From NCBI GenBank assembly GCA_964593805.1, contig CAZQHP010000001.1, positions 581,283 through 645,282 on the forward strand: a stretch of 64,000 nucleotides of DNA, written 5' to 3'. The DNA comes from an uncultured Candidatus Saccharibacteria bacterium (GTDB taxonomy: Bacteria > Patescibacteriota > Saccharimonadia > Saccharimonadales > JBBQAJ01). The translations under genes were made by a program, and so were the position numbers. Below are positions 1 to 64,000 of the stretch, in pieces (positions within the stretch are counted from its first letter, which is position 1; each line of letters starts with the position of its first letter). The notes under the pieces are model-generated. The model had not been told where the DNA came from. It saw nothing but the letters and a program-made list of their open reading frames with translations, and ran no database searches.

Positions 1-719
1 GAGGCCGGGTCTGCGGCGCTGGTGGCCACCACAATTGTCTGCTCCATCACGCCTTCGCGCTTGAGTCGCTCTACCAAACGGGCAACTTTGCTGAGTTTCT
101 GGCCAACCGCGACGTAGATGTTAATAACACCGGTGTTTTGGCTGTGCTGGTTGATCATGGTGTCTACGGCTACGGCGGTTTTACCAGTTTGGCGGTCGCC
201 AATCAACAGTTCGCGCTGGCCGCGGCCAATCGGTACCATGGCGTCAATGGCCGTTAGGCCAGTCATGAGCGGTTCATGCACGCTTTTGCGGTCCAGTACT
301 CCTGGAGCATTGCGTTCCACGCGGCTACTAAGTTTGGATTTAATGGCGCCTTTGCCGTCCAGCGGCCGCCCTAGCGGGTCAACCACGCGGCCGACCAGTT
401 CCGGTCCTACCGGAACTTCCAGCACTTTGCCGGTCAGCTTGCAAGTAGCGCCGGCTTTCACCAGCGTGTCATCGCCTAGCAGTACGGCGCCGATTTCGTC
501 TTCGCCCAGGTTAAAGGCAAAAGCCGTCAGGGTGCTACCGTCGGTAGCCTGGATGTCTATCATTTCACTGTAGCCGGCTTTGGTAAGTCCATATATCCAG
601 ACCACGCCGTCACCGACGCGAGTAACCACGCCGACTTGTTCAATCTCCGGGCGTTTTTTCAGTTCGGCAATCGCCGCTCGTATGTCGCCAGAGAGTTCTT
701 GTATGGAGATATCTTTCAC
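1..719 (-). CDS. atpA: F1 ATP synthase alpha subunit, N-terminal ~239 codons (gene runs off window start)
   Basis: Edge-truncated, so absent from ORF track. My minus-strand translation from GTG 719-717 reads VKDISIQELSGDIRAAIAEL...VPIGRGQRELLIGDRQTGKTAVAVDTMINQ (Walker A). GTGA overlap with atpH stop. Confidence 0.9.
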   Translation of the reverse strand, partial: MKDISIQELSGDIRAAIAELKKRPEIEQVGVVTRVGDGVVWIYGLTKAGYSEMIDIQATDGSTLTAFAFNLGEDEIGAVLLGDDTLVKAGATCKLTGKVLEVPVGPELVGRVVDPLGRPLDGKGAIKSKLSSRVERNAPGVLDRKSVHEPLMTGLTAIDAMVPIGRGQRELLIGDRQTGKTAVAVDTMINQHSQNTGVINIYVAVGQKLSKVARLVERLKREGVMEQTIVVATSAADPA

Positions 720-1123
720 AACGATGTTCCTTCTGAAGTTAAGCGTTTAAAAGTGGCTAGTTTGGCGCGAGCGGTCATGTCCAGCTGTTCGTTGGCCATA
801 TCTATCCGCAGGCCTCCAATGACCGAAGCATCCAAGCGGTTAGCCACATGGACGGTTTTGGCGTTTGGATAGGCAGCCTGAAGTAATTGTTTGACCTCGC
901 CGGTAACTTGACCGGTGATTTCGTGGGCAGTTACTACTTCTGCTTCCAAGACGCCATGCTCCATACGGTACTGCATTATGTCTCGCAAGATTGATTCTAA
1001 TTCGGCAGTGCGGCGCTCGGCCAGCAGGTAAGCGGCAATCTCCCTAGCCAGCAGGGCAGGGTCTGTCACATGCAGCGTCTTTTGGGCGATAGCCTCAGCC
1101 AAAATATGACGGGGTACTTTCAT
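716..1123 (-). CDS. atpH: F1 ATP synthase delta (OSCP) subunit, short form
   Basis: 135 aa; C-terminal OSCP-like LDASVIGGLRIDMANEQLDMTARAKL; lies between atpF and atpA. Confidence 0.75.
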   Translation of the reverse strand: MKVPRHILAEAIAQKTLHVTDPALLAREIAAYLLAERRTAELESILRDIMQYRMEHGVLEAEVVTAHEITGQVTGEVKQLLQAAYPNAKTVHVANRLDASVIGGLRIDMANEQLDMTARAKLATFKRLTSEGTSL

Positions 1124-1214
1124 ACAAGCTCTCCAAATCTAGCGGTATGCAGTATGCGGTAAGCGGTAAGCAAAGAAAAACCCTGCTTGCTGCTTATTGC
1201 TTGTTGCATATTGC

Positions 1215-1757
1215 TCATTTCTGGCCTTTCAGGGCTTTATCAATCAGTTTGGCGTCTTTTTTTGAATCCACTTTTTCTTCTACGATAGCTTCAGTGGCTT
1301 CAGATACCAGCCCCACGATTTCTTTTTCTAGTTTGCGTTTGGCTTGTTCGGTTTCTTCGTTTATGCGCGCTTCGGCGTCCGACAGCATAGTGTCTACTTT
1401 GCGGGCGCCAACTTTTTCGGCGTCGCGGATGATTTCGCGGGCTTCTTTTTGGCCGTTGCCGATGATTTTGTCGGCTTCAACGCGGGCGTCGCGCATAACT
1501 TGGACAACTTCGCTGTCAAGTTTGGCGCGCTCTTTTTCCAGCTTTTGGCCCATTTTGACACCGTCGTCTATGACTTTGCGGCGCTCTTCCAGCAAGCGGA
1601 CAATCGGTTTAAAAGCAAACTTTTTGAGCAGCAAAAACACCAGCACAAAAGTAATCAGCTGGATCACGAACGCGCTCAGGCTGATGCCCAGGGCGCCAAT
1701 GCCAGAGGTGGTTTCGGCCTGCGCGGCTTCTTCAGCGGCAAATACAAATGGAATCAT
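1215..1757 (-). CDS. atpF: Fo ATP synthase subunit b
   Basis: 180 aa; one N-terminal TM helix then a long charged helix (EERRKVIDDGVKMGQKLEKERAKL...); operon position. Confidence 0.8.
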   Translation of the reverse strand: MIPFVFAAEEAAQAETTSGIGALGISLSAFVIQLITFVLVFLLLKKFAFKPIVRLLEERRKVIDDGVKMGQKLEKERAKLDSEVVQVMRDARVEADKIIGNGQKEAREIIRDAEKVGARKVDTMLSDAEARINEETEQAKRKLEKEIVGLVSEATEAIVEEKVDSKKDAKLIDKALKGQK

Positions 1758-1774
1758 GTAGGTCCGTTCTCCTT

Positions 1775-2011
1775 TTATTTAATAATGAAGAGGGAAGCAA
1801 AGACCAGCAAGGCCATCAATTCCACAATTGCTACGAATACCAAGATTTGCCCCAAAAACTTAGCGGCTTCCGGGTTGCGGCCAACGGCGTTCATGAACGC
1901 GTTGCCTATAAGCCCCACGCCAATGCCCGGGCCAATCATGCCGGCGCCCAGCATGATGCCTTTGCCGACGACTTCTACGTTACCTGATAATTCTGCCAAT
2001 ATGCTAAACAT
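1775..2011 (-). CDS. atpE: Fo ATP synthase subunit c
   Basis: 78-aa two-helix proteolipid; Gly-rich helix GAGMIGPGIGVGLIG and carboxylate helix VAIVELMALLVF. Confidence 0.9.
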   Translation of the reverse strand: MFSILAELSGNVEVVGKGIMLGAGMIGPGIGVGLIGNAFMNAVGRNPEAAKFLGQILVFVAIVELMALLVFASLFIIK

Positions 2012-2054
2012 ATTCTTTACTCCTTTGATTTACTTTTTAATAATGCGCACATAC

Positions 2055-2879
2055 CTATACTCTCATCTCCTCAGCCGCAGTTTCCAGCGCATCGGTTTCA
2101 TCGTGGCCATGCGTTACTGCCAGCGAAAGATAGGTGACGGACAACATAACAAATATATAGGCTTGCAAAAGCGCTACGCCCAGTTCCAAAAACAGGAATG
2201 GGAAAGAAGTCAGCGGCGCGGCAAATTTGCCCAAATACGAAAATACCGAAATGATGATTTCGCCAATGGCAACGTTCAAAAACAACCGGAGCGCCAGGCT
2301 GAAGACGCGGATGAGTTCGTTAAACACTTCGTAGATGCCAATCAGATAAGTCAGCGGGTTCCACAGTTTGCCGGCAAAGTAATGCCGCAGGTGTTTGATA
2401 AAGCCGGATTCGCGGATTGCAAAATACTGAATCATTGTCATAGAAATGACGGAAGCCGCCAGGGTGCCGTTCAAATCAGCCGTAAAGGCTCGGAAAACCG
2501 GTTTGCCCTCAAAGGTCAGCGCTTCGCCAACGCCCGGTAGAAGTCCCAAAATGTTGCTTATGGCAATAAAGAAAAATATGGTTACAAAATACGGAGCGTA
2601 TTTGATGGCTTTGTCTCTGTCTCCCAAGCTGTTTTCCAGCACTCCAGTTATAAAATCTGTTCCAATTTCTACAAACTGCGTGATGCCGCCCTTGGGCCGA
2701 AGCGTCATGCGACGGGCAACAACAGTTAAAACCGCAATTATTAGCAGTGAACAAACCCATGCAAAAAGCATTGAGTTAGTAATTGTGAAACCATTTACTT
2801 CAAACAATCCACCAGGTGCAATATGCACGGCTGGCCCGGCTTCTTCAGTGGCAAATCGGAATAGCTGAGTACTAAGCAT
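2055..2879 (-). CDS. atpB: Fo ATP synthase subunit a
   Basis: Polytopic membrane protein with a-subunit motif LSLALRLFLNVAIGE. ATG 2879 (MLSTQLF...) preferred; the longest ORF extends to 2921. Confidence 0.85.
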   Translation of the reverse strand: MLSTQLFRFATEEAGPAVHIAPGGLFEVNGFTITNSMLFAWVCSLLIIAVLTVVARRMTLRPKGGITQFVEIGTDFITGVLENSLGDRDKAIKYAPYFVTIFFFIAISNILGLLPGVGEALTFEGKPVFRAFTADLNGTLAASVISMTMIQYFAIRESGFIKHLRHYFAGKLWNPLTYLIGIYEVFNELIRVFSLALRLFLNVAIGEIIISVFSYLGKFAAPLTSFPFLFLELGVALLQAYIFVMLSVTYLSLAVTHGHDETDALETAAEEMRV

Positions 2880-3210
2880 GCGTGTTTTTCTCCTTTTGTA
2901 GCATGTTTGGCGCTGTATCAACTTGGTCGCGCTTGACTTGTTTTATTGTATTGGCAACTACAAATACCGCGCCGCCAACAGCCAAAACAAGCGCTACCAG
3001 CGTATAAGACGGAGTAGTTTGAAAACGGTCATCCAGCTTCACGCCAATGATGACGGGGATGATCACCATGCCGGCCAGCTGCCAGCCCATGCTCATGGCG
3101 GCAGTTATAAATTGCCTGCGGGCGGCGAGCACGGTTAAAGATCGCCCAATATCGTCTTGAGCTACAGGGGCACTAGATTTCCTCTGTACGGCTGTTTTCA
3201 CCATCTCCAT
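2872..3210 (-). CDS. AtpZ/AtpI-like small membrane protein
   Basis: 112 aa, two TM helices (MSMGWQLAGMVIIPVIIGVKLD; LVALVLAVGGAVFVVA); first gene of the atp operon. Confidence 0.55.
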   Translation of the reverse strand: MEMVKTAVQRKSSAPVAQDDIGRSLTVLAARRQFITAAMSMGWQLAGMVIIPVIIGVKLDDRFQTTPSYTLVALVLAVGGAVFVVANTIKQVKRDQVDTAPNMLQKEKNTHA

Positions 3211-3259
3211 AGATTATAGCAGTTTCAAGAGACAGCCTGCAACCCGAAACTTGAGCGTT

Positions 3260-3910
3260 CTAGTGAACCCGCAGGCCAGCCGCGGCTTTGAGGCGCTGGG
3301 ATAGGCTTGTGTCCTGGCCGCCGGAACAGGCGGCAGGGTCGCTGGTTTTATTGGCTTTATCGGCGTCGTCTGGCAATGCCTTAAAACGCGCGTCTAGTGC
3401 CGTGGCATCTTCCTTGCCGTAGTTTATAAGCAGCCTATCCGTGCTCTTTATTAAGCGGTCTTGCACGCTGCGGACGGTTTGGCCATTGAGCACAAAAACC
3501 AGCTTGTTGCCATCCTGCCCGTCGGCATAAACGCCGCCGTCCGTGACGACAACTTTGTTGCCGAGCGTATAGCCCAGATTGGTGAAAAACTGGCTCCAGG
3601 TAACCCCGGGGGCGTGTACATGGACCAAGCCGGAGTTTTGGTCATGCATGTGCGCTCGCCCGCCCGCGTCGTCCGCGTCGTGCACGTCGCAGGAGGTTAC
3701 TTCTTCATAAAACGTAAAGCTTTTGAACTCATCCCTCTGGCCGTTTACGTACAGGGCAAAATTGGCATGATAGTGCACGTCATCACTTTCAAACGTGGCA
3801 AAACGGAAGGCAAACAACACAAACGCCCCCAGCAAAAACATCGCCAACCCAAACCAGCGCAAGCGAATACTTTTAGCTTTAGTTTTTTTAGTGCTTTTAG
3901 GCTCGTCCAT
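3260..3910 (-). CDS. Hypothetical membrane-anchored His-rich protein
   Basis: 216 aa; N-terminal TM (FGLAMFLLGAFVLFAF); His clusters HYHANF, AHMHDQNSGLVHVHAP. -10-like TAGACT lies 7 nt upstream of the ATG. Confidence 0.6.
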   Translation of the reverse strand: MDEPKSTKKTKAKSIRLRWFGLAMFLLGAFVLFAFRFATFESDDVHYHANFALYVNGQRDEFKSFTFYEEVTSCDVHDADDAGGRAHMHDQNSGLVHVHAPGVTWSQFFTNLGYTLGNKVVVTDGGVYADGQDGNKLVFVLNGQTVRSVQDRLIKSTDRLLINYGKEDATALDARFKALPDDADKANKTSDPAACSGGQDTSLSQRLKAAAGLRVH

Positions 3911-3938
3911 TGCTACCAGTCTAACATGCTAAAATAGC

Positions 3939-4184
3939 ATGATGGTTACGATTTATTCGGCTGTGTGGTGCGCGTTCTGTCATGCCGCCAAAGACTATAT
4001 GGACAAACTCGGCGTCAAGTACGTAGACAAAGACGTGGAAAAAGACCCTGCCTTCATGAGAGAGTCCGTAGACAAGTCCGGCCAAATGGGCATCCCGGTT
4101 ATAGACATAAACGGCACTATCATCGTGGGCTTTAATCGCCCGGCAATTGACCAAGCCCTAAAAGCCAACAAACTTGTCGGCTAG
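3939..4184 (+). CDS. Glutaredoxin-like (NrdH/YruB-type) thioredoxin-fold protein
   Basis: 81 aa; CxxC active site WCAFC; GIPVIDINGTIIVGF motif. Start may be the second ATG at 3942 (6 nt after TAAAAT). Confidence 0.8.
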   Translation: MMVTIYSAVWCAFCHAAKDYMDKLGVKYVDKDVEKDPAFMRESVDKSGQMGIPVIDINGTIIVGFNRPAIDQALKANKLVG

Positions 4185-4187
4185 CCC

Positions 4188-4222
4188 TTGATACTTGAAC
4201 CTTGATACTTGATACTTGAACC
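4188..4222. repeat. Five tandem heptamers TTGATAC/TTGAACC
   Basis: TTGATAC TTGAACC TTGATAC TTGATAC TTGAACC fills nearly the whole gap between the grx stop (4184) and the cobO ATG (4224). Confidence 0.9.
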
Positions 4223-4223
4223 C

Positions 4224-4793
4224 ATGGTGTTTGAGGATTACAAACAAAAAGACTCCGTGGTTATTGTCTATACCGGCGAAGGCAAAGGCAAAACCAGCGC
4301 CGCCGTCGGGCTGATGGCGCGGGCGCTCGGCAACCGCTGGAACGTGGCGTTTATACAATTCATCAAGCATTGGGGCGTGGGCGAACACGTGTTTATCCGC
4401 GACATCCAGCCGCTTTTCAAAGACCAGCTGTTTTTTCACAAAGGCGGCAGGGGCTTTTACAAAGCCGGCGAACTGAGCGAACAGCACATTTCGGAACAGC
4501 AGCACCAGCAGGCCGCCGCCGAAACGTATGAAATTGCGCTGAAATGTGTGATGAGCGGGGACTACGACCTGGTCATCTGCGACGAAATCAACAACGCCCT
4601 GCATGACGGCCTGATTACGCGCAAACAGTTTGAGGAACTTTTCAAACGCCGCTCGCCCAAAACCAGCCTGTGCGTTACCGGCCGGGATTTCCCAAGGCGT
4701 CTGCTAAAATACGTAGACATAGCCACCGACATGACCAAAATCAAGCACCATTTCGACGACAAATTCCTAGCCAACAAAGGCATTGATTTCTAA
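4224..4793 (+). CDS. cobO: Cob(I)yrinic acid a,c-diamide adenosyltransferase (CobA/CobO/BtuR family)
   Basis: VIVYTGEGKGKTSAAVGLMARALG P-loop, FIQFIK, DLVICDEIN, and C-terminal TDMTKIKHHFD...GIDF. ATG 4224 preferred over the track's TTG 4209. Confidence 0.8.
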   Translation: MVFEDYKQKDSVVIVYTGEGKGKTSAAVGLMARALGNRWNVAFIQFIKHWGVGEHVFIRDIQPLFKDQLFFHKGGRGFYKAGELSEQHISEQQHQQAAAETYEIALKCVMSGDYDLVICDEINNALHDGLITRKQFEELFKRRSPKTSLCVTGRDFPRRLLKYVDIATDMTKIKHHFDDKFLANKGIDF

Positions 4794-5794
4794 TGGGTGT
4801 GGTTTTTGCGGCCGCGTCAACAGCTGGTGATCTTATCAATGTGCCGGGGTGGCACTGGGGTGTGCTGATTGGCTGGTTCGCGCTGCTTCTCATCGTGGAT
4901 ATTTTGGTTTTGCACCGCAAAGACCATTCGCCCACGCTACACGAAGCCACCGTGCAAAGTTTGGTTTGGATAGGGCTTGGCGTGGGCTTGGGACTACTGT
5001 TTTGGCCACTGTACGGCGCTAGCGCGTCGGTGCAGTATTTTAGCGGTTACCTGATTGAAAAAAGCTTGAGCATAGACAATGTGTTTGCTTGGTCAGTATT
5101 GCTGGGGTACTTCAAGATTCCCAAAAAATACCAGCACCGGGTGCTGTTTTGGGGTGTGTTTGGAGCGCTTGTCATGCGGGCAATCTTTATCTTTGCAGGA
5201 ATTGCCGTACTGGAGCGATTCGAGCCAGCGCTCATAATTTTCGGCGGCATTTTGCTGTACAGCGGCTACAAATTCTTCCGTAACCACGAGGATTTGGAGT
5301 TCGACCCTACCAAAAGCCACATGCTCAAATTCTTCCGTCGCATCATACCCGTTAGTCATCATCTCGATGGACACAAACTTTTCACGTACGAAAATGGCAA
5401 ACGGGTGGCCACCATGCTGTTTATCGCCCTGCTGGCGATTGAAATGACCGACGTTATTTTTGCCATCGACAGCGTGCCGGCTATATTGGCGATTTCGCGC
5501 GATCCTTTCATTGTTTTCTCCAGTAATGCGGCGGCTATTTTGGGACTGCGCGCACTGTACTTTGTTTTTGACAAAATCAAAGAGCGCTTTTGGCTACTCA
5601 ACAAAGCGCTGGGTCTGCTGCTGGTTGGAGTTGGCGTAAAAATGATAATCAGCCCGCACACGCTATTCGGCCGCGGTTGGCTGGGCATAGAGATTCCGAC
5701 GGGTCTGAGCCTGGGGCTTATTGCCACCACTTTGGTAGCGACGGTAATACTTTCTAGCATTTTCGACCCGCCCAAAACCACCAAAGAAGACTAA
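4793..5794 (+). CDS. TerC/Alx family integral membrane protein
   Basis: 333 aa polytopic; YFSGYLIEKSLSIDNVFAW and AIDSVPAILAISRDPFIVFSSN motifs. TAATG overlap with cobO. Confidence 0.85.
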   Translation: MGVVFAAASTAGDLINVPGWHWGVLIGWFALLLIVDILVLHRKDHSPTLHEATVQSLVWIGLGVGLGLLFWPLYGASASVQYFSGYLIEKSLSIDNVFAWSVLLGYFKIPKKYQHRVLFWGVFGALVMRAIFIFAGIAVLERFEPALIIFGGILLYSGYKFFRNHEDLEFDPTKSHMLKFFRRIIPVSHHLDGHKLFTYENGKRVATMLFIALLAIEMTDVIFAIDSVPAILAISRDPFIVFSSNAAAILGLRALYFVFDKIKERFWLLNKALGLLLVGVGVKMIISPHTLFGRGWLGIEIPTGLSLGLIATTLVATVILSSIFDPPKTTKED

Positions 5795-5845
5795 ATAGTT
5801 GCTTTTTAGTTGCTTTGTTGGACTAATATGTTGTAGTCTCTTACC

Positions 5846-7432
5846 ATGCCTCATTCTCCCATTGCTCCTATTGCTCCTGTGGATAAAGCCAAAGGGGAGC
5901 TTGCCCCTGGCGAAAGCACCGAAGCTAGATATATAGAAGATCTAGAGATAGCTGAATTTATGGCGGAGATTAGCCCAGATATTCAAATTGCGGGCGAGCA
6001 GTGGGACGCCCTGGATAATCTGGCGAGCCGGGCAACTGACCCCAATTACATTGCAGAAGTTCGCGAAGCTAAGGACCAAGCTCAAGGAGAAGAGTCCGTC
6101 AGCGACCGTCACAGCAGACGAAAACAAAACGCAGCTTCTGAACGGGCCATTAAGCGTCTTTTACACGAAACCGTTTTAAAAGCACGCCAGTGCGTAACCT
6201 GGAAAGTGTATGGTAATGCAGCACAGCAGGAATTAATCAGCCAAGAATTAGAAATGGAAAAAAATGCCATTGAAACAGCCGAGGAATCAGGCACGGTTGA
6301 TGTTCGTTTTCAAGCATCGAGCCAGCTTTTTTTTGAATATTACGGCATCTTCATGAACGCCTTGGCGGCGGAAGATACAGTGCTTATCAAGTTGGCTCAA
6401 TGGGTGAGCTACAGTAACGACCGAATTATTCACTTGCTTGAATGGATGCAAAGCGAAGACTGCGAGCAAAGAGGCGAGCATAAACCGCTGCTTGAAGCGC
6501 TATCTCGAATAATCAACGACCCGGGAATTACCCCGTTTATTACCACGATTCTAGATGAGCTGACTGATAAGCCGCATTTATTCCAACGTTCCTTTGTAGA
6601 CAAGTTTGCTAAAACCGCCGAAACGAATCATCAGGATGATCCAGATGCGTCCTGGTTCCGCTTTCTGCCTGTTGTCTTAGCGGAATCAGGTGTTGAAATT
6701 CCTGCGGATGAGCTCGCTCTGGTTTTACAAAAAATAGGCTACGGTGATCTGCCCGTTACACTACAGCGGCGAATTGCCGAGCAGCACGGCGAAGCCGTCA
6801 AAAGCACGCGCAAAGGCTATCAGACTTTTTTGCAAAAGTTTAATCATCCCGAGCGTTTTTTGGTATGGGACGCTTTCAGCCAATATGAAGACTCCGCAAA
6901 CCACAACAATAGGACGCGAAGCAGTCGGGTCAGCCCAAAAAGAACTTTGGAGTTAAGCCCGCCCGTAGAGCGTCTCCCCAACGTAACAGCCGCAGTTGTA
7001 GTATTAAAGAGTCCTGACGGCTACATTACTCAAACTATTAGGTCGGATAAAGAGGATATTGCCGATATATTGTGCGATTCAAAGATCGCGCAAGAATATT
7101 TGGATAAATACAACTCGGATTCTAGGATTAGAGAAGACTTGGTCGTGATGCTCAAGAGTATTGTTGAAAAGCCAAGAGGTCATGGCTGCAGCAAGCTCAG
7201 GCCTAAAGTTAGATTTAGCCCTTCAGAAGGCGCCCGCCGCCCAGAACCTATCTGGCATTTGGCGCCTCGTCATAGACATTTTGAAAATGGGCTGGGTCCT
7301 TTGGCCGATAAAACACGCATTTACTACATAGTTGTGTCTAACGGAGACGGTACGGAAACTATAGGGCTGCTTGATATCACCAATAAGAGCGGGCATGAAA
7401 GCCTGCAGCGCGGAGAGTTTAAGCGCACTTAG
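5846..7432 (+). CDS. Hypothetical 528-aa protein, possible RelE/ParE-like C-terminal region
   Basis: Long uninterrupted ORF with no domain I recognise. C-terminus is ...WHLAPRHRH...KTRIYYIVVSNGDGTETIGLLDITNKSGHE. Confidence 0.6.
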   Translation: MPHSPIAPIAPVDKAKGELAPGESTEARYIEDLEIAEFMAEISPDIQIAGEQWDALDNLASRATDPNYIAEVREAKDQAQGEESVSDRHSRRKQNAASERAIKRLLHETVLKARQCVTWKVYGNAAQQELISQELEMEKNAIETAEESGTVDVRFQASSQLFFEYYGIFMNALAAEDTVLIKLAQWVSYSNDRIIHLLEWMQSEDCEQRGEHKPLLEALSRIINDPGITPFITTILDELTDKPHLFQRSFVDKFAKTAETNHQDDPDASWFRFLPVVLAESGVEIPADELALVLQKIGYGDLPVTLQRRIAEQHGEAVKSTRKGYQTFLQKFNHPERFLVWDAFSQYEDSANHNNRTRSSRVSPKRTLELSPPVERLPNVTAAVVVLKSPDGYITQTIRSDKEDIADILCDSKIAQEYLDKYNSDSRIREDLVVMLKSIVEKPRGHGCSKLRPKVRFSPSEGARRPEPIWHLAPRHRHFENGLGPLADKTRIYYIVVSNGDGTETIGLLDITNKSGHESLQRGEFKRT

Positions 7433-7471
7433 CAGTCACGCGAAGCGGCAGACCTGATAGAATAAAAGCAT

Positions 7472-7978
7472 ATGTCTACACTGTACTTGATGCTTGGTTA
7501 TCCCGGGGCGGGGAAGACGACTACCGCTGAAGTTATTCATAAACTAACCGGCGCGGTGCATTTGTCTTCCGACACACTACGTACAGAAATGTTTGTGTCA
7601 CCAACGTTTGACCAAGCCGAACATGACGCGCTGTATAAAGCATTGGACGAAAAGACAGAAACGTTGCTCGGGCAGGGCAAAAGCGTTATTTACGACGCCA
7701 ATCTGAACCGTTACCAGCACCGTTTAGACAAATACGGCATCTGCCAGCGTACCGGCGCCAAACCCGTACTGGTGTGGGTTCAGACGCCAAAAGAACTTGC
7801 CAAACAGCGCGCCACGGAAACCGACCGGCTGCATTTGGTGCCCAAAAACGAAACGCTGGCTCAGATGTTTGACCGGATTGCCGGCATTATCGAAGAACCT
7901 GGCGCCAACGAGCCGCATACGGTAATTGACGGCACCAAAGTATCACCCGAATACGTGGCTAAGCATTTAGATATATGA
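7472..7978 (+). CDS. P-loop kinase (AAA_33 / zeta-toxin-like fold)
   Basis: 168 aa; Walker A LGYPGAGKTT, DANLNR segment. TAGAAT lies 8 nt upstream of the ATG. Confidence 0.7.
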   Translation: MSTLYLMLGYPGAGKTTTAEVIHKLTGAVHLSSDTLRTEMFVSPTFDQAEHDALYKALDEKTETLLGQGKSVIYDANLNRYQHRLDKYGICQRTGAKPVLVWVQTPKELAKQRATETDRLHLVPKNETLAQMFDRIAGIIEEPGANEPHTVIDGTKVSPEYVAKHLDI

Positions 7979-8550
7979 GCCGCAGGCGGGCCCAAAGGCA
8001 GATTATCAGTTTGGTCGTTACTCTGATTCTTGCGACTGCCGGCTATTACGCCAACCAGCACCCGGAACAGGCCGCGCAAGTGGCGGGCACCATACCGGCG
8101 GGGAGCTACCGGGTGGTGGACTTTTCCGACGGCGACACCATAAGCGTAGACATGAATGGCAAAACCGAACGAATCCGCATGATTGGCGTAGATACTCCTG
8201 AAACGCACGACCCGCGCAAAGCCGTGGAGTGCTTTGGCCAAGCCGCGTCTGAATTTACCAAAAACCTAATCGGAACTGGTACCGTGCGGCTAGAGGCCGA
8301 CAGCCTCAGCACCAACCGCGACCGCTACGACCGCCTGCTGCGCTACGTCTATACCTCTGACAATAAATTAGTAGAAGCCGAAATTATCAAGGAAGGTTAC
8401 GGCTTTGCCTATACAAGTTTTCCGTTCAGCAAACTAGACGAATTCCGCCGCTATGAAAAAGAAGCCAGGGAGCAAAACAAAGGCTTGTGGTCAGGCTGCC
8501 AGCCATACCTGGACAAAGATGGCTACATCCACAGCAACACTGCCCCATAA
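7975..8550 (+). CDS. Thermonuclease (staphylococcal nuclease family), membrane-anchored or secreted
   Basis: N-terminal TM; GDTISV, RMIGVDTPET, DRYDRLLRYVY, EAREQNKGLW. ATGA overlap with the kinase gene. Confidence 0.85.
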   Translation: MSRRRAQRQIISLVVTLILATAGYYANQHPEQAAQVAGTIPAGSYRVVDFSDGDTISVDMNGKTERIRMIGVDTPETHDPRKAVECFGQAASEFTKNLIGTGTVRLEADSLSTNRDRYDRLLRYVYTSDNKLVEAEIIKEGYGFAYTSFPFSKLDEFRRYEKEAREQNKGLWSGCQPYLDKDGYIHSNTAP

Positions 8551-8660
8551 CAAAGAAGCAGACTACCAAATTCACATTATTCCTCTCTGTATAAGGACGG
8601 ACCTTTTTAGGGGGATTTTTTGTGATTTGCTGGGAGCGGGGAGGATGTATACTGGGGGCT

Positions 8661-9020
8661 GTGCAAATATTTAGCAAAAAGAATCTGACTCGGGCTTTTA
8701 ACGCCATGGTTATAACGTTTGCGTTTGCGGCCATGTGCCATTTGCTGCTGGTGGCAGTCGTGGCGCTGGCCAAGCGCGACATGGGATATTTGAACCCGTT
8801 GGATTTTCTAGGCATCAGTATTTTGTTCCCGGAGTATCGCGAATCAAAAATGGTTGCGAGCATCGGCTGGGCGGCACTGTCTTTGCTATTTTTGACAATC
8901 CTATACCTAAGAGTTCACTACCATGTGTATGTGGCAATTATCCGGGAAAGCAAAGTTGGCCGGCGGCTCACAAAAACAACTAAAAATCTAAGCAAAAAAG
9001 TTCTTGAGAAAATTTCTTAG
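8661..9020 (+). CDS. Hypothetical small membrane protein
   Basis: Two or three hydrophobic helices and a basic tail. In-frame GTG 8661 is 7 nt after TATACT (8648-8653); the track starts at TTG 8622. Confidence 0.4.
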   Translation: MQIFSKKNLTRAFNAMVITFAFAAMCHLLLVAVVALAKRDMGYLNPLDFLGISILFPEYRESKMVASIGWAALSLLFLTILYLRVHYHVYVAIIRESKVGRRLTKTTKNLSKKVLEKIS

Positions 9021-9806
9021 CCGGGAAGCGGCTAGGACGACCAAACTTATCGGCAGAACGAGCAGCCAAACCACAAACAAAACTGCGCAAACCAAGACTG
9101 CCTGCAAATAGCGCTTGTTGGCCCAATAGGTCATGGGCCATGGCCACAGGTAGCTGATAATACTAACGGGGCCAAAATCACCGCGGCGCAAAGAAACTTC
9201 CACAACCAGCCCGGGAGACCGTTTAATTACATACCCATTGTTCTGCAGGTGCAGCGACAAATCTATATCTTCGTGCATTTTGGTGTCGGGACGGCTCAAG
9301 CACTCCGCGCGTACGCTTTGCCAGGCCGTGTTTGTGACTGCCATGTTGGAACCCCAAAGAATTTCGCTCCCGGCTATGAGCTTTTGCATTTGGTAATAGA
9401 CAAAATGGTGGAGCACGCGGAAACTTCGCCGGAAGGGGAAATCATAAAAATAACAATTACCGGTTACCGCCGCCACTCCAGGATTGGCTTCAAAATACGT
9501 TTTGGTGGTAGCTACCCAATCAGAATTGAGACGGCTGTCGGCGTCAATTCGGCCAATTAAATCACTTTTGGCAGTATCAAACCCGCGGTTTCTGGCAAAT
9601 ACTTTTCCCTGCACGGGCTCGCTCACAATTCGCACAAAGGGGTAGCTGTTCGCAATATCAACAGTTTTGTCTTGTGAGTTGTTGTCTACCACGATTACTT
9701 CGTCTGGCAATTGGGTTTGTCGTGCTATCGAATCCAAGCAAGCCCGTAAGTGGGCTTCTTCGTTGTATACTGGTATAACTATTGATAACGTTAATGCTTT
9801 TTTCAT
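8988..9806 (-). CDS. Glycosyltransferase family 2
   Basis: LSIVIPVYNEEAHL, VIVVDNNSQDKT, RIDADS motifs. ATG 9806 (MKKALTL) preferred over 9845. Confidence 0.85.
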   Translation of the reverse strand: MKKALTLSIVIPVYNEEAHLRACLDSIARQTQLPDEVIVVDNNSQDKTVDIANSYPFVRIVSEPVQGKVFARNRGFDTAKSDLIGRIDADSRLNSDWVATTKTYFEANPGVAAVTGNCYFYDFPFRRSFRVLHHFVYYQMQKLIAGSEILWGSNMAVTNTAWQSVRAECLSRPDTKMHEDIDLSLHLQNNGYVIKRSPGLVVEVSLRRGDFGPVSIISYLWPWPMTYWANKRYLQAVLVCAVLFVVWLLVLPISLVVLAASRLRNFLKNFFA

Positions 9807-9847
9807 GATCGGATAGTAAACTGATACTAACAGATGGGGACGCAAAG

Positions 9848-10978
9848 TTGAAAGCCAAAAGCCAAAAATCGAAGCCTAGCACTTCCGCTTTTAGTTCGGC
9901 GTATTTTTTTGGCCAATTTAAGGGCTGGTGGCGTGCCAAATTTTGGCACAAGCTGTTAATTGCTCTGGTAGCGGCCATTTTTTTGAGCGTCAGCACTATG
10001 TACGGCGTTGCGCAGTGGTACATTCGGCAAAACCACGGCAAACCCGTTGAACTGGGGACCACGTTTATTGCTGATTACGCCGAGCGGCTGGGTGTAGACC
10101 CCCAGGAAACTCTGAACGCCATGATCAACGACCTGGGGATCAAGCACATACGCCTGGTCAGCTACTGGAACAACATTGAACCGGTGCCGGGAGTCTATGA
10201 TTTCAGCGGTTTGGACTGGCAGTTCAAAATGGCCGAAGACGCCGGAGTTAAGGTGTCTCTGGCGATTGGCCTGCGCCAGCCGCGGTGGCCGGAATGCCAC
10301 ATGCCCCAGTGGGCCAAACAGCAGACCAAAGACGTCTGGTATCCAAAACTGCAAACGTTTATGACAGAAGTAATCCAGCGCTATCGTACCAGCCCGGCGC
10401 TGGAAAGTTACCAGCTGGAAAACGAATATTTCCTGACCGTGTTTGGCAAATGCAAAGACTTTGACCGCCAGCGGCTGATAGAAGAAGCCACGCTGGTCAA
10501 ACGACTAGACCCCAACCATACCCTGATAATTAGCCGCAGCAACAACGGCGTGGGGCTGCCAGTAGGCAAGCCAACGCCTGATTTGTTTGCCGTTTCCGTA
10601 TACAAGCGGGTGTGGGACAAAACCATCACCAAGCGCTATTTTGAATACCCGTTCCCGGCCTGGTTTTACGCGTCGCTAGCCGGCGGTGGCAAAATTGTGA
10701 CCGGCAAAGACCTTATAATCCACGAACTGCAGGCCGAAGCCTGGACGCCAGACGGCTACAGCATCGTAAACGCGCCCGTAGATGAGCTGTACAAATCCAT
10801 GAATCCCCAGCGGCTGCACGACCGGTTTGGCTACGGCAAAGCAACTGGCATGAAGCGGATTGATTTGTGGGGAGTGGAGTGGTGGTATCAGATGAAAGTC
10901 AAACGCGGCGAACCCGGCCTGTGGGACGCCGCCCGCGAAGAATTCGCCAAGACCGCTGCCCAAAACGCCAAACTTTGA
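9848..10978 (+). CDS. Membrane-anchored glycoside hydrolase, clan GH-A TIM barrel (GH5/GH42-like)
   Basis: N-terminal TM; YWNNIEPVPGVYDFSGLDW and YQLENEYF (acid/base NE) blocks; TTG start. Confidence 0.65.
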   Translation: MKAKSQKSKPSTSAFSSAYFFGQFKGWWRAKFWHKLLIALVAAIFLSVSTMYGVAQWYIRQNHGKPVELGTTFIADYAERLGVDPQETLNAMINDLGIKHIRLVSYWNNIEPVPGVYDFSGLDWQFKMAEDAGVKVSLAIGLRQPRWPECHMPQWAKQQTKDVWYPKLQTFMTEVIQRYRTSPALESYQLENEYFLTVFGKCKDFDRQRLIEEATLVKRLDPNHTLIISRSNNGVGLPVGKPTPDLFAVSVYKRVWDKTITKRYFEYPFPAWFYASLAGGGKIVTGKDLIIHELQAEAWTPDGYSIVNAPVDELYKSMNPQRLHDRFGYGKATGMKRIDLWGVEWWYQMKVKRGEPGLWDAAREEFAKTAAQNAKL

Positions 10979-10991
10979 TGTTCGCGTCGGA

Positions 10992-12035
10992 TTAATTTCG
11001 GCGAGCATGGATGAGCAGAGCGGACTGCAAAGCGTTGTCGTTCACAAAGGTGTGCTTCTGACCTTCCAAACGCGTACTGCTATAACGATCTGGGAATTGC
11101 CGGTGCAAGTAGTTACTAAAGGCCTGCATAATGCCGTCCATAGCAAGCTCGCTTTCGCTTGCCCAAACATCGTGCATGCGAGCTTTTTCCTCATAGCGCA
11201 GGGCAGTTTCGGCACGACTTTCATGCCAGCTGCCGGCCATGACGCTCGACCGAGCTATATTATTCGGCCTTACCAGGCCTAACAAATAGTTAGCCATACC
11301 CAGGAATGAATCGCCACGCGCTTCTATAAATGCCTCGAGATTATTGGCCTCAACATACCCAGGCAGGGCTTTGGCCGTGGAGCTAAAGTCAGCGGCAAGG
11401 CTCCCTAAGGCCCGCAGCTTTCGCCCTCGGTGCGCAACATCAGCCGGATCAATGTTTGTGACGTGTTCCACTTCCATGTCGTACAGGTATGCATATTCGG
11501 TTGCGGCAATGGCGGAGACAGTACCGCCAGAGTAACCATCTACTTGAAGGCTGGTTACGCCTTGCGATGCCATATAACGCAGTGGCGCGTCAATCAACGG
11601 CCGCGCGTCGCCCCGGGCAACTTTCCAGGCGTCTTTAGCAGAAAGCTGGCCTTCTGTGTGGCCAATGCCGCCTGGGTTTCCAAACGCATAGGTTTGCATA
11701 CCGTCGCCAGCCGCTTCGGCAGAAACATGGGCGGTGGCAATCTGAAAAACTTGATTATTGCCGCCTAGCAACCCATTGCCATGAGCCAGAAATCGTGCTC
11801 GGGCTACAGTTTGATCTTGGCCAGTTTCCGATGGAATATACAAGACACCGATAGGCTTGGAGCCTTCGACATGCTCGGACGATGGCGCAGGGATATCGAA
11901 TGCGTTCATAAAACCTCCGAAATCCATGCCAGCTTGACTGGCGGCAACCTCGGCTACAGCCTCCACAATGTCATCCGCAAAAGGAAAATAACCTTGAAGA
12001 CGTTCAACCGTCTGCTCATAATGCACATCTGTCAT
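10992..12035 (-). CDS. Alpha/beta-hydrolase-like hypothetical protein
   Basis: GYSGG nucleophile-elbow-like motif and a late His (GQKHTF). ATG 12035 is 8 nt after TGGTATAAT. Confidence 0.55.
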   Translation of the reverse strand: MTDVHYEQTVERLQGYFPFADDIVEAVAEVAASQAGMDFGGFMNAFDIPAPSSEHVEGSKPIGVLYIPSETGQDQTVARARFLAHGNGLLGGNNQVFQIATAHVSAEAAGDGMQTYAFGNPGGIGHTEGQLSAKDAWKVARGDARPLIDAPLRYMASQGVTSLQVDGYSGGTVSAIAATEYAYLYDMEVEHVTNIDPADVAHRGRKLRALGSLAADFSSTAKALPGYVEANNLEAFIEARGDSFLGMANYLLGLVRPNNIARSSVMAGSWHESRAETALRYEEKARMHDVWASESELAMDGIMQAFSNYLHRQFPDRYSSTRLEGQKHTFVNDNALQSALLIHARRN

Positions 12036-12108
12036 CAAGCTACATTATACCATACTTGTCAATATATGTCTATAGTAATCATCGGTGAAATAGGGTAAAA
12101 TAGCGCCT

Positions 12109-12573
12109 ATGGTTAAGCAGAAGTCCGCAACCACCAAACGAATCAGTAACCGCCGGGCGCGTCATGATTATGACCTCGGCGATGGGTTAGTGGTGGGAAT
12201 TTCTCTGACCGGTGCCGAAACCAAAAGCCTGCGACGTGGCCAAGGCCACCTGAAGGGCGCCTATGTAAACGTGCACGACGGCGAGCTGTGGCTGGTAAAT
12301 GCCACCATCACCGGCGACGGCTCAATCCGCGTGGCAGAAGAAGACAAAACCCGCAACCGCAAACTGCTAGCCAAACGCAAAGAGATAGAAGCATTAATCG
12401 CCGCCAAACAGCAAGGTCAAACCATAGTGCCGCTGGAACTATTGACCCGCGGCCATTACATAAAGCTCCGCATAGCCGCCGGCCGGGGCAAAAAACGCTG
12501 GGATAAACGCGAAACCATAAAACGCCGTGACCAAGAACGCTCTAACGCGCAGGAACTGAAAGGGAAGAGATGA
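12109..12573 (+). CDS. smpB: SsrA-binding protein
   Basis: ISNRRARHDYDL, GAETKSLR and basic C-terminal tail typical of SmpB. Confidence 0.9.
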   Translation: MVKQKSATTKRISNRRARHDYDLGDGLVVGISLTGAETKSLRRGQGHLKGAYVNVHDGELWLVNATITGDGSIRVAEEDKTRNRKLLAKRKEIEALIAAKQQGQTIVPLELLTRGHYIKLRIAAGRGKKRWDKRETIKRRDQERSNAQELKGKR

Positions 12574-13085
12574 GTACCGAAGAACAACTGATAATCGTTG
12601 ATGAGCAAGACAACATGCTGGGCTACAAGCCGCGTAGTCAGCGTACCGACGAAGACTGCTCGCGCAGTGTTTCTATCTGGGTTGAAAACAACAAAGGCCA
12701 AGTACTCCTACAACAACGTAATCACGATAAACGAGTTGACCCGGATGCCTGGACTCCGGCTGCCGAAGGAACCGTTTCAAAAGGAACCTCCTATGATGAA
12801 TCCGCTCTACGGGAACTTGAAGAGGAAATAGGTCTTAAGGACGTGAAACTCGACAAACGCAACAAAGTTTACTGCAAATTTTCTTTTGGATGGCGGCAAA
12901 TGCAAGGCTATGTAACTCACTGTAACTGGCCCATCGAAAAATTTACCGTGCAAAAAGAGGAAGTTGCTGCGCTTGAATGGGTGGATAAACAGCGCGTACT
13001 CGACGAAATCACTGGCAAGAAACCTCACACTAGATTGTGGCCGCAATCTTGCAAGTACTGGCCTGAATGGTTCAACCTTGTTTAA
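12570..13085 (+). CDS. NUDIX hydrolase
   Basis: Nudix box GTVSKGTSYDESALRELEEEIGL; ATGA overlap with smpB. Confidence 0.8.
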   Translation: MSTEEQLIIVDEQDNMLGYKPRSQRTDEDCSRSVSIWVENNKGQVLLQQRNHDKRVDPDAWTPAAEGTVSKGTSYDESALRELEEEIGLKDVKLDKRNKVYCKFSFGWRQMQGYVTHCNWPIEKFTVQKEEVAALEWVDKQRVLDEITGKKPHTRLWPQSCKYWPEWFNLV

Positions 13086-13122
13086 GTCATCTCTGTTAGC
13101 TATAATTCAGCAGTTGCACTAT

Positions 13123-13197
13123 TCCTGGGTAGCTCAATGGTAGAGCGTCTCGCTGTTAACGAGAATGTTGCCGGTTCGAGTCCGGCCCCAGGAGCCA
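13123..13197 (+). tRNA. tRNA-Asn (anticodon GTT), CCA encoded
   Basis: Acceptor TCCTGGG/CCCAGGA, anticodon arm TCTCG-CTGTTAA-CGAGA, T-arm GCCGGTTCGAGTCCGGC. Confidence 0.9.
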
Positions 13198-13248
13198 AAA
13201 TAATAGTCTCAGCCAAAGGTTGGGGCTTTTATTTAGTATGATTAGTGC

Positions 13249-13500
13249 ATGATCAAAAATGAAATTTCCGAAGGTGTTGTGCATGAACTGCCGGCGGATC
13301 TGCGAAACGCCCTGATGGCTGATGAGTCTGCACTAGAAAGGTGGGAGGACATTACGCCGCTGGCGCGCAATGAGTGGATTTGCTGGACTATAAGCGTCAA
13401 CAAACCCGAGACGAGAAAAAACCACATTGAGCGGACAATCACGGAGCTGCTGGAAGGAAAGCGCCGCCCTTGTTGTTGGGCTGGTTGTATTCATCGTTGA
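13249..13500 (+). CDS. YdeI/OmpD-associated family protein (short)
   Basis: ELPADLRNAL...ITPLARNEWICWTISVNKPETRKNHIERTITELLEGKRR resembles the YdeI C-terminal domain. Confidence 0.65.
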   Translation: MIKNEISEGVVHELPADLRNALMADESALERWEDITPLARNEWICWTISVNKPETRKNHIERTITELLEGKRRPCCWAGCIHR

Positions 13501-13685
13501 ATCAAAAGAAGTAGCACCTGATTTACTTTAGCTTTGGTGCTGAAATATAAAGTGGGCTCCCGGAGCCAAAATTGGCATTATTTAGCACCTATAGAGGAAC
13601 GTCTTCTGAATTCCGGACTGCTCCTTTTAGGAGGACATTAGCAGTATATAGTCTTCGAGAGTATAATTATTAGTGGAGAAGAAAT

Positions 13686-13940
13686 CTGATAAATTTTTTA
13701 ATATGGATAGTTTTTGGAACTTTAGCTGGGTGGGTAGCTTCCAAGTTAATGGGTACGGATGCCGAGCAGGGTATAGTCGCTAATGTAGTAGTCGGAATAG
13801 TCGGTGCGTTAATTGGTGGGTATTTTATGCAATCTATTGGCAAGGCCGGCGTAGACGGTTTCAACATTAGAAGTTTTGCTGTAGCTGTTGTGGGTGCGGT
13901 AGTCTTGCTGATCTTATACAAGGCCGTACGCGGAAGATGA
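13686..13940 (+). CDS. GlsB/YeaQ/YmgE (transglycosylase-associated) stress membrane protein; non-canonical start
   Basis: The track ORF (ATG 13749) lacks the family N-terminal helix. The in-frame upstream sequence reads LINFLIWIVFGTLAGWVASKL with no stop back to 13674. GGAG (13675-13678) precedes CTG 13686. Confidence 0.65.
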   Translation: MINFLIWIVFGTLAGWVASKLMGTDAEQGIVANVVVGIVGALIGGYFMQSIGKAGVDGFNIRSFAVAVVGAVVLLILYKAVRGR

Positions 13941-13977
13941 TACTTAAACAAATAATTCATATAAGAGAGGAATCTAT

Positions 13978-14385
13978 ATGAGCGAATTCAAAGAAACGGT
14001 CACAACAACCAAAGACGAGGGCGTTGACAATGCCGGAAGCCAAGTCCAACAACAAACACGAAAAGTCGATACCACTAGTTCTGCTGACGGCAAATCAATC
14101 ACAACAAACATGGTCTGGTACATAGTAGGCACTTTTGAAGTTTTATTAGGTTTTAGGTTTGTGCTTAAACTGCTTGGGGCGAACCCGATCAGTGGATTTG
14201 TAGATTTAATATACAGTGTCACAGGTATTTTAACGGCTCCATTTGACAGTATATTTGGTGTGACAAAAACCGTATCGGGCGATGTTCGTTCTGTATTTGA
14301 GCCATCCATACTAGTGGCTGCCGCGGTATATGCAATCATCGGCTGGGGTATAGTTAAGCTTCTAAATGTTAATAGGGCTGATTAA
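13978..14385 (+). CDS. YggT-like membrane protein
   Basis: LLGFRFVLKLLGANPISGFVDLIYSVTGILTAPF resembles the YggT repeat; SD GAGAGGA upstream. Confidence 0.55.
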   Translation: MSEFKETVTTTKDEGVDNAGSQVQQQTRKVDTTSSADGKSITTNMVWYIVGTFEVLLGFRFVLKLLGANPISGFVDLIYSVTGILTAPFDSIFGVTKTVSGDVRSVFEPSILVAAAVYAIIGWGIVKLLNVNRAD

Positions 14386-14455
14386 GAAGCCGTTTCTAAT
14401 TAGACCGCAGGCGGGCTAGCTTGTGTGTTGATTATGATGAACGAAGACTATTGCT

Positions 14456-16183
14456 ATGAATCAGCGAGTTCATAAATCAAAAATCAGTAAGCTAACGTTC
14501 GTCAGTGTCGGATTCTTACTTGTTCTTACATTGTGCATCATTGGTCTACTAATTAGAGTTGGCAATGGCAGTGAAACGGTTGACTGGCTACAACAATCTG
14601 ACTGGTCGCACTTTACGGGGTCAGAGCAAACTACCAGCGGCGTCAGAGTCAAGCCAACGGGGCGAGTAATAAACCATAAAGACACTTCGACCGCGCAACC
14701 GAATCCCCCTGTTAATTTAAGGGGTTCATACCTAAAGGTAGATGGCAATTTTCAGATCGAAATGGCTATTTCTGGGGTAAATAACGAAGCAACCATTCAG
14801 TTTTATGGCCAGGTACCAATCATTTACGATGAATGGCGACAAGAAAGACCAAGCATAAGAGTTGAGGCAAAAAATGACGGTTTATATGTACGTATTTGGG
14901 ACGGTACGTCAACATCATCTATTGATGAAAGGGTCTTTAGGATTCGGTTAAAAAACGATATTAAAATGCTCCTAAGTCACGTAGATGACAAATTTATTAT
15001 TGGTATAAACAATCGGACACTAGGCACAATTCCGGATCATAATATTTTTGCGGATGGCACAGTATGGTTTGGAGCCGATGCTAAAGCTGACACTGATGGC
15101 TGGGGACTATACTCTCTACTCGCCAAAGGATTGGGCAATGGTGAGGTTGGGTTAGGTAAGCAGCTCGACCTAGTTGCAGGCCTTGATGATCCAAACACGC
15201 TCCGAAATTTATCTGCTAAAAACAGCCGAAAACTACCGATTGGTGCAGCGATATCAATCAGCCCACTGTTCACTGACAGTCAATACAGCAAAATCGCTCT
15301 TAGCCAATTCAGTATGATGACTCCTGAAAATAGTCTTAAACCACAATTTATTCATCCTAAAAAGGGGCTGTATTTATTTGAAGAGTCTGACAGCCTGGTG
15401 GAAATCGCACAGAATAATAAGATGCTAGTTCATGGCCACGCGCTTGTAATGGGCAAAGCCAACCCGGAATGGATGCAAAAAACTCCACCGAACGAGCGTA
15501 GACAAGTTATGATTGATCACATTACAAATGTGGTGAGTCGATACAAGGGGAAAATTGCTCAGTGGGATGTGGTAAATGAGCCATTATCAGAAGACGACAC
15601 AGACTATACGAGCAGCCTGAATGGTCTGCGCAAGCAATTGTGGTTTGACGGCATGGGCGAGGGATACATAGAGATTGCACTCCGCGCAGCACGCGCTGCT
15701 GATCCGTTGGCAAAACTATACTTGAACGATTTTGGGCTGGAAAAAGACGGGAATCGATGGGATGCAATGCTTAGCCTGATCAGAAGACTTCAGGCAAAAG
15801 GGGTGCCGATTGATGGAATTGGATTCGAATCACATGTATATCACACACCCGCCGATACCATCGACCCTGTAGTTCTGAAAAATCACATTAAAACATTGGC
15901 TTCATTAGGAATTGTTTCAAGAATTTCAGAGATTGATGTACTCGGTGATGACCCGGCCTTTCAAGCAAAACAATATGCAGACGTTCTACAAGTTTGCTTG
16001 AGCGAACCTACCTGCACATCCTACGGCATATGGGGCATCACAGATCTCTATGGATCAACAACACTATCAGACCGCTACCCCATAATACTTGGAGATAGTT
16101 TACCGTGGACTTTTGACTACACCGCAAAACCAGTAATCAACAGATTGCAGGAAATACTTAAGCAGCCTTTGTTTTTCAATTGA
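14456..16183 (+). CDS. Membrane-anchored endo-1,4-beta-xylanase, GH10 catalytic domain with unknown N-terminal domain
   Basis: GHALVMG, WDVVNEPL (acid/base), LYLNDFG, ISEIDV (nucleophile) blocks in the C-terminal ~330 aa; N-terminal TM. Confidence 0.8.
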   Translation: MNQRVHKSKISKLTFVSVGFLLVLTLCIIGLLIRVGNGSETVDWLQQSDWSHFTGSEQTTSGVRVKPTGRVINHKDTSTAQPNPPVNLRGSYLKVDGNFQIEMAISGVNNEATIQFYGQVPIIYDEWRQERPSIRVEAKNDGLYVRIWDGTSTSSIDERVFRIRLKNDIKMLLSHVDDKFIIGINNRTLGTIPDHNIFADGTVWFGADAKADTDGWGLYSLLAKGLGNGEVGLGKQLDLVAGLDDPNTLRNLSAKNSRKLPIGAAISISPLFTDSQYSKIALSQFSMMTPENSLKPQFIHPKKGLYLFEESDSLVEIAQNNKMLVHGHALVMGKANPEWMQKTPPNERRQVMIDHITNVVSRYKGKIAQWDVVNEPLSEDDTDYTSSLNGLRKQLWFDGMGEGYIEIALRAARAADPLAKLYLNDFGLEKDGNRWDAMLSLIRRLQAKGVPIDGIGFESHVYHTPADTIDPVVLKNHIKTLASLGIVSRISEIDVLGDDPAFQAKQYADVLQVCLSEPTCTSYGIWGITDLYGSTTLSDRYPIILGDSLPWTFDYTAKPVINRLQEILKQPLFFN

Positions 16184-16222
16184 GCTCGCCTTAATGGCCA
16201 TAAGCTTTGTTATACTACAAGC

Positions 16223-16906
16223 GTGAAGCATAAGCATCTTAAGAGAAATATTGCCATGCTGGTTTTGGGACTAATTCTATTTATCGGCCTAGCCGTAGCC
16301 TGGGCCAAAATCCAATATGGTTCGCGCCCGCTTTTCCCGCACAAGCGGATTATTATCACACTGCCGTATGGCCCAGACAATGAGGTCAGCAATCTAATCC
16401 CCATGGGTGAAACAATTGAACATAATTTTAAGGGCGGACACCCCGGAATTGATTTCCAGTGGGAACAATCGGTTCCGCTAATAGCCGTAGCTGACGGCAA
16501 AATCACTAGAGTTTATGAAGACACCGACAAAGGCAAGCCAGTTTTAAACCTGGTGCTTGCCAGCGGGGAATACGAAGCCCGCTACAAAGAACTCGACAAA
16601 CTGGCCCCGTTCGTCAAAGAAGGGGCAGAAGTTAAGCGAGGCGACGTGCTGGCTTATCCGCATTGCACCACGTTCGAGGGCAGCCGAGTACACTGCCAGC
16701 TGCATTGGGAGTTTACTTACAGTTCGCCTTTGGCAATGCTGGCGGGCGCCACAAATGGAATAGACCGGTTATGCCCATTGACCTACTTTGACGCTGAAGC
16801 CCTAAACCGTATCAATGCCAGCTGGGACAAAGTACCGGCAAATGACAGGTTCAAACAAGGCTTTCCAAATATTTGCAGCGGCGGCTACTTCGGGCACGAT
16901 CAGTAA
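16223..16906 (+). CDS. M23 (LytM-type) metallopeptidase family protein
   Basis: GGHPGIDF (HxxxD) and HCQLHWEF (HxH-like), N-terminal TM. GTG start is 6 nt after TATACT. Confidence 0.7.
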   Translation: MKHKHLKRNIAMLVLGLILFIGLAVAWAKIQYGSRPLFPHKRIIITLPYGPDNEVSNLIPMGETIEHNFKGGHPGIDFQWEQSVPLIAVADGKITRVYEDTDKGKPVLNLVLASGEYEARYKELDKLAPFVKEGAEVKRGDVLAYPHCTTFEGSRVHCQLHWEFTYSSPLAMLAGATNGIDRLCPLTYFDAEALNRINASWDKVPANDRFKQGFPNICSGGYFGHDQ

Positions 16907-16991
16907 ATTTAGAATAAGTGGTCTGGCGTTAGCCGGTGCAGCTATGAGCACTCTGGGATAAAGCCAGTAGTCCCTGATATACTAAAAGCCA

Positions 16992-17942
16992 ATGGCTAAA
17001 ACTCAGTTGATTATTTGCGGGTCAATCGCGCTGGACCGGATTATGAATTTTTCTGGCAAGTACTTGGACATGATCCATCCGGAAAAACTGCACGTACTGT
17101 CGCTCAGCATTTTGCTGGACAAACTGGAAGACACGCCCGGCGGCTCTGGCGCCAACATCGCCTACAATTCGGCGCTGCTTGGAGATACGCCGATACTGTT
17201 TGATTCCGTCGGGCAGGACGCGGCCAGGTACATGCAAAAACTGGCGGCGGCGGGCGTTAATACGGACTTTGTCCACACCAGCCAGCTGCCGACCGCTTCG
17301 TTTAACGTTATCACCGACGTAGACGACAACCAAGTGGGCGGTTTTTACCCTGGGGCAATGGGCGACGCGGCTTCGCTCAGCCTCAAACAATGGGCCGGCC
17401 AAGACGTGTTGGTGGTAATTGCCGCTCATGACCCGGGCTCAATGCGCACGCAAGTACAGGAGTGCCAGCAGTACCAAATGCGCCTACTGTACGACCCGGG
17501 CCAGCAAGTTAGCAACGTCCCCGGGCCGGATCTGATGGCGGGCGCATTGGCGGCGGAAGTACTGATTGTGAACGATTACGAACTAGGCGTCTTGTGCAAA
17601 AAATCTGAACTGTCAGAAGCAGACCTGAAAGCCAAAGTTCCTATTGTCATAACCACGCTTGGAAAAGACGGTTCGGTAATTGAAGGCTCGCAGGCCAAAA
17701 CTCCCCTGAAAATTGCCGCCGCCAAACCGGCGCAAGTAGTTGACCCCACCGGCGCGGGCGACGCCTACCGGGCTGGCTTTTTGTACGGATACTTGCGAAA
17801 ATGGGAGCTGGCAAAATGCGGCCAGCTTGGATCTGTTTTGGCATCATTCACCGTTGAACAGCACGGCACCCAGGTGGCGACAACCAAGCAGGCAATTATG
17901 CAGCGATACCAAGAGACATTTAACGAAGGGATTGAAATATAG
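16992..17942 (+). CDS. PfkB-family carbohydrate/nucleoside kinase (adenosine kinase-like)
   Basis: TPGGSGANIAY and DPTGAGDAYRAGFLYG motifs; directly abuts ahcY. Confidence 0.8.
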   Translation: MAKTQLIICGSIALDRIMNFSGKYLDMIHPEKLHVLSLSILLDKLEDTPGGSGANIAYNSALLGDTPILFDSVGQDAARYMQKLAAAGVNTDFVHTSQLPTASFNVITDVDDNQVGGFYPGAMGDAASLSLKQWAGQDVLVVIAAHDPGSMRTQVQECQQYQMRLLYDPGQQVSNVPGPDLMAGALAAEVLIVNDYELGVLCKKSELSEADLKAKVPIVITTLGKDGSVIEGSQAKTPLKIAAAKPAQVVDPTGAGDAYRAGFLYGYLRKWELAKCGQLGSVLASFTVEQHGTQVATTKQAIMQRYQETFNEGIEI

Positions 17943-19235
17943 ATGGCGGACACTGACTACAAAGTAAAAGACATTGGCCTGGGGGACTGGGGCCGGACAG
18001 AAATAACCCTGGCAGAAAATGAAATGCCGGGCCTGATGGCTTTGCGCGAAGAGTTTGGAACATCAAAACCGCTTAAAGGCGCCAGGATTGCCGGTTCTAT
18101 ACACATGACCATCCAAACCGCCGTGCTGATTGAAACCTTGCAAGCGCTGGGTGCCGTGGTCCGCTGGTCTTCCTGCAATATCTTTTCCACTCAAGACCAC
18201 GCCGCCGCGGCGATTGCCGTGGCTGGTACGCCGGTATTTGCCTGGAAGGGCGAAACCGAGGACGAATACTGGTGGTGCGTGGAGCAGACTTTGAAGTTTG
18301 GCGGGCAGGGCCCCAACATGATTTTGGACGACGGCGGAGACCTGACCGCGCTGGTCCACGACAAACACCCAGACCTGCTCAAAGACATCAAGGGCGTAAC
18401 AGAAGAAACCACCACTGGTGTGAAGCAATTAAACGAATGGATGAAAGAAGACAAACTCAAACTGCCGGCCATAAACGTCAACGACAGTGTTACAAAGTCC
18501 AAGTTTGACAATCTGTACGGCTGCCGAGAATCACTAGTAGACGGCATAAAGCGCGCCACCGATGTCATGCTGGCCGGCAAAGTTGCCGTAGTTGCCGGCT
18601 ACGGAGACGTTGGCAAAGGCAGCGCCCAGTCGCTGCGGGCTTTTGGCTGCCGCGTGCTTATCACAGAGATAGACCCCATCTGCGCTCTGCAGGCGCTAAT
18701 GGAAGGCTATGAAGTCGTGACCATGGACGAAGCTGCGCCAAAAGCAGATATATTTGTGACAGCAACCGGCTGCAAGGACATTATCACCCTTGAGCACATG
18801 AAACAGATGAAAGACACGGCAATTGTCTGCAACATCGGCCATTTTGACCACGAAATCCAGATGAAAGAGCTCAACGACTTCGCTGGAAACAAGAAAAAAG
18901 AAATCAAACCGCAAGTGGATTTGTACACCATGCCATCCGGACGCCGTCTGATAGTTCTTTCAGAAGGCCGCTTGGTAAACCTGGGCAACGCCACCGGCCA
19001 CCCATCTTTTGTAATGTCTAATTCGTTTTCCAACCAAGTCTTAGCCCAGATAGAAATTTTCACCAAAGACTATAAAGTCGGCGTGCACCGTTTGCCTAAA
19101 GAACTAGATGAAAAGGTAGCCGCCGTCCATGTAGCCGCCCTAGATGCCAAACTAACCAAACTCACCGATTCCCAAGCCAAATACTTGGGCGTTCCAGCCA
19201 AAGGCCCCTTCAAAGCCGACCATTACCGCTACTAG
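17943..19235 (+). CDS. ahcY: Adenosylhomocysteinase
   Basis: 430 aa; [14 protein letters not shown]-binding [44 protein letters not shown]. Confidence 0.95.
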
Positions 19236-20350
19236 GTTACTATTTCTGATAATCGGTTGGCTGACTCGGCTTTTTTGATTTCTTGGGCGACTCTTTGGCC
19301 GATGCTGATGTTTTCTCCATGCAGGTAGCCAGAGTAGGGCGTGAACTGCGTCCCGGGACTGCCGGGGATGCGCAGGCTGACGTCAAACACCAGTAGCTCT
19401 TCTGTGGGCGGGCCGGCGGTGATGGCACCCTGCAAGGCAAACGGGCCAATCATGCCGGGAGGATAGTGCTGTTTGACTGCTCCTACAAAGGCTTCCCCGG
19501 CCGCGAAAGCCTTTTCTAGCAAAGATTCTTTGATGGTTACAGCTTGGTGTCCATTTTCTATGTACTGAGGCCGAACGTGTTTGAGCACTTCTATTTGCTC
19601 CGGCGCGGTTAGGCGTAGCAAGCCGTCAATGTTGGTTTGGCGGCGGGTGTCCGTGCCCATTAGCTCCACTTCGCCGTCTAGCGGCGAGTAAAAATAATTC
19701 AGGTTCAGCTGCGGGCCGACCACGAATTCTTCAATCACGGCCGCTTGCAAAGACTCCGGGGTGATTACGCCTTGGTCAATCAATTTCTGGGAGGCTGCTT
19801 TGTATTCTTCATAGCTGCTGGCCAGGAAAAAGGCGCGTTCGTAGCCGCGAGATGCTTCGGCGGTTTTGACGATCACCAGCCGGTCAATTTCACTTGGCTG
19901 CTTGAACTGCTTGGGCAGTTTTATGCCGGCCTGTTCCAGCAAAAAGTATTGGTTTTTTTCTTCATTGCGTTCTTCTTTGCGCACTAGATGGCGATTGCCG
20001 AAAATCGGCACATTGAAATTATTTTCTACTTCGTTATAGTCGCAGTACACCCAAAAATACCGGCTATGAATAAAGATGACGTTGAGTTTGCGAAGTTGTT
20101 CCTGAATTTCAGGTTTGGTTACGTCCGCAAAACTATCTACCACAATCACATGGTCTACGCAGCCTTTGCCATCCCTAGTTTTGAAATGCTTGCTGTAAGT
20201 CGCTTCGCGGCCTTTTTGGGCCACCACGACGGTTTCAAAACCTTCGGCCTTGGCTCCGCGGCAGACATCCAGCGCGCTGTGGCCGCCCAGCGAGCCAATC
20301 CGCAGATTGGCCGTGTCGTAGCAGGCCAGAGTCTTTGCAACGTCAATCAC
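19232..20350 (-). CDS. PurP-family ATP-grasp protein, divergent paralog
   Basis: 372 aa collinear with archaeal PurP: [61 protein letters not shown]. Confidence 0.8.
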
Positions 20351-21362
20351 TCAGCACCTCGTCCAGCCTGTCTTGTTCTATAGCTATTTTGATTTCCCGA
20401 GCCACCCGGCGGCCGGTGCTCATAGGTTCGTCGTAGCGCAGGTCGGTGTAGGGAGAACCTTTGACATACGGGTTAGTGCCAGCCACAATCCGGGCGGAGA
20501 TTTCAAACACGTAAAATTCCAGTTCCGGCGTAACAATAGTCTCCAAGCAAAAGGGGCCAAACAGGCCCCTTGGTTCAAGTTCTTGCGAAGTCTTAATCAC
20601 TGCTTCGCCCATGGCAAACATTTTGGGTAGCAAAGATTCGCGGACAACTACCGTGAGGTTGCCCATGATGTTATAAGAAGACTCGATGTTCAAATCCAGC
20701 TGGTCTTTGGCGCCAATCCGGCCTATTGAGTCCACGTTGGTTTCATAACGCCTATCCAGGCTCATAATTTCCAGCTCTTTGGTGAGCGGCGAGTAGAAAT
20801 AGTGTATATACAGCGGCGCGCCCACGATGTACTGCTGGATTATGTAGCGTTTGTTGGGGTGTTCTTTGATTTTGCGCCTAAAATCTTCTGGGGTGCTGGC
20901 CAGAAAATAGCCTTTGCCGCCTTTGGCGCCAAAAAACTTGATGATGACCGGACCGTCTATGTCTTCAGCTTTTTCATAAATCCTAGGGACGGTCAGACCG
21001 GCTTTGCCCAGCCAATCGCGCTGCTTGGTACGGTCTTCTTCCCAGGCCAGAATCCGCTTGTTGCCAAAGTATTTTACTTTTGATTTATTGAGCGCATCAA
21101 GCCCAAAAGCGTCAAAAAATGAACCGTGCGGGATGAGGATAACGTTTTGCTCAATCATCTTTTGCTCGTGCTTGATGATGTCGGGGTAAGCATTCAGGTC
21201 AACAATTTCATCCGCCACCTTGTAGGATTCGTATGGCTGGGCCGTGCCTTTAAGGCAATAGACCACGTTTGCAAAGCCTTCATCGCGCGCGCCTTTCAGA
21301 ATTTGCAGCGCCGAATGGCTGCCTAGGGTGCCAATTTTGAAATTTTTTATACTTTTTTTCAT
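20343..21362 (-). CDS. purP: 5-formaminoimidazole-4-carboxamide ribonucleotide (FAICAR) synthetase, archaeal type
   Basis: 339 aa aligning end to end with M. jannaschii PurP from memory: IGTLGSHSALQILKGARDEGF, IPHGSF, FGNKRILAWEEDR, HYFYSPL, RESLLPKMF, GPFCLE, GRRVAREIK. Confidence 0.9.
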   Translation of the reverse strand: MKKSIKNFKIGTLGSHSALQILKGARDEGFANVVYCLKGTAQPYESYKVADEIVDLNAYPDIIKHEQKMIEQNVILIPHGSFFDAFGLDALNKSKVKYFGNKRILAWEEDRTKQRDWLGKAGLTVPRIYEKAEDIDGPVIIKFFGAKGGKGYFLASTPEDFRRKIKEHPNKRYIIQQYIVGAPLYIHYFYSPLTKELEIMSLDRRYETNVDSIGRIGAKDQLDLNIESSYNIMGNLTVVVRESLLPKMFAMGEAVIKTSQELEPRGLFGPFCLETIVTPELEFYVFEISARIVAGTNPYVKGSPYTDLRYDEPMSTGRRVAREIKIAIEQDRLDEVLSD

Positions 21363-21403
21363 GCGCTTCTTTCTTCTAGGCTATGAATTTGAGCCAGATA
21401 TAT

Positions 21404-21421
21404 CAGGTGATTATACACCTG
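21404..21421. promoter_or_regulatory. Perfect palindrome arms CAGGTG-N6-CACCTG bracketing the purP -10 box
   Basis: Plus strand reads CAGGTG ATTATA CACCTG. The central hexamer is TATAAT on the minus strand, ~48 nt upstream of purP ATG 21362. GATATATC palindrome is adjacent (21396-21403). Confidence 0.5.
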
Positions 21422-21581
21422 TAGCTGGCCGGGGGCAAAATCCTGTGCAGACACTTGCAAGTTTGCCCGCATGTCTCATAATGGATGTAGCTAAAAGGAG
21501 GCAGGCCATCCAGACACGTTGGCCGATTTTGACACCATGATTACCAAAACATTGAAATTTAGCTTGTAGGCTTTTGAGACC

Positions 21582-22310
21582 ATGCCGGACAAGACTTACG
21601 ATTTTACAGGGCTCAGGGCAATCTTTTTTAATGGCACGTTGGCTAAGTCTCCCGAACCAAGCCATACGGATTTGCTTATAAATATCAGCCAGAGCATCAT
21701 GGAAAAACACGGCATCAGTGTAGAGGTAATCCGCACCATAGACCACGACATTGCCACCGGCGTATATCCGGACATGCGCGAACACGGCGCCAAGGCCGAC
21801 GAGTGGCCCGAAATCTACAAACGGGTTGAAGCCGCCAACATATTGGTGCTGGCGGGGCCAATTTGGTTGGGCGACAACAGTTCCATGACCAAAAAAATTA
21901 TTGAACGGCTCTATGCTTGTTCGGCACTGTTAAACAAAGCCGGCCAATACGCTTACTACGGCAAAGTTGGCGGTTCGCTGATTACCGGCAACGAAGACGG
22001 CATAAAACACTGCACCATGAACACGCTCTACAGCTTGCAACATTTAGGCTGCGTTATTCCACCCCAAGCCGATGCCGGCTGGATAGGCGAGGTTGGTCCC
22101 GGCCCAAGCTACGGCGACAAAATGCCAGACGGCAAGCGTGCCGGTGTGGACAGCGACTTCACCAACCGCAACACTACGTTCATGACCTGGAACCTCATGC
22201 ATCTGGCCAAAATGCTGCAAGACGCTGGCGGCATACCGGCGCACGGCAATCAGCGCAGCAAATGGGACGCCGGCGCCCGTTTTGACTTCCAAAACCCCGA
22301 ATACCGCTAG
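21582..22310 (+). CDS. Flavodoxin-like NAD(P)H-dependent FMN reductase family protein
   Basis: 242 aa; LRAIFFNGTLAKSP, ANILVLAGPIWLGDNSS, ITGNEDG typical of flavodoxin-fold reductases. Confidence 0.7.
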   Translation: MPDKTYDFTGLRAIFFNGTLAKSPEPSHTDLLINISQSIMEKHGISVEVIRTIDHDIATGVYPDMREHGAKADEWPEIYKRVEAANILVLAGPIWLGDNSSMTKKIIERLYACSALLNKAGQYAYYGKVGGSLITGNEDGIKHCTMNTLYSLQHLGCVIPPQADAGWIGEVGPGPSYGDKMPDGKRAGVDSDFTNRNTTFMTWNLMHLAKMLQDAGGIPAHGNQRSKWDAGARFDFQNPEYR

Positions 22311-22349
22311 GAATTGCCACTTAGTGTGTTAAGTGGTATAATTAGCACA

Positions 22350-22868
22350 ATGAGTGAGTCAGTTTCAGATATACGGCGAGTGGCAATTGACTTGTCTGCC
22401 GAACACATCCCAGAATTGATGGGCGTCCTTGGAGGATTTGTTGCATCACACAACCTTAGAATTGAATTTGGTAGTCCTGAGCCTATGAATAAACAAGAAA
22501 CTCTCTATAATCCTGAGCTTGTTGATTGGCTCGTGGATCCAGCTAGTGGCGTGGAAGTTGCGGTTGTTACAAAACATAGTCTTAAAGCGTTTGAGAGAAA
22601 GCTGGTGGCAGAAAACCCCAGCAAACACCCAACACCAGTGAAAGCAGAACGAATTTTTAACGCAACGACCAGATTGGCCATGCAGCAAGACAGAGTGGTT
22701 CTTCCGTTTGCGGTGATGGCTGATAACACCATGGTTGGATTGCGAGCAGATAGCTTGCAGCGGTTTGCTGAAGGACTTGCAACTGAATCAATCGATATTA
22801 TAAATCTTGGTGTAAAAGCCGGCGAATTTTTACTTGATGTCTGCAAAGAACTTACAGTAAGCAAGTAA
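22350..22868 (+). CDS. Hypothetical protein
   Basis: ATG 22350 is 7 nt after TGGTATAAT (22334-22342); the track begins at TTG 22314. No recognisable motif. Confidence 0.5.
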   Translation: MSESVSDIRRVAIDLSAEHIPELMGVLGGFVASHNLRIEFGSPEPMNKQETLYNPELVDWLVDPASGVEVAVVTKHSLKAFERKLVAENPSKHPTPVKAERIFNATTRLAMQQDRVVLPFAVMADNTMVGLRADSLQRFAEGLATESIDIINLGVKAGEFLLDVCKELTVSK

Positions 22869-22869
22869 T

Positions 22870-24102
22870 CTAGGTGCGGCGGAGGGCTTCGATGGGGTCT
22901 TTGCGGGCGGCTTTTAGAGCGGGGGTGATGCCGAAGAAAACGCCAACGGCTAGTGCTACCAGCACGGCCACGCCCATGATGGGCAGGGTAATTACTGGCT
23001 GGAGCGGCGTGAAAATCCGCAGCAGATAGTTGACCAGCAGCGATGCCAAAACGCCAAGAATTCCGCCGGTGCCGCTCAACACAACGGCCTCTATCAAAAA
23101 CTGATTCAAAATCTGCTGGTTGGTGGCGCCAACGCTTTTGCGAATGCCGATTTCGTGCGTCCGTTCGCTGACCGCCACCAGCATGATGTTCATGATGCCG
23201 ATGCCGCCAACAAACAACGAAATACCGGCTATGGCGCTAACCAAGCTAGTTAGCAGATTGAGCGCGGAGCCCGCGAGTTCTATGTTGTCTTGCGCTTGCA
23301 GTACGGTAAAGTCCGTCTGCCCGCCGTGCGCGGCGGTGAGTGCGCTAGTCAGCTTGTCGGCAGTTTGAGCCACGGACTGGCCTTTGGCGGGACGAACCAG
23401 GATTTGATACGGCTGCAGGGAACCGCCAGCCAGCTGCTTGGCGTAGGTGTAGGGAATAAAAATGGCATTGTTGTAGTCCACGCCCGGCGTCAGGGGGCTG
23501 GCTTCAAATTCTTGGAAAATTCCGCGCACCGTCAGTTTTTGGCCCCTCAGCTCAAAAGACTTGCCAATAGGTACGTTTTCTTTAAACAAATCCTCCGCCA
23601 CACGCTTGCCAATCACCGCCACCGGGCTGTCGTTGTCGCGCTCCTCAAAAAAAGCACCGTAAATCACATTCTGGTTCAAGGCCTGGGCGCCCTGATTGTT
23701 GGTAGCAACAATTGAAGCCCCTGAACCCCGCTGGCCATCGCTAGACTTGGGCACCCCGGGAACAGCCGCGAACGGAGCAACCACTGACAAATCAGGGATT
23801 TTCTGAACAGTTTGGTAGTCAGCGTCGCTCAAGTTTACGCCCGCAAACAGGTCCAGTAGATTTACTTTGGCAATTTTTCCGCTTGAGTCGCGAGTAGCAA
23901 GCCGGCCGCCGCGGATAGTGATTAGGTCGGCGCCGGCGTGTTTGATCTGGCCGGTCAGCTGGTGTTTGACGCCTTCGCCCAGCGAAACTATTGTCACCAC
24001 GCTCGTCACGCCGATGATTACTCCCAGCATGGTCAAAAAACTGCGCCACCTGGCCGCACCAATAGCCGCCAAAGCCATCTGAAAGTTATTATTAGAACTC
24101 AT
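22870..24102 (-). CDS. ABC transporter permease, MacB/FtsX type
   Basis: 410 aa; N-terminal TM, large periplasmic-type domain, C-terminal 3-TM FtsX block (ERTHEIGIRKSVGAT). Confidence 0.85.
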   Translation of the reverse strand: MSSNNNFQMALAAIGAARWRSFLTMLGVIIGVTSVVTIVSLGEGVKHQLTGQIKHAGADLITIRGGRLATRDSSGKIAKVNLLDLFAGVNLSDADYQTVQKIPDLSVVAPFAAVPGVPKSSDGQRGSGASIVATNNQGAQALNQNVIYGAFFEERDNDSPVAVIGKRVAEDLFKENVPIGKSFELRGQKLTVRGIFQEFEASPLTPGVDYNNAIFIPYTYAKQLAGGSLQPYQILVRPAKGQSVAQTADKLTSALTAAHGGQTDFTVLQAQDNIELAGSALNLLTSLVSAIAGISLFVGGIGIMNIMLVAVSERTHEIGIRKSVGATNQQILNQFLIEAVVLSGTGGILGVLASLLVNYLLRIFTPLQPVITLPIMGVAVLVALAVGVFFGITPALKAARKDPIEALRRT

Positions 24103-24109
24103 ACTAAAC

Positions 24110-24997
24110 TCATTTCTTTTTCCCGGTCTTTTTTGTTTTGGATTTGTAGGTTTTGCGGGCGGCGCGGCGTTTTTTGGCTGGTTTGGGGTGCGGTTCTACC
24201 GGCGTCTCGGAAGTACCCGCCTCCATCAGCGCCGAAACGCCGGCCAGGTCGTCTTCTACGGTCTTTTTGGGGATAAAGTAAGCCCGGCGCTTTATGGTTG
24301 CCGGCAATTCGCCCACTACGGAAAGTTCGTCGTTCACAATCGCGCCGTCGCGCATAAAAACCACGCGGGTGGCATAGCGGGTAAGTTCCGGGTTGTGCGT
24401 AACCATCATAATCGTGCTGCCGGACTGGTGGATTTCGCTCAGAAGTTCCATGACCAGCCGCGAAGAAGCGCTGTCTAGGTTGCCGGTCGGTTCGTCGGCG
24501 ATGATGATGCTTGGGTTATTGACCAGCGCGCGGGCAATTGCCACGCGCTGGGCCTGGCCGCCGCTGAGCTGATGCGGGTAGAAATACTCTCTGTCGGCCA
24601 GCCCAACCCGCTCCAGCACATAGCCGGCTTGTTTGAGCCGCCGGGTGCGCAGCACGCCTTTGTAGGCCAGGGGCAAAGCCACGTTTTCCAGCACTGAAGC
24701 GTTTGGTAGCAAGTTGAAAGACTGGAACACAAAGCCTATGGTGTCCCGCCGAGACCGTGCCCGCTGAGCGTGGCGCAGCCGCGAAACATGCCGGTCGCCC
24801 AACTTATACGTGCCGTGCGTAGGCCGGTCTAGCAAGCCAATCATATTCATGAGAGTTGATTTGCCGGAACCGCTGGGCCCCATGACCGCCACGAATTCGC
24901 CCGGCTCCACGGTCAAAGTAACTTCGTCCAGCGCCACGGTGGTGGCGTCGCCGAAGCCGTACAGTTTACTAACGTCTTGTAATTCAATAACTGGCAT
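24110..24997 (-). CDS. ABC transporter ATP-binding protein (MacB/LolD-like) with Lys-rich C-terminal tail
   Basis: Walker A GPSGSGKST, signature LSGGQAQRV, Walker B IIIADEPTGNLD; tail ...PKPAKKRRAARKTYKSKTKKTGKKK. ATG 24997 (MPVIELQDVSK) preferred. Confidence 0.9.
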   Translation of the reverse strand: MPVIELQDVSKLYGFGDATTVALDEVTLTVEPGEFVAVMGPSGSGKSTLMNMIGLLDRPTHGTYKLGDRHVSRLRHAQRARSRRDTIGFVFQSFNLLPNASVLENVALPLAYKGVLRTRRLKQAGYVLERVGLADREYFYPHQLSGGQAQRVAIARALVNNPSIIIADEPTGNLDSASSRLVMELLSEIHQSGSTIMMVTHNPELTRYATRVVFMRDGAIVNDELSVVGELPATIKRRAYFIPKKTVEDDLAGVSALMEAGTSETPVEPHPKPAKKRRAARKTYKSKTKKTGKKK

Positions 24998-25134
24998 ATG
25001 CGTCCATGTAGTGTACCCCGCGGGCATCATCCGGTTCAAGGAGTTATTTGTGAATTTTAAAAATATGGTCCTGCGCCAACAGCTTATTATTTTCACAATT
25101 TGCTTTTTTGAATTTGAAGTTTATAATATAAATT

Positions 25135-25641
25135 ATGAAAAAAGGCAAGGTGCCGGTTATAGTAGTTTCGTCCGACGACAGGTCGGGCTCGATTGAATTA
25201 CAGAAAATGATTCGACTGGCGAGTGAAGCGATTGCTCCTATTTTTGATTATTTTCAGCCCGACGCACAGGAATTTCACGCTGGCGTGTTTGATGGGGCTA
25301 GCGCTGGCATGACGCATAACCAGAGGGCTTGCATTGCCTCCGGAAGAATTATGCTTGAAGAAACTGTTGGGAGAATCAAGACGGTTGCTGTGGATAAAGC
25401 ACTGCGGGGCGCCAATCTGGGTTCAATCATCGTATCTGCATTAGAGGGCGTGGCTTCCGAAAGAGGCATATCTGATTTGGTTGTCGTTGAGCCGCTGCCA
25501 GGCGCCGTGGGCTTTTTTGAAGCGCTCGGCTACACCCCCCAATATTCTAGTAGCGGCAACCGGGTTGACCGCATGACAAAAACGCTTGACGCTTCAGCTG
25601 TGCCATTGCACGCGGTAAAATTAAGCGGCCAGTCAACCTAG
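25135..25641 (+). CDS. GNAT family N-acetyltransferase
   Basis: VAVDKALRGANLGSIIVSALE (acetyl-CoA loop R-x-x-G-x-G/A-like) and FFEALGY. Confidence 0.7.
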   Translation: MKKGKVPVIVVSSDDRSGSIELQKMIRLASEAIAPIFDYFQPDAQEFHAGVFDGASAGMTHNQRACIASGRIMLEETVGRIKTVAVDKALRGANLGSIIVSALEGVASERGISDLVVVEPLPGAVGFFEALGYTPQYSSSGNRVDRMTKTLDASAVPLHAVKLSGQST

Positions 25642-25673
25642 TCCAGCCTGAAGTGCTAGAATTAATTGGTCGT

Positions 25674-25709
25674 GGAGAGGTGGCCGAGTGGCTTAAGGCG
25701 CAGTCTTGG
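25674..25709 (+). pseudogene. Orphan 5' half of a tRNA-Ser, truncated inside the anticodon loop
   Basis: GGAGAGGTGGCCGAGTGGCTTAAGGCGCAGTCTTGG matches the first 36 nt of the intact tRNA-Ser (26011) at 28/36 positions. No complementary anticodon stem, T-arm or acceptor follows. Confidence 0.6.
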
Positions 25710-25764
25710 CCACCGCCTAAAGGCGGGGTCCCGCCATAGGCGGGAAAAGGCGTATATTGTAAAT

Positions 25765-26010
25765 ATGTTTTACGTTTATGTTATCCAGAGCATTCCGAAA
25801 GGCCGTTATTATATAGGCAGTACGAAAAAGGTAGACGCGCGGCTTAAAAGTCATAATAGTGGTGCGAACAGATCAACAAAGCCATATCGTCCATGGAGAA
25901 TTGTGCACACCGAAGAATTGCCGGATAAAACATCGGCGCTTATTCGTGAGCTGCAGATAAAATCCTATAAAGGTGGTCGTGCGTTTAAAGCATTGATACA
26001 ATCTTCATAG
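25765..26010 (+). CDS. GIY-YIG nuclease superfamily protein (YhbQ/UPF0213-like, URI domain)
   Basis: 81 aa; FYVYVIQS...GRYYIGST..V.ARLKSHNSG...YRPWRIVHTEE...ALIRELQIK. ATG is 6 nt after TATATT. The upstream part of the track ORF is tRNA-fragment read-through. Confidence 0.85.
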   Translation: MFYVYVIQSIPKGRYYIGSTKKVDARLKSHNSGANRSTKPYRPWRIVHTEELPDKTSALIRELQIKSYKGGRAFKALIQSS

Positions 26011-26102
26011 GGAAGAGTGTCCGAGTGGCTGAAGGAGCACGCTTGGAAAGCGTGTATGCGTCGCAAGACGTATCGCGGGTTCGAATCCCGCCTCTTCCGC
26101 CA
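26011..26102 (+). tRNA. tRNA-Ser (anticodon GGA), class II, CCA encoded
   Basis: Acceptor GGAAGAG/CTCTTCC, D-arm, anticodon arm CACGC-TTGGAAA-GCGTG, long variable arm, T-arm GCGGGTTCGAATCCCGC. Confidence 0.9.
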
Positions 26103-26133
26103 GATGTGGTTCTTTCGAACTCAACAGAGGTAG

Positions 26134-26157
26134 GGACCTGGTCAATCGACCAGGTCC
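26134..26157 (+). terminator. 10-bp GC hairpin downstream of tRNA-Ser (possible terminator)
   Basis: GGACCTGGTC-AATC-GACCAGGTCC followed by TCTTCGTT. The T tract is weak. Confidence 0.4.
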
Positions 26158-26645
26158 TCTTCGTTGGTAGGCGGAGCTGGTACTTCCTCCATGATCGTGG
26201 TTCCTCGTTTACATACCCATTGACGCGCCGAAGGCGCGCTACTTCAACCCACTAGGCCGCTTGTCCAAGCGGCGAGGCCGGTGCTGACCGGAGGTAGATG
26301 TCGGAGATCGTGTTGTCGATTCCACGGCATCCCCTACAACTACACCTACCCGCCATCACCAGGTCAGTCCATCTTCTCCAGCGCGGTCGCTGCTGACATT
26401 CTCAGTCAGACCTCGAACAGCCCACTCCTATCGGGCATCAACATCCAGCAGAGCTCGTGTGGGGAACCGCCATCGGACGTCTCGATTGCCGAGAGTGGGG
26501 CTGCTGACATCGGGCCCGATCGCTTCTACGTCGGTCTGCGCGGCCAATGGTACCGGTACTACGGCGAGAGCACGTACCGCACCTGGACGATCTCGAGCCC
26601 CGCGCTTCGTGGGAGTCAGTTCCACCAGCCGGCTGAACGGTTGTG

Positions 26646-26678
26646 GCGGGTTCGAAAGGTGGAGCAGGCTCTCCGCCA
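26646..26678 (+). repeat. Degenerate direct repeat of the tRNA-Ser 3' end
   Basis: GCGGGTTCGAA is an exact 11-mer shared with the tRNA T-arm. Then CTC-TCCGCCAG versus CTCTTCCGCCAG. The T-stem 3' strand is replaced. Confidence 0.55.
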
Positions 26679-26745
26679 GGTGCTCACCATTCGATCTTGA
26701 GCCTCATGGTCGAAAGATGACAAGTCATTTCCTGGAACAAGCCGC

Positions 26746-28161
26746 CTAACCAGCTTTTGGGCCGTCGGAGCCGTGGGAATAGGCCAGCAGGCCGTTGCCG
26801 TTTCTAGCCCAGACATCCAGAACTGGCTGGACTATTTTCCAGCCGGCTAGCACTTCGTCCGCCGTGGCAAACAGCGTGTGGTCGCCCTTGACGGCGTCTA
26901 CCAAAACTCGTTCGTAGGCATCCGGATGACCGTGGTTATCAAAAGTCTTTTCGTAGTCAAAGTCCATCAGCGCTGTTTCTGTAACTTGCGTAAAACCTGG
27001 TTTTTTGACTTTCAGGCGCAGTTCAATGCCCTCATTAGGCTGGATTCTAAAAGTCAGCCGGTTGTATTCGCCGTTATTATCCGCCCTAAATTGCAGGGTT
27101 ATGTCGGTACGTTTTTGAGCCAGCGCCTTGCCGGTAATCAGCTTCATGGGCACTTTACTCCAGCGCTGGTTATCTATATATAGGTCTAGCGCCGCGTAAG
27201 TTTCCGTGGTTGAGTTAGCTTTGCCCACTTGTTTTTTGTAGCCTTTATACTGGCCACGTACGGCTCGTTCGGAAATCTTATTTGGCGGCACCGGTTTGAT
27301 TTGGCTAAACAAAAGCTGTTTGTTTTTGTGTATTTGGCCGCTTTCCAATTTTGCCGGCAGTTCCATTGTCACCAACGCCAAAAGCTGCAGCAGATGGCTC
27401 TGTATCAGGTCGCGCAGGGCGCCAGTTTGTTCGTAAAAGTTCACGCGATTTTCTATGCCGATTTTTTCGGTGGCTTTTATCATGATTGAATCCACGTTCT
27501 GATGGTTCCAGATAGGTATAAAAATCGGGTTGGCGTAGCGGAACTGCAAAATATCTTGGACCGTTTCTTTGGCCAGATAGTGGTCTATTCGGAAAATCTG
27601 GTCTTCCGTGAAATGCTGGCCGGTTTCTTCCACCAGCAGCCGCGCCGATGCCAAATCATAACCGAACGGCTTTTCAACCAGCAGCCGGGTGCTGGCCACG
27701 CCGTGCTGGCAGCTGGCGTTCATGCCACTTTCGCCCATAAAGCGTACAATCGGACCAAATACCTGCGGCGGGATAGACAGGTAGTACAGCCGGTTCATGC
27801 ATACGCCCTGGGTGTCTTCCAGTTTGTTGAGTCGCGCGAGCAGTTTGTCGTACTCTTTGGGATTAGTAACATCCATATGGTGCATTTGCAAAGACTCGCC
27901 CATCTTGAGCACCGCGGCAGGGTCGCAGATATTATCTATTTCATTTACACACAATTCCACGTCATCCAGCAGTTGTTTTTTGGTTATATTTTGGCGGCTA
28001 ACACCTAAAATCAAGGTTTTAGGGTGCAGCAAATTGTCTTTTAGGAGATGGTATAGGGCAGGCAGCAGCTTGCGCTGAGCCAGGTCTCCCGTAATTCCAA
28101 AGATAACGATTATAGCCGGTTCCATTGCCGGCGATTTTTTGGCAGTTTTTGCGCCCGTCAT
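26746..28161 (-). CDS. zwf: Glucose-6-phosphate 1-dehydrogenase
   Basis: FGITGDLAQRKLLPALY, EKPFG, RIDHYLAKE motifs; 471 aa. Confidence 0.95.
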   Translation of the reverse strand: MTGAKTAKKSPAMEPAIIVIFGITGDLAQRKLLPALYHLLKDNLLHPKTLILGVSRQNITKKQLLDDVELCVNEIDNICDPAAVLKMGESLQMHHMDVTNPKEYDKLLARLNKLEDTQGVCMNRLYYLSIPPQVFGPIVRFMGESGMNASCQHGVASTRLLVEKPFGYDLASARLLVEETGQHFTEDQIFRIDHYLAKETVQDILQFRYANPIFIPIWNHQNVDSIMIKATEKIGIENRVNFYEQTGALRDLIQSHLLQLLALVTMELPAKLESGQIHKNKQLLFSQIKPVPPNKISERAVRGQYKGYKKQVGKANSTTETYAALDLYIDNQRWSKVPMKLITGKALAQKRTDITLQFRADNNGEYNRLTFRIQPNEGIELRLKVKKPGFTQVTETALMDFDYEKTFDNHGHPDAYERVLVDAVKGDHTLFATADEVLAGWKIVQPVLDVWARNGNGLLAYSHGSDGPKAG

Positions 28162-29093
28162 ACGTTTTTGAGGCTGTTAGCGTCCGCGTCTTCGGAGGTT
28201 TTGTTGACCGCATGCCCACCAAACTGATTACGCAGGGCAGCCAGAAACTTAGTGGCAAAGGAAGTGTTGCCCGCCATTGATTCCGCTCGGCGGTCAATTG
28301 AAGCCTGTATTACTCGGAAATCTACGCCTTTTTGTTTGGCCAGCTCGGACGCCCACTGGGCTTCGCCCAGCATGTTGACTTTTCCATCTATGCCTTCAAG
28401 TTTGCGGTTTTCGGCAAAAATAGACACCGCCAGCCCGTTCAAAAATGATTCCACGACCGCTCCGTTTTGCCACACTCCAGCTAATTTTGCGTAATCAATC
28501 GGCGGAAAGGGGCTATGCTCCATCAACTCAAAACCTTCGGCAAAAGCCTCCATCATGCCGTATTCTATGGCGTTATGCACCATTTTTACATAATGGCCGG
28601 CACCGATAGGCCCGAAGTGCCCATAGCCGCCTACTTGGGCCAAATCTTTCAGAATTGGTTCAAGTAAATCGTAAGTTCCTTCGTCTCCGCCAACCATCAT
28701 GGAATAACCAGACTTTGCTCCCACAATTCCGCCGCTCACGCCGATATCCACAAACGAAACAGCTTTGGCGGCAGCAAGTTTGCCGTGCTCTATGGTTTGC
28801 TCAAACCGGCTGTTGCCACCGTCTATCAACACCGAACCAGCGGGCAGGGTTTTTAACCAAGCGCCGATTTCATCTGCCACAAACTGGCTGGGAATCATCA
28901 ACCAGACAATTTTTTGCTCAGGCAGGGCGTCCAGCATTTCCTGTCTGTTTTGCACAACCACAACGCCTCGGGCGCTAGCCTCGGCGGCATCATATTCGCT
29001 GGGATCAATACCAACCACCTCGTGGCCTTTTTCTACCAAGCGAGCCGCCATGTTGCCGCCCATTTTGCCGAGTCCTACCATGCCAATTTTCAT
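28158..29093 (-). CDS. gnd: 6-phosphogluconate dehydrogenase (decarboxylating), short form
   Basis: MKIGMVGLGKMGGNMA Rossmann start, GVSGG, GAGHYVKMVHNAIEYG; overlaps zwf and pgl. Confidence 0.9.
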   Translation of the reverse strand: MKIGMVGLGKMGGNMAARLVEKGHEVVGIDPSEYDAAEASARGVVVVQNRQEMLDALPEQKIVWLMIPSQFVADEIGAWLKTLPAGSVLIDGGNSRFEQTIEHGKLAAAKAVSFVDIGVSGGIVGAKSGYSMMVGGDEGTYDLLEPILKDLAQVGGYGHFGPIGAGHYVKMVHNAIEYGMMEAFAEGFELMEHSPFPPIDYAKLAGVWQNGAVVESFLNGLAVSIFAENRKLEGIDGKVNMLGEAQWASELAKQKGVDFRVIQASIDRRAESMAGNTSFATKFLAALRNQFGGHAVNKTSEDADANSLKNV

Positions 29094-29770
29094 TTAGTGT
29101 CTCCTAGCTGGTCATTATATACGTAGGCTTCCGGTAAATCCCAGAATATTTTTGACGGCAGCCGCTCAAACGATTTTTTGTTGGCCTGCAAGTCCTTCAG
29201 CGCCCCACGTTTTGCCGCGCCAAACGCGAACACATAGGCCACGTCTACTTTTTTCAAGGCTTGGCGGGTCAGAGTGATGCGCACGAACGGCGAGGATTCG
29301 TAGCCAACAACTTGCGCAGTAGTTTTTTGCACCGCCGGGCTGTTTGGCAGCATGCCTGCCGTATGACCGTCCGCCCCCACCCCAAACTGCCCGATAATCA
29401 CGTCGGCGGCGTCTATTGCCACTTTGGTCAGCTTGGCATAATCAGCAACTGTCTGCCTAAGCGGTTTTTCGGGCTTGGTCATTACTGGCATGGCGTACAT
29501 GCCAGTAAAATCGCACCCCGCGTCCAGCAGTTGCTGCCAGTTAGAGTCGGCGTGGCTGACCGGTCCAAAACGTTCGTCCATGAGCATAATAGCCAGGTTT
29601 TCGGTGTTGCCGTTTTTTTGGAGCGCTTTTAATACCTGCGCTTCGGCCGCAATCCCAGAGCCGCCGCAAACCAGCCACAGCACCCTTTTGTTGCGCTTCA
29701 ACTCTTTTGTCAAACGAGCGGAAACGACTTTTATCCCTTTAGCGGAATCTTTAGTCTTCACGAACTCCAT
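29090..29770 (-). CDS. pgl: 6-phosphogluconolactonase
   Basis: LWLVCGGSG, MDERFGP, GVGADGHTAGMLP motifs; first gene of the pgl-gnd-zwf operon. Confidence 0.85.
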   Translation of the reverse strand: MEFVKTKDSAKGIKVVSARLTKELKRNKRVLWLVCGGSGIAAEAQVLKALQKNGNTENLAIMLMDERFGPVSHADSNWQQLLDAGCDFTGMYAMPVMTKPEKPLRQTVADYAKLTKVAIDAADVIIGQFGVGADGHTAGMLPNSPAVQKTTAQVVGYESSPFVRITLTRQALKKVDVAYVFAFGAAKRGALKDLQANKKSFERLPSKIFWDLPEAYVYNDQLGDTK

Positions 29771-29795
29771 TGATTCTCATTGTATACTTATAGCT

Positions 29796-30434
29796 ATGAG
29801 AATTACAAAGTATGAGCACTCGTGCATCGTTGTTGAAGAAGCTGGCATGACATTGGTCATTGACCCAGGGGTCTATACCCAAACACTGCCACCACTGACC
29901 AATGTCTGCGCGATAATCGTCACTCATGTTCATCCCGATCATTTTGACCCTAAAAAACTGCAGGCAATCCAATCTAAAAACCCTAGTGCCACTATTTACA
30001 CCGTGGCCGAAGTGGCCAAAGAACTGAGTAAGTTAAAGTACGAAATAGTTCAAGCGGGCACCTCCAAACAGTGTGGCGATTTCCATGTATCTTTCTTTGG
30101 TGGCGAACACGCGATTATCAGCGACAAGCTTCCTGTGTGGCAAAACGTTGGCATTTTGGTTAATGAAACTTTCTATACTCCGGGAGATTCATTCGTCGTG
30201 CCTGAAAATATAGCTGTCGATGTGTTGGCTGTTCCAGCAGTGGCACCATGGTCTAAAATCAGTGAAACTATAGACTTTATTACGGCTATCAAACCCAAAC
30301 AAGCTTTCCCAGTCCACACAGCAATACTTTCTGACATCGGAAGCAGTATTTATTTACCGAGGTTGCAAACAGCCGTAGAAGAAGCTGGTGGTGTGTTCAA
30401 GAACCTAAAGCCAACAGAATCTATCGAAACCTAA
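29796..30434 (+). CDS. MBL-fold metallo-hydrolase
   Basis: MRITKYEHSC...VIDPG...IIVTHVHPDHFD (HxHxDH). ATG 29796 is 7 nt after TATACT; the upstream part of the track ORF is antisense to pgl. Confidence 0.75.
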   Translation: MRITKYEHSCIVVEEAGMTLVIDPGVYTQTLPPLTNVCAIIVTHVHPDHFDPKKLQAIQSKNPSATIYTVAEVAKELSKLKYEIVQAGTSKQCGDFHVSFFGGEHAIISDKLPVWQNVGILVNETFYTPGDSFVVPENIAVDVLAVPAVAPWSKISETIDFITAIKPKQAFPVHTAILSDIGSSIYLPRLQTAVEEAGGVFKNLKPTESIET

Positions 30435-30471
30435 CAGCTGTGGATAACCCGCTTGTGCTTTGTTGCCAATC

Positions 30472-30482
30472 TGGTATATAAT
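30472..30482 (+). promoter_or_regulatory. Extended -10 promoter for the pilin gene
   Basis: TGGTATATAAT sits ~50 nt upstream of ATG 30532. The leader carries a purine-rich GGAAAGGGTGGG. Confidence 0.45.
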
Positions 30483-30531
30483 CCGTTCGTTACTATAAAA
30501 ACTAATCATAGGAAAGGGTGGGATCACTCTT

Positions 30532-30963
30532 ATGGCATATAAACTTAAACAACAGGGTTTCACTATCGTTGAACTTTTGATCGTGATCGTCGTGATCGGC
30601 ATTTTGGCCGCTCTGGTTATCACAACCTTTACTGGTATCCAGCAAAAGGCTCGTGACACCGAACGGACAACTGACATCAAGGCTATCCATGGCCAGGTCG
30701 AAGCGTATTACGCTCAGAACGGTTACTACCCTGGTCTTGCTGACGTAACGATCGCTAACCTAAAAGGTCTTGACGCTGGAGCGTTAGTAGATCCAAAAGG
30801 CGGTTCACTGGCAGCAACGTCTGACTTTGATAACTACGGTTACGCAGTTACGCAATCTGACGGTGCAACAGCATGTACAACAGCAGCTAAAGACTGCGCA
30901 AAGTACGTCCTGACAGCCACGCTCGAAGGCGGCGGCACGTTTGTCAAAAACAGTTTGAACTAA
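30532..30963 (+). CDS. Type IV pilin (prepilin-type N-terminal cleavage/methylation domain)
   Basis: Leader MAYKLKQQG / FTIVELLIVIVVIGILAALV; small globular C-terminal domain with a Cys pair. Confidence 0.85.
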   Translation: MAYKLKQQGFTIVELLIVIVVIGILAALVITTFTGIQQKARDTERTTDIKAIHGQVEAYYAQNGYYPGLADVTIANLKGLDAGALVDPKGGSLAATSDFDNYGYAVTQSDGATACTTAAKDCAKYVLTATLEGGGTFVKNSLN

Positions 30964-30989
30964 TAGAGTTCACGAGAAGCCAACAAAAG

Positions 30990-31021
30990 AGGAGCCCTAA
31001 AAATAAGGGCTCCTTTAATTT
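30990..31021 (+). terminator. Rho-independent terminator of the pilin gene
   Basis: AGGAGCCCT-AAAAAT-AGGGCTCCT perfect 9-bp stem followed by TTAATTTT. Confidence 0.75.
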
Positions 31022-31150
31022 TCAAATCGCAAATTCCAATTTTCAAAGAATTTCCAAACCACCAATTTTCACACAAATAGCGAATGAAGCTCGTTTGATA
31101 TCTGATATCTGAAAATTTTCTGTAATTTGAAAATTGGAATGTTTGAAATC
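31021..31150. repeat. AT-rich inverted-repeat element (MITE-like) between convergent pilin and pyrH
   Basis: Arms 31021-31047 and 31126-31150 share 15 nt exactly (ATTCCAATTTTCAAA) plus outer TTCAAA. Internal extra CCAATTTTCA/TGAAAATT copies and tandem GATATCTGATATCT. Confidence 0.5.
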
Positions 31151-31857
31151 TAGCTTATCTTGGTGCCGATGTTTTCGCCGGCGGCAATTTTTGCCAAATT
31201 GTCGGGCGTCATGGCGTCATAAATAATCAGCGGCATGTGCTGTTCCATGGCTAACCCCAAAGCCGCTTTGTCCATGACTTTGATGGCGTCATTTTCGACA
31301 GCATGCTGGTATTTAAGTTCCTCAATTTTGACGGCGTCGCCATGATGAGCCGGGTCTTTGTCGTATACGCCGTCTACTTTGGTGGCTTTTAGCACTACAT
31401 CGCAGCCAAGCTCAAGAGCAAGCGAAACAGCTGCTGTATCAGTTGTAAAGTATGGCCGGCCGCTGCCGCCCGCAACAATCACTACGCGGCCTTTTTCTAG
31501 ATGCTTGTTGGCCAGCCGGTGTACGAACGGCTCGGCAACTTGTTGGGCGAATATATTACTTAAACAACGGGTTTTGACGCCCTGGGCTTCAAATATGTCG
31601 GTCAATGCCAGTGCGTTTATCATTGTAGCCAGCATGCCCATGTGGTCAGCAGTAACGCGCTGGATGCCGTGACCGGCAATCTGGGCGCCCCTAACCATGT
31701 TGCCGCCGCCAACCATAATAACCACCTGCGCGCCAGTTCCGGTAGCTTTTTTGACCTCTTGCGCCAACCAGCTGCCCACTTCCGGGTCTATGCCGTTTTC
31801 GTATTTACCAGAAAGTTGTTCGCCCGATATCTTTAGTAGAACGCGTTTGTAGCTCAT
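31150..31857 (-). CDS. pyrH: UMP kinase
   Basis: YKRVLLKISGE, MVGGGN, ATKVDGVYDKDP motifs; 235 aa. Confidence 0.95.
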   Translation of the reverse strand: MSYKRVLLKISGEQLSGKYENGIDPEVGSWLAQEVKKATGTGAQVVIMVGGGNMVRGAQIAGHGIQRVTADHMGMLATMINALALTDIFEAQGVKTRCLSNIFAQQVAEPFVHRLANKHLEKGRVVIVAGGSGRPYFTTDTAAVSLALELGCDVVLKATKVDGVYDKDPAHHGDAVKIEELKYQHAVENDAIKVMDKAALGLAMEQHMPLIIYDAMTPDNLAKIAAGENIGTKIS

Positions 31858-31906
31858 TAGACCATAGTCTAGCAGATTGATGTATGAGCACGCTATACTA
31901 AAAACG

Positions 31907-32698
31907 ATGAAGATCTATTCGTGGAACGTCAATGGCATCCGAGCCGTGATAAAAAAGGGCGCCCTGCAGGAGTTTATTGCCAAGCACAATCCAGACATCT
32001 TGTGTTTGCAGGAAACCAAAGCCGAGCAGGGGCAGGCAGAGATAGATTTCCCGCAGTACGAAGAGTATTGGAACTCGTCTATGGCCAAAAAAGGCTACTC
32101 CGGTACTGCTATCTTTACCAAAATCAAGCCTCTTAAAGTTAAAAACGGTCTGCCCGAGGATATTGTTAAAAAATACAAAGTTCACGGAGATGTGTATGGA
32201 GATCCTAACCAAGAAGGACGAGTAATAACCGCTGAATTCGATAATTTTTTCTTGGTTGGCGTGTATACAATCAACGTCAAGGACGATTTAAGCCGCTTGG
32301 ACATACGACAATGCTGGGACAACGCATTTCTAGCTTGGTGCCAGGTCCTGGAACAACAGAAGCCTGTGATATTTTGTGGCGACCTAAACGTTGCTCACAC
32401 CGAAGATGACCTAGCACGACCAAAAGAGAACGTAGGAAAACGTGGATTTACAGATGAGGAAAGGACAGGCTTTCAAAAACTTATGGATCACGGATTTGTG
32501 GATACATTTAGAATGTTTACGCAGGGCAACGGGCACTACAGCTGGTGGACTCACTGGGCAAATGCGCGAGCCAGAAATGTTGGATGGCGGATTGATTATT
32601 TCCTGGTATCAGAAAAGCTTAGGTCTAAGGTCAAAAAAGCTGAAATTCATTCTTCACAGATGGGCTCCGACCACTGCCCAGTAAGCATTGAACTCTGA
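31907..32698 (+). CDS. xth: Exodeoxyribonuclease III
   Basis: MKIYSWNVNGIRA, LCLQETK, GDLNVAH, SDHCPV. ATG 31907 is 7 nt after TATACT. Confidence 0.9.
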   Translation: MKIYSWNVNGIRAVIKKGALQEFIAKHNPDILCLQETKAEQGQAEIDFPQYEEYWNSSMAKKGYSGTAIFTKIKPLKVKNGLPEDIVKKYKVHGDVYGDPNQEGRVITAEFDNFFLVGVYTINVKDDLSRLDIRQCWDNAFLAWCQVLEQQKPVIFCGDLNVAHTEDDLARPKENVGKRGFTDEERTGFQKLMDHGFVDTFRMFTQGNGHYSWWTHWANARARNVGWRIDYFLVSEKLRSKVKKAEIHSSQMGSDHCPVSIEL

Positions 32699-32700
32699 GG

Positions 32701-33336
32701 TTAAATTGCCTCTGTGCTTGCAGCCTCTTCTTGCTGTCGTGTTCGTAGTCGTAATTTATTTCTCACTAACGCAAACAACTGCCTCTCTTCAACCGCTTTT
32801 TCTAACGCAGCCAATTCACTCTCAAGTGGTTGTTTATCATACATAGTTGATATGTGCAGATCACGGTGGCCAAAAGTTAAAGCTCCGCTTGCAATGGAAA
32901 CGATCAAACCCCCAAAAAACCAATTAGGACTTGATTGACGCAAACCCTCTATTACAGCAGCGCCGCCGCCTGCAAAGAAAATTCCTGCCGCAAATCCCCC
33001 GAGTGCGGACTGTGCTTTTTCTCTGCCGACCAACTTTAATATGTTACCTCTGCTAACCCAGTCACCGTAGCGAAATCTACTATCAAGCAGTATTGTAGCG
33101 GCATCTTCGGCAGGAATAGCGTCCAATGTAGCCAAGCGTTCCTCAATCTCATCTTCCGTCCCTACATGCACTAATCCCTGCTCAAGCGTAGCTTCTAAGT
33201 ACGAGGCTGGCTCAACCTGCAGCAGAGTAGTCCTGACTATTTCTCTCGTGCCAGCTAGGTTGTCACTAACGTCTTCTGTAAGCGAGCGGTCAAGCCTTAC
33301 GACCAGGGGGATTTCAAACGATTCATGTCCTGCCAT
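32701..33336 (-). CDS. Hypothetical membrane protein
   Basis: 211 aa; two Gly-rich TM helices (GGFAAGIFFAGGGAAVI; FFGGLIVSIASGALTF), coiled C-terminus; GGAGAG SD upstream. Confidence 0.5.
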   Translation of the reverse strand: MAGHESFEIPLVVRLDRSLTEDVSDNLAGTREIVRTTLLQVEPASYLEATLEQGLVHVGTEDEIEERLATLDAIPAEDAATILLDSRFRYGDWVSRGNILKLVGREKAQSALGGFAAGIFFAGGGAAVIEGLRQSSPNWFFGGLIVSIASGALTFGHRDLHISTMYDKQPLESELAALEKAVEERQLFALVRNKLRLRTRQQEEAASTEAI

Positions 33337-33411
33337 GCCTTCTCTCCATTTATTTGCCTAATTATAAATATAATTATCTAGCAGTCAAGTAGCGAGTGCT
33401 ACAATGTTTCT

Positions 33412-33867
33412 ATGAAGAGCGTACTTGTAACTATTTGTTCCAGTGCTAATTTTTACAAAAAAGCGGTTGAGATTCAGGCAGAGCTAGAAACGGCCGGTCA
33501 CAGCGTTATCATCCCGGCCACAGCGGAAAAAATGAAATCATCGGGCGATTTCAATGTGGAGCATTACAAAACCTGGTTTGCCAACGCGAACGATTATCAT
33601 AAAAAATCAGCACTGATGCGCGGGCATTTTGCGGAAATTGAAAAAGGCGACGTGCTACTAATAATAAATGACGAAAAGCACGACCAACCAAACTACATTG
33701 GCGGCAACGTACTCATAGAAATGGCGCTGGCTTTTTATCTGCGTAAGCCCATTTACATCTTGAACGACATACCCGAGCAGTCAAACTTCCTAGAAGAAAT
33801 CATCGGCATGGAGCCGGTTGTGCTAAAAGGCGATACCGAAAAACTACTTGAGCTGCTGGCGAGCTAG
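33412..33867 (+). CDS. Nucleoside 2-deoxyribosyltransferase-like superfamily protein
   Basis: VLLIIND...NYIGGNVLIEMALAFYLRKPIYIL resembles the NDT-fold D..G...E.G.A..l.KP block. Assignment is tentative. Confidence 0.45.
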   Translation: MKSVLVTICSSANFYKKAVEIQAELETAGHSVIIPATAEKMKSSGDFNVEHYKTWFANANDYHKKSALMRGHFAEIEKGDVLLIINDEKHDQPNYIGGNVLIEMALAFYLRKPIYILNDIPEQSNFLEEIIGMEPVVLKGDTEKLLELLAS

Positions 33868-34413
33868 CTTTGTAATCGCTCCGAAAACCTCACTGTAATA
33901 ACCTGCTCCTTGTGGCAGATAATTCTTTTGTCGTTTTTTGTCGGCTAAATCCTCTTCAACCACTTCAAGTAACCGCCACTCAACGGCGTCCACTTTTTTG
34001 TCTTCCAGTTTGAACTTGGTTTCGTTTTCGAACCTATAGGCATATACCCAACGAAATTCGTTTTCGATTGCGCCATTTTCAGCTACAAAATAGCCGCGGT
34101 GTTTGAGGATAAATACAAGTTCAGCCGTTTGTAACTTTAGGCCGATTTCTTCCTGGGTCTCACGTAAAGCTGTGACTTCTGGCTTTTCTCCAAGACTTAT
34201 GTGTCCGCCGACGGATTCGCCCCAGTGATTGGGCCAAGTTGGCTTTTCTGGTGCGCGGTGTTGCAATAAAACCTCTAGACGACCTAGTTTGAGACGCCAA
34301 ATCCAAACATGAATTGCACCATGCAGAGCTCCTTTGAATATCTCGGTCTTGGGAGCTCCTTGACCCTCAATCGGCTTCCCCGACTCATCATATAGTTGAC
34401 ATAGCTCAATCAT
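33844..34413 (-). CDS. NUDIX hydrolase
   Basis: Nudix box GGHISLGEKPEVTALRETQEEIGL. Confidence 0.8.
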   Translation of the reverse strand: MIELCQLYDESGKPIEGQGAPKTEIFKGALHGAIHVWIWRLKLGRLEVLLQHRAPEKPTWPNHWGESVGGHISLGEKPEVTALRETQEEIGLKLQTAELVFILKHRGYFVAENGAIENEFRWVYAYRFENETKFKLEDKKVDAVEWRLLEVVEEDLADKKRQKNYLPQGAGYYSEVFGAITKLARQQLK

Positions 34414-34427
34414 GACATAATACTATC

Positions 34428-35156
34428 ATGACGAAGAAGAGGTTTGCGGTTTTTGATATTGATGGCACGCTGATTAGGTGGCAGTTGTACCACGCTATTG
34501 CCGATGAGCTGGCAAAGTCGGGGCACATTGATGCCGAAACCTACACTGCCATCCGAGAGGCTAGGTCGGCCTGGAAAAAACGAACTCATGATGATTCTTT
34601 TAAGGCGTACGAAGAGCAGTTAGTCATTGCGTACCGTTTACTACTGACCAAACTAACCGTACCGCGTTTTGAACTCGCGGCGGCGGCGGTGTTTGATGAA
34701 TACAAAGACCAAGTCTACGTGTTTACCCGCGACATGATAAAAGACCTGAAAAAGCGCAGCTACGTGCTGTTGGCAATTTCTGGCTCGCAATCAGAAATTG
34801 TCCAAAAAATAGCGCAGTATTACGGGTTTGACGACTTTGTGGGCAGTTATTATCACCGCGAAAACGGCCATTTTACAGGGAAAATCAACCTAACCGTCTT
34901 TAGCAAAGACAAGGTGCTACAAGAGCTGGTCAGCAAACATAATCTCACACTAGAAGGAAGCATCGCGGTAGGAGATAGCATGAGTGACATACCTATGATG
35001 GAGATGGTAGACCGACCCATAGCCTTCAATCCAGAGAAAAATCTGCTGGCTCACGCCCAAAAAGCCGGCTGGGAAGTGGTGGTCGAACGCAAAAATGTAA
35101 TCTATAACCTCGAGGCAAAAGACGGTGCATACGTACTGGCAAAAACAAAGTCCTGA
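34428..35156 (+). CDS. HAD-IB family hydrolase (SerB-like)
   Basis: FAVFDIDGTLIRW (DxDGT), ISGSQ, GDSMSDIPM motifs. Confidence 0.75.
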   Translation: MTKKRFAVFDIDGTLIRWQLYHAIADELAKSGHIDAETYTAIREARSAWKKRTHDDSFKAYEEQLVIAYRLLLTKLTVPRFELAAAAVFDEYKDQVYVFTRDMIKDLKKRSYVLLAISGSQSEIVQKIAQYYGFDDFVGSYYHRENGHFTGKINLTVFSKDKVLQELVSKHNLTLEGSIAVGDSMSDIPMMEMVDRPIAFNPEKNLLAHAQKAGWEVVVERKNVIYNLEAKDGAYVLAKTKS

Positions 35157-35910
35157 AAAACCGCTGTTCCCAGACTTGCTCTGGAGTCGACCGGAAAACA
35201 AAGCCCATGCCGGCAAAATACTGATAATAGGTGGAAATTCCTTTGGTTTCTCAGCAATCGGTGAAGCCTACAACCTAGCACAAGCAACCGGCGCAGGCTC
35301 AGTGCGAGTGCTTTTGCCATCAGCTATTCGTAAAGCAGTAGGTAACGTGCTGGAACATGCCGATTTTGCTACCAGTAATCCCAGCGGTGGCTTTGCCAAA
35401 GACGCGCTTGGGGAGCTGTTGCAGCAGGCACAGTGGGCAGACGCCGTACTATTGCCTGGAGACCTTGGTCACAACAGCGAGACAACCGTACTGATTGAGC
35501 AGTTTTTAGCCAAATACAATGGTCAAGTTACATTGTGCGGCGACACGCTAGATCTAGTGTTAGCCACACCAGATATGGTGTTGCAACGCGCCAACACGCT
35601 ACTGGTGGTGTCTATGGCTCAACTTCAAAAACTAGCCATGGCGGCGCGTTTTGAGCTAGCTTTCAGACTAGGCATGGATATATTACAACTAGTGGAAGCC
35701 CTGCACGAATTTTCCAGCCGCCTTGCGGCTCACATAATCGTCCGGCAACACGACCAGCTACTCGTGGCCGTAAACGGTCAAGTCAGTTCTACAAAACCTG
35801 CCCAAGATCCATCCAAATGGCGGGTCAGCACAGCGTCGCAGGCCAGTGTCTGGTGGCTGCAAAACCCCGAAAAACCATTTGAAGCCCTTACAACGTCCGT
35901 AATTATTTGA
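35125..35910 (+). CDS. NAD(P)HX dehydratase-like (YjeF C-terminal carbohydrate-kinase fold)
   Basis: KAHAGKILIIGGNSFGFSAIGEAYNLAQATGAGSVRVLLP and LLPGDLG blocks; start uncertain (32-nt overlap with the HAD gene). Confidence 0.55.
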   Translation: MHTYWQKQSPEKPLFPDLLWSRPENKAHAGKILIIGGNSFGFSAIGEAYNLAQATGAGSVRVLLPSAIRKAVGNVLEHADFATSNPSGGFAKDALGELLQQAQWADAVLLPGDLGHNSETTVLIEQFLAKYNGQVTLCGDTLDLVLATPDMVLQRANTLLVVSMAQLQKLAMAARFELAFRLGMDILQLVEALHEFSSRLAAHIIVRQHDQLLVAVNGQVSSTKPAQDPSKWRVSTASQASVWWLQNPEKPFEALTTSVII

Positions 35911-35950
35911 TAACTTTGCTATTTATGTACTTTTATGTTAGTATAAACTT

Positions 35951-36859
35951 ATGAAAAATCGTTACCGTAAAAAGTCTGACGCTGCACATCGCTACAGCGA
36001 TGTGAGTGCTAGGTATTCATCTACAGAGATACTTGTAGCATTGCATGCGGACAAGCTACCTCCTCCAGTAGCTATTGATAGGCTTGAAAGAACAGATAGA
36101 AGTGGTTTAGTTGCAGCGGCTGAACTATCTGTCGAGCAAGCAGTTACGGCTACTTCATTTGAAAAAGCGGATCCTTGGATAAGCCGAGCTAAAACAATGT
36201 ACGAAAAAGTCGCTCGCACCGATGCTACACAAAGTGGTTGTGATGAATTTTCAGCAAAATCACTTTTTGCACTTTCACAACTACCTTTGGTTGCTTATTT
36301 GGCCTTATTTGGCAAACTACCTCCCCCGGCTTTGATTAAGCCAGTATTTAAATCCTCGGTAGAGGTTGCTGCGAAAATAAATATCGCAACTAGCCGAGAT
36401 ACTAACCCAGACTACAGACATAGGAAGGGCTGCGCTGGTGTACTTGCAGAGGCCGGAGTAATATTGTTGGGTCAACGATACGCCATAAACGACATTGGTG
36501 ATGGCTCTTGGTTACCTATTCATTCTCTACATAGCGAAGATAATAAAAACCGACAACATCACTCTGGCGAAAACCGTTCTTGGGATGTTACTTTTTTTAC
36601 ACAATTAGGTGAGGAACCGCAAAAAGACTACCTAGTGCAGGTAAAAAACAAGGAAGGTGGGGCGACTCATAAGTACGCCGACGGAGATGCAGACGGTATC
36701 ACGAGAGTTCATTTTCACCCCCAATTGACATTTAGATCTGAGCGTGGCCATGGTCTTTCAAATACAGTTCACGAATTTGTGTCCGAAGCACAGGGTGATA
36801 CTGCTGCTTCGCGCGCCTTAGATGAACGAACTGGTATGTTACTCGAAATCTTGGGTTGA
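35951..36859 (+). CDS. Hypothetical protein, weak PD-(D/E)xK-like motif
   Basis: 302 aa; ...VLAEAGV...RSWDVTFFTQL...DYLVQVKNKEG. ATG is 6 nt after TGTTAGTAT. Confidence 0.5.
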   Translation: MKNRYRKKSDAAHRYSDVSARYSSTEILVALHADKLPPPVAIDRLERTDRSGLVAAAELSVEQAVTATSFEKADPWISRAKTMYEKVARTDATQSGCDEFSAKSLFALSQLPLVAYLALFGKLPPPALIKPVFKSSVEVAAKINIATSRDTNPDYRHRKGCAGVLAEAGVILLGQRYAINDIGDGSWLPIHSLHSEDNKNRQHHSGENRSWDVTFFTQLGEEPQKDYLVQVKNKEGGATHKYADGDADGITRVHFHPQLTFRSERGHGLSNTVHEFVSEAQGDTAASRALDERTGMLLEILG

Positions 36860-36917
36860 TGATGGTAAGAATAAACCTACAGCAAACCCACTTAAGACGT
36901 ATGTGTTCAGATTATTA

Positions 36918-36944
36918 GGTGCCGGGGGCGGGACTTGTACTCAA
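36918..36944 (-). pseudogene. Decayed copy of the tRNA-Leu 3' end (T-arm and acceptor)
   Basis: GGTGCCGGGGGCGGGACTTGTACTCAA versus tRNA GGTGCCGGAGGAGGGACTCGAACCCTCAA, about 22 of 27 identical with one 2-nt indel. Confidence 0.5.
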
Positions 36945-37071
36945 AATGCTCTCTCGAAAATAAAGTTTCTCGGTCGGCCAAGCAAAGAAAACTCAAACTG
37001 CCATCTGGCATTTTTCGACCACGCATGATATTGCTATCACCGGATTTTGAGTCCCCCGTATCTAAAATACT

Positions 37072-37156
37072 TGGTGCCGGAGGAGGGACTCGAACCCTCA
37101 ATCCTTGCGGAACACGATTTTGAGTCGTGCGCGTATACCAATTCCGCCACTCCGGC
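37072..37156 (-). tRNA. tRNA-Leu (anticodon CAA), class II, CCA encoded
   Basis: Minus strand: GCCGGAG...CACGA-CTCAAAA-TCGTG...GAGGGTTCGAGTCCCTC-CTCCGGC-A-CCA. Confidence 0.9.
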
Positions 37157-37290
37157 ATCCAGGTACTTCAGATAAGACTTATAAAAGTTCATGCTTCGCA
37201 TTGTTCCACCACCGCGGCATACAGTTATCCATGTAGGTTGAACGCTCAAATTATACTATACTGATATCTGTTAAACCAGCTTAAGCATTT

Positions 37291-38454
37291 ATGAGCACAT
37301 CACAATCCCCAGCAGATGATAGAAACGGTATCGCTAACCCGGCGGCCGATTTGATTCGCCAAAAACTAGACCAGCTCTACACAAACGAACCAAGCGCGCG
37401 CGAAGAACTGCAAGAGGCGCGCGCTACAGGCCACCACTCCAAGCACCAGCACTTCATGCTTCAGCTCAGCCAATCCGGCAAATCATTGGCAGAAATCCAA
37501 ACGGCTTGGCACAACTACTACGTTGGGCTGCCAGACAATGAAAAGCATCTGGTCTGGCAGGAGTTTTACGAAGAACACAACCGCCGTTCCGCCGCCAGGC
37601 CAGCACAGACTGCGGCGCAGGCCACGCCTCCGCCTCGTCCCGCGGAACACGAACCGGCGGCCGCCTCAAATGATTCGCGCAGCGTCAGCGATGTAAAAAA
37701 ACAGTTGCTAAACCACGTGCGCGCACGGGCAGGACAAAAAAGGGGCGGGCATCTAAAATCACTCCTGTTTGGGCTGTCGTCCGGCCTGGTTGTAGTCGTT
37801 ATTTTACTGTTTGGGTTTTTCAACGAACGCTTTCTGGCCCCTTTTATAACGCCTAGCAAAGACGTTAGCACGACCCCTATTATTATCGACCCGAACAGCA
37901 GTGCCGTCGGGCCGGAATCTAAAATCATAATCCCCAAAATAAACGTGGAAATACCGGTTATATACGACGAGCCGTCCATCCAAGAAAACGCCGTTCAAAA
38001 AGCTCTGGAGCGGGGAGTGTTGCACTATGCGACTACTTCAAACCCGGGCGAACTCGGCAATGGCACCATCTTTGGCCACTCCTCCAACAACATTCTGAAC
38101 AAGGGTGATTACAAGTTCGCGTTTGTCCTGCTCAAAAGGTTAGAGGCTGGCGATACGTTTATTTTGCAAAAAGACGGCAAACGCTATGTTTACCGTGTTT
38201 TTGCCAAAAAAGTGGTGAAGCCGCAGGATGTTTCAGTCCTGGCTGACGCCCAAGGCAAACCGGCCACTATGAGCCTTATCACTTGCGATCCGCCCGGCAC
38301 CAGCTTGAACCGTTTGGTTGTAACCGGCGAACAAATCACACCGGATCCAGGCGGCAATCTTGCGAGCAGCGCCAAAGCAGACATAGCACCAACAATCCTC
38401 CCTAGTAATTCACCAACTCTTTGGAGCCGATTCACAAACTGGTTTACGGATTAG
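37291..38454 (+). CDS. Sortase with long N-terminal extension
   Basis: TM at ~aa 165, catalytic His region IFGHSSNN, Cys motif MSLITCDPPG, Arg in LVVTGE region. Confidence 0.8.
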   Translation: MSTSQSPADDRNGIANPAADLIRQKLDQLYTNEPSAREELQEARATGHHSKHQHFMLQLSQSGKSLAEIQTAWHNYYVGLPDNEKHLVWQEFYEEHNRRSAARPAQTAAQATPPPRPAEHEPAAASNDSRSVSDVKKQLLNHVRARAGQKRGGHLKSLLFGLSSGLVVVVILLFGFFNERFLAPFITPSKDVSTTPIIIDPNSSAVGPESKIIIPKINVEIPVIYDEPSIQENAVQKALERGVLHYATTSNPGELGNGTIFGHSSNNILNKGDYKFAFVLLKRLEAGDTFILQKDGKRYVYRVFAKKVVKPQDVSVLADAQGKPATMSLITCDPPGTSLNRLVVTGEQITPDPGGNLASSAKADIAPTILPSNSPTLWSRFTNWFTD

Positions 38455-39934
38455 CATTCGGTAAAACTTTTAGCTCTGTGCGAGTTAGAATAGTTTTTTC
38501 GGCGCTGGGAGCCAGCGTAAACATGGCGGCGTAGTCGCGGTCAAAAAACGGCGTGAAAGCTGGCAAGCTGGCGCTTAATTTCTGCATATTCGTACCGTCA
38601 AAATCAAAAATATTCACGCTGTTGCCGCTGATGAGCGACAGCCGGTGGCCATCCATCCAGCTGGCTTTCTGGGCGGCGGCGATCGGGAGCTTGGTGTCGT
38701 ATCTGAACTGCCGGCTCATTTCAAGATCATAAACGGCGAAATTGCTCCCGCCTTGCACAGCCACAAACCGCGCGATTGCCGAAAACGACACGTATTGCGC
38801 GCCAGGCACAATCAAAACTCGGAACGCCTGCGGGGTTCGCGCGGGGCGACGGTTCAAATCACTAAACGGATCTTTGTAGACATAGACGTGCCCATCCGCC
38901 GGACTGCCCGCAACTAGATAGAGCTGTCCCTTGAACTCTGCCATGTCCAGCAAATACGACCCGGCAGTCGGTACAGTTCTAACCAGATAATCTTGTTCGT
39001 TTTGGGTAACATGCACCTCAACTTCCGCGGTACCGGCAACTGGGTTAGTCGTGTACAGAACAGTATCTTCCTTGTACGCCCGGTACGCCAACACCTTGGC
39101 CCGCTGCAACGTTACGGTTCTGGTTCTGGTATCAGCCTGGAACAAGCCGCCGTCTGCCGCATTATGCAGGTAAAGCTGGTCGGCTTTTTTGTCGCGCAGG
39201 CTGGCGGCCGTAAAAGGCTGCGCGGCGAAGATTTTGTTGAGGTTTACGCTGGCGGCCGGATTGTCCCGGTTTAGCATCACAAACTCGCTGCCGCCGGTAA
39301 AATTGTGCTTTAGCAAGACGTGCGTGTTGTCGCTTGACCACTCAACCGCCTCATAATTATGAACGCCGGGCACGGCAGTGAAAGCGTCTTGGGGCAGGTT
39401 AATCGTAACCACGGCAGCTTTGGGGTTGCTTAGGTCAATTACATCGAAACCGCTGGCGGAGTTTGGCTGGTGCACCAGCAGCCAGCGCCTGTCCAGGCTA
39501 GTGGAAGCCATAGACGGCGCGGCAGGGTATTCTTGCAGTGATCTGCTCACAAGGTTTGCGGGGAACAGGAACGGGTAAACCAATTGCTCTATGCTGCTGC
39601 CTTCAAGGCTGACATTGTGGCTCCAGCTACGGTAGTTTTCTCTCTGCAACTCAACTTTGTACTGGCCAGCCGGCAAAACCAGCCTATTGTCCGTAGTGCC
39701 TTTGCCTTCGCCGTTCACAAAAATAGTTGCCGATTCTGGGTGAGCGTCAACTATAATCAATCCGTTTTGAATAATATCGCCCGTGTCTCGGTCAATGTCA
39801 TAGCCATAAGCCGCGAATACCAAGATAACCGTGCTGATGCCCAGTGCCACAGCCATCAGCGCGTAGCCTATATAAAGCCTGATGTTGTGGGCGCGTTTTT
39901 TCCTGGGATCAAGAAAGTCCATAGATGCAAACAT
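38444..39934 (-). CDS. PEGA domain-containing membrane-anchored protein
   Basis: N-terminal TM; PEGA-like ATIFVNGEGKGTTDNRLVLPAGQYKVELQRENY; long beta-rich C-terminal region. Confidence 0.7.
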   Translation of the reverse strand: MFASMDFLDPRKKRAHNIRLYIGYALMAVALGISTVILVFAAYGYDIDRDTGDIIQNGLIIVDAHPESATIFVNGEGKGTTDNRLVLPAGQYKVELQRENYRSWSHNVSLEGSSIEQLVYPFLFPANLVSRSLQEYPAAPSMASTSLDRRWLLVHQPNSASGFDVIDLSNPKAAVVTINLPQDAFTAVPGVHNYEAVEWSSDNTHVLLKHNFTGGSEFVMLNRDNPAASVNLNKIFAAQPFTAASLRDKKADQLYLHNAADGGLFQADTRTRTVTLQRAKVLAYRAYKEDTVLYTTNPVAGTAEVEVHVTQNEQDYLVRTVPTAGSYLLDMAEFKGQLYLVAGSPADGHVYVYKDPFSDLNRRPARTPQAFRVLIVPGAQYVSFSAIARFVAVQGGSNFAVYDLEMSRQFRYDTKLPIAAAQKASWMDGHRLSLISGNSVNIFDFDGTNMQKLSASLPAFTPFFDRDYAAMFTLAPSAEKTILTRTELKVLPNANP

Positions 39935-40057
39935 TATATAGCTTCAGGCTCAGAAAAACTTGTTTTTCTCCGTGAAACCTATTGGCTATCATCTTGCGCA
40001 ATGGCGGTCTTAGGGTTAAGATACTATCACTAGATAAAAACGAGGGTCATCTTTCGC

Positions 40058-41077
40058 GTGGCAAGCAAACAACACATTATTGAATTGAACGGCAAGCGCT
40101 ATGACGCCGTTACCGGCAAAATGATAGCCATCAGCCCCAGTTCCGCTAAAGCCGCCCTGTCAGCCGTAAAACACGCCGCAATAGACGGTTTTACTAGGAG
40201 CATGAAGCCGCGTATGAATGCCGGCAACCATGTGCCGCCCCATAAGGCCGAGAAATCAACAACGCTGATGCGTACTACTGTCAAAAAGCCTGATGTCGCG
40301 GCTAATGTCCGCGGGTTAAAAAGCATACCCCGCGCAAAACCTTCTGCCTCCGCCATTGCCGCGCATACGCCTATCAAACCCAAACCCGTACACAAAAGTG
40401 CGTTGATTCGCCGTTTCAGCGACATGATGCCTTCTAGTATGGCGCCAGCACTCGCACCAGAGAAAGCGCCTCAAACAGCTCGCTTGCAGGCAATTGCCAC
40501 TGCCACAGCTACCACAACCAACCCGCTCGCGGTTGGGTTGGCCAATGCCGACAGCCACAACCAGCCCAAAGCCAAACGCACCCGTTCGCATTCGCGCTTG
40601 GCAAAACGCCTTCGTATCAGTCCCAGAACCTTGAGCGCCGGTTCGCTGGTTCTAGCCGGGCTCGTAGTGGGTGGATTTTTTGCGTATCAGAGTATTCCAA
40701 ACCTAAGCATGCGGGTTGCTTCGGCGCGAGCCGGGCTGCATGGCACGCTGCCTAGCTACCAGCCGGCTGGCTTTGGCCTGAAAGACGGCATTACCTACAA
40801 GCCAGGCCAGATAGAAATCAGCTACAAATCAAACAGCGATGACCGCAATTTCAAAATTAGCCAGAATACGTCCTCCTGGAACAGCGAAACTTTGGTGGAA
40901 AACTACGATGCCCTCAAAGATAACTCCGCCTACCAGGCCGTCCCCACCAAAGGCAAAACCGTGTACTTGTACAGTGGCAGCAATGCCACCTGGGTGGACG
41001 GCGGCGTTTGGTACAGAATAGAAGGCGACAGCAAGCTCAACAGCGACCAGCTCCTGAACCTAGCCAACAGCCTGTAG
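40058..41077 (+). CDS. Hypothetical single-pass membrane protein
   Basis: GTG start; Ala/Pro/Lys-rich cytoplasmic part, TM LVLAGLVVGGFFAY, ~130-aa extracytoplasmic domain. Confidence 0.5.
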   Translation: MASKQHIIELNGKRYDAVTGKMIAISPSSAKAALSAVKHAAIDGFTRSMKPRMNAGNHVPPHKAEKSTTLMRTTVKKPDVAANVRGLKSIPRAKPSASAIAAHTPIKPKPVHKSALIRRFSDMMPSSMAPALAPEKAPQTARLQAIATATATTTNPLAVGLANADSHNQPKAKRTRSHSRLAKRLRISPRTLSAGSLVLAGLVVGGFFAYQSIPNLSMRVASARAGLHGTLPSYQPAGFGLKDGITYKPGQIEISYKSNSDDRNFKISQNTSSWNSETLVENYDALKDNSAYQAVPTKGKTVYLYSGSNATWVDGGVWYRIEGDSKLNSDQLLNLANSL

Positions 41078-41111
41078 GCAAAAAGTAGCACTTCCAGTAA
41101 AATAAACAGAT

Positions 41112-42530
41112 ATGACACAAGCTGTTCGCACCCGCTTCGCCCCCAGCCCAACAGGCTATTTGCACGTTGGCGGTGTTCGCACTGCGCTGTTTGCTTGGCT
41201 GCTGGCACGGCAACACAATGGACAATTTATCCTGCGCCTGGAAGACACTGACCAAAAGAGAGAAGTTACGGGAGCCGACAAACACATTGTCGACTGTCTA
41301 AAGACCCTAGGGCTTGATTTTGACGAAGGCCCAGTTCGCCAAAGCCAACGCCTAGACCTATATACAAAGTGGGCTCAGAAACTAATCGATTCGGAACGAG
41401 CCTACGCCGATCCGTTTAGCGCCGCAGAAGTGCAGCAGTTCCGAGAGCAAGACCAAAAAGCCAAAAAGCCATTTTTGTTTCGCAATCATATAGACGCAGC
41501 CGACCGCAACAACCACACTTGGGACAACAAGCAACCTTTGCGCTTCAAGTCCGACCCGAAAGCCTACAGCTGGCACGACGCCGTTATGGGTGATTTATCA
41601 ACCGGGTCGGAAGTAATAGACGACTTCATACTTATAAAATCCGACGGCTTTCCAACCTACAACTTCGCCCACATAGTTGACGACGCCGACATGAAGATTA
41701 GTCATGTCATTCGCGGCCAAGAATTTCTAGCCAGCACGCCGAACTATTTGAACTTATACGAAGCTCTGGGAATCGAACCTCCTGTGCTGGCTACGATGCC
41801 GCATATTTTGAACGAGCAGGGCAACAAAAAGCTGTCCAAGCGCGATGGCGCCAAAGATGTGCTGGACTATGTGCGAGACGGATTTTTGCCGGAAGCATTA
41901 TTAAGTTTCATTGCCACCTTGGGCTGGAATGACGGCAGCGAGCAGGAAGTTTTTTCCACAAATGAACTTATTCAAAAATTCTCACTCGAAAAAGTCGGCC
42001 ACAGCGGAGCACACTTTGACGAAAAGCGACTGCTCTGGGTCAACGGCGAATTCATTCGTAAGCTGCCCGCAGCTGAATTAGAAAATCGTGCACAGGAATA
42101 CTGGCCCCCAGAAGCAGAAAACTATGACGTCTTTTACAAAAAACAAGTACTTGGACTGGCGCAGGAACGCTTGAAATTCTTTAGCGAACTACCAGAACTC
42201 ACACTATTTTTCTTCAAAGACCTACCCATAAATCCCAAACTCATCAGCGAACACAAACAGCTCAAAAAGCTTAATGCCGCAGAGCTCAAGGACTTGCTAG
42301 AACAAGCCCAAGCCACCCTGGAGCAAAGCGACTTTACTGTTGATGATTTACAGAAATGCCTGAATGGACTGCTAGAAAAGACGAATCAGAAACCAGCCGT
42401 GCTCTTCAGCCTTATTCGCATCGCTACCACTCAAGCCCCCGTCAGCCCTGGCCTAGCCGACACGTTGGCGGTTCTCGGTCAAGAAGTCTCTGTGCGCCGG
42501 CTGAAACAACAACTCAGTACATTATCTTAA
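41112..42530 (+). CDS. gltX: Glutamate--tRNA ligase
   Basis: RFAPSPTGYLHVGGVRTALF (HIGH), KLSKRDG (KMSKS); 472 aa. Confidence 0.95.
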   Translation: MTQAVRTRFAPSPTGYLHVGGVRTALFAWLLARQHNGQFILRLEDTDQKREVTGADKHIVDCLKTLGLDFDEGPVRQSQRLDLYTKWAQKLIDSERAYADPFSAAEVQQFREQDQKAKKPFLFRNHIDAADRNNHTWDNKQPLRFKSDPKAYSWHDAVMGDLSTGSEVIDDFILIKSDGFPTYNFAHIVDDADMKISHVIRGQEFLASTPNYLNLYEALGIEPPVLATMPHILNEQGNKKLSKRDGAKDVLDYVRDGFLPEALLSFIATLGWNDGSEQEVFSTNELIQKFSLEKVGHSGAHFDEKRLLWVNGEFIRKLPAAELENRAQEYWPPEAENYDVFYKKQVLGLAQERLKFFSELPELTLFFFKDLPINPKLISEHKQLKKLNAAELKDLLEQAQATLEQSDFTVDDLQKCLNGLLEKTNQKPAVLFSLIRIATTQAPVSPGLADTLAVLGQEVSVRRLKQQLSTLS

Positions 42531-42563
42531 ATCCAGCCACAGACATCTGGTACAATAGTGGTT

Positions 42564-43859
42564 ATGGTTGATGATATAAAGCTGCCTGAAAAAGGCAAGC
42601 GGTCCGCTGGCGTTGAAGCAGATGATTCTACCCCGGAACCGAGTTTTGTGCCGCCAGAGGCAATCGCACGCGAAGACGAGTTGATTGACATGGCCGCATT
42701 AAAAAGTCCAGAGTCCAGTGCCAAGAGTCCAGAGCCTAAAACCAAAAAACCGAAGCGCAAATTTGCTCCGTTCTCTGCACTCAGTGCTAAGTACTCAGGA
42801 CTTAAAACTTGGTGGAAAGGCCGCAGCAAGAAGCAAAAAATCATCCTGGCAGCCGTGGGGGTATTGCTCTTGGCTGGATTGGGCGCAGGAGCCTATGCGC
42901 TGTTGCAAAAACCAGCTCCGGCTCCCGCACCGGTCGTCAAAGAAGAAGTCAAAGAACCGCCCAAGCCGACTACTGAACCGTCCCACTTGACGGGCGTAAC
43001 CGTGCCTATAGAATCCAATCTGCTGCCCGTAACCGGCATTATGATAGAAAACAGCCCCGATGCCCGTCCCCAATCCGGGCTCAACCAGGCCGGCGTCGTA
43101 TTTGAAGCCATCGCCGAAGGCGGCATAACCCGGTTTTTGACATTGTTTCAGGAGACCCAGCCAGACTACGTGGGGCCAATCCGCAGCGTACGGCCGTATT
43201 ATTTGCAGTGGCTTCAGGGTTTTGACGCGGCCGTGGCACATGTGGGCGGCAGCCCGGAAGCGCTGGCCAAAATACGAAACGAAGGTATCAAAGACCTGGA
43301 CCAATCGTTCAATGCCGGTTCCTATCAGCGCATTTCTGCCCGTTATGCCCCGCACAATGTCTACACCAGCCTAGCCAGCCTTATAGCACTAAGCAAAAGC
43401 AAAGGCTTTACCGGCAGTACTTTCACGAGCTTTGTCCGCAAAGCCGAAGCCCCCGCCGTAACGCCAACGGCCAAGGCGGTTAACTTCGCTATTTCCGGGC
43501 CGCTTTATAACGTCCACTACGATTACGAAGCCGCCAGCAATAGCTACCTGCGCTCTCAGGGAGGCGCGCCCCACAAAGACGAACGCAGCGGCCTGCAGAT
43601 CAAACCCAAGGTCGTGATTGCGCTCGTGTTGCCACAAGGCATCGCGGCGGATCGCATACACACCACTTACAACACGCTTGGCAGCGGCACGGCCTTTATC
43701 TTTCAGGACGGCACAGTCACTCAAGGCACCTGGTCAAAAGCCAGCGACAAAGCGCAGCTTAGTTTCGCCGACGCGGGCGGAGCGCCAATCGGCCTCAACC
43801 CAGGCCAAACCTGGCTTACGGCCGTTGGCTTGGCAACTTCGGTAACCTTCACGCCTTAG
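42564..43859 (+). CDS. DUF3048 domain-containing protein
   Basis: TM, then GIMIENSPDARPQSGLNQAGVVFEAIAEGGITRFLTLF and IRSVRPYY. ATG 42564 is 7 nt after TGGTACAAT; the track starts at GTG 42558. Confidence 0.75.
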   Translation: MVDDIKLPEKGKRSAGVEADDSTPEPSFVPPEAIAREDELIDMAALKSPESSAKSPEPKTKKPKRKFAPFSALSAKYSGLKTWWKGRSKKQKIILAAVGVLLLAGLGAGAYALLQKPAPAPAPVVKEEVKEPPKPTTEPSHLTGVTVPIESNLLPVTGIMIENSPDARPQSGLNQAGVVFEAIAEGGITRFLTLFQETQPDYVGPIRSVRPYYLQWLQGFDAAVAHVGGSPEALAKIRNEGIKDLDQSFNAGSYQRISARYAPHNVYTSLASLIALSKSKGFTGSTFTSFVRKAEAPAVTPTAKAVNFAISGPLYNVHYDYEAASNSYLRSQGGAPHKDERSGLQIKPKVVIALVLPQGIAADRIHTTYNTLGSGTAFIFQDGTVTQGTWSKASDKAQLSFADAGGAPIGLNPGQTWLTAVGLATSVTFTP

Positions 43860-43870
43860 AAGCAGCTATT

Positions 43871-45409
43871 ATGGAACACCTGCCCAAAGCAATCAGCCAA
43901 ATTCGCAGCCGCGTTTGGCTAGTTGCGCTGCTAATTCAATCGGTTATTGGTTTGGGCTGTGGATTTTTGTACAGCCAAACTAACCTGTCTGCGGGCGTGA
44001 TCGCTGCCTTATTTGCTGGCTTGAGCATAGTAAGCTCGCTTTTCATAGGCTGGATGGCCGGCTATCTTGCCTCCGTACCGCTGGCGGCTTTTGGCGACGC
44101 CATCATACACGTTTCCCCAAGCCAAAACGCCCCGGCGCCAAAGACCGACAACCTGCAGGTGGGGAAAGAATACGTGAGCAGCCTGGTTTATCAGCTGTAT
44201 CAAGTAGCCAGCCTCCAGGACAATAAACTTTTGGCGGAGCACAAACGGGAAGCCACCCAGGCCAGCAACATCCTGGCACACTTGCCACTGCCGCTTTTTG
44301 TATTTAACAAACAGCAGGTTATAACTTTCGCGACCGATGCCGCGCTAGGCTACTGCGGACTGGAAAGCGCGCAGCTTTTTGGCAAGCCGCTGTTTGAAGC
44401 TGTTGATTTGGAGTTTCCCAGTAACTTTACTTTGGAAAGCTGGGTCAACGACTGCCAGCAAAACAAAGCGACCGACACGGCGTATTGGCGGCAAGTACGC
44501 CTGCGGCTAAAAAACGACAGCGCCACGTTGCGCCAGTTTGATATGGCGGGTTATTACAACCGCGACAACCCGACGGGGATTGAATTTATTATCACGCTAT
44601 TCGACCGCACCGAAGAATACGAAGAAGAAGACGATTCGCTTGGCTTTATGGCGCTGGCGGTCCACGAACTGCGCACGCCGCTAACGCTCATGCGCGGCTA
44701 TGTAGAGGTCTTTGAAGACGAGCTAGAAGGCAAACTAGACCCTGAAATGACGCGGTTCATGCACCGCATGCACGGCGCCGCCGAACAGCTGGCTGGTTTT
44801 GTGACCAACATTCTCAACGTCGCTAGAATTGAAGAGAACCAGCTGAGCGTCAAGCTGGGCGAAGAAAAGTGGAGCAACGTGATTGAGCGCGCCGGCACCG
44901 ATATGGACATGCGGGCTGACGCGCTAGGCAAAACTATTCGTTACGAAGTTGCTCCTGATTTGCCGACCGCCGGCGTGGACCGCGTAACCATTTACGAAGT
45001 ACTGTGCAATCTGATAGACAACGCCATAAAATACAGCGGCAATAGCAAAGACGTGGCCGTCAAATCATATCTAAACAGCGAGGGGTTGATTGAGACGGTT
45101 ATACAGGACCACGGCGTGGGCATTCCCACCAGCGTCCTGCCAAGTTTGTTTGAAAAATTCCACCGCAATCACCGCAACAAAGCCCAGATAAGCGGTACCG
45201 GCTTGGGCCTGTACCTGAGCAAAGCTATCGTCAATGCCCACGGCGGCGACATTTGGGTCAAGTCCAAAGAGGGCGAAGGCACCACCGTAGGATTTACCGT
45301 CAAACCATACGGTATGCTTGCTGATGAGTTAAAAACCGGCAATAATAAAGACGACATGATCCGAACGGCTCACGGCTGGATAAAAAACCACTCACTCTAT
45401 AGAAGGTAG
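43871..45409 (+). CDS. Sensor histidine kinase
   Basis: Two N-terminal TMs, H-box AVHELRTPLTLMRGY, N-box LIDNAIKYS, G-boxes DHGVGIP and GTGLGLYLSK. Confidence 0.85.
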   Translation: MEHLPKAISQIRSRVWLVALLIQSVIGLGCGFLYSQTNLSAGVIAALFAGLSIVSSLFIGWMAGYLASVPLAAFGDAIIHVSPSQNAPAPKTDNLQVGKEYVSSLVYQLYQVASLQDNKLLAEHKREATQASNILAHLPLPLFVFNKQQVITFATDAALGYCGLESAQLFGKPLFEAVDLEFPSNFTLESWVNDCQQNKATDTAYWRQVRLRLKNDSATLRQFDMAGYYNRDNPTGIEFIITLFDRTEEYEEEDDSLGFMALAVHELRTPLTLMRGYVEVFEDELEGKLDPEMTRFMHRMHGAAEQLAGFVTNILNVARIEENQLSVKLGEEKWSNVIERAGTDMDMRADALGKTIRYEVAPDLPTAGVDRVTIYEVLCNLIDNAIKYSGNSKDVAVKSYLNSEGLIETVIQDHGVGIPTSVLPSLFEKFHRNHRNKAQISGTGLGLYLSKAIVNAHGGDIWVKSKEGEGTTVGFTVKPYGMLADELKTGNNKDDMIRTAHGWIKNHSLYRR

Positions 45410-45415
45410 CTAATT

Positions 45416-45823
45416 ATGGACAACATGCTAGCCCCAAAAACCACCGGTAAAAAAATCCTGATCGTCGAAGACGAGCAGTTTATAAGCGAACTGTACGTCC
45501 GCTCGCTCACCAAAGCCGGCTACGACGTAAAAGTCGCCGTTGACGGCCAAGAAGCCCTGGTTGAAGCTCAGTCAAATAAGTACGACATCGTCCTACTGGA
45601 CATCATGCTGCCCAACCTGATAGGCACGGAAATCTTGCGCCGGTTACGGGACAAGCAGGAAACGCCCAACCTCAAAGCCAAGGTCATCATAACCACCAAC
45701 CTGGAAATGGACGAACAGCGCCGAGCAACCATAGAAACCCAAGCCGATGGTTACCTAGTCAAAGCCGAGGTCACCCCCAAAGAACTAGTAACCTTCCTAA
45801 ACCAACTCCAACTAAGCAATTAG
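45416..45823 (+). CDS. Response regulator, receiver domain only
   Basis: KILIVEDE, DIVLLDIMLP, TNLEMD...DGYLVKAE; no output domain. Confidence 0.85.
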   Translation: MDNMLAPKTTGKKILIVEDEQFISELYVRSLTKAGYDVKVAVDGQEALVEAQSNKYDIVLLDIMLPNLIGTEILRRLRDKQETPNLKAKVIITTNLEMDEQRRATIETQADGYLVKAEVTPKELVTFLNQLQLSN

Positions 45824-45862
45824 TCCATCTCTGCAATACATTAAGAGACTTTAGATTAGATC

Positions 45863-46306
45863 TTAGTGGGGGCTGTCTAACAAACGGCGCCGAAATTCGA
45901 CTTCCTGTGCCCTCGTTTCATCCTCAAGCTCTGCTAGAATTTCACGAAGCAAAGTCGCACGGGGACAATCACCGCTATCTCGTACGGCCGCGCAGTCCAC
46001 CGCATTGGACCGGTCACACATATCTGCCACGCTCATTTCGGCCCAAACAGTCATTGAACCGACTAGACTTACTATACCCTCCATAAAATCAAACTGTTCT
46101 TCGTAGCGCCTACGCTGCTCAGGAGATACGTCTGACGGCATTTCTCCACGAAGACTCTGCAACCCACCAAATCTTTGAAGTATTCTGTCCGCTTGTTCAC
46201 TAACCCCTTCCACAGACTCCGCACCGGCATATGCAACTGCACTAGCCGCTTCAAACTGGCTCGGGTTTATACAGGCTCCACATCTCTCAAGGTTTATATC
46301 ACTCAT
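45863..46306 (-). CDS. Hypothetical Cys-containing acidic protein
   Basis: 147 aa; CGAC near the N-terminus. ATG is 6 nt after TGGTATAGT. No recognised family. Confidence 0.45.
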   Translation of the reverse strand: MSDINLERCGACINPSQFEAASAVAYAGAESVEGVSEQADRILQRFGGLQSLRGEMPSDVSPEQRRRYEEQFDFMEGIVSLVGSMTVWAEMSVADMCDRSNAVDCAAVRDSGDCPRATLLREILAELEDETRAQEVEFRRRLLDSPH

Positions 46307-46629
46307 AACTTAACTATACCATACTTATGCCTTTGATGCAATAAGTTGTGCTTTTCATCACAGGGCTTGCCAAGCATTAGTAGCTTGGGCGTATACTAAC
46401 TATGGTCATGTGGGTACTCCGCAAGGTTTCCACCCTCAGACTTTTATGAACAACTAGGCGAGTACACTTCGGTCACTGCAAGCCTTATACAACTTAAGCT
46501 TTCCTGTCATGAATAGCGGTGAACGGTCCGCAAACTCTACCAGGCAGCTCACTCGTTCTAACCCGTTCCGGCTGAACTATACGTTTCAGTTGACTCTTTT
46601 TTATAACCACAAAATCCAAGGAGTTGTAT

Positions 46630-46872
46630 ATGTCTCACAATCAAGAAGTTAACGTAGTTTCTTTCTACTTTCGTAATAGCCGAGTTTTTCCACGGCAAAT
46701 TGAGATGGAAGGCGAACGGCTGAGTTTTCTAGAAACCGGCTTGCGCTGTTTGGTGCAAAAAGGCCAGGAATTCATCCAGATTTTTAATATGTCCGACGGC
46801 CAAAAGCTCTACCGCCTGAGCTTTGAGCCAGGCAACCGCACCTGGAAGCTTCTCAGCTCGCGGAGTTTGTAA
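46630..46872 (+). CDS. Hypothetical small protein, first gene of the umuD-like/umuC cassette
   Basis: 80 aa; AAGGAG lies 6 nt upstream of ATG 46630; stop is 6 nt before the umuD-like start. Confidence 0.5.
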   Translation: MSHNQEVNVVSFYFRNSRVFPRQIEMEGERLSFLETGLRCLVQKGQEFIQIFNMSDGQKLYRLSFEPGNRTWKLLSSRSL

Positions 46873-46878
46873 TGGAAT

Positions 46879-47274
46879 ATGAGAAGTTGCCAGTCAGGCC
46901 AAGCAAAATCTCCTGGTGGAGAAGGGCGGTACTGCGTGTACTACTCTAACCCTGACGGCGTGAGTGTCCATGACGGCTTCCCAAACCCAGCTACTGACTC
47001 ATCGCTACAGTCAATCGACCTGAATAGTCTGCTGGTGCATCACACAGCCAGCACGTTTTTTATGCGGATTGCCGGCAACGAATGGGCCAGGCAGGGAATT
47101 TTTACCGGTGACTTGGCGATTGTAGATCGTGCCCTGGCACCCAAAGGCAATGATCCGGTGGTCTGGATACTAGAGGAGGCGTTTGTCATCTCCCCAAAGC
47201 ACAAAATACCCGAAGGTGCTGAAGTGTGGGGTGTAGTAAGTAGCGTCATCCACCAATACCGAGGCAACTCATGA
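46879..47274 (+). CDS. UmuD/LexA-like S24-fold protein lacking the catalytic Ser and cleavage site
   Basis: GFPNPATDSSLQSIDLNSLLVHHTASTFFMRIAGNEW...GDLAIVD...VWGVV aligns with E. coli UmuD [38 protein letters not shown]...GDLLIVD...VFGVV. Confidence 0.7.
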   Translation: MRSCQSGQAKSPGGEGRYCVYYSNPDGVSVHDGFPNPATDSSLQSIDLNSLLVHHTASTFFMRIAGNEWARQGIFTGDLAIVDRALAPKGNDPVVWILEEAFVISPKHKIPEGAEVWGVVSSVIHQYRGNS

Positions 47275-48557
47275 AAAATCTCGTCTTCGCACTGATTGAT
47301 TGCAATAACTTTTTTGTATCGTGTGAGCGAATTTTTCGCCCCGATTTGGAGGGCAAACCGGTGGTAGTACTCAGCAGCAACGACGGCTGCATGGTCGCCC
47401 GTAGTAACGAAGCCAAAGCGCTCGGCTTGCCAATGGCAGCACCAGCGTTCAAATACCGTCAGATTCTGCGGGACAACAACGTAGTGGAGTTTAGTGCCAA
47501 TTTTGACCTGTACGGAGACATCAGCCGGCGGATTACCGACGTATTGATGAGCGTCACGCCGCGCATAGAAGTGTATTCGGTGGACGAGTCGTTTTTGGAT
47601 TTATCAGAACTACACATACCCGACTACGCCGCGTGGGGCAGAATGGTGCGAGAAGCCATATGGCGCTGGGTGGGAGTACCTGTGTCTATAGGCATCGCCC
47701 CGACCAAAACTCTGGCCAAACTTGCCTCTGACCGAGCCAAAAAAGACCTGGAACTTGAAGGTGTGCTAAATTTGACAGGTGTCTCAAAACGCGAAAAAAA
47801 ATATCATTTGGAACAAGTGGATACGGCAAGTATATGGGGAATTGGCCGGCAACTGGCACCCAAAGTCCGGGCAGAAGGAATTATGAACGCTCACCATTTT
47901 GCCCAGCTCAGCCCTCGCTTCGCCCAGCAACTAATGGGCGTCCACGGGCGCCAACTGGTAGCAGAACTAAATGGCACTAGCTGCTACCCGCTGGATACAA
48001 TCGGCAAGCGGCGCAAAAGCATTGCCCGTACCCGCACCTTTGGCCATGATACCAATGACTTGGGTTCTATTGAAGCCGCCATTACCACCTTTGCCACCCA
48101 AGCGGCTTTTCGCCTGCGGGCAAGCGGGCAGGTAACGCGGCGGGCGGGCATTTTCCTGTCTGGCAACAAACACAAGCCGGGCTACCAGCGCTGGACTCGC
48201 GAGCTTGCGTACCAAGTGCCGACTGCAGACACGGGTCGCCTGATTACCACACTCCTGCATGAACTGAAGCATTTATACACTCCAGCGCAGAGTTACCACC
48301 GAGCCGGCGTGATGCTATGGGACTTTTTACCAGCAAACAATTTGCAGACCGATTTGTTGGGCGAAGTAGACGTAGCGCGCGAAACCAAAGCCGTCAGCCG
48401 CATGGAAACTATAGACAGCCTGAACGAGCGCTTCGGCAAACACGCCGTCCACTACGCTTCTCAAGACTTAGGCCAAGCCTGGTGCCCAGTCTACAACCTC
48501 CGCAGCCCCCGCTACACCACCCATCTGGAGGAGCTACCACCCCTAACGCCAATCTAA
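47271..48557 (+). CDS. umuC: Y-family translesion DNA polymerase, UmuC type
   Basis: FALIDCNNFFVSCERIFRPDLEGKPVVVLSSNDGCMVARSNEAKALG, YSVDESFLDL; ATGA overlap with the umuD-like gene. Confidence 0.9.
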   Translation: MKNLVFALIDCNNFFVSCERIFRPDLEGKPVVVLSSNDGCMVARSNEAKALGLPMAAPAFKYRQILRDNNVVEFSANFDLYGDISRRITDVLMSVTPRIEVYSVDESFLDLSELHIPDYAAWGRMVREAIWRWVGVPVSIGIAPTKTLAKLASDRAKKDLELEGVLNLTGVSKREKKYHLEQVDTASIWGIGRQLAPKVRAEGIMNAHHFAQLSPRFAQQLMGVHGRQLVAELNGTSCYPLDTIGKRRKSIARTRTFGHDTNDLGSIEAAITTFATQAAFRLRASGQVTRRAGIFLSGNKHKPGYQRWTRELAYQVPTADTGRLITTLLHELKHLYTPAQSYHRAGVMLWDFLPANNLQTDLLGEVDVARETKAVSRMETIDSLNERFGKHAVHYASQDLGQAWCPVYNLRSPRYTTHLEELPPLTPI

Positions 48558-48623
48558 ACCGCTCATGCTTGCTTAGGCTAGATGTGGCGTTTACTATACG
48601 TACAGCTAAGCGAGGTACGAGCA

Positions 48624-50366
48624 ATGGCAGGAGTTGAAGCCGCAGAACAACAAAACGCGTTAATTTCTGTATTCGACAAAACAGGTATTGAAGATTTTGC
48701 AGAAGGTTTGGTTGATTTGGATTGGCAAGTAATTGCTTCCGGGGGCACGTATAAAAAAATAACGGATGCGCATATACCGGCTGTTGATGTTGGTGATTTT
48801 GTAGGCGGCGGTGCTATTCTTGGACACAAAGTTGTCACACTTTCGCGAGAAGTTGCGGGCGGTTTGCTGGCAGAGCGGCGCAGTGCGGCAGAAATGGAAG
48901 AAATGCGCAAGCTTGGCATGCCGATTATTGGTCTTTTATGTCAGGATTCTTACCCATTGGAAGCTGAAATAGCCGATCCAAAAGCAACGCCTGCAAGCAT
49001 TTTAGCTCAATCTGACATTGGCGGCCCAACAATGCTGCGAGAAGCAGCTAAAGGCGGGCGCATTTTATTTGATCATAGCCTGGATTTGCGTGATGTTATA
49101 GAAGCAGCTCAGACGGGACGAATTGTGCTGTCCGTGCCAGAGCAAAGGGAGTTGGTACTGGAGTGGTTGCGAGCAGGGCGGCCACATGAAGCGGAATTTG
49201 TTAACAGGCTTGCGAACAGAGCAGTCTATGAAGCGGGCAGGTATGGTTTGATTGAAGCAAAGTATTGGCTGGGTAGCGAAATGGTTGGCTTTATTGCGCT
49301 GAAGCATTCCAACACGAAGTATGGTGAAAATCCTCAGCAAGAAGAAGCAGCGTTTTACGCAGATAACCGCGTGAACATAGACCCGCTCGGGTTGGACCAA
49401 TTTGAGCACGTACAAGGCATGGAAAAAGGCTACGTAGGCATGACAGACCTCGATCGTTTACTACAAACCACTACACACATTGCAGCTGGTTTTGAGCGCA
49501 ACTTTGGAAAAGTCCCGGCAATGGCTGCTGGAGTTAAGCACGGCAATGCGTGTGGCGCTGGTATAGCAGAAACACATGCAGAAGCGGCTAAAAAAATGCT
49601 GGAGGGTGACGACAGGGCTATATTTGGCGGAGTTGTTATGATAAATGGCGTAATTGATAAAGAAGTTGCCGAAGTGTTGATGTCTCATATGATGGAAGGT
49701 GACAACAAGCGAATACTCGACGGCGTAATTGGTGCCGGTGTGACTGATGAAGCTCTTGAAATGTTGAGTCGTAAAAAATTGCGGGTTGTTGTTAACCCGG
49801 CTCTTGGCAACTTAGGCGAAACCTCGCTTGATACCAACAGACGCATGCGCCCTGTACGCGGCGGCATGTTGGCGCAGCCAAACTACACCTTCGTGCAAGA
49901 CCTCTCGGCTGAGCACATGGAACAACATGGAGAAATCACTGAGCAACAAAAACGTGACATGATTCTTGGTTGGGCAGTTGGCTCTACCAGCAACAGCAAT
50001 ACCATTACACTAGTTAAAGATGGAATGGTCATTGGCAACGGTGTAGGACAACAGGACCGTGTCGGTGCCGGCCAGCTCGCAATTTTGCGCACTTCAACTA
50101 AACTACCGAGATTTAGAAGGCGTGGGGGCAAACTTTTCATGACTACCGAACTTGATGCCCAAAAACTTGATGGTGCGGTTGCATACAGCGACAGCTTCTT
50201 CCCATTCCCCGATGGCCCCATGATCCTTGCCAAAGCTGGAGTCAAGGCAATACTAACTTCTAGCGGCTCAGTTGGCGACAAACAAGTTATTGACACTTTG
50301 ACTAAGGCTGGCGTGGCTGTAATGATGGTGCCCGACAAAATTGGTCGTGGATTCTACGGTCACTAG
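48624..50366 (+). CDS. purH: Bifunctional AICAR transformylase / IMP cyclohydrolase
   Basis: MGS-like N-domain ALISVFDKTG...ASGGT...DIGGPTMLREAAK; AICARFT KYGENPQQ and VKHGNACG. ATG 48624 with GCGAGG SD. Confidence 0.9.
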   Translation: MAGVEAAEQQNALISVFDKTGIEDFAEGLVDLDWQVIASGGTYKKITDAHIPAVDVGDFVGGGAILGHKVVTLSREVAGGLLAERRSAAEMEEMRKLGMPIIGLLCQDSYPLEAEIADPKATPASILAQSDIGGPTMLREAAKGGRILFDHSLDLRDVIEAAQTGRIVLSVPEQRELVLEWLRAGRPHEAEFVNRLANRAVYEAGRYGLIEAKYWLGSEMVGFIALKHSNTKYGENPQQEEAAFYADNRVNIDPLGLDQFEHVQGMEKGYVGMTDLDRLLQTTTHIAAGFERNFGKVPAMAAGVKHGNACGAGIAETHAEAAKKMLEGDDRAIFGGVVMINGVIDKEVAEVLMSHMMEGDNKRILDGVIGAGVTDEALEMLSRKKLRVVVNPALGNLGETSLDTNRRMRPVRGGMLAQPNYTFVQDLSAEHMEQHGEITEQQKRDMILGWAVGSTSNSNTITLVKDGMVIGNGVGQQDRVGAGQLAILRTSTKLPRFRRRGGKLFMTTELDAQKLDGAVAYSDSFFPFPDGPMILAKAGVKAILTSSGSVGDKQVIDTLTKAGVAVMMVPDKIGRGFYGH

Positions 50367-51571
50367 GTATATTCGCCAAAAATGGCTCGAACGCGAATAG
50401 TCTGTTCTAGTGCTTTAATTGCATTCAAGGCTTCCTGGGGTACGAACAAAACATCGGTGGCAACATAGCCTACGCCGTTTTTAGTCTCTAGTCTTTGCCG
50501 CTCAATATTCAAACCAAAGTTCGCAAAAACGCCATCAACTGCTTGTGCCGCTCCTGGAGTATTACTATGGAACTGCAAAACTCTGTGTGTGCCACGAACC
50601 ACAGACCCCAATCCTATTTCACCAACATTCACCGCACCCATTGTTGAGCCCGTTGCAATATATCCCACTAGTCTTTTTGCTGTCTCGATACCAATATTGC
50701 GTTGTGCTTCAATGGAAGATCCTGCTACATGGGGTGTGAGCAAAGCATTTGGATATCGTTGCAGCACGTGGCTAAAACTCTCTCCCTTGCGCCTGGGCTC
50801 ATCGCGAAAAACATCACCAGCGAACCCAGCCAAATGTCCTGAAGCAAGTGCTTCTGCCACCGCCTCATCGTCAATTGCCTCGCCGCGGGACGTGTTAATC
50901 AAATAACTGCCCGGCTTCATTTGACTTATAGCTTCGGCAGTCATGACAGTCTGGCCCCCGGGTACATGGAGAGTTACGACGTCAGCTTGTTCTAAAAGTG
51001 CAGCCATGCTTTCGACTCGCTCGGCGCGGCTTTGTTTGGGAAATTTAGGTGCTGGATCATAGAAAATGACCGACATACCCAGAAGTTCTAACATGCTAGC
51101 AGCTTGGCTACCCGTAGCACCATAGCCGACCACGCCGACGGTTTTGCCCAGCAGCTCGTAGCTTTGCTCATCTGTTTTTGTCCAGGTGCCTTCGTGAAGA
51201 GAAGAGTTATGTTCATGAAGGCGTCTCAATAAACTAAAAGCACTGCCGACTACGTATTCGGCAACCGCACGGGTATTTTCAAAAGCCGAGTTAAAGACTG
51301 GTACTCCCAGATTTGCAGCCTCCTTGCTAGCAACATGCCCATGCCCAACACAGAAACAGCCAACGGCTTGCAGGGTTTTGCTGGTCTCAAACAGTTCTGC
51401 AGGCAACGCCGGCCCTGATCGTACGCCGACTATTTGCGCATCAGAAGCTAGGTCAATTAGCCCAGCAGGTGATATGTCTTTCGGAAAACGTACAACCTCT
51501 AAACCAGCCTCTTCAAAAACAGCATCGGCCGCTGGATTAATGTCGCTAAGTAGGGCTGCTATTTCTGCCAT
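50363..51571 (-). CDS. serA: D-3-phosphoglycerate dehydrogenase (E. coli SerA-like length, C-terminal ACT-like domain)
   Basis: GVVGYGATGSQ NAD site, INTSRGEAID, LLTPHVAGSS; 402 aa. Confidence 0.8.
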   Translation of the reverse strand: MAEIAALLSDINPAADAVFEEAGLEVVRFPKDISPAGLIDLASDAQIVGVRSGPALPAELFETSKTLQAVGCFCVGHGHVASKEAANLGVPVFNSAFENTRAVAEYVVGSAFSLLRRLHEHNSSLHEGTWTKTDEQSYELLGKTVGVVGYGATGSQAASMLELLGMSVIFYDPAPKFPKQSRAERVESMAALLEQADVVTLHVPGGQTVMTAEAISQMKPGSYLINTSRGEAIDDEAVAEALASGHLAGFAGDVFRDEPRRKGESFSHVLQRYPNALLTPHVAGSSIEAQRNIGIETAKRLVGYIATGSTMGAVNVGEIGLGSVVRGTHRVLQFHSNTPGAAQAVDGVFANFGLNIERQRLETKNGVGYVATDVLFVPQEALNAIKALEQTIRVRAIFGEYT

Positions 51572-51656
51572 GATTGCTTTATTGTAAACCAGCAGTTGAC
51601 TTTAGCCATAAGCGTCATACAAATTCGAGCGAGTCTGATGATGTATACTTTAAACA

Positions 51657-52787
51657 ATGACTACCTATGCAGACAGCGGTGTTGATGTAGATATAGAAGA
51701 GCAAGCCGCCAAGCTCATGTATGAAGCAGCGCGGCAGACCTGGGCTAGCCGCAAAGGCCGCTTAGGTGAAGTGATAGTGCCGTTTGATGATTTTTCTGGC
51801 ATCCGCGCCATGGACGTAGGCGGGCTGCCAGCAGGCACGATGCTAAACATTGGCTTTGACGGCGTGGGCACCAAAGCCGAACTAGCCATGCTGGCAGGCA
51901 AATACGACACGCTGGCCTACGACCTTGTAGCTATGGTGTGTGACGACGCTGTGGTACGTGGGGCAGAACCGGTACTGCTCGGTTCTATACTGGACACCAA
52001 TTCGCTTGGCAAAGATGAATCGCGACTGAAAATAATCGAAGAACTTGCCACCGGTTACGTAAAAGCTGCCAAAGAAGCCAATGTAGCAATTATCAATGGC
52101 GAGATAGCGCAGCTGGGCAGTATGGTTGGCGGCGGCAATGACTTTGGCTTTAACTGGGGCTCGGCGCTGGTATGGTTCGCCCACAAAGACAAAATGATTA
52201 CCGGACATAAGGTTGCGGTGGGCGATAGCATTGTGGGCTTGCGAGAGCCAGGCTTCCGCTCCAACGGCTTTTCACTGCTTCGCAAAGTCCTAAAAGACAA
52301 GTTTGGAGATAACTGGACAAAGGAAAAACTAGAGGGCGAGTCTTTACTGTCTCTAGCCTTGCAGCCATCCATCATCTACACCAAAGCGGTCTGTGATATG
52401 TTCGGCGGCTCCAATCCATCCGTGCCGGCCAAGGTACAGCTGCATGGCGTAGCACACATAACCGGCAGCGGCCTGCCAGGCAAACTCGGTCGAGCGCTCA
52501 AACCGTCAGGGCTGGGAGCCAACATAACTGATCCTTACGAACCATCGCCGTTGATGCTGTACGCTCAAGAGCTGGGCGAAGTGTCAGATACTGAAGCCTA
52601 TCGTACCTGGAACATGGGGCAGGGTATGGTGCTCATCACGCCCGAACCAGAAGCCGCCATCATCATTGCCCAAGAACATGGCCTGGAGGCCAAAGTGATT
52701 GGAACAGTCACCAAAGCACCGGAAATTACAATCTCAAACCAAGGCCTCAACAGAGCCAAGGAACAAAGCCTAATATTTGATCTTTAG
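51657..52787 (+). CDS. purM: Phosphoribosylformylglycinamidine cyclo-ligase (AIR synthetase)
   Basis: YADSGVDVD, GFDGVGTKAEL, DDAVVRGAEPV, AHITGSGLPGK. Confidence 0.95.
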   Translation: MTTYADSGVDVDIEEQAAKLMYEAARQTWASRKGRLGEVIVPFDDFSGIRAMDVGGLPAGTMLNIGFDGVGTKAELAMLAGKYDTLAYDLVAMVCDDAVVRGAEPVLLGSILDTNSLGKDESRLKIIEELATGYVKAAKEANVAIINGEIAQLGSMVGGGNDFGFNWGSALVWFAHKDKMITGHKVAVGDSIVGLREPGFRSNGFSLLRKVLKDKFGDNWTKEKLEGESLLSLALQPSIIYTKAVCDMFGGSNPSVPAKVQLHGVAHITGSGLPGKLGRALKPSGLGANITDPYEPSPLMLYAQELGEVSDTEAYRTWNMGQGMVLITPEPEAAIIIAQEHGLEAKVIGTVTKAPEITISNQGLNRAKEQSLIFDL

Positions 52788-52831
52788 ACCTATTGACACA
52801 CTATAACTTTATGTGTTATAATGTATTCCTT

Positions 52832-53284
52832 ATGGGAAGTTTTGAAGTTGCCGTTACTCCTATCGAAGCCGTTGGTATTGATGCAATTGATATGCAAAGA
52901 GTTTTTGACGTATCACGCACGTTGCCCTTAGCGAAACCATCGGATCGTCATACTCCATTTGAACGAGCGTTTTTGGCAGCTCGACTAGGCGAACTAGATC
53001 AACTGGCGGCAAGCACTGCAAATCCACTTCACGATGAGGAATTAACTTTAGATGGAGTACGTCTGCAATTGGCTCCAAGATTAATAACCAAAAGAAGTGG
53101 TGGTCGGCCATCTGATCCAAGCTGGGATGTAGCTATGCGGATACCGATGTCCGCAGAAACTGAAATTAGATTAGCTGATGTTGCGCGTCATGTTTCAACC
53201 AAAGAACGACGTGTTGCTCCTAGTCAACTAGCCGCATTCTTAGTAGAAAAAGGCCTAGACAATCTAGCTGATCAAGCAGTGTAG
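52832..53284 (+). CDS. Hypothetical protein with possible C-terminal ribbon-helix-helix
   Basis: 150 aa from ATG 52832 (9 nt after TGTTATAAT). VAMRIPMSAETEIRLADVARHV...SQLAAFLVEKGL has an RHH-like pattern. Confidence 0.45.
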   Translation: MGSFEVAVTPIEAVGIDAIDMQRVFDVSRTLPLAKPSDRHTPFERAFLAARLGELDQLAASTANPLHDEELTLDGVRLQLAPRLITKRSGGRPSDPSWDVAMRIPMSAETEIRLADVARHVSTKERRVAPSQLAAFLVEKGLDNLADQAV

Positions 53285-53288
53285 CCAG

Positions 53289-54680
53289 CTAACGCTTCCA
53301 CTTCTGGATAATTTGACTAGTTTTTTGGGCGGATAGGCCGGTGTAGTGGAGTTCTGGCTGTTCAATGATTTTCTTTTCATCGGCAGAAAACTTTTCCCAG
53401 TAACCAGACGCTTCAGGGTCTGAAGTAATTAGTTTAACTAGTGAAGTATTTTGCTCTAAAGCACTGTGGGCTAAGGCTTTGGCCTTCTCGTGCGCAGTCG
53501 TGTGGCCGTGCTTTTCCAGAAGTAAGTAAAGCGGCTCAGCTGCGATTGCGCCGCCACTGAGTTTCAGATTACGCTGCATCGCCTCGCTGTCTACTTCTAT
53601 CTTTGCCATAACTGAATCTAGCCGCTTGGCCATGGAGGCTACGCAGGCCAGGGAAATTGTATAGAAGCGAGTTGAGGCAGAGTCAGTCAAATCACGTTGA
53701 TGTTCGCTTGAAAGATTTTGGTTAGCATTCACGGCTTGAGCCAGAACTTGCTTGCTCATGCTTACTACGTTTTCGAAGTTCCATGGATTGCGCTTGTGAG
53801 CCATAGTGGAGGAGCCGGTCTGGGTGGGGTCAAACTGCTCGCGAATCTCGGCAATCTCACTGCGTTGCAGGTGGCGCATATCGTGGGCCAGGTTCGCCAT
53901 CACGCCGGCGGCAATTGCCAGTTCATCCATCAGCCGCACAACCGTTTCTGGGGGAGTAATTTGTGTTGAGTAGGCGGCTGGCTTAAGCCCAACCTTAGCT
54001 AGCACTGCCTTCTCAAATGCCAACGGATCTTTTACGAACAGACTAAGTGCGTTATAGGCTCCAACGGCTCCGGAGAACTTGCCAACCAACTCATCGCACA
54101 ACGCCTCAAGTGCTTCGGTTGTACTACCGAGACGCTCGACGTACTCGGCAATTGCAAATCCAAAGGTTATGGGTACGGCGTGTTGGCCATGGGTACGGCC
54201 AATTTGGGTAGTGTCTGCGTACTTTGCAGACAAATCAACCAGCGTTTTGAGTAGGGCTTGTAGCCTTGGGATAACGACCTTTTGCGCAGCGTCGCGAAGC
54301 TGCAACGCAGATGCAGTAGCCACGATGTCATACGATGTTGCTCCAAAATGTACGTATGGTTTGGCATCGTCATCTAGCTGTGATTTGATGGTGTTGACCA
54401 GAGCTTTGATGTCATGCTTGGTAGTCTGCTCTTCTTTGTACACATCGCTAGCCTCCACGTTTCGAGCAGCAGCCCCAATAGCGTCGGCTATCACCCGTGA
54501 GCAAATGCCCTCATCGGCAAGTGCCTGCGCCAGTGCCGCTTCGACGTAGGCTTGGTAGGCAATACGCGCACTTTCCGAGAGGTAGCGAGCGATGTCGCGG
54601 TCGTAATAGCGGCCGTCCAGCGGATCAATCGCGTAAAAGTTTTGTTCTTTTGGTGGCTCGGGCAGTGTGATGGGTTTCAT
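53289..54680 (-). CDS. purB: Adenylosuccinate lyase
   Basis: Fumarate-lyase signature GSSTMAHKRNPWNFEN; 463 aa. Confidence 0.95.
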   Translation of the reverse strand: MKPITLPEPPKEQNFYAIDPLDGRYYDRDIARYLSESARIAYQAYVEAALAQALADEGICSRVIADAIGAAARNVEASDVYKEEQTTKHDIKALVNTIKSQLDDDAKPYVHFGATSYDIVATASALQLRDAAQKVVIPRLQALLKTLVDLSAKYADTTQIGRTHGQHAVPITFGFAIAEYVERLGSTTEALEALCDELVGKFSGAVGAYNALSLFVKDPLAFEKAVLAKVGLKPAAYSTQITPPETVVRLMDELAIAAGVMANLAHDMRHLQRSEIAEIREQFDPTQTGSSTMAHKRNPWNFENVVSMSKQVLAQAVNANQNLSSEHQRDLTDSASTRFYTISLACVASMAKRLDSVMAKIEVDSEAMQRNLKLSGGAIAAEPLYLLLEKHGHTTAHEKAKALAHSALEQNTSLVKLITSDPEASGYWEKFSADEKKIIEQPELHYTGLSAQKTSQIIQKWKR

Positions 54681-55630
54681 TGATTTAACTCCTTAAGCGC
54701 GTGGTTTACGTTGGTTTCGATGCGCCCGAGTACATCATTATCATCGGCTGGCTTGAAAGTTTGCCCAGTCAAATGTTCATACACAAAGACGTAACGATTG
54801 GTTAGCTCATTTATGATCTCAGGCAGTGGTTGCGGTGCTTCGGTATCTTTGTACGGGTCAAAACGATCCCGAAACCACAGGCGCAAAAATTCTTTGTCGT
54901 AGTTTTCCGGCTCTTGGCCAGCGTCCAAACTAGCCTGATACGTTTCGGCCGACCAATAGCGTGACGAGTCTGGGGTGTGGATTTCGTCTATCAGCACCAC
55001 ATTACCGGCGTCGTCCTGCCCGAATTCATATTTGGTATCCACTAGAATCAGTCCCTGTTGAGCGGCGGTCTTTTGCCCAAACGTGAAAAGTTCCATGGAA
55101 ATCTTTTGCAACTGCTCCCAAATGTCCTGGCTCACAAGGCCTTCTTGGACAGCTTTAGCCGGAGTGACGTTACGGTCGTGTGCTTCAAACTTTGTTGTTG
55201 GCGTAAAGACGGGTTGGGGCAATTTGTGGTTTTTCTTTAGGCCCTCGGGCAGAGTAAAGTCGCCAAAATCGCGCTGGCCCTCGGTGTAATTGTGCCAGAG
55301 CGACGTGTTAGTGACTCCAGTTATGTAACCACGCACCACCATCTCAATTGGTATCACTTTGTACTTTTTGCCAATCACAACGTTTGGGTCTGGGCTGGAA
55401 ATGATATGGTTTTTCACAATTGGGCTGGTAGCATCAAACCACCAATTGCTTATGGCAGTGAGCAATTCGCCTTTGTGCGGCACGCTGGCCAGCACCCGGT
55501 CAAATGCGGAATAGCGGTCGGTCGTGACAAAAACCAGGGTTTCGCCCAGGTCATATAAATCGCGAACTTTGCCATGATAAACGGCCACCTGACCCGGAAA
55601 CTGGAAATCCGTTTTATCAATCGTCTGCAT
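54677..55630 (-). CDS. purC: SAICAR synthetase (long form)
   Basis: YHGKVRDLYD, ILVDTKYEFG, LIDEIHTPDSSRYW. Confidence 0.95.
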   Translation of the reverse strand: MQTIDKTDFQFPGQVAVYHGKVRDLYDLGETLVFVTTDRYSAFDRVLASVPHKGELLTAISNWWFDATSPIVKNHIISSPDPNVVIGKKYKVIPIEMVVRGYITGVTNTSLWHNYTEGQRDFGDFTLPEGLKKNHKLPQPVFTPTTKFEAHDRNVTPAKAVQEGLVSQDIWEQLQKISMELFTFGQKTAAQQGLILVDTKYEFGQDDAGNVVLIDEIHTPDSSRYWSAETYQASLDAGQEPENYDKEFLRLWFRDRFDPYKDTEAPQPLPEIINELTNRYVFVYEHLTGQTFKPADDNDVLGRIETNVNHALKELNQ

Positions 55631-55674
55631 CTTGGATTATATTTTAACACCTTATTACGATAAGATATACGGTA

Positions 55675-56808
55675 ATGAAACATGTCAAAACAATAGGTAT
55701 TGTCGGCGGTGGACAGTTAGGCCGTATGCTGACCCAGGCCGCCGTGGCGCTTGGCTATCAAGTTGTGGTGGTAAATCCGAGCGATAATTCGCCAGCCGCA
55801 CAGGTTGGCGCCCAGGAAATCGTCGGTGATTTGTACGACGAGCAGGCACTTACGCAACTGGGTAAGGTGAGCGACGTGGTAACCGTGGAAATTGAGCATT
55901 TGAACGCCGACGTGCTGGCACAGATTGCCAAAGCCGGCAAACACGTCCACCCTAGCCCAGAAACGTTGAAGCTCATTCAGGACAAGTACTTGCAGAAGGT
56001 CTTTTTGAAAAAAGCCGGCATACCTGCTGCGGATTTTATGGAAGTTAAGTCGCCGGCCGACGCTAAAAAAGCTCTGAAAATTTACGGCGGCAAAATGTTG
56101 CTGAAAACCAAGCATGGCGCCTACGACGGTCGAGGTAATGCGCTCATAAGCAGTGCCGAAGAACTGAAAAACGCGCTGGAGCAATTTGGCGAACAGGAAT
56201 TGTACGCCGAAGCGTTCGTGCCGTTTACCAAAGAGCTGGCGGTCATGGTGGCCCGCAGTACCAAAAGCGAAATCAAAACATATCCGGTGGTTGAGACTTT
56301 TCACGAACGCAATATCTGCGTGGAAGTGCACGCTCCCGCAGAAGTAGACCTGGGAGTTCAAAAAAAAGCCGAAGCCCTCGCCGCACAAGCCGCCAAAGAA
56401 CTCAAAGGCGCCGGCGTGTTTGGCATAGAAATGTTTCTGACTGGTGAGGGCGAAGTCCTCATAAATGAAATTGCCCCGCGCGTTCATAACTCCGGCCACT
56501 ACACCATAGAAGCCTGCAAAACATCCCAGTTTGAACAGCACATAAAAGCCATTACCGGTATGCCGCTGGGCAGTACCGCCATGAAAGTCCCGGCGGCCGT
56601 TATGATTAACATTTTGGGTGAGCGCGATGGTGAAACGACTGTGGGCGGGCTAGAGGCAGCCGAAGCCGTTCCTGACACTGCCGTTCACATTTACGGCAAG
56701 TCGCCAACAAAGGTTGACCGCAAAATGGGCCACATTACCGCCACTGGCAAAACCATGAAAGAAGCTCAGGCAAGAGCTCAAAAAGCCCGAAAGGCAATCA
56801 GCATATGA
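55675..56808 (+). CDS. purK: N5-carboxyaminoimidazole ribonucleotide synthase
   Basis: IGIVGGGQLGRML, ATP-grasp body, INEIAPRVHNSGHYT. Confidence 0.9.
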   Translation: MKHVKTIGIVGGGQLGRMLTQAAVALGYQVVVVNPSDNSPAAQVGAQEIVGDLYDEQALTQLGKVSDVVTVEIEHLNADVLAQIAKAGKHVHPSPETLKLIQDKYLQKVFLKKAGIPAADFMEVKSPADAKKALKIYGGKMLLKTKHGAYDGRGNALISSAEELKNALEQFGEQELYAEAFVPFTKELAVMVARSTKSEIKTYPVVETFHERNICVEVHAPAEVDLGVQKKAEALAAQAAKELKGAGVFGIEMFLTGEGEVLINEIAPRVHNSGHYTIEACKTSQFEQHIKAITGMPLGSTAMKVPAAVMINILGERDGETTVGGLEAAEAVPDTAVHIYGKSPTKVDRKMGHITATGKTMKEAQARAQKARKAISI

Positions 56809-57464
56809 TCAAACTAGTCGTCTTTGACTGGAACGGCACGCTTTTGGCGGACGCGAAAGCTTGCGTGGATGGCGTAAACAAACAACTCGAGGTATTGAAT
56901 CGTCCGCCAATAAATCTGAAGGATTATCAGGAACGCTACGATGTGCCGCATTGGCATTTCTACAAAACGTTTGGGATTGAACCTGAAGAAATCAAAGCAA
57001 AATCACTACGAATCGCCGAAGCCTTCCACGCCGAGTATGAACCAAAAGCCGCTCACGCTCGGACGCGCAGTGGCGCTAGACCGCTCTTGGAGAAACTAGC
57101 CACAAAAAATATTACCCGCATAGTCCTAAGCAATCACACGATTGAGGGGATTTATTTACACCTCGAAAGGCTGAAGCTAACCCATCATTTTGACGTTGTA
57201 CTGGCAAATGAAAACATTGGCATGGGGCACTTTAAGGGCAAGCAAGAAAAGCTTGAAATATACTTGGAGACATACGGCGTTCAGGCTCGCAGCGTTGTTA
57301 TTGTAGGCGACACCGTTGAAGAGGTTAAAATTGGCAAGAACTTGGGGCTTAAAACCGTGGCCATTACCGGCGGGTATAATTCGACCAAGCGGCTCAAAGC
57401 CGCCAAACCGGATGTGCTTGTTCACTCGTTACATGAGATAATACCTGCAATAGAGGAGTTTTAG
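56805..57464 (+). CDS. HAD-IA family hydrolase with DxN variant of motif I
   Basis: LVVFDWNGTLL (Asn where the second Asp is expected), LSNHT, VGDTVEEVKIGKNLG. Overlaps the purK stop and abuts the purE start. Confidence 0.7.
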   Translation: MIKLVVFDWNGTLLADAKACVDGVNKQLEVLNRPPINLKDYQERYDVPHWHFYKTFGIEPEEIKAKSLRIAEAFHAEYEPKAAHARTRSGARPLLEKLATKNITRIVLSNHTIEGIYLHLERLKLTHHFDVVLANENIGMGHFKGKQEKLEIYLETYGVQARSVVIVGDTVEEVKIGKNLGLKTVAITGGYNSTKRLKAAKPDVLVHSLHEIIPAIEEF

Positions 57465-57977
57465 ATGGCAGAAAAAGAACCACTGGTAGGCATAATTATG
57501 GGGTCGGATTCGGACATGGACGTTATGTCTGAAGCCGCCAAAGTGTTGCAAGAATTTGGCGTACCGCACGAAGTGCGGGTTGTCTCCGCCCACCGCACGC
57601 CGGATGTCATGACTGCCTACGCCCAAGAAGCGTATTCAAGAGGACTCAAAGTCATCATCGCCGGGGCGGGCGGTTCGGCACACCTGCCGGGCATGACCGC
57701 TTCTGAAACCTTGCTGCCGGTTTTGGCTGTGCCCATAAAGCGCAATCCGGAAGACCACGAAGCTTTGTGGTCCAGCATCAAGATGCCGCCCGGTGTACCG
57801 CTTGCCACCATGCCGGAAAACGGCGCGCGGAACGCCGCGCTGCTGGCCGTGGAAATTTTGAGCCTGCTAGACAAAGAACTAGCCCAAAAATACGCCCAAT
57901 TCCGCAAAAAACAACATGATGACGTGATTGCCGTGGACCAGAAATTACAAGCAGGGGATACAGAAAAAAATGGATGA
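57465..57977 (+). CDS. purE: N5-CAIR mutase
   Basis: IIMGSDSDM, SAHRTP, IIAGAGGSAHLPGM. Confidence 0.95.
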   Translation: MAEKEPLVGIIMGSDSDMDVMSEAAKVLQEFGVPHEVRVVSAHRTPDVMTAYAQEAYSRGLKVIIAGAGGSAHLPGMTASETLLPVLAVPIKRNPEDHEALWSSIKMPPGVPLATMPENGARNAALLAVEILSLLDKELAQKYAQFRKKQHDDVIAVDQKLQAGDTEKNG

Positions 57978-58593
57978 CGTTTCGCTAGCCGGCTGGTTAG
58001 AAAGTTTGGCCGCAAAAAAGCCAACGCCTGGGGGCGGCGCGGTGGCGGCTTTGGCGGCCGCAATCTCGGCGGCGCAACTTGAAATGGTCGCCGCCTACAC
58101 TACCGGACCAAAATGGCAGGATAGCGAAACCCGCATGAAGGAACTTATCAAAAAATTGGGCGGGCTGCGCTCAGACGCCTTGGCGCTCGTCCAGGCTGAT
58201 GCCGAAGCATTCGCGAAAGTAGGCTCCGCGTACCAGATGCCCAAAGAAACAGAAGATGAAAAAACTATTCGTAAAAGCGCTGTACAAAAAGCTTTGGCCG
58301 AGGCCGCAGGTCCGCCAACCAAAACCGCCCAGCTAGCCGCACGTCTGGTAGAAATTGCCGCCGAACTAGCAAAAACCGGCAACCAAAGCGTCATCTCTGA
58401 TGTGGCCGTGGGCGCCTCCATGGCGCGGGTCGCGCTGGAAGCGGCAATCGTAAACATAGAAATCAACGCCCATGCTCTGGAAGACGCCCTGGTTCAAAAA
58501 ACCCTTCGAGCCGCCGTGGGGGAGGCAACGGGCGCTATTCAAGACGCCGGCACGGTTACTGGGGCGGTTCGTGATAGGTTGGCGGCGTCATGA
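57970..58593 (+). CDS. Cyclodeaminase/cyclohydrolase family protein (FTCD C-terminal / FchA-like)
   Basis: WLESLAAKKPTPGGGAVAALAAAISAAQLEMVAAYT. ATG 57970 overlaps the purE end (ATGGATGA). Confidence 0.8.
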   Translation: MDDVSLAGWLESLAAKKPTPGGGAVAALAAAISAAQLEMVAAYTTGPKWQDSETRMKELIKKLGGLRSDALALVQADAEAFAKVGSAYQMPKETEDEKTIRKSAVQKALAEAAGPPTKTAQLAARLVEIAAELAKTGNQSVISDVAVGASMARVALEAAIVNIEINAHALEDALVQKTLRAAVGEATGAIQDAGTVTGAVRDRLAAS

Positions 58594-59441
58594 CAGAAAT
58601 ATTAAGCGGCAAAAAACTAGCCGCCGAAATCCGAGACGAAGTAGCCGAAGCGGTTCAAAATTTGCAGGCAAGCGGCATCAACCCCACTTTGGCCGTAGTG
58701 GTGGCCACAGAAGAAGAGTCAACCGAGTTTTACGTCCGGCACATTACCAAAGCCGCCGGTAGCACGGGCGTACGTGTTGACGTTATCCGGCTTGACGCGG
58801 ATGCTTCGCACGACCAAATCGCCAGTGAAATCACTCGGCTGGCAAGCGACAAATCCGTCCATGGGATTATTCTGCAAACGCCTTTGCCAGACGAAGTTAA
58901 CGTGGAAAATTTGCGTTCGCTCATACCGGTAGAAAAAGACATAGACGGCGCCAACCCGCTGAGCGCTGGCCGGCTGGTATGCGGCATGGAAGCGTTTGCC
59001 CCTACCACAGCCGTTGCCGTCATGGAAATATTGAAACGCTATGACCTGCCGGTGGCTGGAACCCACGCTGTGATAATCGGCCGCAGCTTGGTGGTCGGCA
59101 AACCGCTGGCTAGTTTACTGTTAGCAAAAGACGCCACCGTGACTGTTTGCCACTCTAAAACCCGTAACTTGAACGAAGTTAGCCGCCAGGCGGACATACT
59201 GGTTGTGGCCATAGGACGGTCGCATATGATTGGCGCGGATTACGTCAAACGGGGAGCAATTGTTATAGATGTGGGCACGAATGTAGTAGAAGACGGCAGT
59301 TTGGCTGGCGACGTAGACAGCCAAGCCATCCAAGACACGGCCGGCGCGTTCTCTCCAGTCCCCGGCGGCGTCGGCCCGGTAACTACGGCGTTACTACTCA
59401 AGCAGACGGTTCAGGCGGCTCAGACGCTTCAGCAGGGTTAG
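58590..59441 (+). CDS. folD: Bifunctional methylene-THF dehydrogenase / methenyl-THF cyclohydrolase
   Basis: ILSGKKLA, GIILQTPLP, IIGRSLVVGKPLA, SPVPGGVGPVTTA. Confidence 0.95.
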   Translation: MTEILSGKKLAAEIRDEVAEAVQNLQASGINPTLAVVVATEEESTEFYVRHITKAAGSTGVRVDVIRLDADASHDQIASEITRLASDKSVHGIILQTPLPDEVNVENLRSLIPVEKDIDGANPLSAGRLVCGMEAFAPTTAVAVMEILKRYDLPVAGTHAVIIGRSLVVGKPLASLLLAKDATVTVCHSKTRNLNEVSRQADILVVAIGRSHMIGADYVKRGAIVIDVGTNVVEDGSLAGDVDSQAIQDTAGAFSPVPGGVGPVTTALLLKQTVQAAQTLQQG

Positions 59442-59892
59442 ACTGAGCAAAGACACGAGCCATTTGGTCTTGGTCGCTGAAATCCGGTGAAGCCGGATCG
59501 TCAAGCCAAATTCTTAGAATTGTACTGCCGTCCGTCATAACGCGGATATGATCCTCGGGGATTAGGAGTTCAGCGGCGGGTATTTCCTCCGCTTCATCAC
59601 CCACGCCGACTACAGGGAAATCACCTTCAAATGTAATTTCGAATTCGCCTAATCCGCCTATGTGGAGCTTACCGTCTTTGACCCAAACCCTTTTTCCTTC
59701 TTCGCGGGCACGCTCGACATGCTCCCGACGATTTTCTTCGGTAGCATCAACGACAAGTTCTATATAACTGGCGGCCAGCCTTTTTGCACGCACAATTTCT
59801 GGCTGAACCTCTTCAACCACATACATGTCACCGCTAACTTCCGGCATATATTTATGACGTGATGCTTTATTCATATGCAAACAATAATACAT
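59398..59892 (-). CDS. Hypothetical acidic protein
   Basis: 164 aa, no recognised motif; 44-nt convergent overlap with folD. Alternative start ATG 59874 (MNKASRHKY). Confidence 0.4.
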   Translation of the reverse strand: MYYCLHMNKASRHKYMPEVSGDMYVVEEVQPEIVRAKRLAASYIELVVDATEENRREHVERAREEGKRVWVKDGKLHIGGLGEFEITFEGDFPVVGVGDEAEEIPAAELLIPEDHIRVMTDGSTILRIWLDDPASPDFSDQDQMARVFAQSNPAEASEPPEPSA

Positions 59893-59961
59893 TTTTGTTG
59901 TTAAGTCAAGTGTTTATGCTCCTTTTCAGGTGTGATTTCTGTCACTTTTGGAGTAATTGGC

Positions 59962-59989
59962 TTGCGTATGAAAGCGTAAATGGTATGAT
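59962..59989 (+). promoter_or_regulatory. Predicted purF-purN-purD-purL promoter
   Basis: TTGCGT (59962-59967), 16-nt spacer, TGGTATGAT (59981-59989). ATG 59998 follows 8 nt after the hexamer. Confidence 0.5.
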
Positions 59990-59997
59990 ATGTACAG

Positions 59998-61518
59998 ATG
60001 GGACGTCAAAAAGTATTATTGCCTATTACCCCAAATCATATGGCAGACGACCACGCCCTCACGGAAAAGTGTGCCGTGTTCGGGGTCTATGGCCAGCCCG
60101 ATGAAGCGGCGCGCGTAACCTACTACGGGTTATGGGCGTTGCAGCACCGGGGACAGGAAAGTTCCGGCATAGCCAGCACTGACGGCAAAAAAATCTACCG
60201 CCACGCCGAAAGCGGCCTGGTAGCCAACGTCTACCGCGAAGAAGACCTGGACACTTTGCCAGGCAACATTGCCATAGGCCACAACCGCTACGCCACATCT
60301 GGCGATTCCAGAGAGCTTTATAACCAGCCAATTGTGAATAAAAGCAAAACATTCGCGTTTGCTCACAACGGAAACCTGCCAGACACGACCAAACTTAGGT
60401 CGTTCCTGCAAAAAAATGGCGTAGACACGACCAATTTGAATGACTCCCATATGATGGCCGTGGCCATTGACCTCTACATTATGAAGGGGCAAAGCCTCGA
60501 ACAAGCCATAACCAGCGCCTACCCCTTATTTGAAGGGGTTTTTTCTGCCGTGGCGATGGACAAAACCAAACTGGTCGCTTTCCGAGACAAATGCGGTATC
60601 CGACCGCTATCTATCGGCAGGCTGGGCGAGGGCTACGTGGTTGCTTCTGAAACCTGCGCTTTTGACACCATTGGCGCCACGTTCCTGCGCACCGTAGAGC
60701 CTGGCGAAATGGTAGTAATAGACAAAAACGGACTGAAATCTCACCAAGTTGTACCTGGCAATCAAAAACTCGATATTTTTGAATTTGTATACTTTGCCCG
60801 CCCGGACAGCGTACTGCTAGGACAGCGTGTAAACAGCGTCCGCCAGCGGTTTGGAGCCGAAATTGCCAAAGAGTTTGCCGTCGAAGCCGACGTAGTTATA
60901 CCAGTTCCTGACTCGTCAATCCCGGCGGCAATCGGCTACGCAGAAGCTACCGGCGTACCATTTGACATGGGGCTTATCAAAAACCGCTACATTCACCGCA
61001 CGTTTATACAGCCAACCCCGGAAATGCGCCGCCGCGACGTCAAAATGAAACTAAACCCAGTGGTTGAAAGCATTGCCGGCAAGCGAGTAGTGCTGGTAGA
61101 TGACTCAATCGTCCGCGGTACCACCATGCGCCAGGTGGTGCAGATGATTCGAGACGCCGGCGCCAAAGAACTGCACGTAGTGATTAGCAGCCCGCCGGTT
61201 AAGTATCCCGACTTTTACGGTATCAATACGCCCGACCAGGAAGACTTGATTTCTTCCAGGCTGAGCGTGGAGGAAGTTCGCGAGTACATTGGCGCTGATT
61301 CGCTGCATTTTCTGTCATACGAAGGCATGATACGCGCTACCAATTTGCCGGAAAATGTCTTTTCTATGTCTTGTTTTAACGGCGTTTACCCAATCCCGAT
61401 TGGCAATGCCGCCAAAACAATCAAGCACACTCCCACCCATCCGCGCAACTCTAAAAGCACCGGCCACAACACTAAAAAGAACCAGCGAACCGCTGAACCA
61501 ATTAAGGCCCTGGCTTAG
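59998..61518 (+). CDS. purF: Amidophosphoribosyltransferase
   Basis: Propeptide then nucleophile CAVFGVYG; PRPP loop VVLVDDSIVRGTT. Alternative start ATG 60040 would give a 10-aa propeptide. Confidence 0.95.
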   Translation: MGRQKVLLPITPNHMADDHALTEKCAVFGVYGQPDEAARVTYYGLWALQHRGQESSGIASTDGKKIYRHAESGLVANVYREEDLDTLPGNIAIGHNRYATSGDSRELYNQPIVNKSKTFAFAHNGNLPDTTKLRSFLQKNGVDTTNLNDSHMMAVAIDLYIMKGQSLEQAITSAYPLFEGVFSAVAMDKTKLVAFRDKCGIRPLSIGRLGEGYVVASETCAFDTIGATFLRTVEPGEMVVIDKNGLKSHQVVPGNQKLDIFEFVYFARPDSVLLGQRVNSVRQRFGAEIAKEFAVEADVVIPVPDSSIPAAIGYAEATGVPFDMGLIKNRYIHRTFIQPTPEMRRRDVKMKLNPVVESIAGKRVVLVDDSIVRGTTMRQVVQMIRDAGAKELHVVISSPPVKYPDFYGINTPDQEDLISSRLSVEEVREYIGADSLHFLSYEGMIRATNLPENVFSMSCFNGVYPIPIGNAAKTIKHTPTHPRNSKSTGHNTKKNQRTAEPIKALA

Positions 61519-61521
61519 CGC

Positions 61522-62208
61522 ATGAAGCAGGTCGCCATTCTCGCCTCTGGACAAGGGACGACAGCGGCGGCATTTATTCAAGCGGGGGCAAAAGAGCGCA
61601 TTAACACCACCGTCGGTCTGGTAATTTGCAATAATGCCAAAGCCGGCATTTTTGACCGCGTAGCGGCTCTGAACCAGCAGTATGGTTTGGCTATTAAATC
61701 AGCGCTCATAAACGGCTTAACTCACCCGGCAGAAGCGGATGAAGCAATTGAACCGGGCGCTCAAACCCAGGCCGAAGAAACGGCTATCTTAGAACTGCTG
61801 CGAGCCGGCAAGTACGATTTGATTGTGCTGATGGGCTACATGAAGCGAGTCGGCCCAAAGCTGGTGCATGAATTTGGCTGGCACCCGGACTATTCCAGCC
61901 CATACCAAGCGATGTTTCTCAACACCCACCCCGGTTTATTGCCCCAAACCAAAGGATCCTACGGCCTCCCGGCGCAGCAGCTCACACTAGATAAAAAGAT
62001 GCCTTACGGCGGCCAAACCCTGCACGTCGTGGCCGAAGACTATGATGACGGGCCGGTGATAGCCGAGCACAAAGTGGCGGTTCAGCCGGATGACACGGCC
62101 GAAACGCTCTTTGCCCGCGTTCAGGCAGTGGAAAAACAAACCCTGCCAGGCGACGTTGACGCTTTTATAAAAAATCGTCAAAATTACCTGCAAAAGGGGA
62201 GCAATTAA
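61522..62208 (+). CDS. purN: Phosphoribosylglycinamide formyltransferase
   Basis: VAILASGQGT, NTHPGLLP, GQTLHVVAEDYDDGPVI. Confidence 0.85.
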   Translation: MKQVAILASGQGTTAAAFIQAGAKERINTTVGLVICNNAKAGIFDRVAALNQQYGLAIKSALINGLTHPAEADEAIEPGAQTQAEETAILELLRAGKYDLIVLMGYMKRVGPKLVHEFGWHPDYSSPYQAMFLNTHPGLLPQTKGSYGLPAQQLTLDKKMPYGGQTLHVVAEDYDDGPVIAEHKVAVQPDDTAETLFARVQAVEKQTLPGDVDAFIKNRQNYLQKGSN

Positions 62209-62209
62209 C

Positions 62210-63493
62210 ATGGGAGCAAAGGTATTAGTTATTGGCGGAGGCGGGCGAGAACACGCGCTGGCCTGGAAGCTTGCCCAATCACCGCAGGTTAGCCAGTTAT
62301 ATGTAGCGCCCGGAAACGGCGGCACCGAAGCCATTGCCAAGAACGTACCAATAGGCTTCACCGACGCAACTGGGCTGCTCAAATTTGCCCAAGAAAACCA
62401 GATTGACCTAACAGTTATTGGCCAGGAAGCCGCCAGCGACGCCGGTGTAGTTGACGCGTTCCAATCAGCCGGTCTGGCAATCTTTGGCCCCACCAAAACC
62501 GCTACCCGTATAGAATCGTCTAAAGCCTTTTCCAAAGATTTGATGAAACGACAGCATATACCAACGGCTGGATATGAAACATTTACAGACCCCCAGGCAG
62601 CACAAAAATACGCCCAAACCAGGAGTTTTCCATTAGTTATAAAAGCCAGCGGGCTGGCCGAGGGCAAAGGCGTCGTTATAGCCGAAAATCTTGAACAAGC
62701 CGAGACTGCTATTGGGGACATGATGGTCAAAAAAACCTTCAAAGAAGCTGGCAACACTATCGTTATAGAAGAGTTTCTTAAAGGCCAGGAAGTATCTATT
62801 CATGCTCTGTGTGACGGCTCTGAAGCCGTGCTTTTCCCGGCCTCCCAAGACCACAAACAAATTTTTGACGGTGACAAGGGCCCGAATACTGGCGGCATGG
62901 GTGTGATTGCCCCTGTGCCGTGGGTCACGAACGAACATTTGCAATTTGCCATGGAGCGAGTTGTCAAACCAACACTCGCCGGGCTAAAAACCGAAGGCTC
63001 GCCATTTACGGGCTGCTTGTACCCTGGGCTTATGATCGATGGGTTAGACGTAAAAGTTCTTGAATTCAATGCTCGTTTTGGCGACCCCGAAGCAGAAACG
63101 TACCTGCGCCTGCTAGACGGTGACTTGTACGAAATACTGCTGTCCTGCACGCGCGGCAAACTTGATCCGTCGCAAGTCAAATGGAACGCTGGCGCGGCGA
63201 TTTCTGTGGCAGTTGCCTCGGGCGGGTACCCGGGTGCGTATAAAAAGGGGCTACCGATTGCCGGCATAGAAGAGGCTGAGAAAATGGATGGCGTAGTTGT
63301 CCTCCAGGCAGGAACGGTTCGAGAAAATGGGCAGCTACTAACAAATGGTGGCCGAGTCCTTTATGTTACCGCGCTAGGCAGCAATCTCGAGGACGCACGA
63401 ACCAAAGCTTACGCGGCCGTAAAACTTATCAAATTTGAAGGCATGCATTACCGCACCGACATAGGTGCGCGGCGTTCTGGAGTGAAGCCGTAG
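62210..63493 (+). CDS. purD: Phosphoribosylamine--glycine ligase
   Basis: KVLVIGGGGREHALAWKL, ATP-grasp core, VLEFNARFGDPE. Confidence 0.95.
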   Translation: MGAKVLVIGGGGREHALAWKLAQSPQVSQLYVAPGNGGTEAIAKNVPIGFTDATGLLKFAQENQIDLTVIGQEAASDAGVVDAFQSAGLAIFGPTKTATRIESSKAFSKDLMKRQHIPTAGYETFTDPQAAQKYAQTRSFPLVIKASGLAEGKGVVIAENLEQAETAIGDMMVKKTFKEAGNTIVIEEFLKGQEVSIHALCDGSEAVLFPASQDHKQIFDGDKGPNTGGMGVIAPVPWVTNEHLQFAMERVVKPTLAGLKTEGSPFTGCLYPGLMIDGLDVKVLEFNARFGDPEAETYLRLLDGDLYEILLSCTRGKLDPSQVKWNAGAAISVAVASGGYPGAYKKGLPIAGIEEAEKMDGVVVLQAGTVRENGQLLTNGGRVLYVTALGSNLEDARTKAYAAVKLIKFEGMHYRTDIGARRSGVKP

Positions 63494-64000
63494 TGCAGGT
63501 ATACAAAGGCATAGGCGCGCTGCCGCGTTTCAGACAGGCCAAGTTGCTCAAAGAGCTACAGGCTATAGACAAGCATATCAGCGGGGTAGAGGCTGAGTAC
63601 GTGCATTTTGTAGATACGCTTCGAGCCACCGGCATTGGTGAGGACGAGCGACTACAAAAATTGCTTACTTACGACACGCCATTTTCCGGTGCACGGAGCG
63701 GTGAGTTGTTTTTGGTGGTGCCGCGGCCCGGTACCATTTCACCGTGGTCTTCCAAAGCCACCGATATTGCCAAAAGCTGCGGGCTCAAAGAAGTCCAGCG
63801 AATCGAGCGTGCCAAAGCTTTTTATATCACCGCCGGCCAGCCAATAAAACGCGAAAAAGTGCAGCAGCTTTTGCATGACCGCATGACGGAAGCCGTGCTG
63901 GACAGCCTGGACGCTTCGGCGGTGCTGTTTGAAGCCCATGCGCCCAGACCAAACATCGCCGTGGACATACGCGGCAAAGGCAAGTCGGCACTGGAGCGGG
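63493..64000 (+). CDS. purL: Phosphoribosylformylglycinamidine synthase, large single-chain type, N-terminal 169 codons (runs off window end)
   Basis: Absent from track (edge). My translation from GTG 63493 reads VQVYKGIGALPRFRQAKLL...AEYVHFVD...VVPRPGTISPWSSKATDIAKSCGL...HDRMTEAV, collinear with the E. coli PurL N-terminus. Confidence 0.85.
   Translation, partial: MQVYKGIGALPRFRQAKLLKELQAIDKHISGVEAEYVHFVDTLRATGIGEDERLQKLLTYDTPFSGARSGELFLVVPRPGTISPWSSKATDIAKSCGLKEVQRIERAKAFYITAGQPIKREKVQQLLHDRMTEAVLDSLDASAVLFEAHAPRPNIAVDIRGKGKSALER

Follow-up and report, generated by a model that had tools for sequence, protein, structure and literature searches.

Results

Organization of the locus

The window analyzed here, a 64-kb stretch of DNA taken as a whole, belongs to a 776,748-bp contig of a Saccharimonadales (CPR) bacterium. 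It contains two adjacent PurP genes (denoted as PurP-A and PurP-B, or A and B) and a distant purH gene, with the following features.

19232..20350, reverse strand: PurP-B gene, 372 aa, GTG start; Pfam domains DUF1246 and DUF1297
20343..21362, reverse strand: PurP-A gene, 339 aa, ATG start; Pfam domains DUF1246 and DUF1297
20343..20360, reverse strand: A/B junction with an 8-nt overlap, read directly from the sequence
21410..21438, reverse strand: candidate sigma-70-like promoter, TTGCCC-17-TATAAT, from a consensus scan (10/12 matches)
48624..50366, forward strand: purH, AICAR transformylase/IMP cyclohydrolase, with both Pfam domains; 27 kb from the PurP pair

Both open reading frames exist as first annotated, including their overlap, and match the public gene calls of the source contig exactly. 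The stop codon of A overlaps the start of B by 8 nt (GTGATTGA), such that the GTG start of B sits within the last codons and the stop codon of A. A GAGG Shine–Dalgarno-like motif lies 6 nt 5' of this GTG. Together, the overlap and the GAGG motif give the junction the signature of translational coupling. At the other end, the stop codons of B and ahcY have CTAG in common (19232–19235), and the pair is convergent with the PfkB kinase gene and ahcY on the opposite strand, as identified by Pfam and NCBIfam matches. These features and the 27-kb distance to the pur cluster had been described in the initial annotation and were confirmed in the sequence. The promoter candidate, recognized by its resemblance to the consensus alone, is located about 48 nt 5' of the PurP-A start in a divergent intergenic region common to PurP-A and an FMN-reductase gene. 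A search for riboswitches, including the ZTP and purine classes, 5' of the operon (21300–21650) yielded no Rfam match at the gathering threshold or at E<=1, and riboswitch control of the operon was rejected on this search.

Both proteins belong to the PurP family

PurP-A and PurP-B share the same full-length architecture, in which an N-terminal DUF1246 domain (E 1.2e-39 for A and 4.4e-39 for B) is followed by a C-terminal DUF1297 domain (E 5.9e-71 and 9.6e-63, respectively). All NCBIfam PurP models match both proteins (A, E 4e-123; B, E 4e-95), and both align collinearly from end to end with the solved archaeal PurP structures 2r7k and 2r84 (A, E 1.5e-109; B, E 9.8e-82). The two proteins align with each other at 32% identity (E 2e-59). 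Other ATP-grasp families (PurK, PurT, and biotin carboxylase) gave only marginal matches; the PurK profile, for instance, reached E 4e-5, versus 1e-123 for the PurP profile in NCBIfam. In the fold search as well, they trailed PurP by a wide margin. By these profile and structure matches, which greatly exceed chance expectation, both genes encode PurP-family ATP-grasp proteins of the archaeal type. The initial annotation is thus upheld on the collinearity with archaeal PurP and on the exclusion of another ATP-grasp family. The shared motif blocks that it quoted are also present, except that B has LGGHSAL in place of LGSHSAL. Every NCBIfam equivalog cut-off exceeds the scores of both proteins: the best scores are 411 bits for A (NF009779, cut-off 580) and 319 bits for B (NF009780, cut-off 556). 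Formate/ATP-dependent FAICAR synthetase activity has been proven only for PurP I (MJ0136), while neither PurP II (PF1517) nor PurP III (PF0421) of P. furiosus showed this activity in vitro (PMC3261824, PMC6486802).

PurP-A is of the cluster Ib type

Among solved structures, A matches P. furiosus PF1517 best (2r84; 55% identity, E 1.5e-109), with MJ0136 in second place (E 3e-101). Crystals of PF1517 contained bound ATP and AICAR (PMC6486802). The A residues His16, Lys142, K147-G-G-K-G151, Glu207, Asn235, Ser243, and Arg291 correspond to His27, Lys156, 161–165, Glu230, Asn258, Ser266, and Arg314 of MJ0136. All four formyl and phosphate contacts, namely His27 and Arg314 with the formyl group and Ser94 and Ser266 with the phosphate, are present in A. 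Its P-loop at MJ0136 positions 161–165 reads KGGKG and fits the cluster Ib pattern (K/R)GG(K/R)G; among the matches listed, GG-K/R-G occurs in 120/120 A-type homologues, while B lacks it. [quoted passage not shown] In the phylogeny, A falls in the type I clade with a bootstrap of 100. A is therefore assigned by its signatures to PurP cluster Ib (PurP II, PF1517-like). The complete substrate-contact set of the characterized enzyme is present in A, which is probably the catalytic subunit. The formyl and phosphate contact residues are necessary but not sufficient for activity, as PF1517 possesses them and yet showed none (PMC3261824).

PurP-B is of the cluster II type

The AF2 model of B (pLDDT 89) superimposes on M. 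jannaschii PurP (2r7k/2r7m) with TM scores of 0.88–0.92 and root-mean-square deviations of 2.1–2.3 Å. A fold search with this model retrieved 2r7m and 2r7k, then other PurPs, followed by biotin carboxylases, PurK, and PylC. B retains His24, Lys162, Ser276, and Arg327. Its loop at MJ0136 positions 161–165 is two residues longer than the type I counterpart (KFPGARGG--RGYF) and glycine-poor, with an ER motif kept in all type II representatives. Moreover, Asn258, Glu230, and Glu310 of MJ0136 are substituted by His268, Gln238, and Asp323, respectively. The loop and these three residues are invariant in 120 homologues among the matches listed, and His at position 258 is found in 120/120 of the B-type homologues listed and in 100% of 106 type II sequences. 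The Saccharimonadia B proteins have Arg or Tyr in place of the Ser94 phosphate contact, while the His, the Arg, and Ser266 are present. These features place B in PurP cluster II (PurP III). In B, the formyl and phosphate contacts are kept but the ATP loop and the carboxamide contact are remodeled; the protein may be either a specialized second active site or a needed structural or regulatory partner. As to the ATP-grasp residues that the initial annotation proposed to check, the Lys156 equivalent is present in both proteins, whereas B has no glycine-rich ATP loop. This loop, the missing Ser94 in Saccharimonadia B, and the separation of B from A in Thermoplasmatota are counterpoints to the role proposed below for the pair.

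PurP-A and PurP-B are anciently diverged and co-inherited

The subfamily diagnostics, P-loop length and Asn258 versus His258, and the residue roles were taken from PMC3261824, and the signatures were checked over 120 + 120 listed homologues and 182 diverse sequences. The diagnostics hold across all sets: A-type proteins combine (K/R)GG(K/R)G with Asn258, and B-type proteins combine the longer loop with His258. Conserved in both types are His27 and Arg314, which contact the formyl group, Ser266, and the ATP-grasp Lys156. The split between type I and type II is supported by a bootstrap of 100, and the archaeal paralogues are divided by the same split. The Saccharimonadia B proteins form a clade of their own (bootstrap 99), whose nearest archaeal relatives show 63–68% identity. 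A and B are each 63–68% identical to archaeal proteins, versus 32% to one another. Accordingly, the two proteins represent, on the signatures and the tree, anciently diverged subfamilies and not a duplicate with a drifting copy; the view, implicit in the initial annotation, of the second gene as the divergent paralog of one duplicated gene was not sustained.

The trees of A and B are congruent and nested among archaeal sequences, which suggests that the pair was transferred as a unit and agrees with the horizontal transfer that the initial annotation proposed to examine by phylogeny. The mirror-tree correlation between A and B is r=0.70, a value reached in 0/999 permutations. The pair most likely entered an ancestor of Saccharimonadia from DPANN-like archaea. 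In both genes, pN is 0.11–0.20 and pS is saturated; among Saccharimonadia, the conservation of B equals or exceeds that of A. The 150 best family representatives, which reach a maximum length of 477 aa, contain no A–B fusion protein, and a Rosetta-stone fusion was ruled out within this set.

Distribution and gene neighborhoods

The A-to-B pair is routine in sister genomes, and more than 7,500 homologues were found for A and more than 7,500 for B. Peregrinibacteria and Gracilibacteria carry it as well, in many cases immediately 3' of a canonical purH. This breadth lowers the novelty of the pair, as the initial annotation had anticipated for such a case. Among CPR and DPANN loci having both genes, 53/54 show the order A then B on one strand. 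A lies directly 5' of B throughout the Saccharimonadia loci examined, including the window, and outside the window the junction in these loci is always overlapping or abutting. Where the two genes are separated, the intervening open reading frames are mutually unrelated, which rules out a conserved third gene. In Thermoplasmatota loci, B is found with no A within ±6 kb.

Many neighborhoods contain purine genes. DPANN archaea show the order purE-purC-purB-A-B, and purH-A-B is found in seven loci labeled Peregrinibacteria, Peribacteria, Gracilibacteria, or Patescibacteria. Locus L003, from Saccharimonadia, has purC-purB-prs-folD in divergent orientation to the pair, with purA, purK, purE, purM, and purL alongside; the pair is also embedded among de novo purine genes in L012 and L015. 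In L001 and L004, the pair is near purA and guaA instead of de novo genes. In a Spirochaetota-labeled contig (L050), it follows the genes of a complete ABC importer and an APH-type kinase on the same strand, and in both L007 and the window a PfkB nucleoside-kinase-like gene converges on it. Taken together, the comparisons above demonstrate the family and subfamily of each protein, the conservation and synteny of the pair, and its co-inheritance.

PurH and the purine context

The pur cluster of the window comprises purH, purM, purB, purC, purK, purE, an fchA-like gene, folD, purF, purN, and purD; the purN, folD, and fchA-like genes had been noted initially and are indeed present. PurH aligns over its full length with M. 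tuberculosis PurH (3zzm) and contains an MGS-like IMPCH domain and an AICARFT domain, both identified by Pfam. Its NCBIfam score is 307 bits versus a cut-off of 402. The AICARFT motifs (KH, GxGQxxR, and SDxFFPF) are intact. In the IMPCH domain, the equivalents of Tyr, Asp, and Lys137 are retained, but the Lys66 motif GRVKTLHP reads GHKVVTLSRE in the window and GH(K/R)VVTLSRE clade-wide. The description of a bifunctional PurH with the motifs of both domains therefore holds for the two domains and for AICARFT, and needs correction for the IMPCH motif, which is non-canonical. In Peregrinibacteria and Gracilibacteria, the cyclohydrolase motif of the PurH encoded upstream of the pair is fully canonical.

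The co-occurrence of purH with the pair was taken from the purH-A-B synteny in other CPR loci. On the basis of this synteny, PurH would be both the consumer of FAICAR and a parallel folate-dependent route. The genome has no pathway hole and the PurH transformylase motifs are intact, a counterpoint to the proposed role of the pair; the presence of purN, folD, and fchA also shows use of folate one-carbon units in any case. A search for a formate source or transporter and for other routes, in part proposed by the initial annotation (formate sources and fhs), found no PFL, FocA, fhs, purU, or purT within the 64-kb window.

Discussion

A proposed role in AICAR formylation

We lean, by a modest degree, toward the view that the pair is the bacterial counterpart of archaeal PurP II and PurP III and provides a two-subunit, formate/ATP-dependent AICAR formylation alongside PurH. 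Its substrates, complex formation, and physiological role are those that we infer from sequence comparison. The two-gene operon would be translationally coupled and inherited as a unit, and A and B would jointly work as an ATP-grasp ligase, probably in a hetero-oligomer. Their joint action is suggested by the 8-nt overlap with its Shine–Dalgarno-like motif, the A-to-B order in 53/54 loci, the mirror-tree correlation (r=0.70), and the co-occurrence in Archaea, where cluster II is never found without cluster Ib (PMC3261824, PMC6486802). The purE-purC-purB-A-B, purH-A-B, and L003 neighborhoods link the pair to purine synthesis, at the AICAR step. ATP would activate formate, via formyl phosphate if the reaction resembles that of M. 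jannaschii PurP, and the formyl group would be transferred to the 5-amino group of AICAR, giving FAICAR, which the IMP cyclohydrolase domain of PurH would then convert to IMP. The pair would thereby install the purine C2 independently of folate, as a second route next to the transformylase half of PurH, which depends on 10-formyl-THF. Such a route might be useful to folate-scavenging CPR bacteria; Peribacteria, for example, make nucleotides de novo while lacking folate biosynthesis (PMC4736985). The original statement that two routes for the purine C2 are encoded is a reasonable inference but falls short of annotation grade, as activity is proven for PurP I only. Against the proposed role stand the in vitro inactivity of PF1517 and PF0421, the scores of both window proteins below the equivalog cut-offs, the lack of a formate source or transporter in the window, and the lack of A–B fusions among the 150 best representatives.

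A stronger formulation, which we put forward tentatively and with some doubt, holds that PurP II and PurP III are the subunits of an obligate heteromeric formate-dependent FAICAR synthetase that passed between DPANN and CPR as a unit and works with PurH, at times from a common operon. If true, this would explain the inactivity of each archaeal protein alone, and ultra-small folate-scavenging cells could complete purine synthesis from formate. In a bolder variant, the His258-type subunit may carry out a distinct chemical step.

Alternative explanations

The two proteins might instead be independent enzymes, with A as a stand-alone FAICAR synthetase and B responsible for another reaction nearby in purine metabolism. 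B could use another acyl or formyl donor or acceptor, or could be the long-sought alternative IMP cyclohydrolase that Crenarchaeota and Pyrococci have been proposed to possess, an idea raised by Brown et al. (PMC3261824). The invariant His258, Gln230, and Asp310 and the Arg/Glu-rich loop of B fit an altered specificity and not a purely structural role, and both the non-canonical Lys66 motif of Saccharimonadia PurH and the non-adjacent B of Thermoplasmatota are compatible with this reading. However, PF1517 alone and PF0421 alone are both inactive (PMC3261824), a second cyclohydrolase would be superfluous in Peregrinibacteria and Gracilibacteria with a canonical PurH cyclohydrolase directly 5' of the pair, and the strict co-occurrence, A-to-B order, coupling, and correlated evolution exceed the usual signal of a shared pathway. 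We therefore regard independent enzymes as unlikely. The chemistry could also be the same AICAR-to-FAICAR conversion, serving the salvage or detoxification of AICAR/ZMP or of imported AICA-riboside and not a bypass of a de novo step. Korarchaeum cryptofilum, which has the pair without the de novo pathway (PMC3261824), the loci near purA and guaA (L001 and L004), the kinase and ABC importer ahead of the pair in L050, and the convergent PfkB gene in the window and L007 all accord with salvage. Its probability is nevertheless rather low, given that many loci embed the pair among de novo genes (purE-purC-purB-A-B, purH-A-B, L003, L012, and L015) and the de novo pathway is present in this genome; the links to kinases and transporters are isolated cases, and pfkB is on the opposite strand.

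A recent tandem duplication, after which the second copy diverged, became redundant, or began to decay, would account for two adjacent genes on the same strand with 32% identity. It is extremely improbable, since A and B lie across the bootstrap-100 split that also parts the archaeal paralogues, and each is nearer to archaeal proteins (63–68%) than to its partner; the subfamily signatures and the phylogeny rule it out. A decaying second copy is ruled out as well by the invariant class-specific residues of B and by a pN that, with pS saturated, is as low as that of A.

Comparison with known systems

We return to the preferred reading, a two-subunit formylation system alongside PurH. A shares with PF1517 (PurP II, PDB 2r84–2r87) the P-loop, Asn258, His27, Ser94, Ser266, and Arg314, a similar length (339 versus 334 aa), and the constant company of a cluster II gene. 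It differs in its host, a mesophilic CPR bacterium, and in the translational coupling of its gene to that of its partner. B resembles PF0421 (PurP III, which has no solved structure) in its longer glycine-poor loop, the His for Asn258, His27 and Arg314, and its cluster Ib partner, whereas Saccharimonadia B lacks Ser94 and forms its own clade (bootstrap 99). MJ0136 (PurP I, PDB 2r7k–2r7n; 48% identical to A and 43% to B) has the fold, domain architecture, and formyl contacts in common with both proteins, but it is a single gene product in hosts without the PurH transformylase and tetrahydrofolate; here, two proteins, PurH, and folate enzymes occur together. In E. coli, the folate-dependent transformylase PurN and the formate/ATP-dependent ATP-grasp ligase PurT serve the same step, GAR formylation, in one genome. 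A similar duality is proposed for PurH and the PurP pair, although PurN/PurT act at the C8 and not the C2 step, and PurT, whose activity is proven, consists of one polypeptide. The presence of a full-length PurH in the host genome is unlike Pyrococcus and like Methanosarcinales, in which purH, PurP II, and PurP III are found in one genome (10 genomes; PMC6486802), together with purN and folates. Methanosarcinales are archaeal, and this combination is already known; the pair described here is a bacterial member of a known archaeal system.

Implications

PurP has been described as "only present in archaeal genomes" (PMC6486802). With the pair widespread and strongly conserved in CPR bacteria, PurP is no longer an archaeal signature, and a transfer across domains, between the ultra-small DPANN and CPR radiations, is probable. 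Several lineages place the pair inside purH or purB operons. Only PurP I activity is proven, the function of PurP II and PurP III has been in question since the structures of 2008, and for many archaea no enzyme has been assigned to the final steps of purine synthesis. The CPR pairs are mesophilic, operon-encoded versions of these proteins, for which co-expression of both subunits is a natural experiment. The pair also bears on the nucleotide autonomy of some Saccharimonadia.

Organization of the PurP gene pair

Two genes of the PurP ATP-grasp family lie on the minus strand of the window, and the purine biosynthesis genes are located at higher coordinates.

19232–20350, minus strand: PurP-B, ORF of 372 aa, GTG start
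20343–21362, minus strand: PurP-A, ORF of 339 aa, ATG start
48624–50366: purH, 580 aa, with insertions
48.6–63.5 kb: purine cluster with purH, purM, purB, purC, purK, purE, an FTCD_C/FchA-like gene, folD, purF, purN, and purD

The PurP-A stop and the PurP-B start share an 8-nt overlap, read in the sequence as GTGATTGA; 6 nt before the PurP-B GTG is a GAGG motif. The pair is convergent with a PfkB kinase gene and ahcY, and the CTAG at 19232–19235 is common to the stop codons of PurP-B and ahcY. The two ORFs, their overlap, the convergent genes, and the shared CTAG agree with the initial annotation, as does the purine context (purH, purN, folD, and the fchA-like gene), and public gene calls on the 776,748-bp source contig, a metagenome-assembled contig in ENA/NCBI, give the same two ORFs. 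The best promoter-like match is TTGCCC-17-TATAAT, approximately 48 nt upstream of PurP-A, while no ZTP or purine riboswitch was detectable for the pair. Both proteins contain DUF1246 followed by DUF1297 (Pfam, E 1e-39 to 6e-71), and the profile search matched all NCBIfam PurP models, with best scores for "formate--phosphoribosylaminoimidazolecarboxamide ligase" of 411 bits (PurP-A) and 319 bits (PurP-B), confirming the proposed archaeal-type PurP membership. Every NCBIfam match falls under the equivalog cut-offs of 482–603 bits. The two proteins are 32% identical. Comparison with six Saccharimonadia relatives yielded pN values of 0.11–0.20 for both genes, with synonymous sites saturated (pS 0.77–0.93), and PurP-B is at least as conserved as PurP-A. 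The pair is a real, well-conserved feature.

Subfamily assignment

Archaeal PurP proteins comprise four groups: cluster Ia/PurP I, which includes MJ0136 and is the only one with demonstrated FAICAR synthetase activity; cluster Ib/PurP II, represented by PF1517; cluster II/PurP III, represented by PF0421; and PurP IV, a small group with TK0431 (PMC3261824; PMC6486802). In archaeal genomes, clusters Ib and II always co-occur and are often adjacent, and neither PF1517 nor PF0421 from P. furiosus was active in vitro (PMC3261824; PMC6486802). According to Brown et al. (PMC3261824), cluster I is marked by a (K/R)GG(K/R)G loop at MJ0136 residues 161–165 and Asn258, and cluster II by a glycine-poor loop two residues longer and His258, with the formyl contacts His27 and Arg314 kept in both.

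We checked these diagnostics on both window proteins and 240 homologues (120 per type). PurP-A carries KGGKG, Ser94, Glu230, Asn258, Ser266, and Arg314, while PurP-B has the longer loop, Gln230, His258, Ser266, and Arg314, and lacks Ser at position 94 in the alignment to MJ0136 numbering. These states are (near-)invariant in 120 of 120 homologues of the respective type, and diverse representatives from across the family show the same dichotomy. In a neighbour-joining tree of 182 sequences, the split between type I (Asn258) and type II (His258) has 100% bootstrap, with PurP-A in the clade containing PF1517 and PurP-B in the His258 clade. Among solved structures, PurP-A matches PF1517 best (E 1.5e-109), followed by MJ0136 (E 3e-101), and PurP-B matches MJ0136 (E 1e-81) far ahead of PF1517 (E 1e-43). 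An AlphaFold model of PurP-B (pLDDT 89) superimposes on MjPurP with TM scores of 0.88–0.92. From the residue diagnostics, the tree, and this model, PurP-A is PurP II and PurP-B is PurP III, an ancient archaeal pair. The initial reading of a tandem pair thus holds for the two genes, but not for a gene plus its divergent copy; a recent tandem duplicate is ruled out by the diagnostics and the type split. The PurP family assignment stands; FAICAR synthetase activity is proven only for PurP I.

Three sequences (P0368, P0370, and P0383) combine His258 and the long loop with Glu230, the type I state, and branch beside the type I clade; they may therefore be intermediates between the two types.

Distribution and co-inheritance

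More than 7,500 homologues were found for each protein at E≤1e-10, and both the identical proteins and the nearest relatives (68–88% identity) are in Candidatus Saccharimonadales/Patescibacteria metagenome bins. Clustered at 50%, the family is small: of 1.84 billion representatives, 596 clusters match at E≤1e-3. When one genome per GTDB species was scanned, a B-type gene was detected in at least 587 genomes. Among the matches listed, those from Saccharimonadia are 70–83% identical, and the next best groups (57–68%) include DPANN archaea (Woesearchaeota, Nanoarchaeia, Undinarchaeota, and Naiadarchaeum), further archaea (Thermoplasmatota, Methanosarcinales-labelled bins, Methanofastidiosum, and Methanolliviera), other CPR bacteria (Peregrinibacteria/Peribacteria, Gracilibacteria, and unclassified Patescibacteria), and one 2.7-Mb Spirochaetota-labelled contig. 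PurP was described as "only present in archaeal genomes" from 1,403 complete genomes (PMC6486802); given the B-type genes in CPR genomes, this statement no longer holds. PurP homologues proved routine in sister genomes, coexistence with purH included, in Saccharimonadia and other CPR. Within the searchable literature library, we found no paper discussing PurP or DUF1297 in CPR bacteria.

L011 (CAJCIR010000005.1, 5.5 kb) is a Chlamydiae-labelled contig whose pair shares 72% identity with that of the window and is nested within the Saccharimonadia clade; the contig is probably mis-binned. L015 (OY969576.1, 'uncultured bacterium MFD04463.bin.1.146') is a 1.9-Mb complete chromosome, which would be unusually large for Saccharimonadia, with a Saccharimonadia-type pair (70% identity). 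L050 (CAWCLF010000001.1, 2.74 Mb, Spirochaetota-labelled) contains the pair in the locus region 1–7100 and appears to be a non-CPR bacterium carrying it.

Every Saccharimonadia locus examined has PurP-A directly upstream of PurP-B in the same orientation, their reading frames overlapping or abutting, and 53 of the 54 loci that contain both genes keep the A>B order on a single strand. L007, the closest relative, shares the FMN-reductase/A–B/ahcY–pfkB arrangement of the window. In other loci, the pair is divergent from purC–purB–prs–folD and adjoined by purA, purK, purE, purM, and purL (L003), preceded by purE–purK/purC–purB/purN (L012), followed by purF–purN–purD (L015), or near purA and guaA (L001 and L004). 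The order purE–purC–purB–A–B occurs in DPANN loci L017, L018, L022, and L023. In seven CPR loci outside Saccharimonadia, labelled Peregrinibacteria, Peribacteria, Gracilibacteria, or unclassified Patescibacteria, a full-length, same-strand purH directly precedes PurP-A, and purN is often a few kb distant. Unlike CPR and DPANN, Thermoplasmatota loci (L020, L025, L026, L028, L030, L033, L035, and others) have no A-type gene within ±6 kb of the B-type gene.

The distance matrix of A correlates with that of B (r=0.70; 0 of 999 permutations as high). Saccharimonadia adjoin the same DPANN loci in both subtrees, with weak bootstrap (52–58%), and the CPR sequences nest within archaeal diversity. These matching neighbours and the nesting fit a joint transfer of both genes from DPANN-like archaea, possibly on more than one occasion. 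In loci with a 0.6–3.4 kb gap, the genes between PurP-A and PurP-B are mutually unrelated, which leaves no conserved third component. HAD hydrolases occupy this position in two archaeal loci (L022, 4878–5546; L024, 988–1677), and a HAD-family phosphatase lies at 56805–57464 in the window, between purK and purE; these may reflect a recurrent nucleotide-phosphatase association.

The purine cluster and PurH

The de novo purine set of this Saccharimonadales genome is extensive (purF, D, N, M, K, E, C, B, and H), with no purL seen within the window. A 2026 preprint describes such capacity as uncommon among Patescibacteria (10.64898/2026.09.16.751625). The purE–fchA–folD genes (57465–58593) are tightly packed, with listed overlaps of about 50 nt between purE and the FchA-like (FTCD_C) gene and 4 nt between fchA and folD. 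A UmuC/Pol V-like gene (47271–48557), its start overlapped by a small ORF (46879–47274) that presumably resembles UmuD/LexA-type peptidases, directly precedes purH in the same orientation. Positions 26746–29770 hold zwf, gnd, and pgl of the oxidative pentose-phosphate pathway.

PurH is full-length, as initially annotated, and its AICAR-transformylase motifs are intact, but its cyclohydrolase Lys66 motif is a clade-wide variant, not canonical. It scores 307 bits against an NCBIfam cut-off of 402. At least 90% of 120 homologues carry GH(K/R)VVTLSRE in place of GRVKTLHP, which puts Val at the Lys66 equivalent. The window PurH is a member of a Saccharimonadia-wide divergent subfamily. The purH genes beside PurP pairs in Peregrinibacteria, Gracilibacteria, and others are canonical in all catalytic motifs of both domains.

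Proposed function

The pair is placed between purB, the source of AICAR, and purH, whose product uses FAICAR. Gene order and residue conservation lead us to favor, by a modest degree of belief, a reading in which PurP-A and PurP-B act together as a formate/ATP-dependent AICAR-formylating ligase beside PurH. The two proteins, plausibly in the hetero-hexameric form on which Cruz et al. speculated, would use ATP-grasp chemistry to activate formate and transfer it to AICAR as a formyl group, with PurP-A supplying the canonical active site and PurP-B serving either as a modified second site or as a partner that PurP-A requires. The cyclohydrolase step would then fall to PurH. This would provide a folate-independent route to purine C2, parallel to the PurH transformylase, and such a route would make sense because CPR bacteria able to make nucleotides are without folate biosynthesis (PMC4736985).

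Several observations count against this reading: PF1517 and PF0421 were inactive in vitro, neither window protein reaches the equivalog thresholds, and no formate source is present within the window. Furthermore, the genome has no pathway hole, since the PurH transformylase motifs are unbroken and purN, folD, and fchA are also encoded. PurP-A and PurP-B might instead have independent functions, which we regard as unlikely beside their joint inheritance in CPR and DPANN, the Thermoplasmatota B-type genes with no A-type gene nearby notwithstanding. Less probable again is the same chemistry in a salvage or detoxification role. In L050, a same-strand run of genes for an APH-family phosphotransferase, an ABC ATPase, a solute-binding protein, and two permeases ends in the pair, which hints at uptake, phosphorylation, and formylation, i.e., AICA-riboside-type salvage.

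With the window pair, a known but poorly understood archaeal two-gene system has a bacterial (CPR) member. The pair is not categorically new: CPR PurP proteins are already named by automatic database annotation, and coexistence of purH with a PurP pair is known in Methanosarcinales (PMC6486802). Its presence in CPR contradicts the published archaea-only distribution and offers a convenient handle on the old question of PurP II/III function.

Follow-up and report, generated by a model that had tools for sequence, protein, structure and literature searches.

How a small nuclease gene came to lie between half a tRNA gene and a complete copy of that gene, and what has kept it there, is the question raised by a 64-kb stretch of DNA (64,000 nucleotides, hereafter the window) from an uncultured Saccharibacteria bacterium. 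Comparing its sequence with related loci, we lean towards the view that positions 25657-26166 are a tRNA-Ser(GGA) transcription unit hosting a long-lived, nuclease-driven selfish cassette of a widespread family, which would regenerate an intact tRNA. The unit reads in the following order:

25657..25662, + strand: -10-like hexamer TAGAAT, 11 nt 5' of the tRNA half; probable native tRNA-Ser promoter, which would now drive the whole unit
25674..25709, + strand: positions 1-36 of tRNA-Ser(GGA), kept as a relic (5' strands of the acceptor and anticodon stems, the D-arm, and the anticodon loop as far as the GG of GGA)
25710..25745, + strand: twin-hairpin module (TH), 36 nt, inserted between GG and A of the anticodon of the relic copy
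25710-25728, + strand: hp1 of TH, CC-A-CCGCC/GGCGGGG, 7 bp plus a bulged A
25729-25745, + strand: hp2 of TH, TCCCGCC/GGCGGGA
25746..25764, + strand: post-hairpin remnant of the anticodon arm (3' side of the loop and stem; AAAGGCGTATAT, 25746-25757), then an A/T-rich spacer to the ATG
25765..26010, + strand: GIY-YIG nuclease gene, 81 aa, predicted bare UPF0213/Slx1-type catalytic domain; its stop codon TAG abuts tRNA +1
26011..26102, + strand: intact tRNA-Ser(GGA), the working copy (ARAGORN; Rfam 55.9 bits)
26122..26166, + strand: strong stem-loop 3' of the tRNA, possible end of the transcription unit, without a clear U tract

The open reading frame (ORF) occupies 246 of the 301 nt that separate the tRNA half from the intact tRNA. 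All coordinates given in an earlier note on this DNA were confirmed, including the junction of the TAG (26008-26010) with tRNA +1 (26011) and the hairpins CCGCC-TAAA-GGCGG (25713-25726) and CCCGCC-ATA-GGCGGG (25730-25744).

The 81-aa protein matches PF01541 over residues 1-67 (E=6.7e-17; score 62 bits, curated cut-off 22.6), and residues Y5, Y16, G18, R26, H30, N31 and E62 are invariant in an alignment of 31 sequences (113 homologues were collected). The AF2 model (pLDDT 93.5) comprises a three-stranded sheet with helices. Profile comparison with the PDB placed 1zg2 at 1.5e-13, with the UPF0213 entries 1zg2 and 1ywl spanning 1e-13 to 3e-10, SLX1 at about 1e-6 and I-TevI at 4.5e-3. Similarly, Foldseek returned query TM-scores (TMq) of about 0.70 for Slx1 (30-35% identity) and 0.54 for I-TevI, and of 0.59 for UvrC at E>0.2. 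By sequence and by fold, the protein is closer to UPF0213 (YhbQ-like) and SLX1 than to I-TevI or UvrC. Neither Pfam nor the AF2 model revealed a DNA-binding or other second domain in the 81 aa beyond the Pfam match, and the protein is predicted to be a bare Slx1/UPF0213-like nuclease domain. NCBIfam and PADLOC offered no meaningful family for it, and no relatives were found on viral contigs. A second GIY-like tblastn match in the window (36479-36673, near tRNA-Leu) was weak, had no Pfam support and was dropped.

The upstream half (25674-25709) is identical to the intact tRNA (26011-26046) at 28 of 36 positions, as previously counted, and the runner-up 36-mer against the 5' 36 nt of tRNA-Ser(GGA), on both strands of the whole 64-kb window, reaches 21/36. 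In L024, the closest syntenic relative, the tRNA-Ser(GGA) agrees with the relic half at 33/36 positions, and in L011 at 32/36; Leu(CAA), the other class II tRNA of the window, agrees at only 19/36. The mean identity of the relic half is 25.9 for Ser(GGA), 18.2 for Ser(TGA) and 16.3 for Tyr. Because this profile favours Ser(GGA) over Leu(CAA), Ser(TGA) and Tyr, the relic is specifically the 5' part of a Ser(GGA) gene, and the similarity is not of a merely generic class II kind. No tRNA was detected in 25674-25764 by ARAGORN or by Rfam covariance models, even at E<=10; a complete tRNA there would have refuted the earlier note.

The break does fall between GG and A of the anticodon, as the earlier note had placed it, but the homology does not simply end there: tRNA-like sequence returns after the 36-nt TH insert. 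This return is weak in the window (AAAGGCGTATAT against AAAGCGTGTATG, where about 10 of 13 columns agree in the alignment with tRNA 26047-26058) and clear in relatives, where it continues for 8-26 nt, up to the T-stem in L008 and L009. Comparison with the relic and with relatives revealed compensated changes in the acceptor and D stems of the working tRNA-Ser(GGA), and the acceptor strand of the relic mismatches the tRNA 3' strand in the window. We infer that the insertion in the window is old, such that the relic would hold the ancestral sequence and the working tRNA would since have changed with compensation, the hairpin and the ORF remaining intact.

The TH sequence at 25710-25745 folds as two abutted stems (-23.6 kcal/mol) and belongs to a module of 34-45 nt that is conserved as CCACCGCC..GGCGGGG-TCCCGCC..GGCGGGA, its stems showing compensatory changes. 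Since loops of variable length prevent a MAFFT alignment of the hp2 3' strand, covariation was read from per-sequence folds. Across 81 loci, 31 contain TH, with 40 copies in total, each within a truncated tRNA copy; the 64-kb window has a single copy, and none was seen outside tRNA copies beside GIY genes in the window and the related loci examined. Hairpins lie in loops (anticodon 34-36, after A14, T-loop after G57) or replace the D, anticodon or T arm, and those of Bacteroidota replace an arm instead of inserting. Insertion of TH is precise and without target duplication, and its asymmetric form keeps one constant orientation relative to the tRNA. Apparent reverse-oriented inserts in L059 and L080 were rejected: in its D-loop form the module is a palindrome made up of palindromes, which the pattern matches on both strands.

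Excision of TH in silico restored a complete tRNA in none of the 40 copies. The post-hairpin piece closes the interrupted arm with at least 5 bp in 27/40, a modest difference from the 38% of mismatched controls. A count meant to reveal RNA-level pairing gave 24 G.T versus 34 A.C at stem positions, with no G.T excess; it is noisy, as tRNA arms were collected along with the hairpins. Extra single hairpins occur in the D-loops of relic copies (L028, L037, L039, L070), and L051, L004 and L066 carry several hairpins per copy. No T tract lies 3' of the twin hairpins in the window. The twin hairpins are a conserved hallmark of the family and not incidental. The hairpin is probably the cis element that the structure-specific nuclease would recognise.

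The MacB/ABC/tRNA-Ser(GGA) locus is filled in seven Saccharibacteria sequences (the window, L001, L005, L011, L013, L024 and L025), empty in L083 and L084, and reduced to a hairpin relic without the ORF in L081. By ABC-ATPase identity the empty loci nest among the filled ones, a presence/absence polymorphism of the nuclease gene at one conserved site (ABC/tRNA-Ser(GGA)). In the filled allele the hairpin breaks one tRNA copy and an intact copy remains beside the gene. An identical arrangement in all relatives, which would have spoken against an insertion, was not found; some relatives have an empty site, one has only a relic, and copies occur at many further tRNAs. TH lies in the anticodon in the window, L001, L005, L013 and L024, and in the D-loop in L011 and L025, and these two placements at one tRNA-Ser gene appear to be independent events. 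Between L001 and L005 the first, second and third codon positions of the GIY gene are identical at 63, 65 and 37 of 78 codons, the half-tRNA at 36/36 and the hairpin at 35/36 positions, with spacers at random level. This pattern indicates purifying selection on the GIY-YIG ORF, and conservation of half-tRNA and hairpin in relatives while synonymous sites are saturated. Inheritance at this locus is broadly vertical.

Our survey covered 80 related loci in Patescibacteria, Bacteroidota, Omnitrophota and Ignavibacteria, with 87 homologous 80-aa GIY-YIG genes. A same-strand tRNA starts -40 to +30 nt from the stop codon, or ends no more than 100 nt upstream, in 74 of the 87, and most of the genes have a partial copy of the adjoining tRNA on their other flank. 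Judged against random segments, a significant copy of the downstream tRNA precedes the ATG in 45/57 cases (a perfect 36-nt repeat of positions 1-36 in 9), so that partial tRNA copies systematically flank the small GIY-YIG ORFs of this family, the point on which the earlier note had called for a survey. Ser, Tyr, Thr, Pro, Glu and Gly tRNA genes of several phyla share this architecture, in which two overlapping copies of a single tRNA, one of them intact and the other hairpin-bearing, always enclose the nuclease gene. In Patescibacteria and Omnitrophota the hairpin-bearing copy is truncated at its end next to the nuclease gene, and in most Bacteroidota it is full length except for a D-arm replaced by the hairpin. 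A mirror layout (intact tRNA, GIY, hairpin-bearing copy) is found in Bacteroidota and others. Second copies in Bacteroidota retain the acceptor, anticodon and T arms, with one compensated acceptor pair in that of L016. As a side observation, tRNA-Pro copies with a replaced D-arm carry a tRNA annotation.

The stop codon frequently falls inside the downstream tRNA (-15, -10, -25 nt). In L036, three stacked Thr units accompany two Tyr units, the Thr(TGT) stack has hairpins but no ORF between them, and hairpins of the Thr and Tyr genes, 600 nt apart, are 34/35 identical. Tandem arrays that are 99-100% identical, truncated GIY copies and stacked relics also occur. GIY copies at different tRNAs of one genome are only 40-65% identical, and GIY divergence broadly parallels that of the neighbouring housekeeping gene. 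Because of these two findings and the lack of viral relatives among those searched, most copies appear to be old and vertically inherited, which would also fit a domesticated function.

The TATATT at 25753-25758, proposed earlier as a -10 element before the ATG, found no support, since the promoter scan calls none there on the + strand. In the empty sites of L083 and L084, TATAAT/TATGAT lies at the same distance from tRNA +1 as TAGAAT does from the half in the window, and the filled loci of L013 and L024 have TATAAT 5' of their tRNA half. TAGAAT is not called in the consensus promoter scan because it has no good -35. The same scan found no + strand promoter-like site between the half and the tRNA, in a region where promoter and terminator scans are uninformative. 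The stem-loop at 26122-26166 is strong as an RNA fold (-31.8 kcal/mol, z = -4.7, 0/200 shuffles as good), and the terminator scan made no call there. With a native-type -10 before the half, no internal + strand promoter-like site and a strong hairpin after the tRNA, a GIY-tRNA co-transcript is plausible.

In the selfish-cassette reading, the nuclease would break or nick tRNA-gene DNA at structure-prone loop positions, and recombinational repair would copy the cassette together with part of the tRNA. The host would retain one working tRNA and the cassette would acquire a strong tRNA promoter; the hairpin would mark and disrupt the site in the non-functional copy, and RNase P would release the tRNA from the co-transcript. 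Slx1 cuts branched and stem-loop DNA, and loop or arm targets with a hairpin cis element are a plausible fit for that reason. Homing by this gene is something we infer for an 81-aa catalytic domain whose lack of a DNA-binding domain sets it apart from the site-specific homing endonucleases known so far, and against the reading as a whole the intact tRNA beside the gene still carries the presumed target. The earlier note had seen in this locus the footprint of an insertion or duplication; the wedged nuclease gene does fit the comparative data, but many relatives keep a half that is identical to the working tRNA and not decaying. Such halves, with the compensated acceptor pair of L016, could point to an RNA-level function rather than a footprint.

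An RNA-level function is central to an alternative that we regard as unlikely, in which the unit is a domesticated module. The half-tRNA and twin hairpin would then be a structured leader (a trailer in the mirror layout) controlling stability, processing or translation of the nuclease mRNA and tRNA, the nuclease would have a host function such as resolving structures at heavily transcribed tRNA genes, and the duplication, arising once or rarely, would be kept by selection. Vertical inheritance at the Saccharibacteria locus, purifying selection on the ORF, the near-identity of half and hairpin between L001 and L005 despite saturated synonymous sites and spacers, and the arms kept in Bacteroidota, including the pair in L016, all suit this picture. 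A stop codon within the downstream tRNA is also a possible control point, because RNase P cleavage and full-length translation would there be mutually exclusive. It is harder to reconcile with the empty sites and relic at one locus, with truncated genes, stacked relics and near-identical tandem arrays, or with the further hairpins accumulating in relic copies. In the window, moreover, the relic has lost its pairing with the 3' half of the tRNA although ORF and hairpin persist, and the noisy stem count shows no G.U excess. We consider it quite unlikely that the GC hairpins are themselves the mobile entity, as miniature elements entering tRNA-gene loops and mobilised in trans by a transposase-like GIY-YIG protein, with tRNA duplications and ORF position as by-products surviving where a working tRNA remains. 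The ORF-less Thr(TGT) stacks of L036 with their near-copy at the Tyr gene, single D-loop hairpins added to four relics, several hairpins per copy at three other loci and precise insertion without target duplication would agree with this. However, no hairpin was seen away from GIY-adjacent tRNA copies in the window and loci examined, the asymmetric form is always oriented the same way with respect to the tRNA, arms are replaced rather than entered in Bacteroidota, and we know of no GIY-YIG transposase of such a kind.

Other readings fare worse. Islands classically integrate at tRNA genes and come to be flanked by partial tRNA repeats, but an integrase-type island or prophage scar with a duplicated attachment site is very improbable: the repeat encloses only about 300 bp with one 81-aa nuclease gene, no integrase or other tyrosine or serine recombinase ORF lies between or beside the repeats, the repeated part is the tRNA 5' and not the usual 3' end, and the same tiny unit occurs in more than 70 loci, so this reading is already contradicted. 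A 5' half followed by GC-rich sequence is reminiscent of split tRNA genes, and the upstream half could in principle be a real exon joined by cis or trans splicing, as with a group I intron or archaeal-type halves. The break at 35/36 in the anticodon is where Patescibacteria carry group I introns (PMC13011429). This is hardly credible here, since a complete tRNA follows, no Rfam ribozyme, intron or other match besides the intact tRNA occurs in 25500-26300 at E<=10, excision rebuilds a tRNA in 0/40 hairpin-bearing copies, and the relic acceptor mismatches the 3' strand, which contradicts splicing at this locus. It would be just as hard to credit a chance similarity next to unrelated terminator hairpins of the upstream acetyltransferase gene: the hairpins do begin about 70 nt past the GNAT stop codon, but 28/36 exceeds anything else in the window (at most 21/36), different phyla conserve the hairpin sequence whatever the upstream gene, and the missing T tract likewise contradicts it.

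The selfish-cassette reading has partial counterparts among known systems. Short GC-rich palindromes that are recognised as folded DNA and insert precisely without long target duplications are familiar from IS200/IS605 ends, REP/RAYT and the mobile GC clusters of yeast mitochondria. Those elements depend on HUH (Y1) transposases or unknown enzymes, are dispersed through the genome and do not target tRNA loops. Unlike IS200/IS605 or REP/RAYT, the present unit has no HUH (Y1) gene, its only ORF being the GIY-YIG gene. SLX1 and UPF0213 give the best sequence and fold matches to that protein, although Slx1 acts together with Slx4 and contains a RING domain, unlike the bare domain of the window. 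No link of UPF0213 to tRNA genes or hairpin modules was found in the literature searched.

SegB, a free-standing GIY-YIG homing endonuclease from the tRNA cluster of phages T4 and T6, cleaves within tRNA-containing sequence and drives both preferential inheritance and, through microhomology that the 5' end of the tRNA shares with the 3' end of segB, the formation of 718-bp tandem tRNA-Tyr/segB repeats in T6 (PMC2330249, PMC13096335). The present loci also have a GIY-YIG gene among tRNA genes, and their ORF/tRNA fusion points and tRNA-GIY arrays mirror the T6 repeats. SegB is larger and phage-encoded, with a DNA-binding part, whereas here an 81-aa bare domain resides in cellular chromosomes with no viral relatives found; hairpin-marked partial tRNA copies, the feature here, are not described for SegB loci. 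Group I introns in tRNA anticodon loops of Patescibacteria, some with homing endonuclease genes of HNH, LAGLIDADG or PD-(D/E)XK but not GIY-YIG type, share the host phylum and position 35/36 with our unit (PMC13011429). The unit differs in having no ribozyme match and in restoring tRNA function through duplication of part of the tRNA, presumably together with RNase P, rather than through splicing; the intron study does not mention a nuclease/partial-tRNA arrangement. In the 'fractured genes' described in PMC2677866, a free-standing, selfish endonuclease gene likewise lies in the gap between two halves of a broken host gene; function is restored there by split inteins, and here DNA duplication would rebuild the whole tRNA gene. 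No description of the GIY-YIG cassette/partial-tRNA arrangement was found in the literature searched.

A bolder proposal, which we put forward tentatively, is that these loci represent a new DNA-remodelling element. Its 80-aa structure-specific GIY-YIG nuclease would recognise folded tRNA-gene DNA and its own hairpin, install the hairpin at tRNA loops and force a templated partial duplication that rebuilds the tRNA, thus residing permanently in essential tRNA units without splicing, integrase or classical transposase; in a variant, the hairpin-bearing copies would be functional RNA handles coupling nuclease expression to RNase P processing. If the selfish-cassette reading holds, essential tRNA genes of genome-reduced Patescibacteria, of Bacteroidota and of other phyla host a long-lived selfish nuclease cassette that would spare the cell by restoring the tRNA in the DNA itself, not by splicing, and would exploit the promoter of the tRNA and its processing by RNase P. 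A link of the SegB type between GIY-YIG nucleases and tRNA-gene amplification would then extend from phages to cellular chromosomes, and the widespread, so far functionless UPF0213/YhbQ-like GIY-YIG family would gain a genomic context and a testable substrate in the loops of tRNA genes and in a defined hairpin of 35 nt. The reading would also account for the tRNA fragments and the odd 'tRNA' annotations of these genomes. The relic halves, in turn, would preserve ancestral tRNA sequence and could be used as molecular fossils.

By sequence comparison, the window locus belongs to a conserved family of GIY-YIG cassettes housed in tRNA genes. The observation made in the earlier note, of a 5' tRNA-Ser half matching the first 36 nt of the intact tRNA at 28/36 positions and of an ORF whose stop TAG touches tRNA position +1, was confirmed. 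Its interpretation as the footprint of a homing or insertion event was borne out in part: an origin by insertion or duplication linked to this nuclease family is well supported by the comparisons, and the unit today may be either selfish or domesticated. The elements of the locus are as follows.

25657-25662: -10-like TAGAAT, 11 nt upstream of the relic.
25674-25709: relic, 5' part of tRNA-Ser(GGA).
25710-25745: twin-hairpin module, the same as in relatives.
25765-26010, + strand: GIY-YIG ORF, 81 aa, PF01541 (E=7e-17).
26011-26102: intact tRNA-Ser(GGA).
26122-26166: strong stem-loop after the tRNA (z = -4.7).

When the tRNA 36-mer was scanned across both strands of the window, the runner-up to the relic reached 21/36. 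The relic matches the tRNA-Ser(GGA) of L024, the closest syntenic relative, at 33/36 positions and Leu(CAA), the other class II tRNA of the window, at 19/36; its mean identity was highest to Ser(GGA), lower to other Ser isoacceptors and lowest to Tyr. ARAGORN and Rfam each called a single tRNA at the locus, Ser(GGA) at 26011-26102, and none within 25674-25764, even at E≤10. The relic, at 33/36 to L024, is close to the ancestral sequence; the working tRNA is altered in its acceptor (GGAAGAG/CTCTTCC) and D stems, with compensation. Upkeep of identity between half and tRNA has lapsed in the window, where hairpin and ORF are still consensus-like. The start of the ORF was set at the ATG (25765) by alignment with homologues, which ruled out an upstream TTG. 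A GNAT acetyltransferase gene (25135-25641) separates the ABC ATPase gene from the tRNA unit; it is missing from that position in L024, where there are only ~170 nt.

A protein search returned 113 homologues, mostly from Patescibacteria, and 80 genomic loci encoding relatives (numbered with L) were fetched. A same-strand tRNA starts between -40 and +30 nt from the stop codon in 57/87 homologous ORFs and ends ≤100 nt upstream in 28/87; one or other placement applies to 74, and most of the other 13 are at contig ends or 60-250 nt from a tRNA. Ser(GGA) is the commonest partner, followed by Tyr(GTA), Pro, other Ser, Glu, Thr and Gly. Many ORFs extend into the tRNA; their stop is often a TAG formed by tRNA positions 13-15, and the C-termini then read, for example, ...GEVA. 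To detect partial copies, the 160 nt before each ATG were compared with the downstream tRNA, using random segments of the same locus as control. An upstream copy above the random level was found in 45/57 cases and a perfect 36-nt copy of positions 1-36 at nine loci (Ser: L001, L005, L008, L009, L013, L024, L034 and L064; Tyr: L046), a clear positive for the survey of tRNA-flanked GIY-YIG ORFs proposed earlier. The upstream fragment is unlike the adjacent tRNA in some loci (L014, L023). In an Uhrbacteria tRNA cluster adjoining a GIY locus, ARAGORN also called a tRNA with a four-base anticodon (aaca; L041:6060-6132).

Homology had been described as stopping inside the anticodon. In relatives it does not: the upstream copy goes on through a 34-45-nt module and then resumes as tRNA sequence (AAAGCG... 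in Ser, TAAATC... in Tyr) for 8-26 nt before the ATG, reaching the T-stem 5' strand in L008/L009; in the window this remnant, AAAGGCGTATAT, weakly matches tRNA 26047-26058. The module consists of hp1, CC-A-CCGCC/loop/GGCGGGG, directly abutting hp2, T(C/G/T)CCGCC/loop/GGCGG(G/C/A)A. We found 40 modules in 31/81 loci, with stem pairing preserved by two-sided changes (CCGCA/TGCGG, CCGCT/AGCGG, CCGCG/CGCGG, GCCGCC/GGCGGC, TCCGCC/GGCGGA, CCTGC/GCAGG). Insertion points are tRNA loop positions (caret): within the anticodon (Ser GG^A, Tyr G^TA, Thr-TGT TG^T), in the D-loop behind position 13-14, there as a symmetric variant CCACCGCC..GGCGGGG/CCCCGC..GCGGTGG, and in the T-loop (GGTTCG^AATCC). Whole tRNA arms are replaced by single hairpins of this type in Bacteroidota and some other groups, most commonly CCCCGCC-N3-4-GGCGGGG for the D-arm in a second copy of tRNA-Pro. 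The 64-kb window holds one module copy, and all other matches to the module core, whether in the loci or in control loci totalling 480 kb, were without hairpin flanks; the module is specific to these places. Twin and nested single folds are thermodynamically close, the nested fold being preferred in the symmetric D-loop form. Removing the twin hairpin in silico restored a detectable tRNA in 0/40 cases, so the hairpin is no intervening sequence within a working tRNA.

Two mirror layouts were observed. Type A, as in the window, runs from the relic 5' part with hairpin through a short remnant and the GIY gene to the intact tRNA; Type B (L067, L078 and nearly all Bacteroidota tRNA-Pro loci) runs from the intact tRNA through the gene, a short remnant and the hairpin to a tRNA 3' part. 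In both, two overlapping copies of one tRNA flank the gene; one of them, and only one, is intact, and the hairpin-bearing copy is not a working tRNA. ARAGORN calls D-arm-replaced (CCCCGCC..GGCGGGG hairpin) tRNA-Pro copies as ordinary tRNA genes (L026:3146-3949, L016:4236-4313, L053, L057, L074, L076), and tRNA-Pro is probably overcounted in Bacteroidota genome annotations. Its 97-nt 'tRNA-Ser(tga)' at L067:4252-4348 is, read by sequence, a hairpin-bearing partial tRNA-Tyr copy; the 87-nt 'tRNA-Phe(aaa)' at L048:4253-4339 likewise appears to be a hairpin-bearing partial copy, judged by the sequence after the ORF. The intact tRNA-Tyr beside the L067 cassette (3906-3991) is unusual in its T-loop (GGTGCAAATCC), and its acceptor stem differs from that of the adjoining relic; here too, as at the window locus, the relic retains the ancestral sequence from which the working tRNA has diverged.

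The divergent MacB/ABC-ATPase and tRNA-Ser(GGA) locus is common to Saccharibacteria relatives, and a search with the ABC ATPase gave four more (66-69% identity). The uninterrupted tRNA-Ser alleles that the earlier note had proposed to seek by synteny were found in L083 and L084, with promoter and tRNA and nothing between. L081 lacks the ORF and retains 'cttga CCACCGCCacaGGCG aaaaag' ~60 nt upstream of the tRNA; L082 lacks the cassette and carries an unrelated, GC-rich, structured-looking 296-nt insert that separates the ABC ATPase gene from tRNA-Ser(GGA) (L082:3266-3560, reverse strand). By ABC-ATPase identity, empty loci nest among filled ones. At tRNA-Ser(GGA) the hairpin sits in the anticodon in the window, L001, L005, L013 and L024 and in the D-loop in L011 and L025; these are distinct events. 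Units also stack: L036 has three successive Thr(TGT) units with no ORF between, of which the upstream one, the most decayed, is the oldest, and two Tyr units in succession; between Thr and Tyr the twin hairpins agree at 34/35 positions. Bacteroidota arrays (L026, L053, L057) repeat tRNA-plus-GIY units at 99-100% identity, and truncated GIY copies occur among the loci.

Between L001 and L005, whose ABC ATPases are 88% identical, the GIY genes agree at 63, 65 and 37 of 78 first, second and third codon positions, and leader, spacer and downstream flank match no better than random (16-18 of 30-32). The half-tRNA is identical (36/36) and equals the 5' part of the working tRNA, and the hairpin matches at 35/36; L008 and L009 gave the same pattern. 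Purifying selection therefore acts on the ORF. The hairpin is also maintained, and the half is held identical to the tRNA by either selection or gene conversion. Within one genome, GIY copies at different tRNAs share 40-65% identity, and the nearest GIY relative sits at a same-amino-acid tRNA in 48/75 cases; the lineages are old and partly target-specific.

The family profile matches UPF0213 proteins (1zg2, 1ywl) and SLX1 in the PDB. A confident AF2 model (pLDDT 93.5) superposed best in Foldseek on Slx1 nuclease domains (TMq ~0.70, 30-35% identity), with the I-TevI catalytic domain (0.54) and UvrC poorer, and the 81-aa protein lacks any second domain. As a structure-specific nuclease, SLX1 acts on branched and stem-loop DNA, and we propose on this basis that folded tRNA-gene DNA and GC hairpins may be what the predicted nuclease sees.

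The closest functional parallel is phage SegB, a GIY-YIG enzyme encoded in the tRNA cluster of T4/T6. It cuts tRNA-containing DNA, skews inheritance and gives rise to tandem repeats of tRNA-Tyr plus segB through microhomology of the tRNA 5' end with the segB 3' end (PMC2330249; PMC13096335). The differences are substantial. Unlike SegB, the window-type protein is a bare 80-aa domain, and the cassettes are chromosomal, distributed across phyla, carry the hairpin module and follow the rule that one tRNA copy is intact and the other hairpin-marked; no viral relatives of the window protein were found. Group I introns of Patescibacteria tRNAs lie at 35/36 (PMC13011429); the insertion site is shared, the mechanism is not. 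A full-text literature search of incomplete coverage returned no account of the GIY/tRNA arrangement; the family is apparently undescribed so far, and an earlier description elsewhere is possible.

Empty sites have TATAAT/TATGAT before the tRNA at the place equivalent to the window's TAGAAT, and filled relatives have TATAAT upstream of their half. A promoter scan of the window region called no + strand site from hairpin to tRNA. Together with the stem-loop after the tRNA, this points to a single transcript, likely started by the promoter that belongs to the tRNA and reading across relic, hairpin and ORF into the tRNA, which RNase P would free. In L005, L006, L008, L009, L023, L025 and others, the last 15 nt of the ORF overlap the tRNA, and inside tRNA-Pro copies the stop is U8-A9-G10. 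With the stop inside the tRNA, an RNase P cut at +1 would strip it and leave a non-stop message, which could act as an inbuilt brake on nuclease expression; for the window ORF, the stop codon would form the message's extreme 3' end. The ~640 nt from tRNA-Ser to the end of the G6PD gene (26103-26745) gave no Rfam match and no Pfam-supported ORF; they are GC-rich (58-64% vs 50% for the window) and open with the very stable stem-loop at 26122-26166.

Follow-up and report, generated by a model that had tools for sequence, protein, structure and literature searches.

A GC-rich segment of 643 nt (0.64 kb, positions 26103-26745), located between an intact tRNA-Ser(GGA) gene and zwf in a 64,000-nt stretch of a Saccharimonadales (CPR) contig (hereafter the window), is best read as debris left after a nuclease broke a tRNA gene and the break was repaired, and not necessarily as the scar of an integrase island; this reading is given about an even chance of being right. 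With moderate confidence, the 643 nt themselves would be non-functional filler, made up of a hairpin module and a piece of a foreign gene, inside a broken older copy of tRNA-Ser(GGA). The reading draws on the anatomy of the locus, on the homology of the gene fragment, on the absence of the segment from the closest relative found and on the recurrence of the same layout elsewhere, and would make the locus one of the sites where a small GIY-YIG gene has repeatedly remodelled the tRNA genes of tiny CPR bacteria.

The locus opens with the 5' fragment of another tRNA-Ser(GGA) allele that once worked (25674-25709, plus strand); the fragment comprises tRNA positions 1-36 and ends after the anticodon-loop TTGG. 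It shares 83% identity with the intact tRNA across the 30 nt that align (30/36 overall), and among the differences is a compensatory change in the D stem, GCC/GGC versus TCC/GGA; its acceptor strand is GGAGAGG, as in the relative L003, versus GGAAGAG in the intact gene. At the old anticodon-loop break, it is followed by a twin GC hairpin (25710-25752, plus strand; CCACCGCC-TAAA-GGCGGGG, TCCCGCC-ATA-GGCGGG, then AAAAGGCG) with a fold z-score of -2.9, a motif conserved in six copies at four loci, in which three base pairs show compensatory changes and the loops are free to vary. About 55 nt past the 5' fragment begins a stand-alone GIY-YIG nuclease gene of 81 codons (25765-26010, plus strand), the only ORF adjoining the tRNA, whose stop codon abuts the first base of the intact tRNA-Ser(GGA) with 0 nt between them. 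Its 81-aa product matches Pfam PF01541 (E = 1.6e-16), carries the catalytic residues Y5, Y16, R26, H30, N31 and E62, shared without exception by 16 homologues, and is made up entirely of the catalytic domain, a separate DNA-binding domain being absent. The intact tRNA (26011-26102, plus strand; Rfam, 55.9 bits) is the working copy and the only tRNA-Ser gene that ARAGORN calls at the locus.

Toward the other end of the flagged segment lies a displaced tRNA-Ser 3' end (26646-26679, plus strand), composed of the T-stem/T-loop sequence GCGGGTTCGAA, a 12-nt filler, AGGTGGAGCAGG, that replaces TCCCGC, and the acceptor strand with CCA (CTCTCCGCCAG); its counterpart in L003 is TCTCTCCGCCA. The conserved right-hand boundary is zwf (26746-28161, minus strand), which encodes glucose-6-phosphate dehydrogenase (Pfam G6PD_N and G6PD_C). 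The 11-mer GCGGGTTCGAA occurs twice in the window, at 26075 and 26646, versus 0.03 copies expected, and CTCTCCGCCAG is found once, 12 nt beyond the second GCGGGTTCGAA; together they are far beyond chance, so that the repeated tRNA 3' end reported in the original prediction, which had been made from the letters of the sequence alone, is real. The same prediction had described this copy as degenerate and decayed, a description that fits poorly: the lesion consists of 12 nt in place of 6 nt within the T arm, flanked by two 11-mers, of which the first is exact and the second lacks one base of the intact 12-mer, and looks like one discrete event, unlike diffuse mutational decay. A search for a template of the 12-nt filler elsewhere in the window gave nothing significant. 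The CTCTCC of the 3' fragment pairs with the upstream GGAGAG at 6/7 positions, versus 3/7 with the GGAAGAG of the intact gene. The supposed older tRNA would be split, with a 5' fragment that has compensatory changes and an acceptor strand that pairs with the downstream 3' fragment; it has lost positions 37-64 and no longer has an intact T stem. A one-base deletion of CTCTTCC would likewise give CTCTCC, so that the match to the upstream fragment could be due to chance.

The closest relative found is L003, with FtsX, ABC and zwf 79%, 85% and 69% identical, respectively. There, the order is ABC, 82 nt, tRNA-Ser(GGA), 1 nt, zwf, and the locus lacks a GNAT gene, a GIY-YIG gene and a spacer alike. 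Because the tRNA-Ser(GGA) of L003 stands 1 nt from zwf, the flagged segment is an insertion, and it is not conserved at this junction in that relative. The same ABC-FtsX neighbourhood is present in L004, a Ca. Saccharibacteria genome more distant than L003, where the order is a 5' fragment 1-36 (100% identical), the twin hairpin, the GIY-YIG gene, an intact tRNA-Ser(GGA), a hairpin-rich spacer of 150 nt and an exact 21-nt tRNA 3' end. The presence of the GIY-YIG gene is therefore patchy, as it is absent in the closer L003 and present at the same tRNA in the more distant L004. Because the spacers of the window and of L004 share no sequence, a common origin of the layout is not proven.

The junction does not appear to be an artefact of assembly. 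Reads of a high-GC organism could have been joined into the Saccharimonadales contig, since the data are metagenomic and the composition shifts across the segment, from ~0.55 to ~0.64 GC. Such a chimera is nevertheless scarcely credible: three assemblies, namely ENA k139 (a 776-kb contig), Logan and a sister-sample k119 contig that crosses 26103, agree base for base, the ENA and Logan contigs being identical in the segment, and tRNA-derived sequence bounds the segment on both sides, with the host zwf following.

The composition of the segment was the starting point of the original prediction, and all its quantitative statements were reproduced. The GC content is 59.4% versus 50.5% for the whole window, a value reached by only 0.7% of 643-nt windows, and the top 643-nt stretch of the 64 kb begins at 26221 (0.61). 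The G+C counts per 60-nt line are 34 and 35 over 26281-26400 and 40 and 39 over 26461-26580, compared with 25 over 25801-25860 and 27 over 27001-27060. The first of these comparison lines belongs to the GIY-YIG gene, which the prediction had used, with the correct count, only as a standard of composition; it had missed the role of this gene at the locus and its abutment on the intact tRNA, along with the 5' tRNA-Ser fragment and the recurrence of the layout. Within the segment, the GC content is ~0.55 just past 26103 and peaks at ~0.64 near 26500-26700. Between 26326 and 26610, 73 of the 95 codons end in G or C, the same count as predicted, and the three-base periodicity survives correction for the choice of the best sub-window (best phase count of 75 versus 65.2 +/- 2.4 in shuffles, p ~0.001; chi-square p = 0.001). 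The open frame 26224-26700 has 158 codons, a length unremarkable by itself (p ~0.08). A host ABC ATPase gene (24.1-25.1 kb) likewise has 0.60-0.62 GC.

Positions 26329-26562 (plus strand) of this open frame hold a stretch from within a foreign protein-coding gene, which is homologous to residues 329-405 of P0017, a 754-aa secreted propeller/GDSL-esterase protein. The match was obtained with phmmer against 1.84 billion proteins (E = 2.2e-14), and BLASTP aligned the fragment to P0017 with 40/78 identical residues (51%), which makes P0017 the one strong homologue. A word-indexed protein search with the open frame returned nothing, and P0017 surfaced only in the exhaustive HMMER search. P0025 also matches the fragment (32%), whose domain family is common to P0024, P0025 and P0028. 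The GC content by codon position is 0.53/0.57/0.77 in the fragment versus 0.58/0.55/0.68 in the homologous part of P0017, and the value at the second position, which matches P0017, exceeds the host range of 0.32-0.52. The similarity covers part of a domain, the start is missing, and the window contains nothing of the remainder of P0017, its GDSL domain (residues 440-753) included; the piece is thus a pseudogene fragment of the P0017 propeller/GDSL-esterase family. The second and third HMMER matches, P0018 and P0019, are Ig-repeat and Calx-beta-repeat proteins with seven matching stretches each, and were set aside as repeat or composition noise. The sole locus from a metagenome scan with the three-sequence alignment, L021, was rejected because its match holds stop codons and corresponds to no real ORF.

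These results support the view that part of the segment once truly coded for protein in a genome of higher GC. The segment has two modules, the hairpins of 26103-26328 and the foreign gene fragment of 26329-26562. The captured piece is probably ~235-300 nt long and from the middle of a gene, and its source was probably an actinobacterium with roughly 60-62% GC. The contig of P0017, the best match to the frame, has 62% GC and an island-like neighbourhood with HTH, PIN and DUF4041 genes, and its actinobacterial assignment is based on one mobile neighbouring gene, the DUF4041 gene, which matches only plasmids of Kocuria, Curtobacterium and Streptomyces (Actinomycetota). The P0025 contig (L022) is weak taxonomic evidence because its IS630 matches are mixed, the best being to Actinomycetota and others to Sinorhizobium and further taxa. 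An actinobacterial donor, which had been offered as speculation, thus agrees with the affinity of the P0017 contig, and we infer the identity of the donor as well as how and when the foreign piece was captured. On the plasmid side, tblastn of P0017 gave zero matches, and the remainder of its contig had no BLASTN match among plasmids and phages.

An alternative is that the fragment was never foreign, and that a Saccharimonadales gene of the P0017 family decayed in place between tRNA-Ser and zwf, with its GC content set by amino-acid composition in a genome of heterogeneous GC. Host genes do reach 0.60-0.62 GC overall and 0.69 at the third codon position, and the frame is still open over its 158 codons. 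This vertical descent is however improbable, as the second-codon-position GC of 0.57 lies beyond the host range, the tRNA-zwf gap of L003 is 1 nt, and the fragment sits between two tRNA pieces instead of beside a single tRNA. In addition, none of the family members found had a stated link to Saccharibacteria, and the two whose contigs were looked at, P0017 (the only close homologue) and P0025, lie on contigs of actinobacterial affinity (62% GC measured for the former).

The remainder of the segment up to the fragment is a module of 226 nt (26103-26328, plus strand) rich in short perfect GC hairpins. The three hairpins announced by the original prediction were confirmed at precisely the stated positions, with stems of 10 bp (26134-26157), 6 bp (26224-26238) and 7 bp (26256-26273); they amount to 23 stem nt versus 1.3 +/- 2.9 in shuffles, an enrichment matched by 0/500 shuffles, and the fold z-score of the module is -2.3. 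A comparison of the segment with the analogous spacers and inserts of L004 revealed no homology. These hairpins, together with the periodicity, raise the possibility that the segment works, either as a small protein of 139 aa starting at GTG 26281, or as a structured RNA or terminator array for the tRNA/GIY-YIG transcript; the hairpin at 26134-26157, 31 nt past the tRNA, could terminate the tRNA transcript. This is very unlikely. As predicted, the open frame 26224-26700 has no convincing start codon or ribosome-binding site, since an in-frame ATG is absent and a GAGG lies only 3 nt upstream of the GTG, and translation would yield a slice from inside a propeller domain, devoid of a signal peptide. 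Neither the ENA k139 nor the Logan assembly has a gene called in the segment, and the source contig carries no annotation of the locus. Rfam gave zero matches in the segment, whether the whole window was searched at gathering thresholds or 25400-27000 at E up to 10, the scan for terminator-like sites found none, and the segment is conserved in neither L003 nor L004. A function of the segment is thus unlikely, and the segment itself is probably junk.

The layout around it recurs. The succession of a tRNA piece, the twin hairpin, a GIY-YIG gene, an intact tRNA, a spacer and a tRNA 3' end is found in other CPR genomes and at other tRNAs, and equivalent partial duplications around homologous GIY-YIG genes involve tRNA-Ser(GCT), Ser(CGA), Tyr, Pro, Gln and Arg, as well as one viral contig of 70% GC. 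Seven of the eight distinct GIY-YIG homologues from genomes and metagenomes have an intact tRNA at most 105 nt away, the eighth being located on a 605-nt contig among tRNA fragments. As for the three viral-contig loci, L024 overlaps an intact tRNA-Arg, tRNA-Ser-like repeats stand on either side of L023, and L025 has no tRNA. Every disabled copy that retains the T region (L004, L006, L009 and the window) is broken within GTTCGAATC: 86 nt are inserted in L004, 22 nt are inserted between TTC and GAA in L006, and the T arm is replaced in L009. The lesions of L004 copy 1, L006 and L009 occur without any duplicated 3' end.

A sequence of events that fits this anatomy would start from a single tRNA-Ser(GGA) directly against the end of zwf, as still present in L003. 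The GIY-YIG nuclease would cut both strands of the tRNA-gene DNA, at the T-loop motif GTTCGAATC and in the anticodon loop, and repair via recombination between tRNA copies or via end joining would duplicate parts of the gene and patch in available DNA. Selection would keep one copy intact, while the other retains the scars. The older allele would then survive as its first 36 nt (25674-25709) and its last ~33 nt (26646-26679), the latter with the discrete T-arm scar, and the twin GC hairpin, the GIY-YIG gene, the complete replacement tRNA-Ser(GGA) and the flagged segment would have come to lie between these pieces. The nuclease gene would ride on the tRNA transcript, because the stretch from the old 5' fragment to the intact tRNA is too short to fit a separate promoter for it.

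Both the activity and the target of the nuclease are proposed by analogy with SegB of phages T4 and T6, a free-standing GIY-YIG homing endonuclease found in tRNA gene clusters (PMC2330249, PMC13096335). The T6 enzyme has the cleavage motif RAWTSGAAC, and SegB drives the recombination-dependent amplification of tRNA and segB (PMC13096335). The likeness extends to the GIY-YIG catalytic domain, the tight association with tRNA genes and the recombination-dependent duplication of units made of tRNA and nuclease. Furthermore, the T-loop sequence where the disabled copies break (GTTCGAATC) corresponds to RAWTSGAAC in reverse complement, so that cleavage of tRNA-gene DNA at GTTCGAATC by the window nuclease may be envisaged. 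In contrast to SegB (~220 aa), the predicted protein of the window has ~80 aa and no DNA-binding domain; moreover, SegB is phage-borne, whereas the window gene belongs to the chromosome of CPR bacteria, has a conserved twin GC hairpin beside it and comes with one disabled tRNA copy.

The original prediction called the locus the classic scar of a tRNA-targeting integrative element. In such a history, an element carrying the 3' part of tRNA-Ser entered at the T loop and afterwards lost its integrase and most of its cargo by deletion, and 0.54 kb of debris with the displaced 3' end was left, the GIY-YIG gene and the 5' fragment being an unrelated second event. Known tyrosine-integrase islets and islands of the anticodon-loop and T-loop classes resemble the locus in having an intact tRNA at one end, a same-orientation 3' copy at the other and foreign DNA between them, and in being absent from a relative. 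Indeed, the intact tRNA, the foreign DNA, the same-orientation repeat that starts in the T arm, and the lack of the segment in L003 all hold, as do the perfect 21-nt repeat from T loop to CCA end that flanks the 150-nt spacer of L004, and the island-like surroundings of P0017; T-loop crossover defines a known class of integrases. The anticodon loop and the T loop are, in the 2002 account by Williams, reportedly the classic crossover sites of tRNA-targeting integrases, and the exact repeat of L004 is att-like, two points that speak against breakage and repair by the nuclease.

The integrase type itself is not specifically supported, and this history is doubtful. No recombinase Pfam family occurs among the genes called within ~5 kb, as the original prediction had noted for the integrase, and a nuclease gene stands where an integrase is expected. 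An integrase event yields no 5' fragment of the kind found upstream of the GIY-YIG genes, nor does it explain T-loop insertions that lack a duplicated 3' end, or the recurrence at six other tRNA species. Compared with the known islets, the window has this extra 5' tRNA fragment, a repeat interrupted in the T arm by a discrete 12-for-6 replacement between two 11-mers, and, as cargo, part of the interior of a single gene, element-like genes being absent. With BLASTN, the segment had zero matches in the phage and plasmid collections, and a scan of viral contigs with the open frame gave zero matches.

Two other systems resemble the locus. Group I introns occur at position 35/36 of tRNA genes of Patescibacteria, with homing endonucleases of the HNH type (PMC13011429), and share with the window the anticodon-loop break at 35/36, the phylum and a gene for a homing-type nuclease. 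The window differs in that it has no catalytic core and no contiguous 3' exon, its nuclease is GIY-YIG and not HNH, and a separate intact tRNA is functional. An intron was rejected, as Rfam detected neither Intron_gpI nor another family in 25400-27000 (E up to 10) and no two-exon tRNA was found. Filler DNA is captured at repaired double-strand breaks, and homology-facilitated illegitimate recombination takes place in naturally competent bacteria. Both processes, like the window, join a short promoterless internal piece of a gene at a break beside a conserved anchor, with the difference that capture at the window locus is deduced from sequence.

Under the breakage-and-repair reading, the segment marks a stereotyped rearrangement of essential single-copy tRNA genes around a minimal GIY-YIG gene in ultra-small CPR bacteria, and the layout accounts for stray pieces of tRNA and for contig breaks in CPR assemblies. 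If the nuclease cuts tRNA-gene DNA, a homing-type element could occupy an essential RNA gene without an intron, by way of duplication and one disabled copy. If the gene scrap came from an actinobacterial host, it would provide a sequence-based link of uncultured Saccharibacteria to their hosts. A broader and tentative proposal, which we regard as rather unlikely, is that small stand-alone GIY-YIG genes with the twin GC hairpin form an undescribed class of mobile cassettes that inhabit tRNA genes, both in CPR bacteria and in at least one lineage of 70% GC, which would persist thanks to one intact duplicate and whose breaks would capture DNA of the actinobacterial host of the epibiont. In that case, the flagged segment would be a physical record of DNA flow from host to Saccharibacteria and a possible host marker in metagenome-assembled genomes.

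A weak GIY-YIG-like tblastn match at 36479-36673, near tRNA-Leu, was dropped for want of Pfam or NCBIfam support. The sister-sample contig L007 (544 nt) carries an uncharacterised 60-codon ORF call, which starts 14 nt into the intact tRNA and runs into the hairpin module.

At positions 26103-26745, between an intact tRNA-Ser(GGA) gene (26011-26102) and zwf, the window holds a 643-nt segment with 59.4% GC, against 50.5% for the window as a whole, and the richest 643-nt stretch across the 64 kb begins at 26221. The G+C counts per 60 nt that drew attention to it (34/35 and 40/39, against 25 and 27 in comparison lines) proved exact, as did the count of 73 of 95 codons ending in G/C. GC content alone is a weak sign of foreign origin, because the segment exceeds the mean by no more than about 2.5 SD and the conserved ABC ATPase gene of the host (24110-25096) likewise reaches 0.60-0.62. 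The codon-position signal is the stronger evidence: the best sub-window and phase has 75 G/C positions versus 65.2 ± 2.4 in shuffles (p about 0.001, the choice of sub-window and phase being allowed for), and GC by codon position over 26326-26610 is 0.53/0.57/0.77, the second-position GC of host ORFs being 0.32-0.52. The proximal 226 nt (26103-26328) are unlike the rest of the segment, being a series of short, perfectly paired GC hairpins; the three that had been predicted lie exactly at 26134-26157, 26224-26238 and 26256-26273, and equal hairpin content occurred in 0 of 500 shuffles. This hairpin module has no homologue.

A word-indexed protein search, BLASTN against phages and plasmids and a viral-contig scan left the segment unmatched. 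An exhaustive HMMER search with its open frame (26224-26700) against 1.84 billion representatives gave a single solid match, the 754-aa protein P0017 (E = 2.2e-14), in which residues 329-405 align with window 26329-26562 at 40 of 78 identical residues. The N terminus of P0017 resembles a signal peptide; its N-terminal region is propeller-like and common to the related proteins P0024, P0025 and P0028, and a GDSL lipase domain occupies the C-terminal part. Since the window contains only the last portion of that N-terminal region, 26329-26562 reads as an internal fragment of a P0017-type gene. The P0017 contig has 62% GC, and the homologous stretch (0.58/0.55/0.68 by codon position) agrees with the segment and not with the host. 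The DUF4041 gene beside P0017 has DNA-level matches to Kocuria, Curtobacterium and Streptomyces plasmids only, while an IS630 element on the P0025 contig matches Pseudonocardia and Streptomyces best, other phyla being matched too. These neighbours and the high-GC contig lend modest support, and no more, to the donor of actinobacterial type suggested in the original prediction. Actinobacteria account for many of the known hosts of Saccharibacteria, and natural competence occurs in one or more of the Saccharibacteria. Saccharibacteria live attached to their host bacteria (PMC9040727).

The species-level genome collection contains a single relative, a Candidatus Saccharimonadales MAG, and P0003, a homologue of the GIY-YIG protein described below, carries the name Candidatus Saccharibacteria. 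At L003, the closest relative available (FtsX 79%, ABC ATPase 85% and zwf 69% identical to the window), the gene order is ABC ATPase, 82 nt, tRNA-Ser(GGA), 1 nt and the zwf stop. The window differs from L003 by the gain of four elements, namely a GNAT gene, a 5′ tRNA fragment, a GIY-YIG gene and the 643-nt segment, which, judging by this comparison, is an insertion. This arrangement, together with the absence of the P0017 family from Saccharibacteria-like matches, makes a pseudogene inherited vertically unlikely. A chimeric assembly is also unlikely, as three assemblies are concordant; zwf and its surroundings have the same sequence in a 776-kb ENA contig and a Logan contig, and a sister sample yielded a 544-nt contig that covers 25666-26209 and so spans the left edge of the segment. 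Nor is the segment likely to be functional, given that it has no credible start codon, is not kept in relatives, matches no family in Rfam and yielded no terminator-like site in a terminator scan.

The GNAT acetyltransferase gene (25135-25641), with the ABC ATPase on one side and the tRNA fragment on the other, may belong to the same variable region because it is missing at the corresponding junction of L003. No gene is called between zwf and GNAT (25642-26745; 6417-7520 of the 776-kb contig) in that contig's source annotation, and a sister-sample contig calls the GIY-YIG gene as a 112-aa ORF that has an upstream TTG start and reads through the tRNA fragment and hairpins. The ABC ATPase has 0.57-0.62 GC (0.69 at the third codon position), yet its 85%-identical orthologue belongs to a genome with 37% GC (L003), which indicates strong recent divergence in GC between these relatives as well as heterogeneity inside the window.

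The 5′ fragment, missed in the original prediction, consists of the first 36 nt of a tRNA-Ser (25674-25709) and ends after the anticodon-loop TTGG. It is followed by a twin GC hairpin (25710-25752) and an 81-codon GIY-YIG gene (25765-26010; PF01541, E = 1.6e-16), whose stop codon abuts base 1 of the intact tRNA. The catalytic residues are invariant among homologues, and the 81-aa protein has no DNA-binding domain. A compensatory change in the D stem (GCC/GGC in the fragment, TCC/GGA in the intact gene), with differences in the acceptor strand (GGAGAGG versus GGAAGAG) and the anticodon stem (CAGTC versus CACGC), rules out a decayed copy of the intact gene and means that the fragment derives from a different, once functional allele. 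The repeat of the tRNA 3′ end noted originally stands: the window has two copies of GCGGGTTCGAA, where 0.03 would be expected, with CTCTCCGCCAG 12 nt past the second. This downstream fragment reads CTCTCC-G-CCA and pairs at 6/7 positions with GGAGAG of the 5′ fragment versus 3/7 with the intact 5′ strand; the L003 tRNA reads GGAGAGG...TCTCTCCGCCA. Most simply, both fragments would be what is left of the ends of a single older gene, a tentative reading because one T deletion in CTCTTCC yields an identical 3′ string.

The layout recurs in L004, a more distant Ca. Saccharibacteria genome with ABC-FtsX neighbours as in the window. One tRNA-Ser(GGA) there is disabled, interrupted after TTGG by a twin-hairpin insert of 35 nt and in the T loop by another insert of 86 nt. 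L004 also has a 5′ fragment (1-36, 100% identical) accompanied by the same twin hairpin and by a GIY-YIG gene, as well as an intact tRNA-Ser(GGA), a hairpin-rich spacer of 150 nt and, beginning in the T loop, 21 nt that repeat the tRNA 3′ end exactly. The window and L004 spacers have no common sequence; conservation is seen in the architecture and not in the filler. The twin hairpin (CCACCGCC-loop-GGCGGGG, TCCCGCC-loop-GGCGGG, then AAAAGG) is conserved across six copies, among which three base pairs have changed in a compensatory way and the loops vary freely; besides the window it occurs at L004 2695-2740 and 2933-2978 and at two further GIY-YIG loci, L019 (135-170, 205-255) and L010 (1405-1470). 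In disabled tRNA copies it interrupts either the anticodon loop, after position 35, or the D loop, and the disabled copies that retain the T region are all broken within GTTCGAATC. The interval that separates the ABC gene of L004 from its first disabled tRNA-Ser includes a GC-rich non-coding stretch of 450 nt (2204-2658); within it ACAGGACTTACGCAAAATGGTGCA pairs at long range with TGTGCCGTTTTGCGTAAGTCCTAT to form a hairpin, and the stretch could be a structured RNA.

Across the loci surveyed (the window, L004, L005/L006, L009, L010-L013, L014-L018, L019, L020, L023 and L024), small stand-alone GIY-YIG genes of 79-96 aa almost always adjoin a tRNA gene (Ser-GGA, Ser-GCT, Ser-CGA, Tyr, Pro, Gln or Arg), usually between two full or partial copies, and the 3′ end of the ORF frequently overlaps the tRNA 5′ end. 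Homologues lie between an intact tRNA and its partial copy for tRNA-Ser(GCT), tRNA-Ser(CGA), tRNA-Tyr, tRNA-Pro and tRNA-Gln, and one on a viral contig overlaps tRNA-Arg. In L023, a viral contig (IMG/VR UViG_3300037608_000191, 70% GC), a perfect 127-nt direct repeat (1-127 and 393-519) with a tRNA-Ser-like 3′ part and GC hairpin inserts flanks a homologue 44% identical to that of the window; this cassette type therefore reaches beyond CPR bacteria.

In full-text literature searches, no paper described GIY-YIG genes together with tRNA fragments in CPR/Patescibacteria. The nearest work concerns group I introns that sit at position 35/36 in tRNA genes of Patescibacteria, the position at which the older tRNA copy of the window is broken; those introns encode HNH rather than GIY-YIG endonucleases, and the window locus has neither intron core nor 3′ exon (PMC13011429). 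Another parallel is phage SegB, a GIY-YIG endonuclease likewise encoded among tRNA genes (PMC2330249), although the window protein has only 81 aa and no DNA-binding domain. SegB cuts within tRNA genes, preferring RAWTSGAAC, and causes recombination-dependent amplification of the tRNA-plus-segB unit (PMC13096335); we read the reverse complement of this motif, GTTCSAWTY, as the T-loop sequence. By analogy, the small nuclease would break tRNA-gene DNA, repair between tRNA copies would yield partial duplications with filler joined in, and selection would keep one copy intact. The foreign gene scrap may have been caught during such repair, or have come along with a replacement tRNA.

The original prediction of a foreign, high-GC insertion flanked by a tRNA and a repeat of that tRNA's 3′ end was largely right, and its observation is confirmed as a whole; as the agent, a GIY-YIG cassette associated with tRNA genes is likelier than the integrase element it proposed. 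An integrase-type islet scar is possible, as T-loop and anticodon-loop crossovers are classic for such islets and the 21-nt repeat of L004 resembles an att site, but it would require a second, unrelated event for the 5′ fragments, leaves T-loop insertions without a duplicated 3′ end unexplained and has no integrase within about 5 kb. The segment itself is debris; what makes the locus interesting is the recurrent cassette, along with the possibly host-derived scrap.

Many of the small GIY-YIG genes are on contigs of ~0.6 kb, which suggests assemblies broken by the repeats. At L009, an Uhrbacteria locus, the duplicated unit (222-300 and 689-760) comprises tRNA-Tyr, its terminator and a CCACTAA-repeat flank of ~50 nt; here the tRNA was duplicated in tandem together with its flank, and the nuclease gene lies between the two copies.
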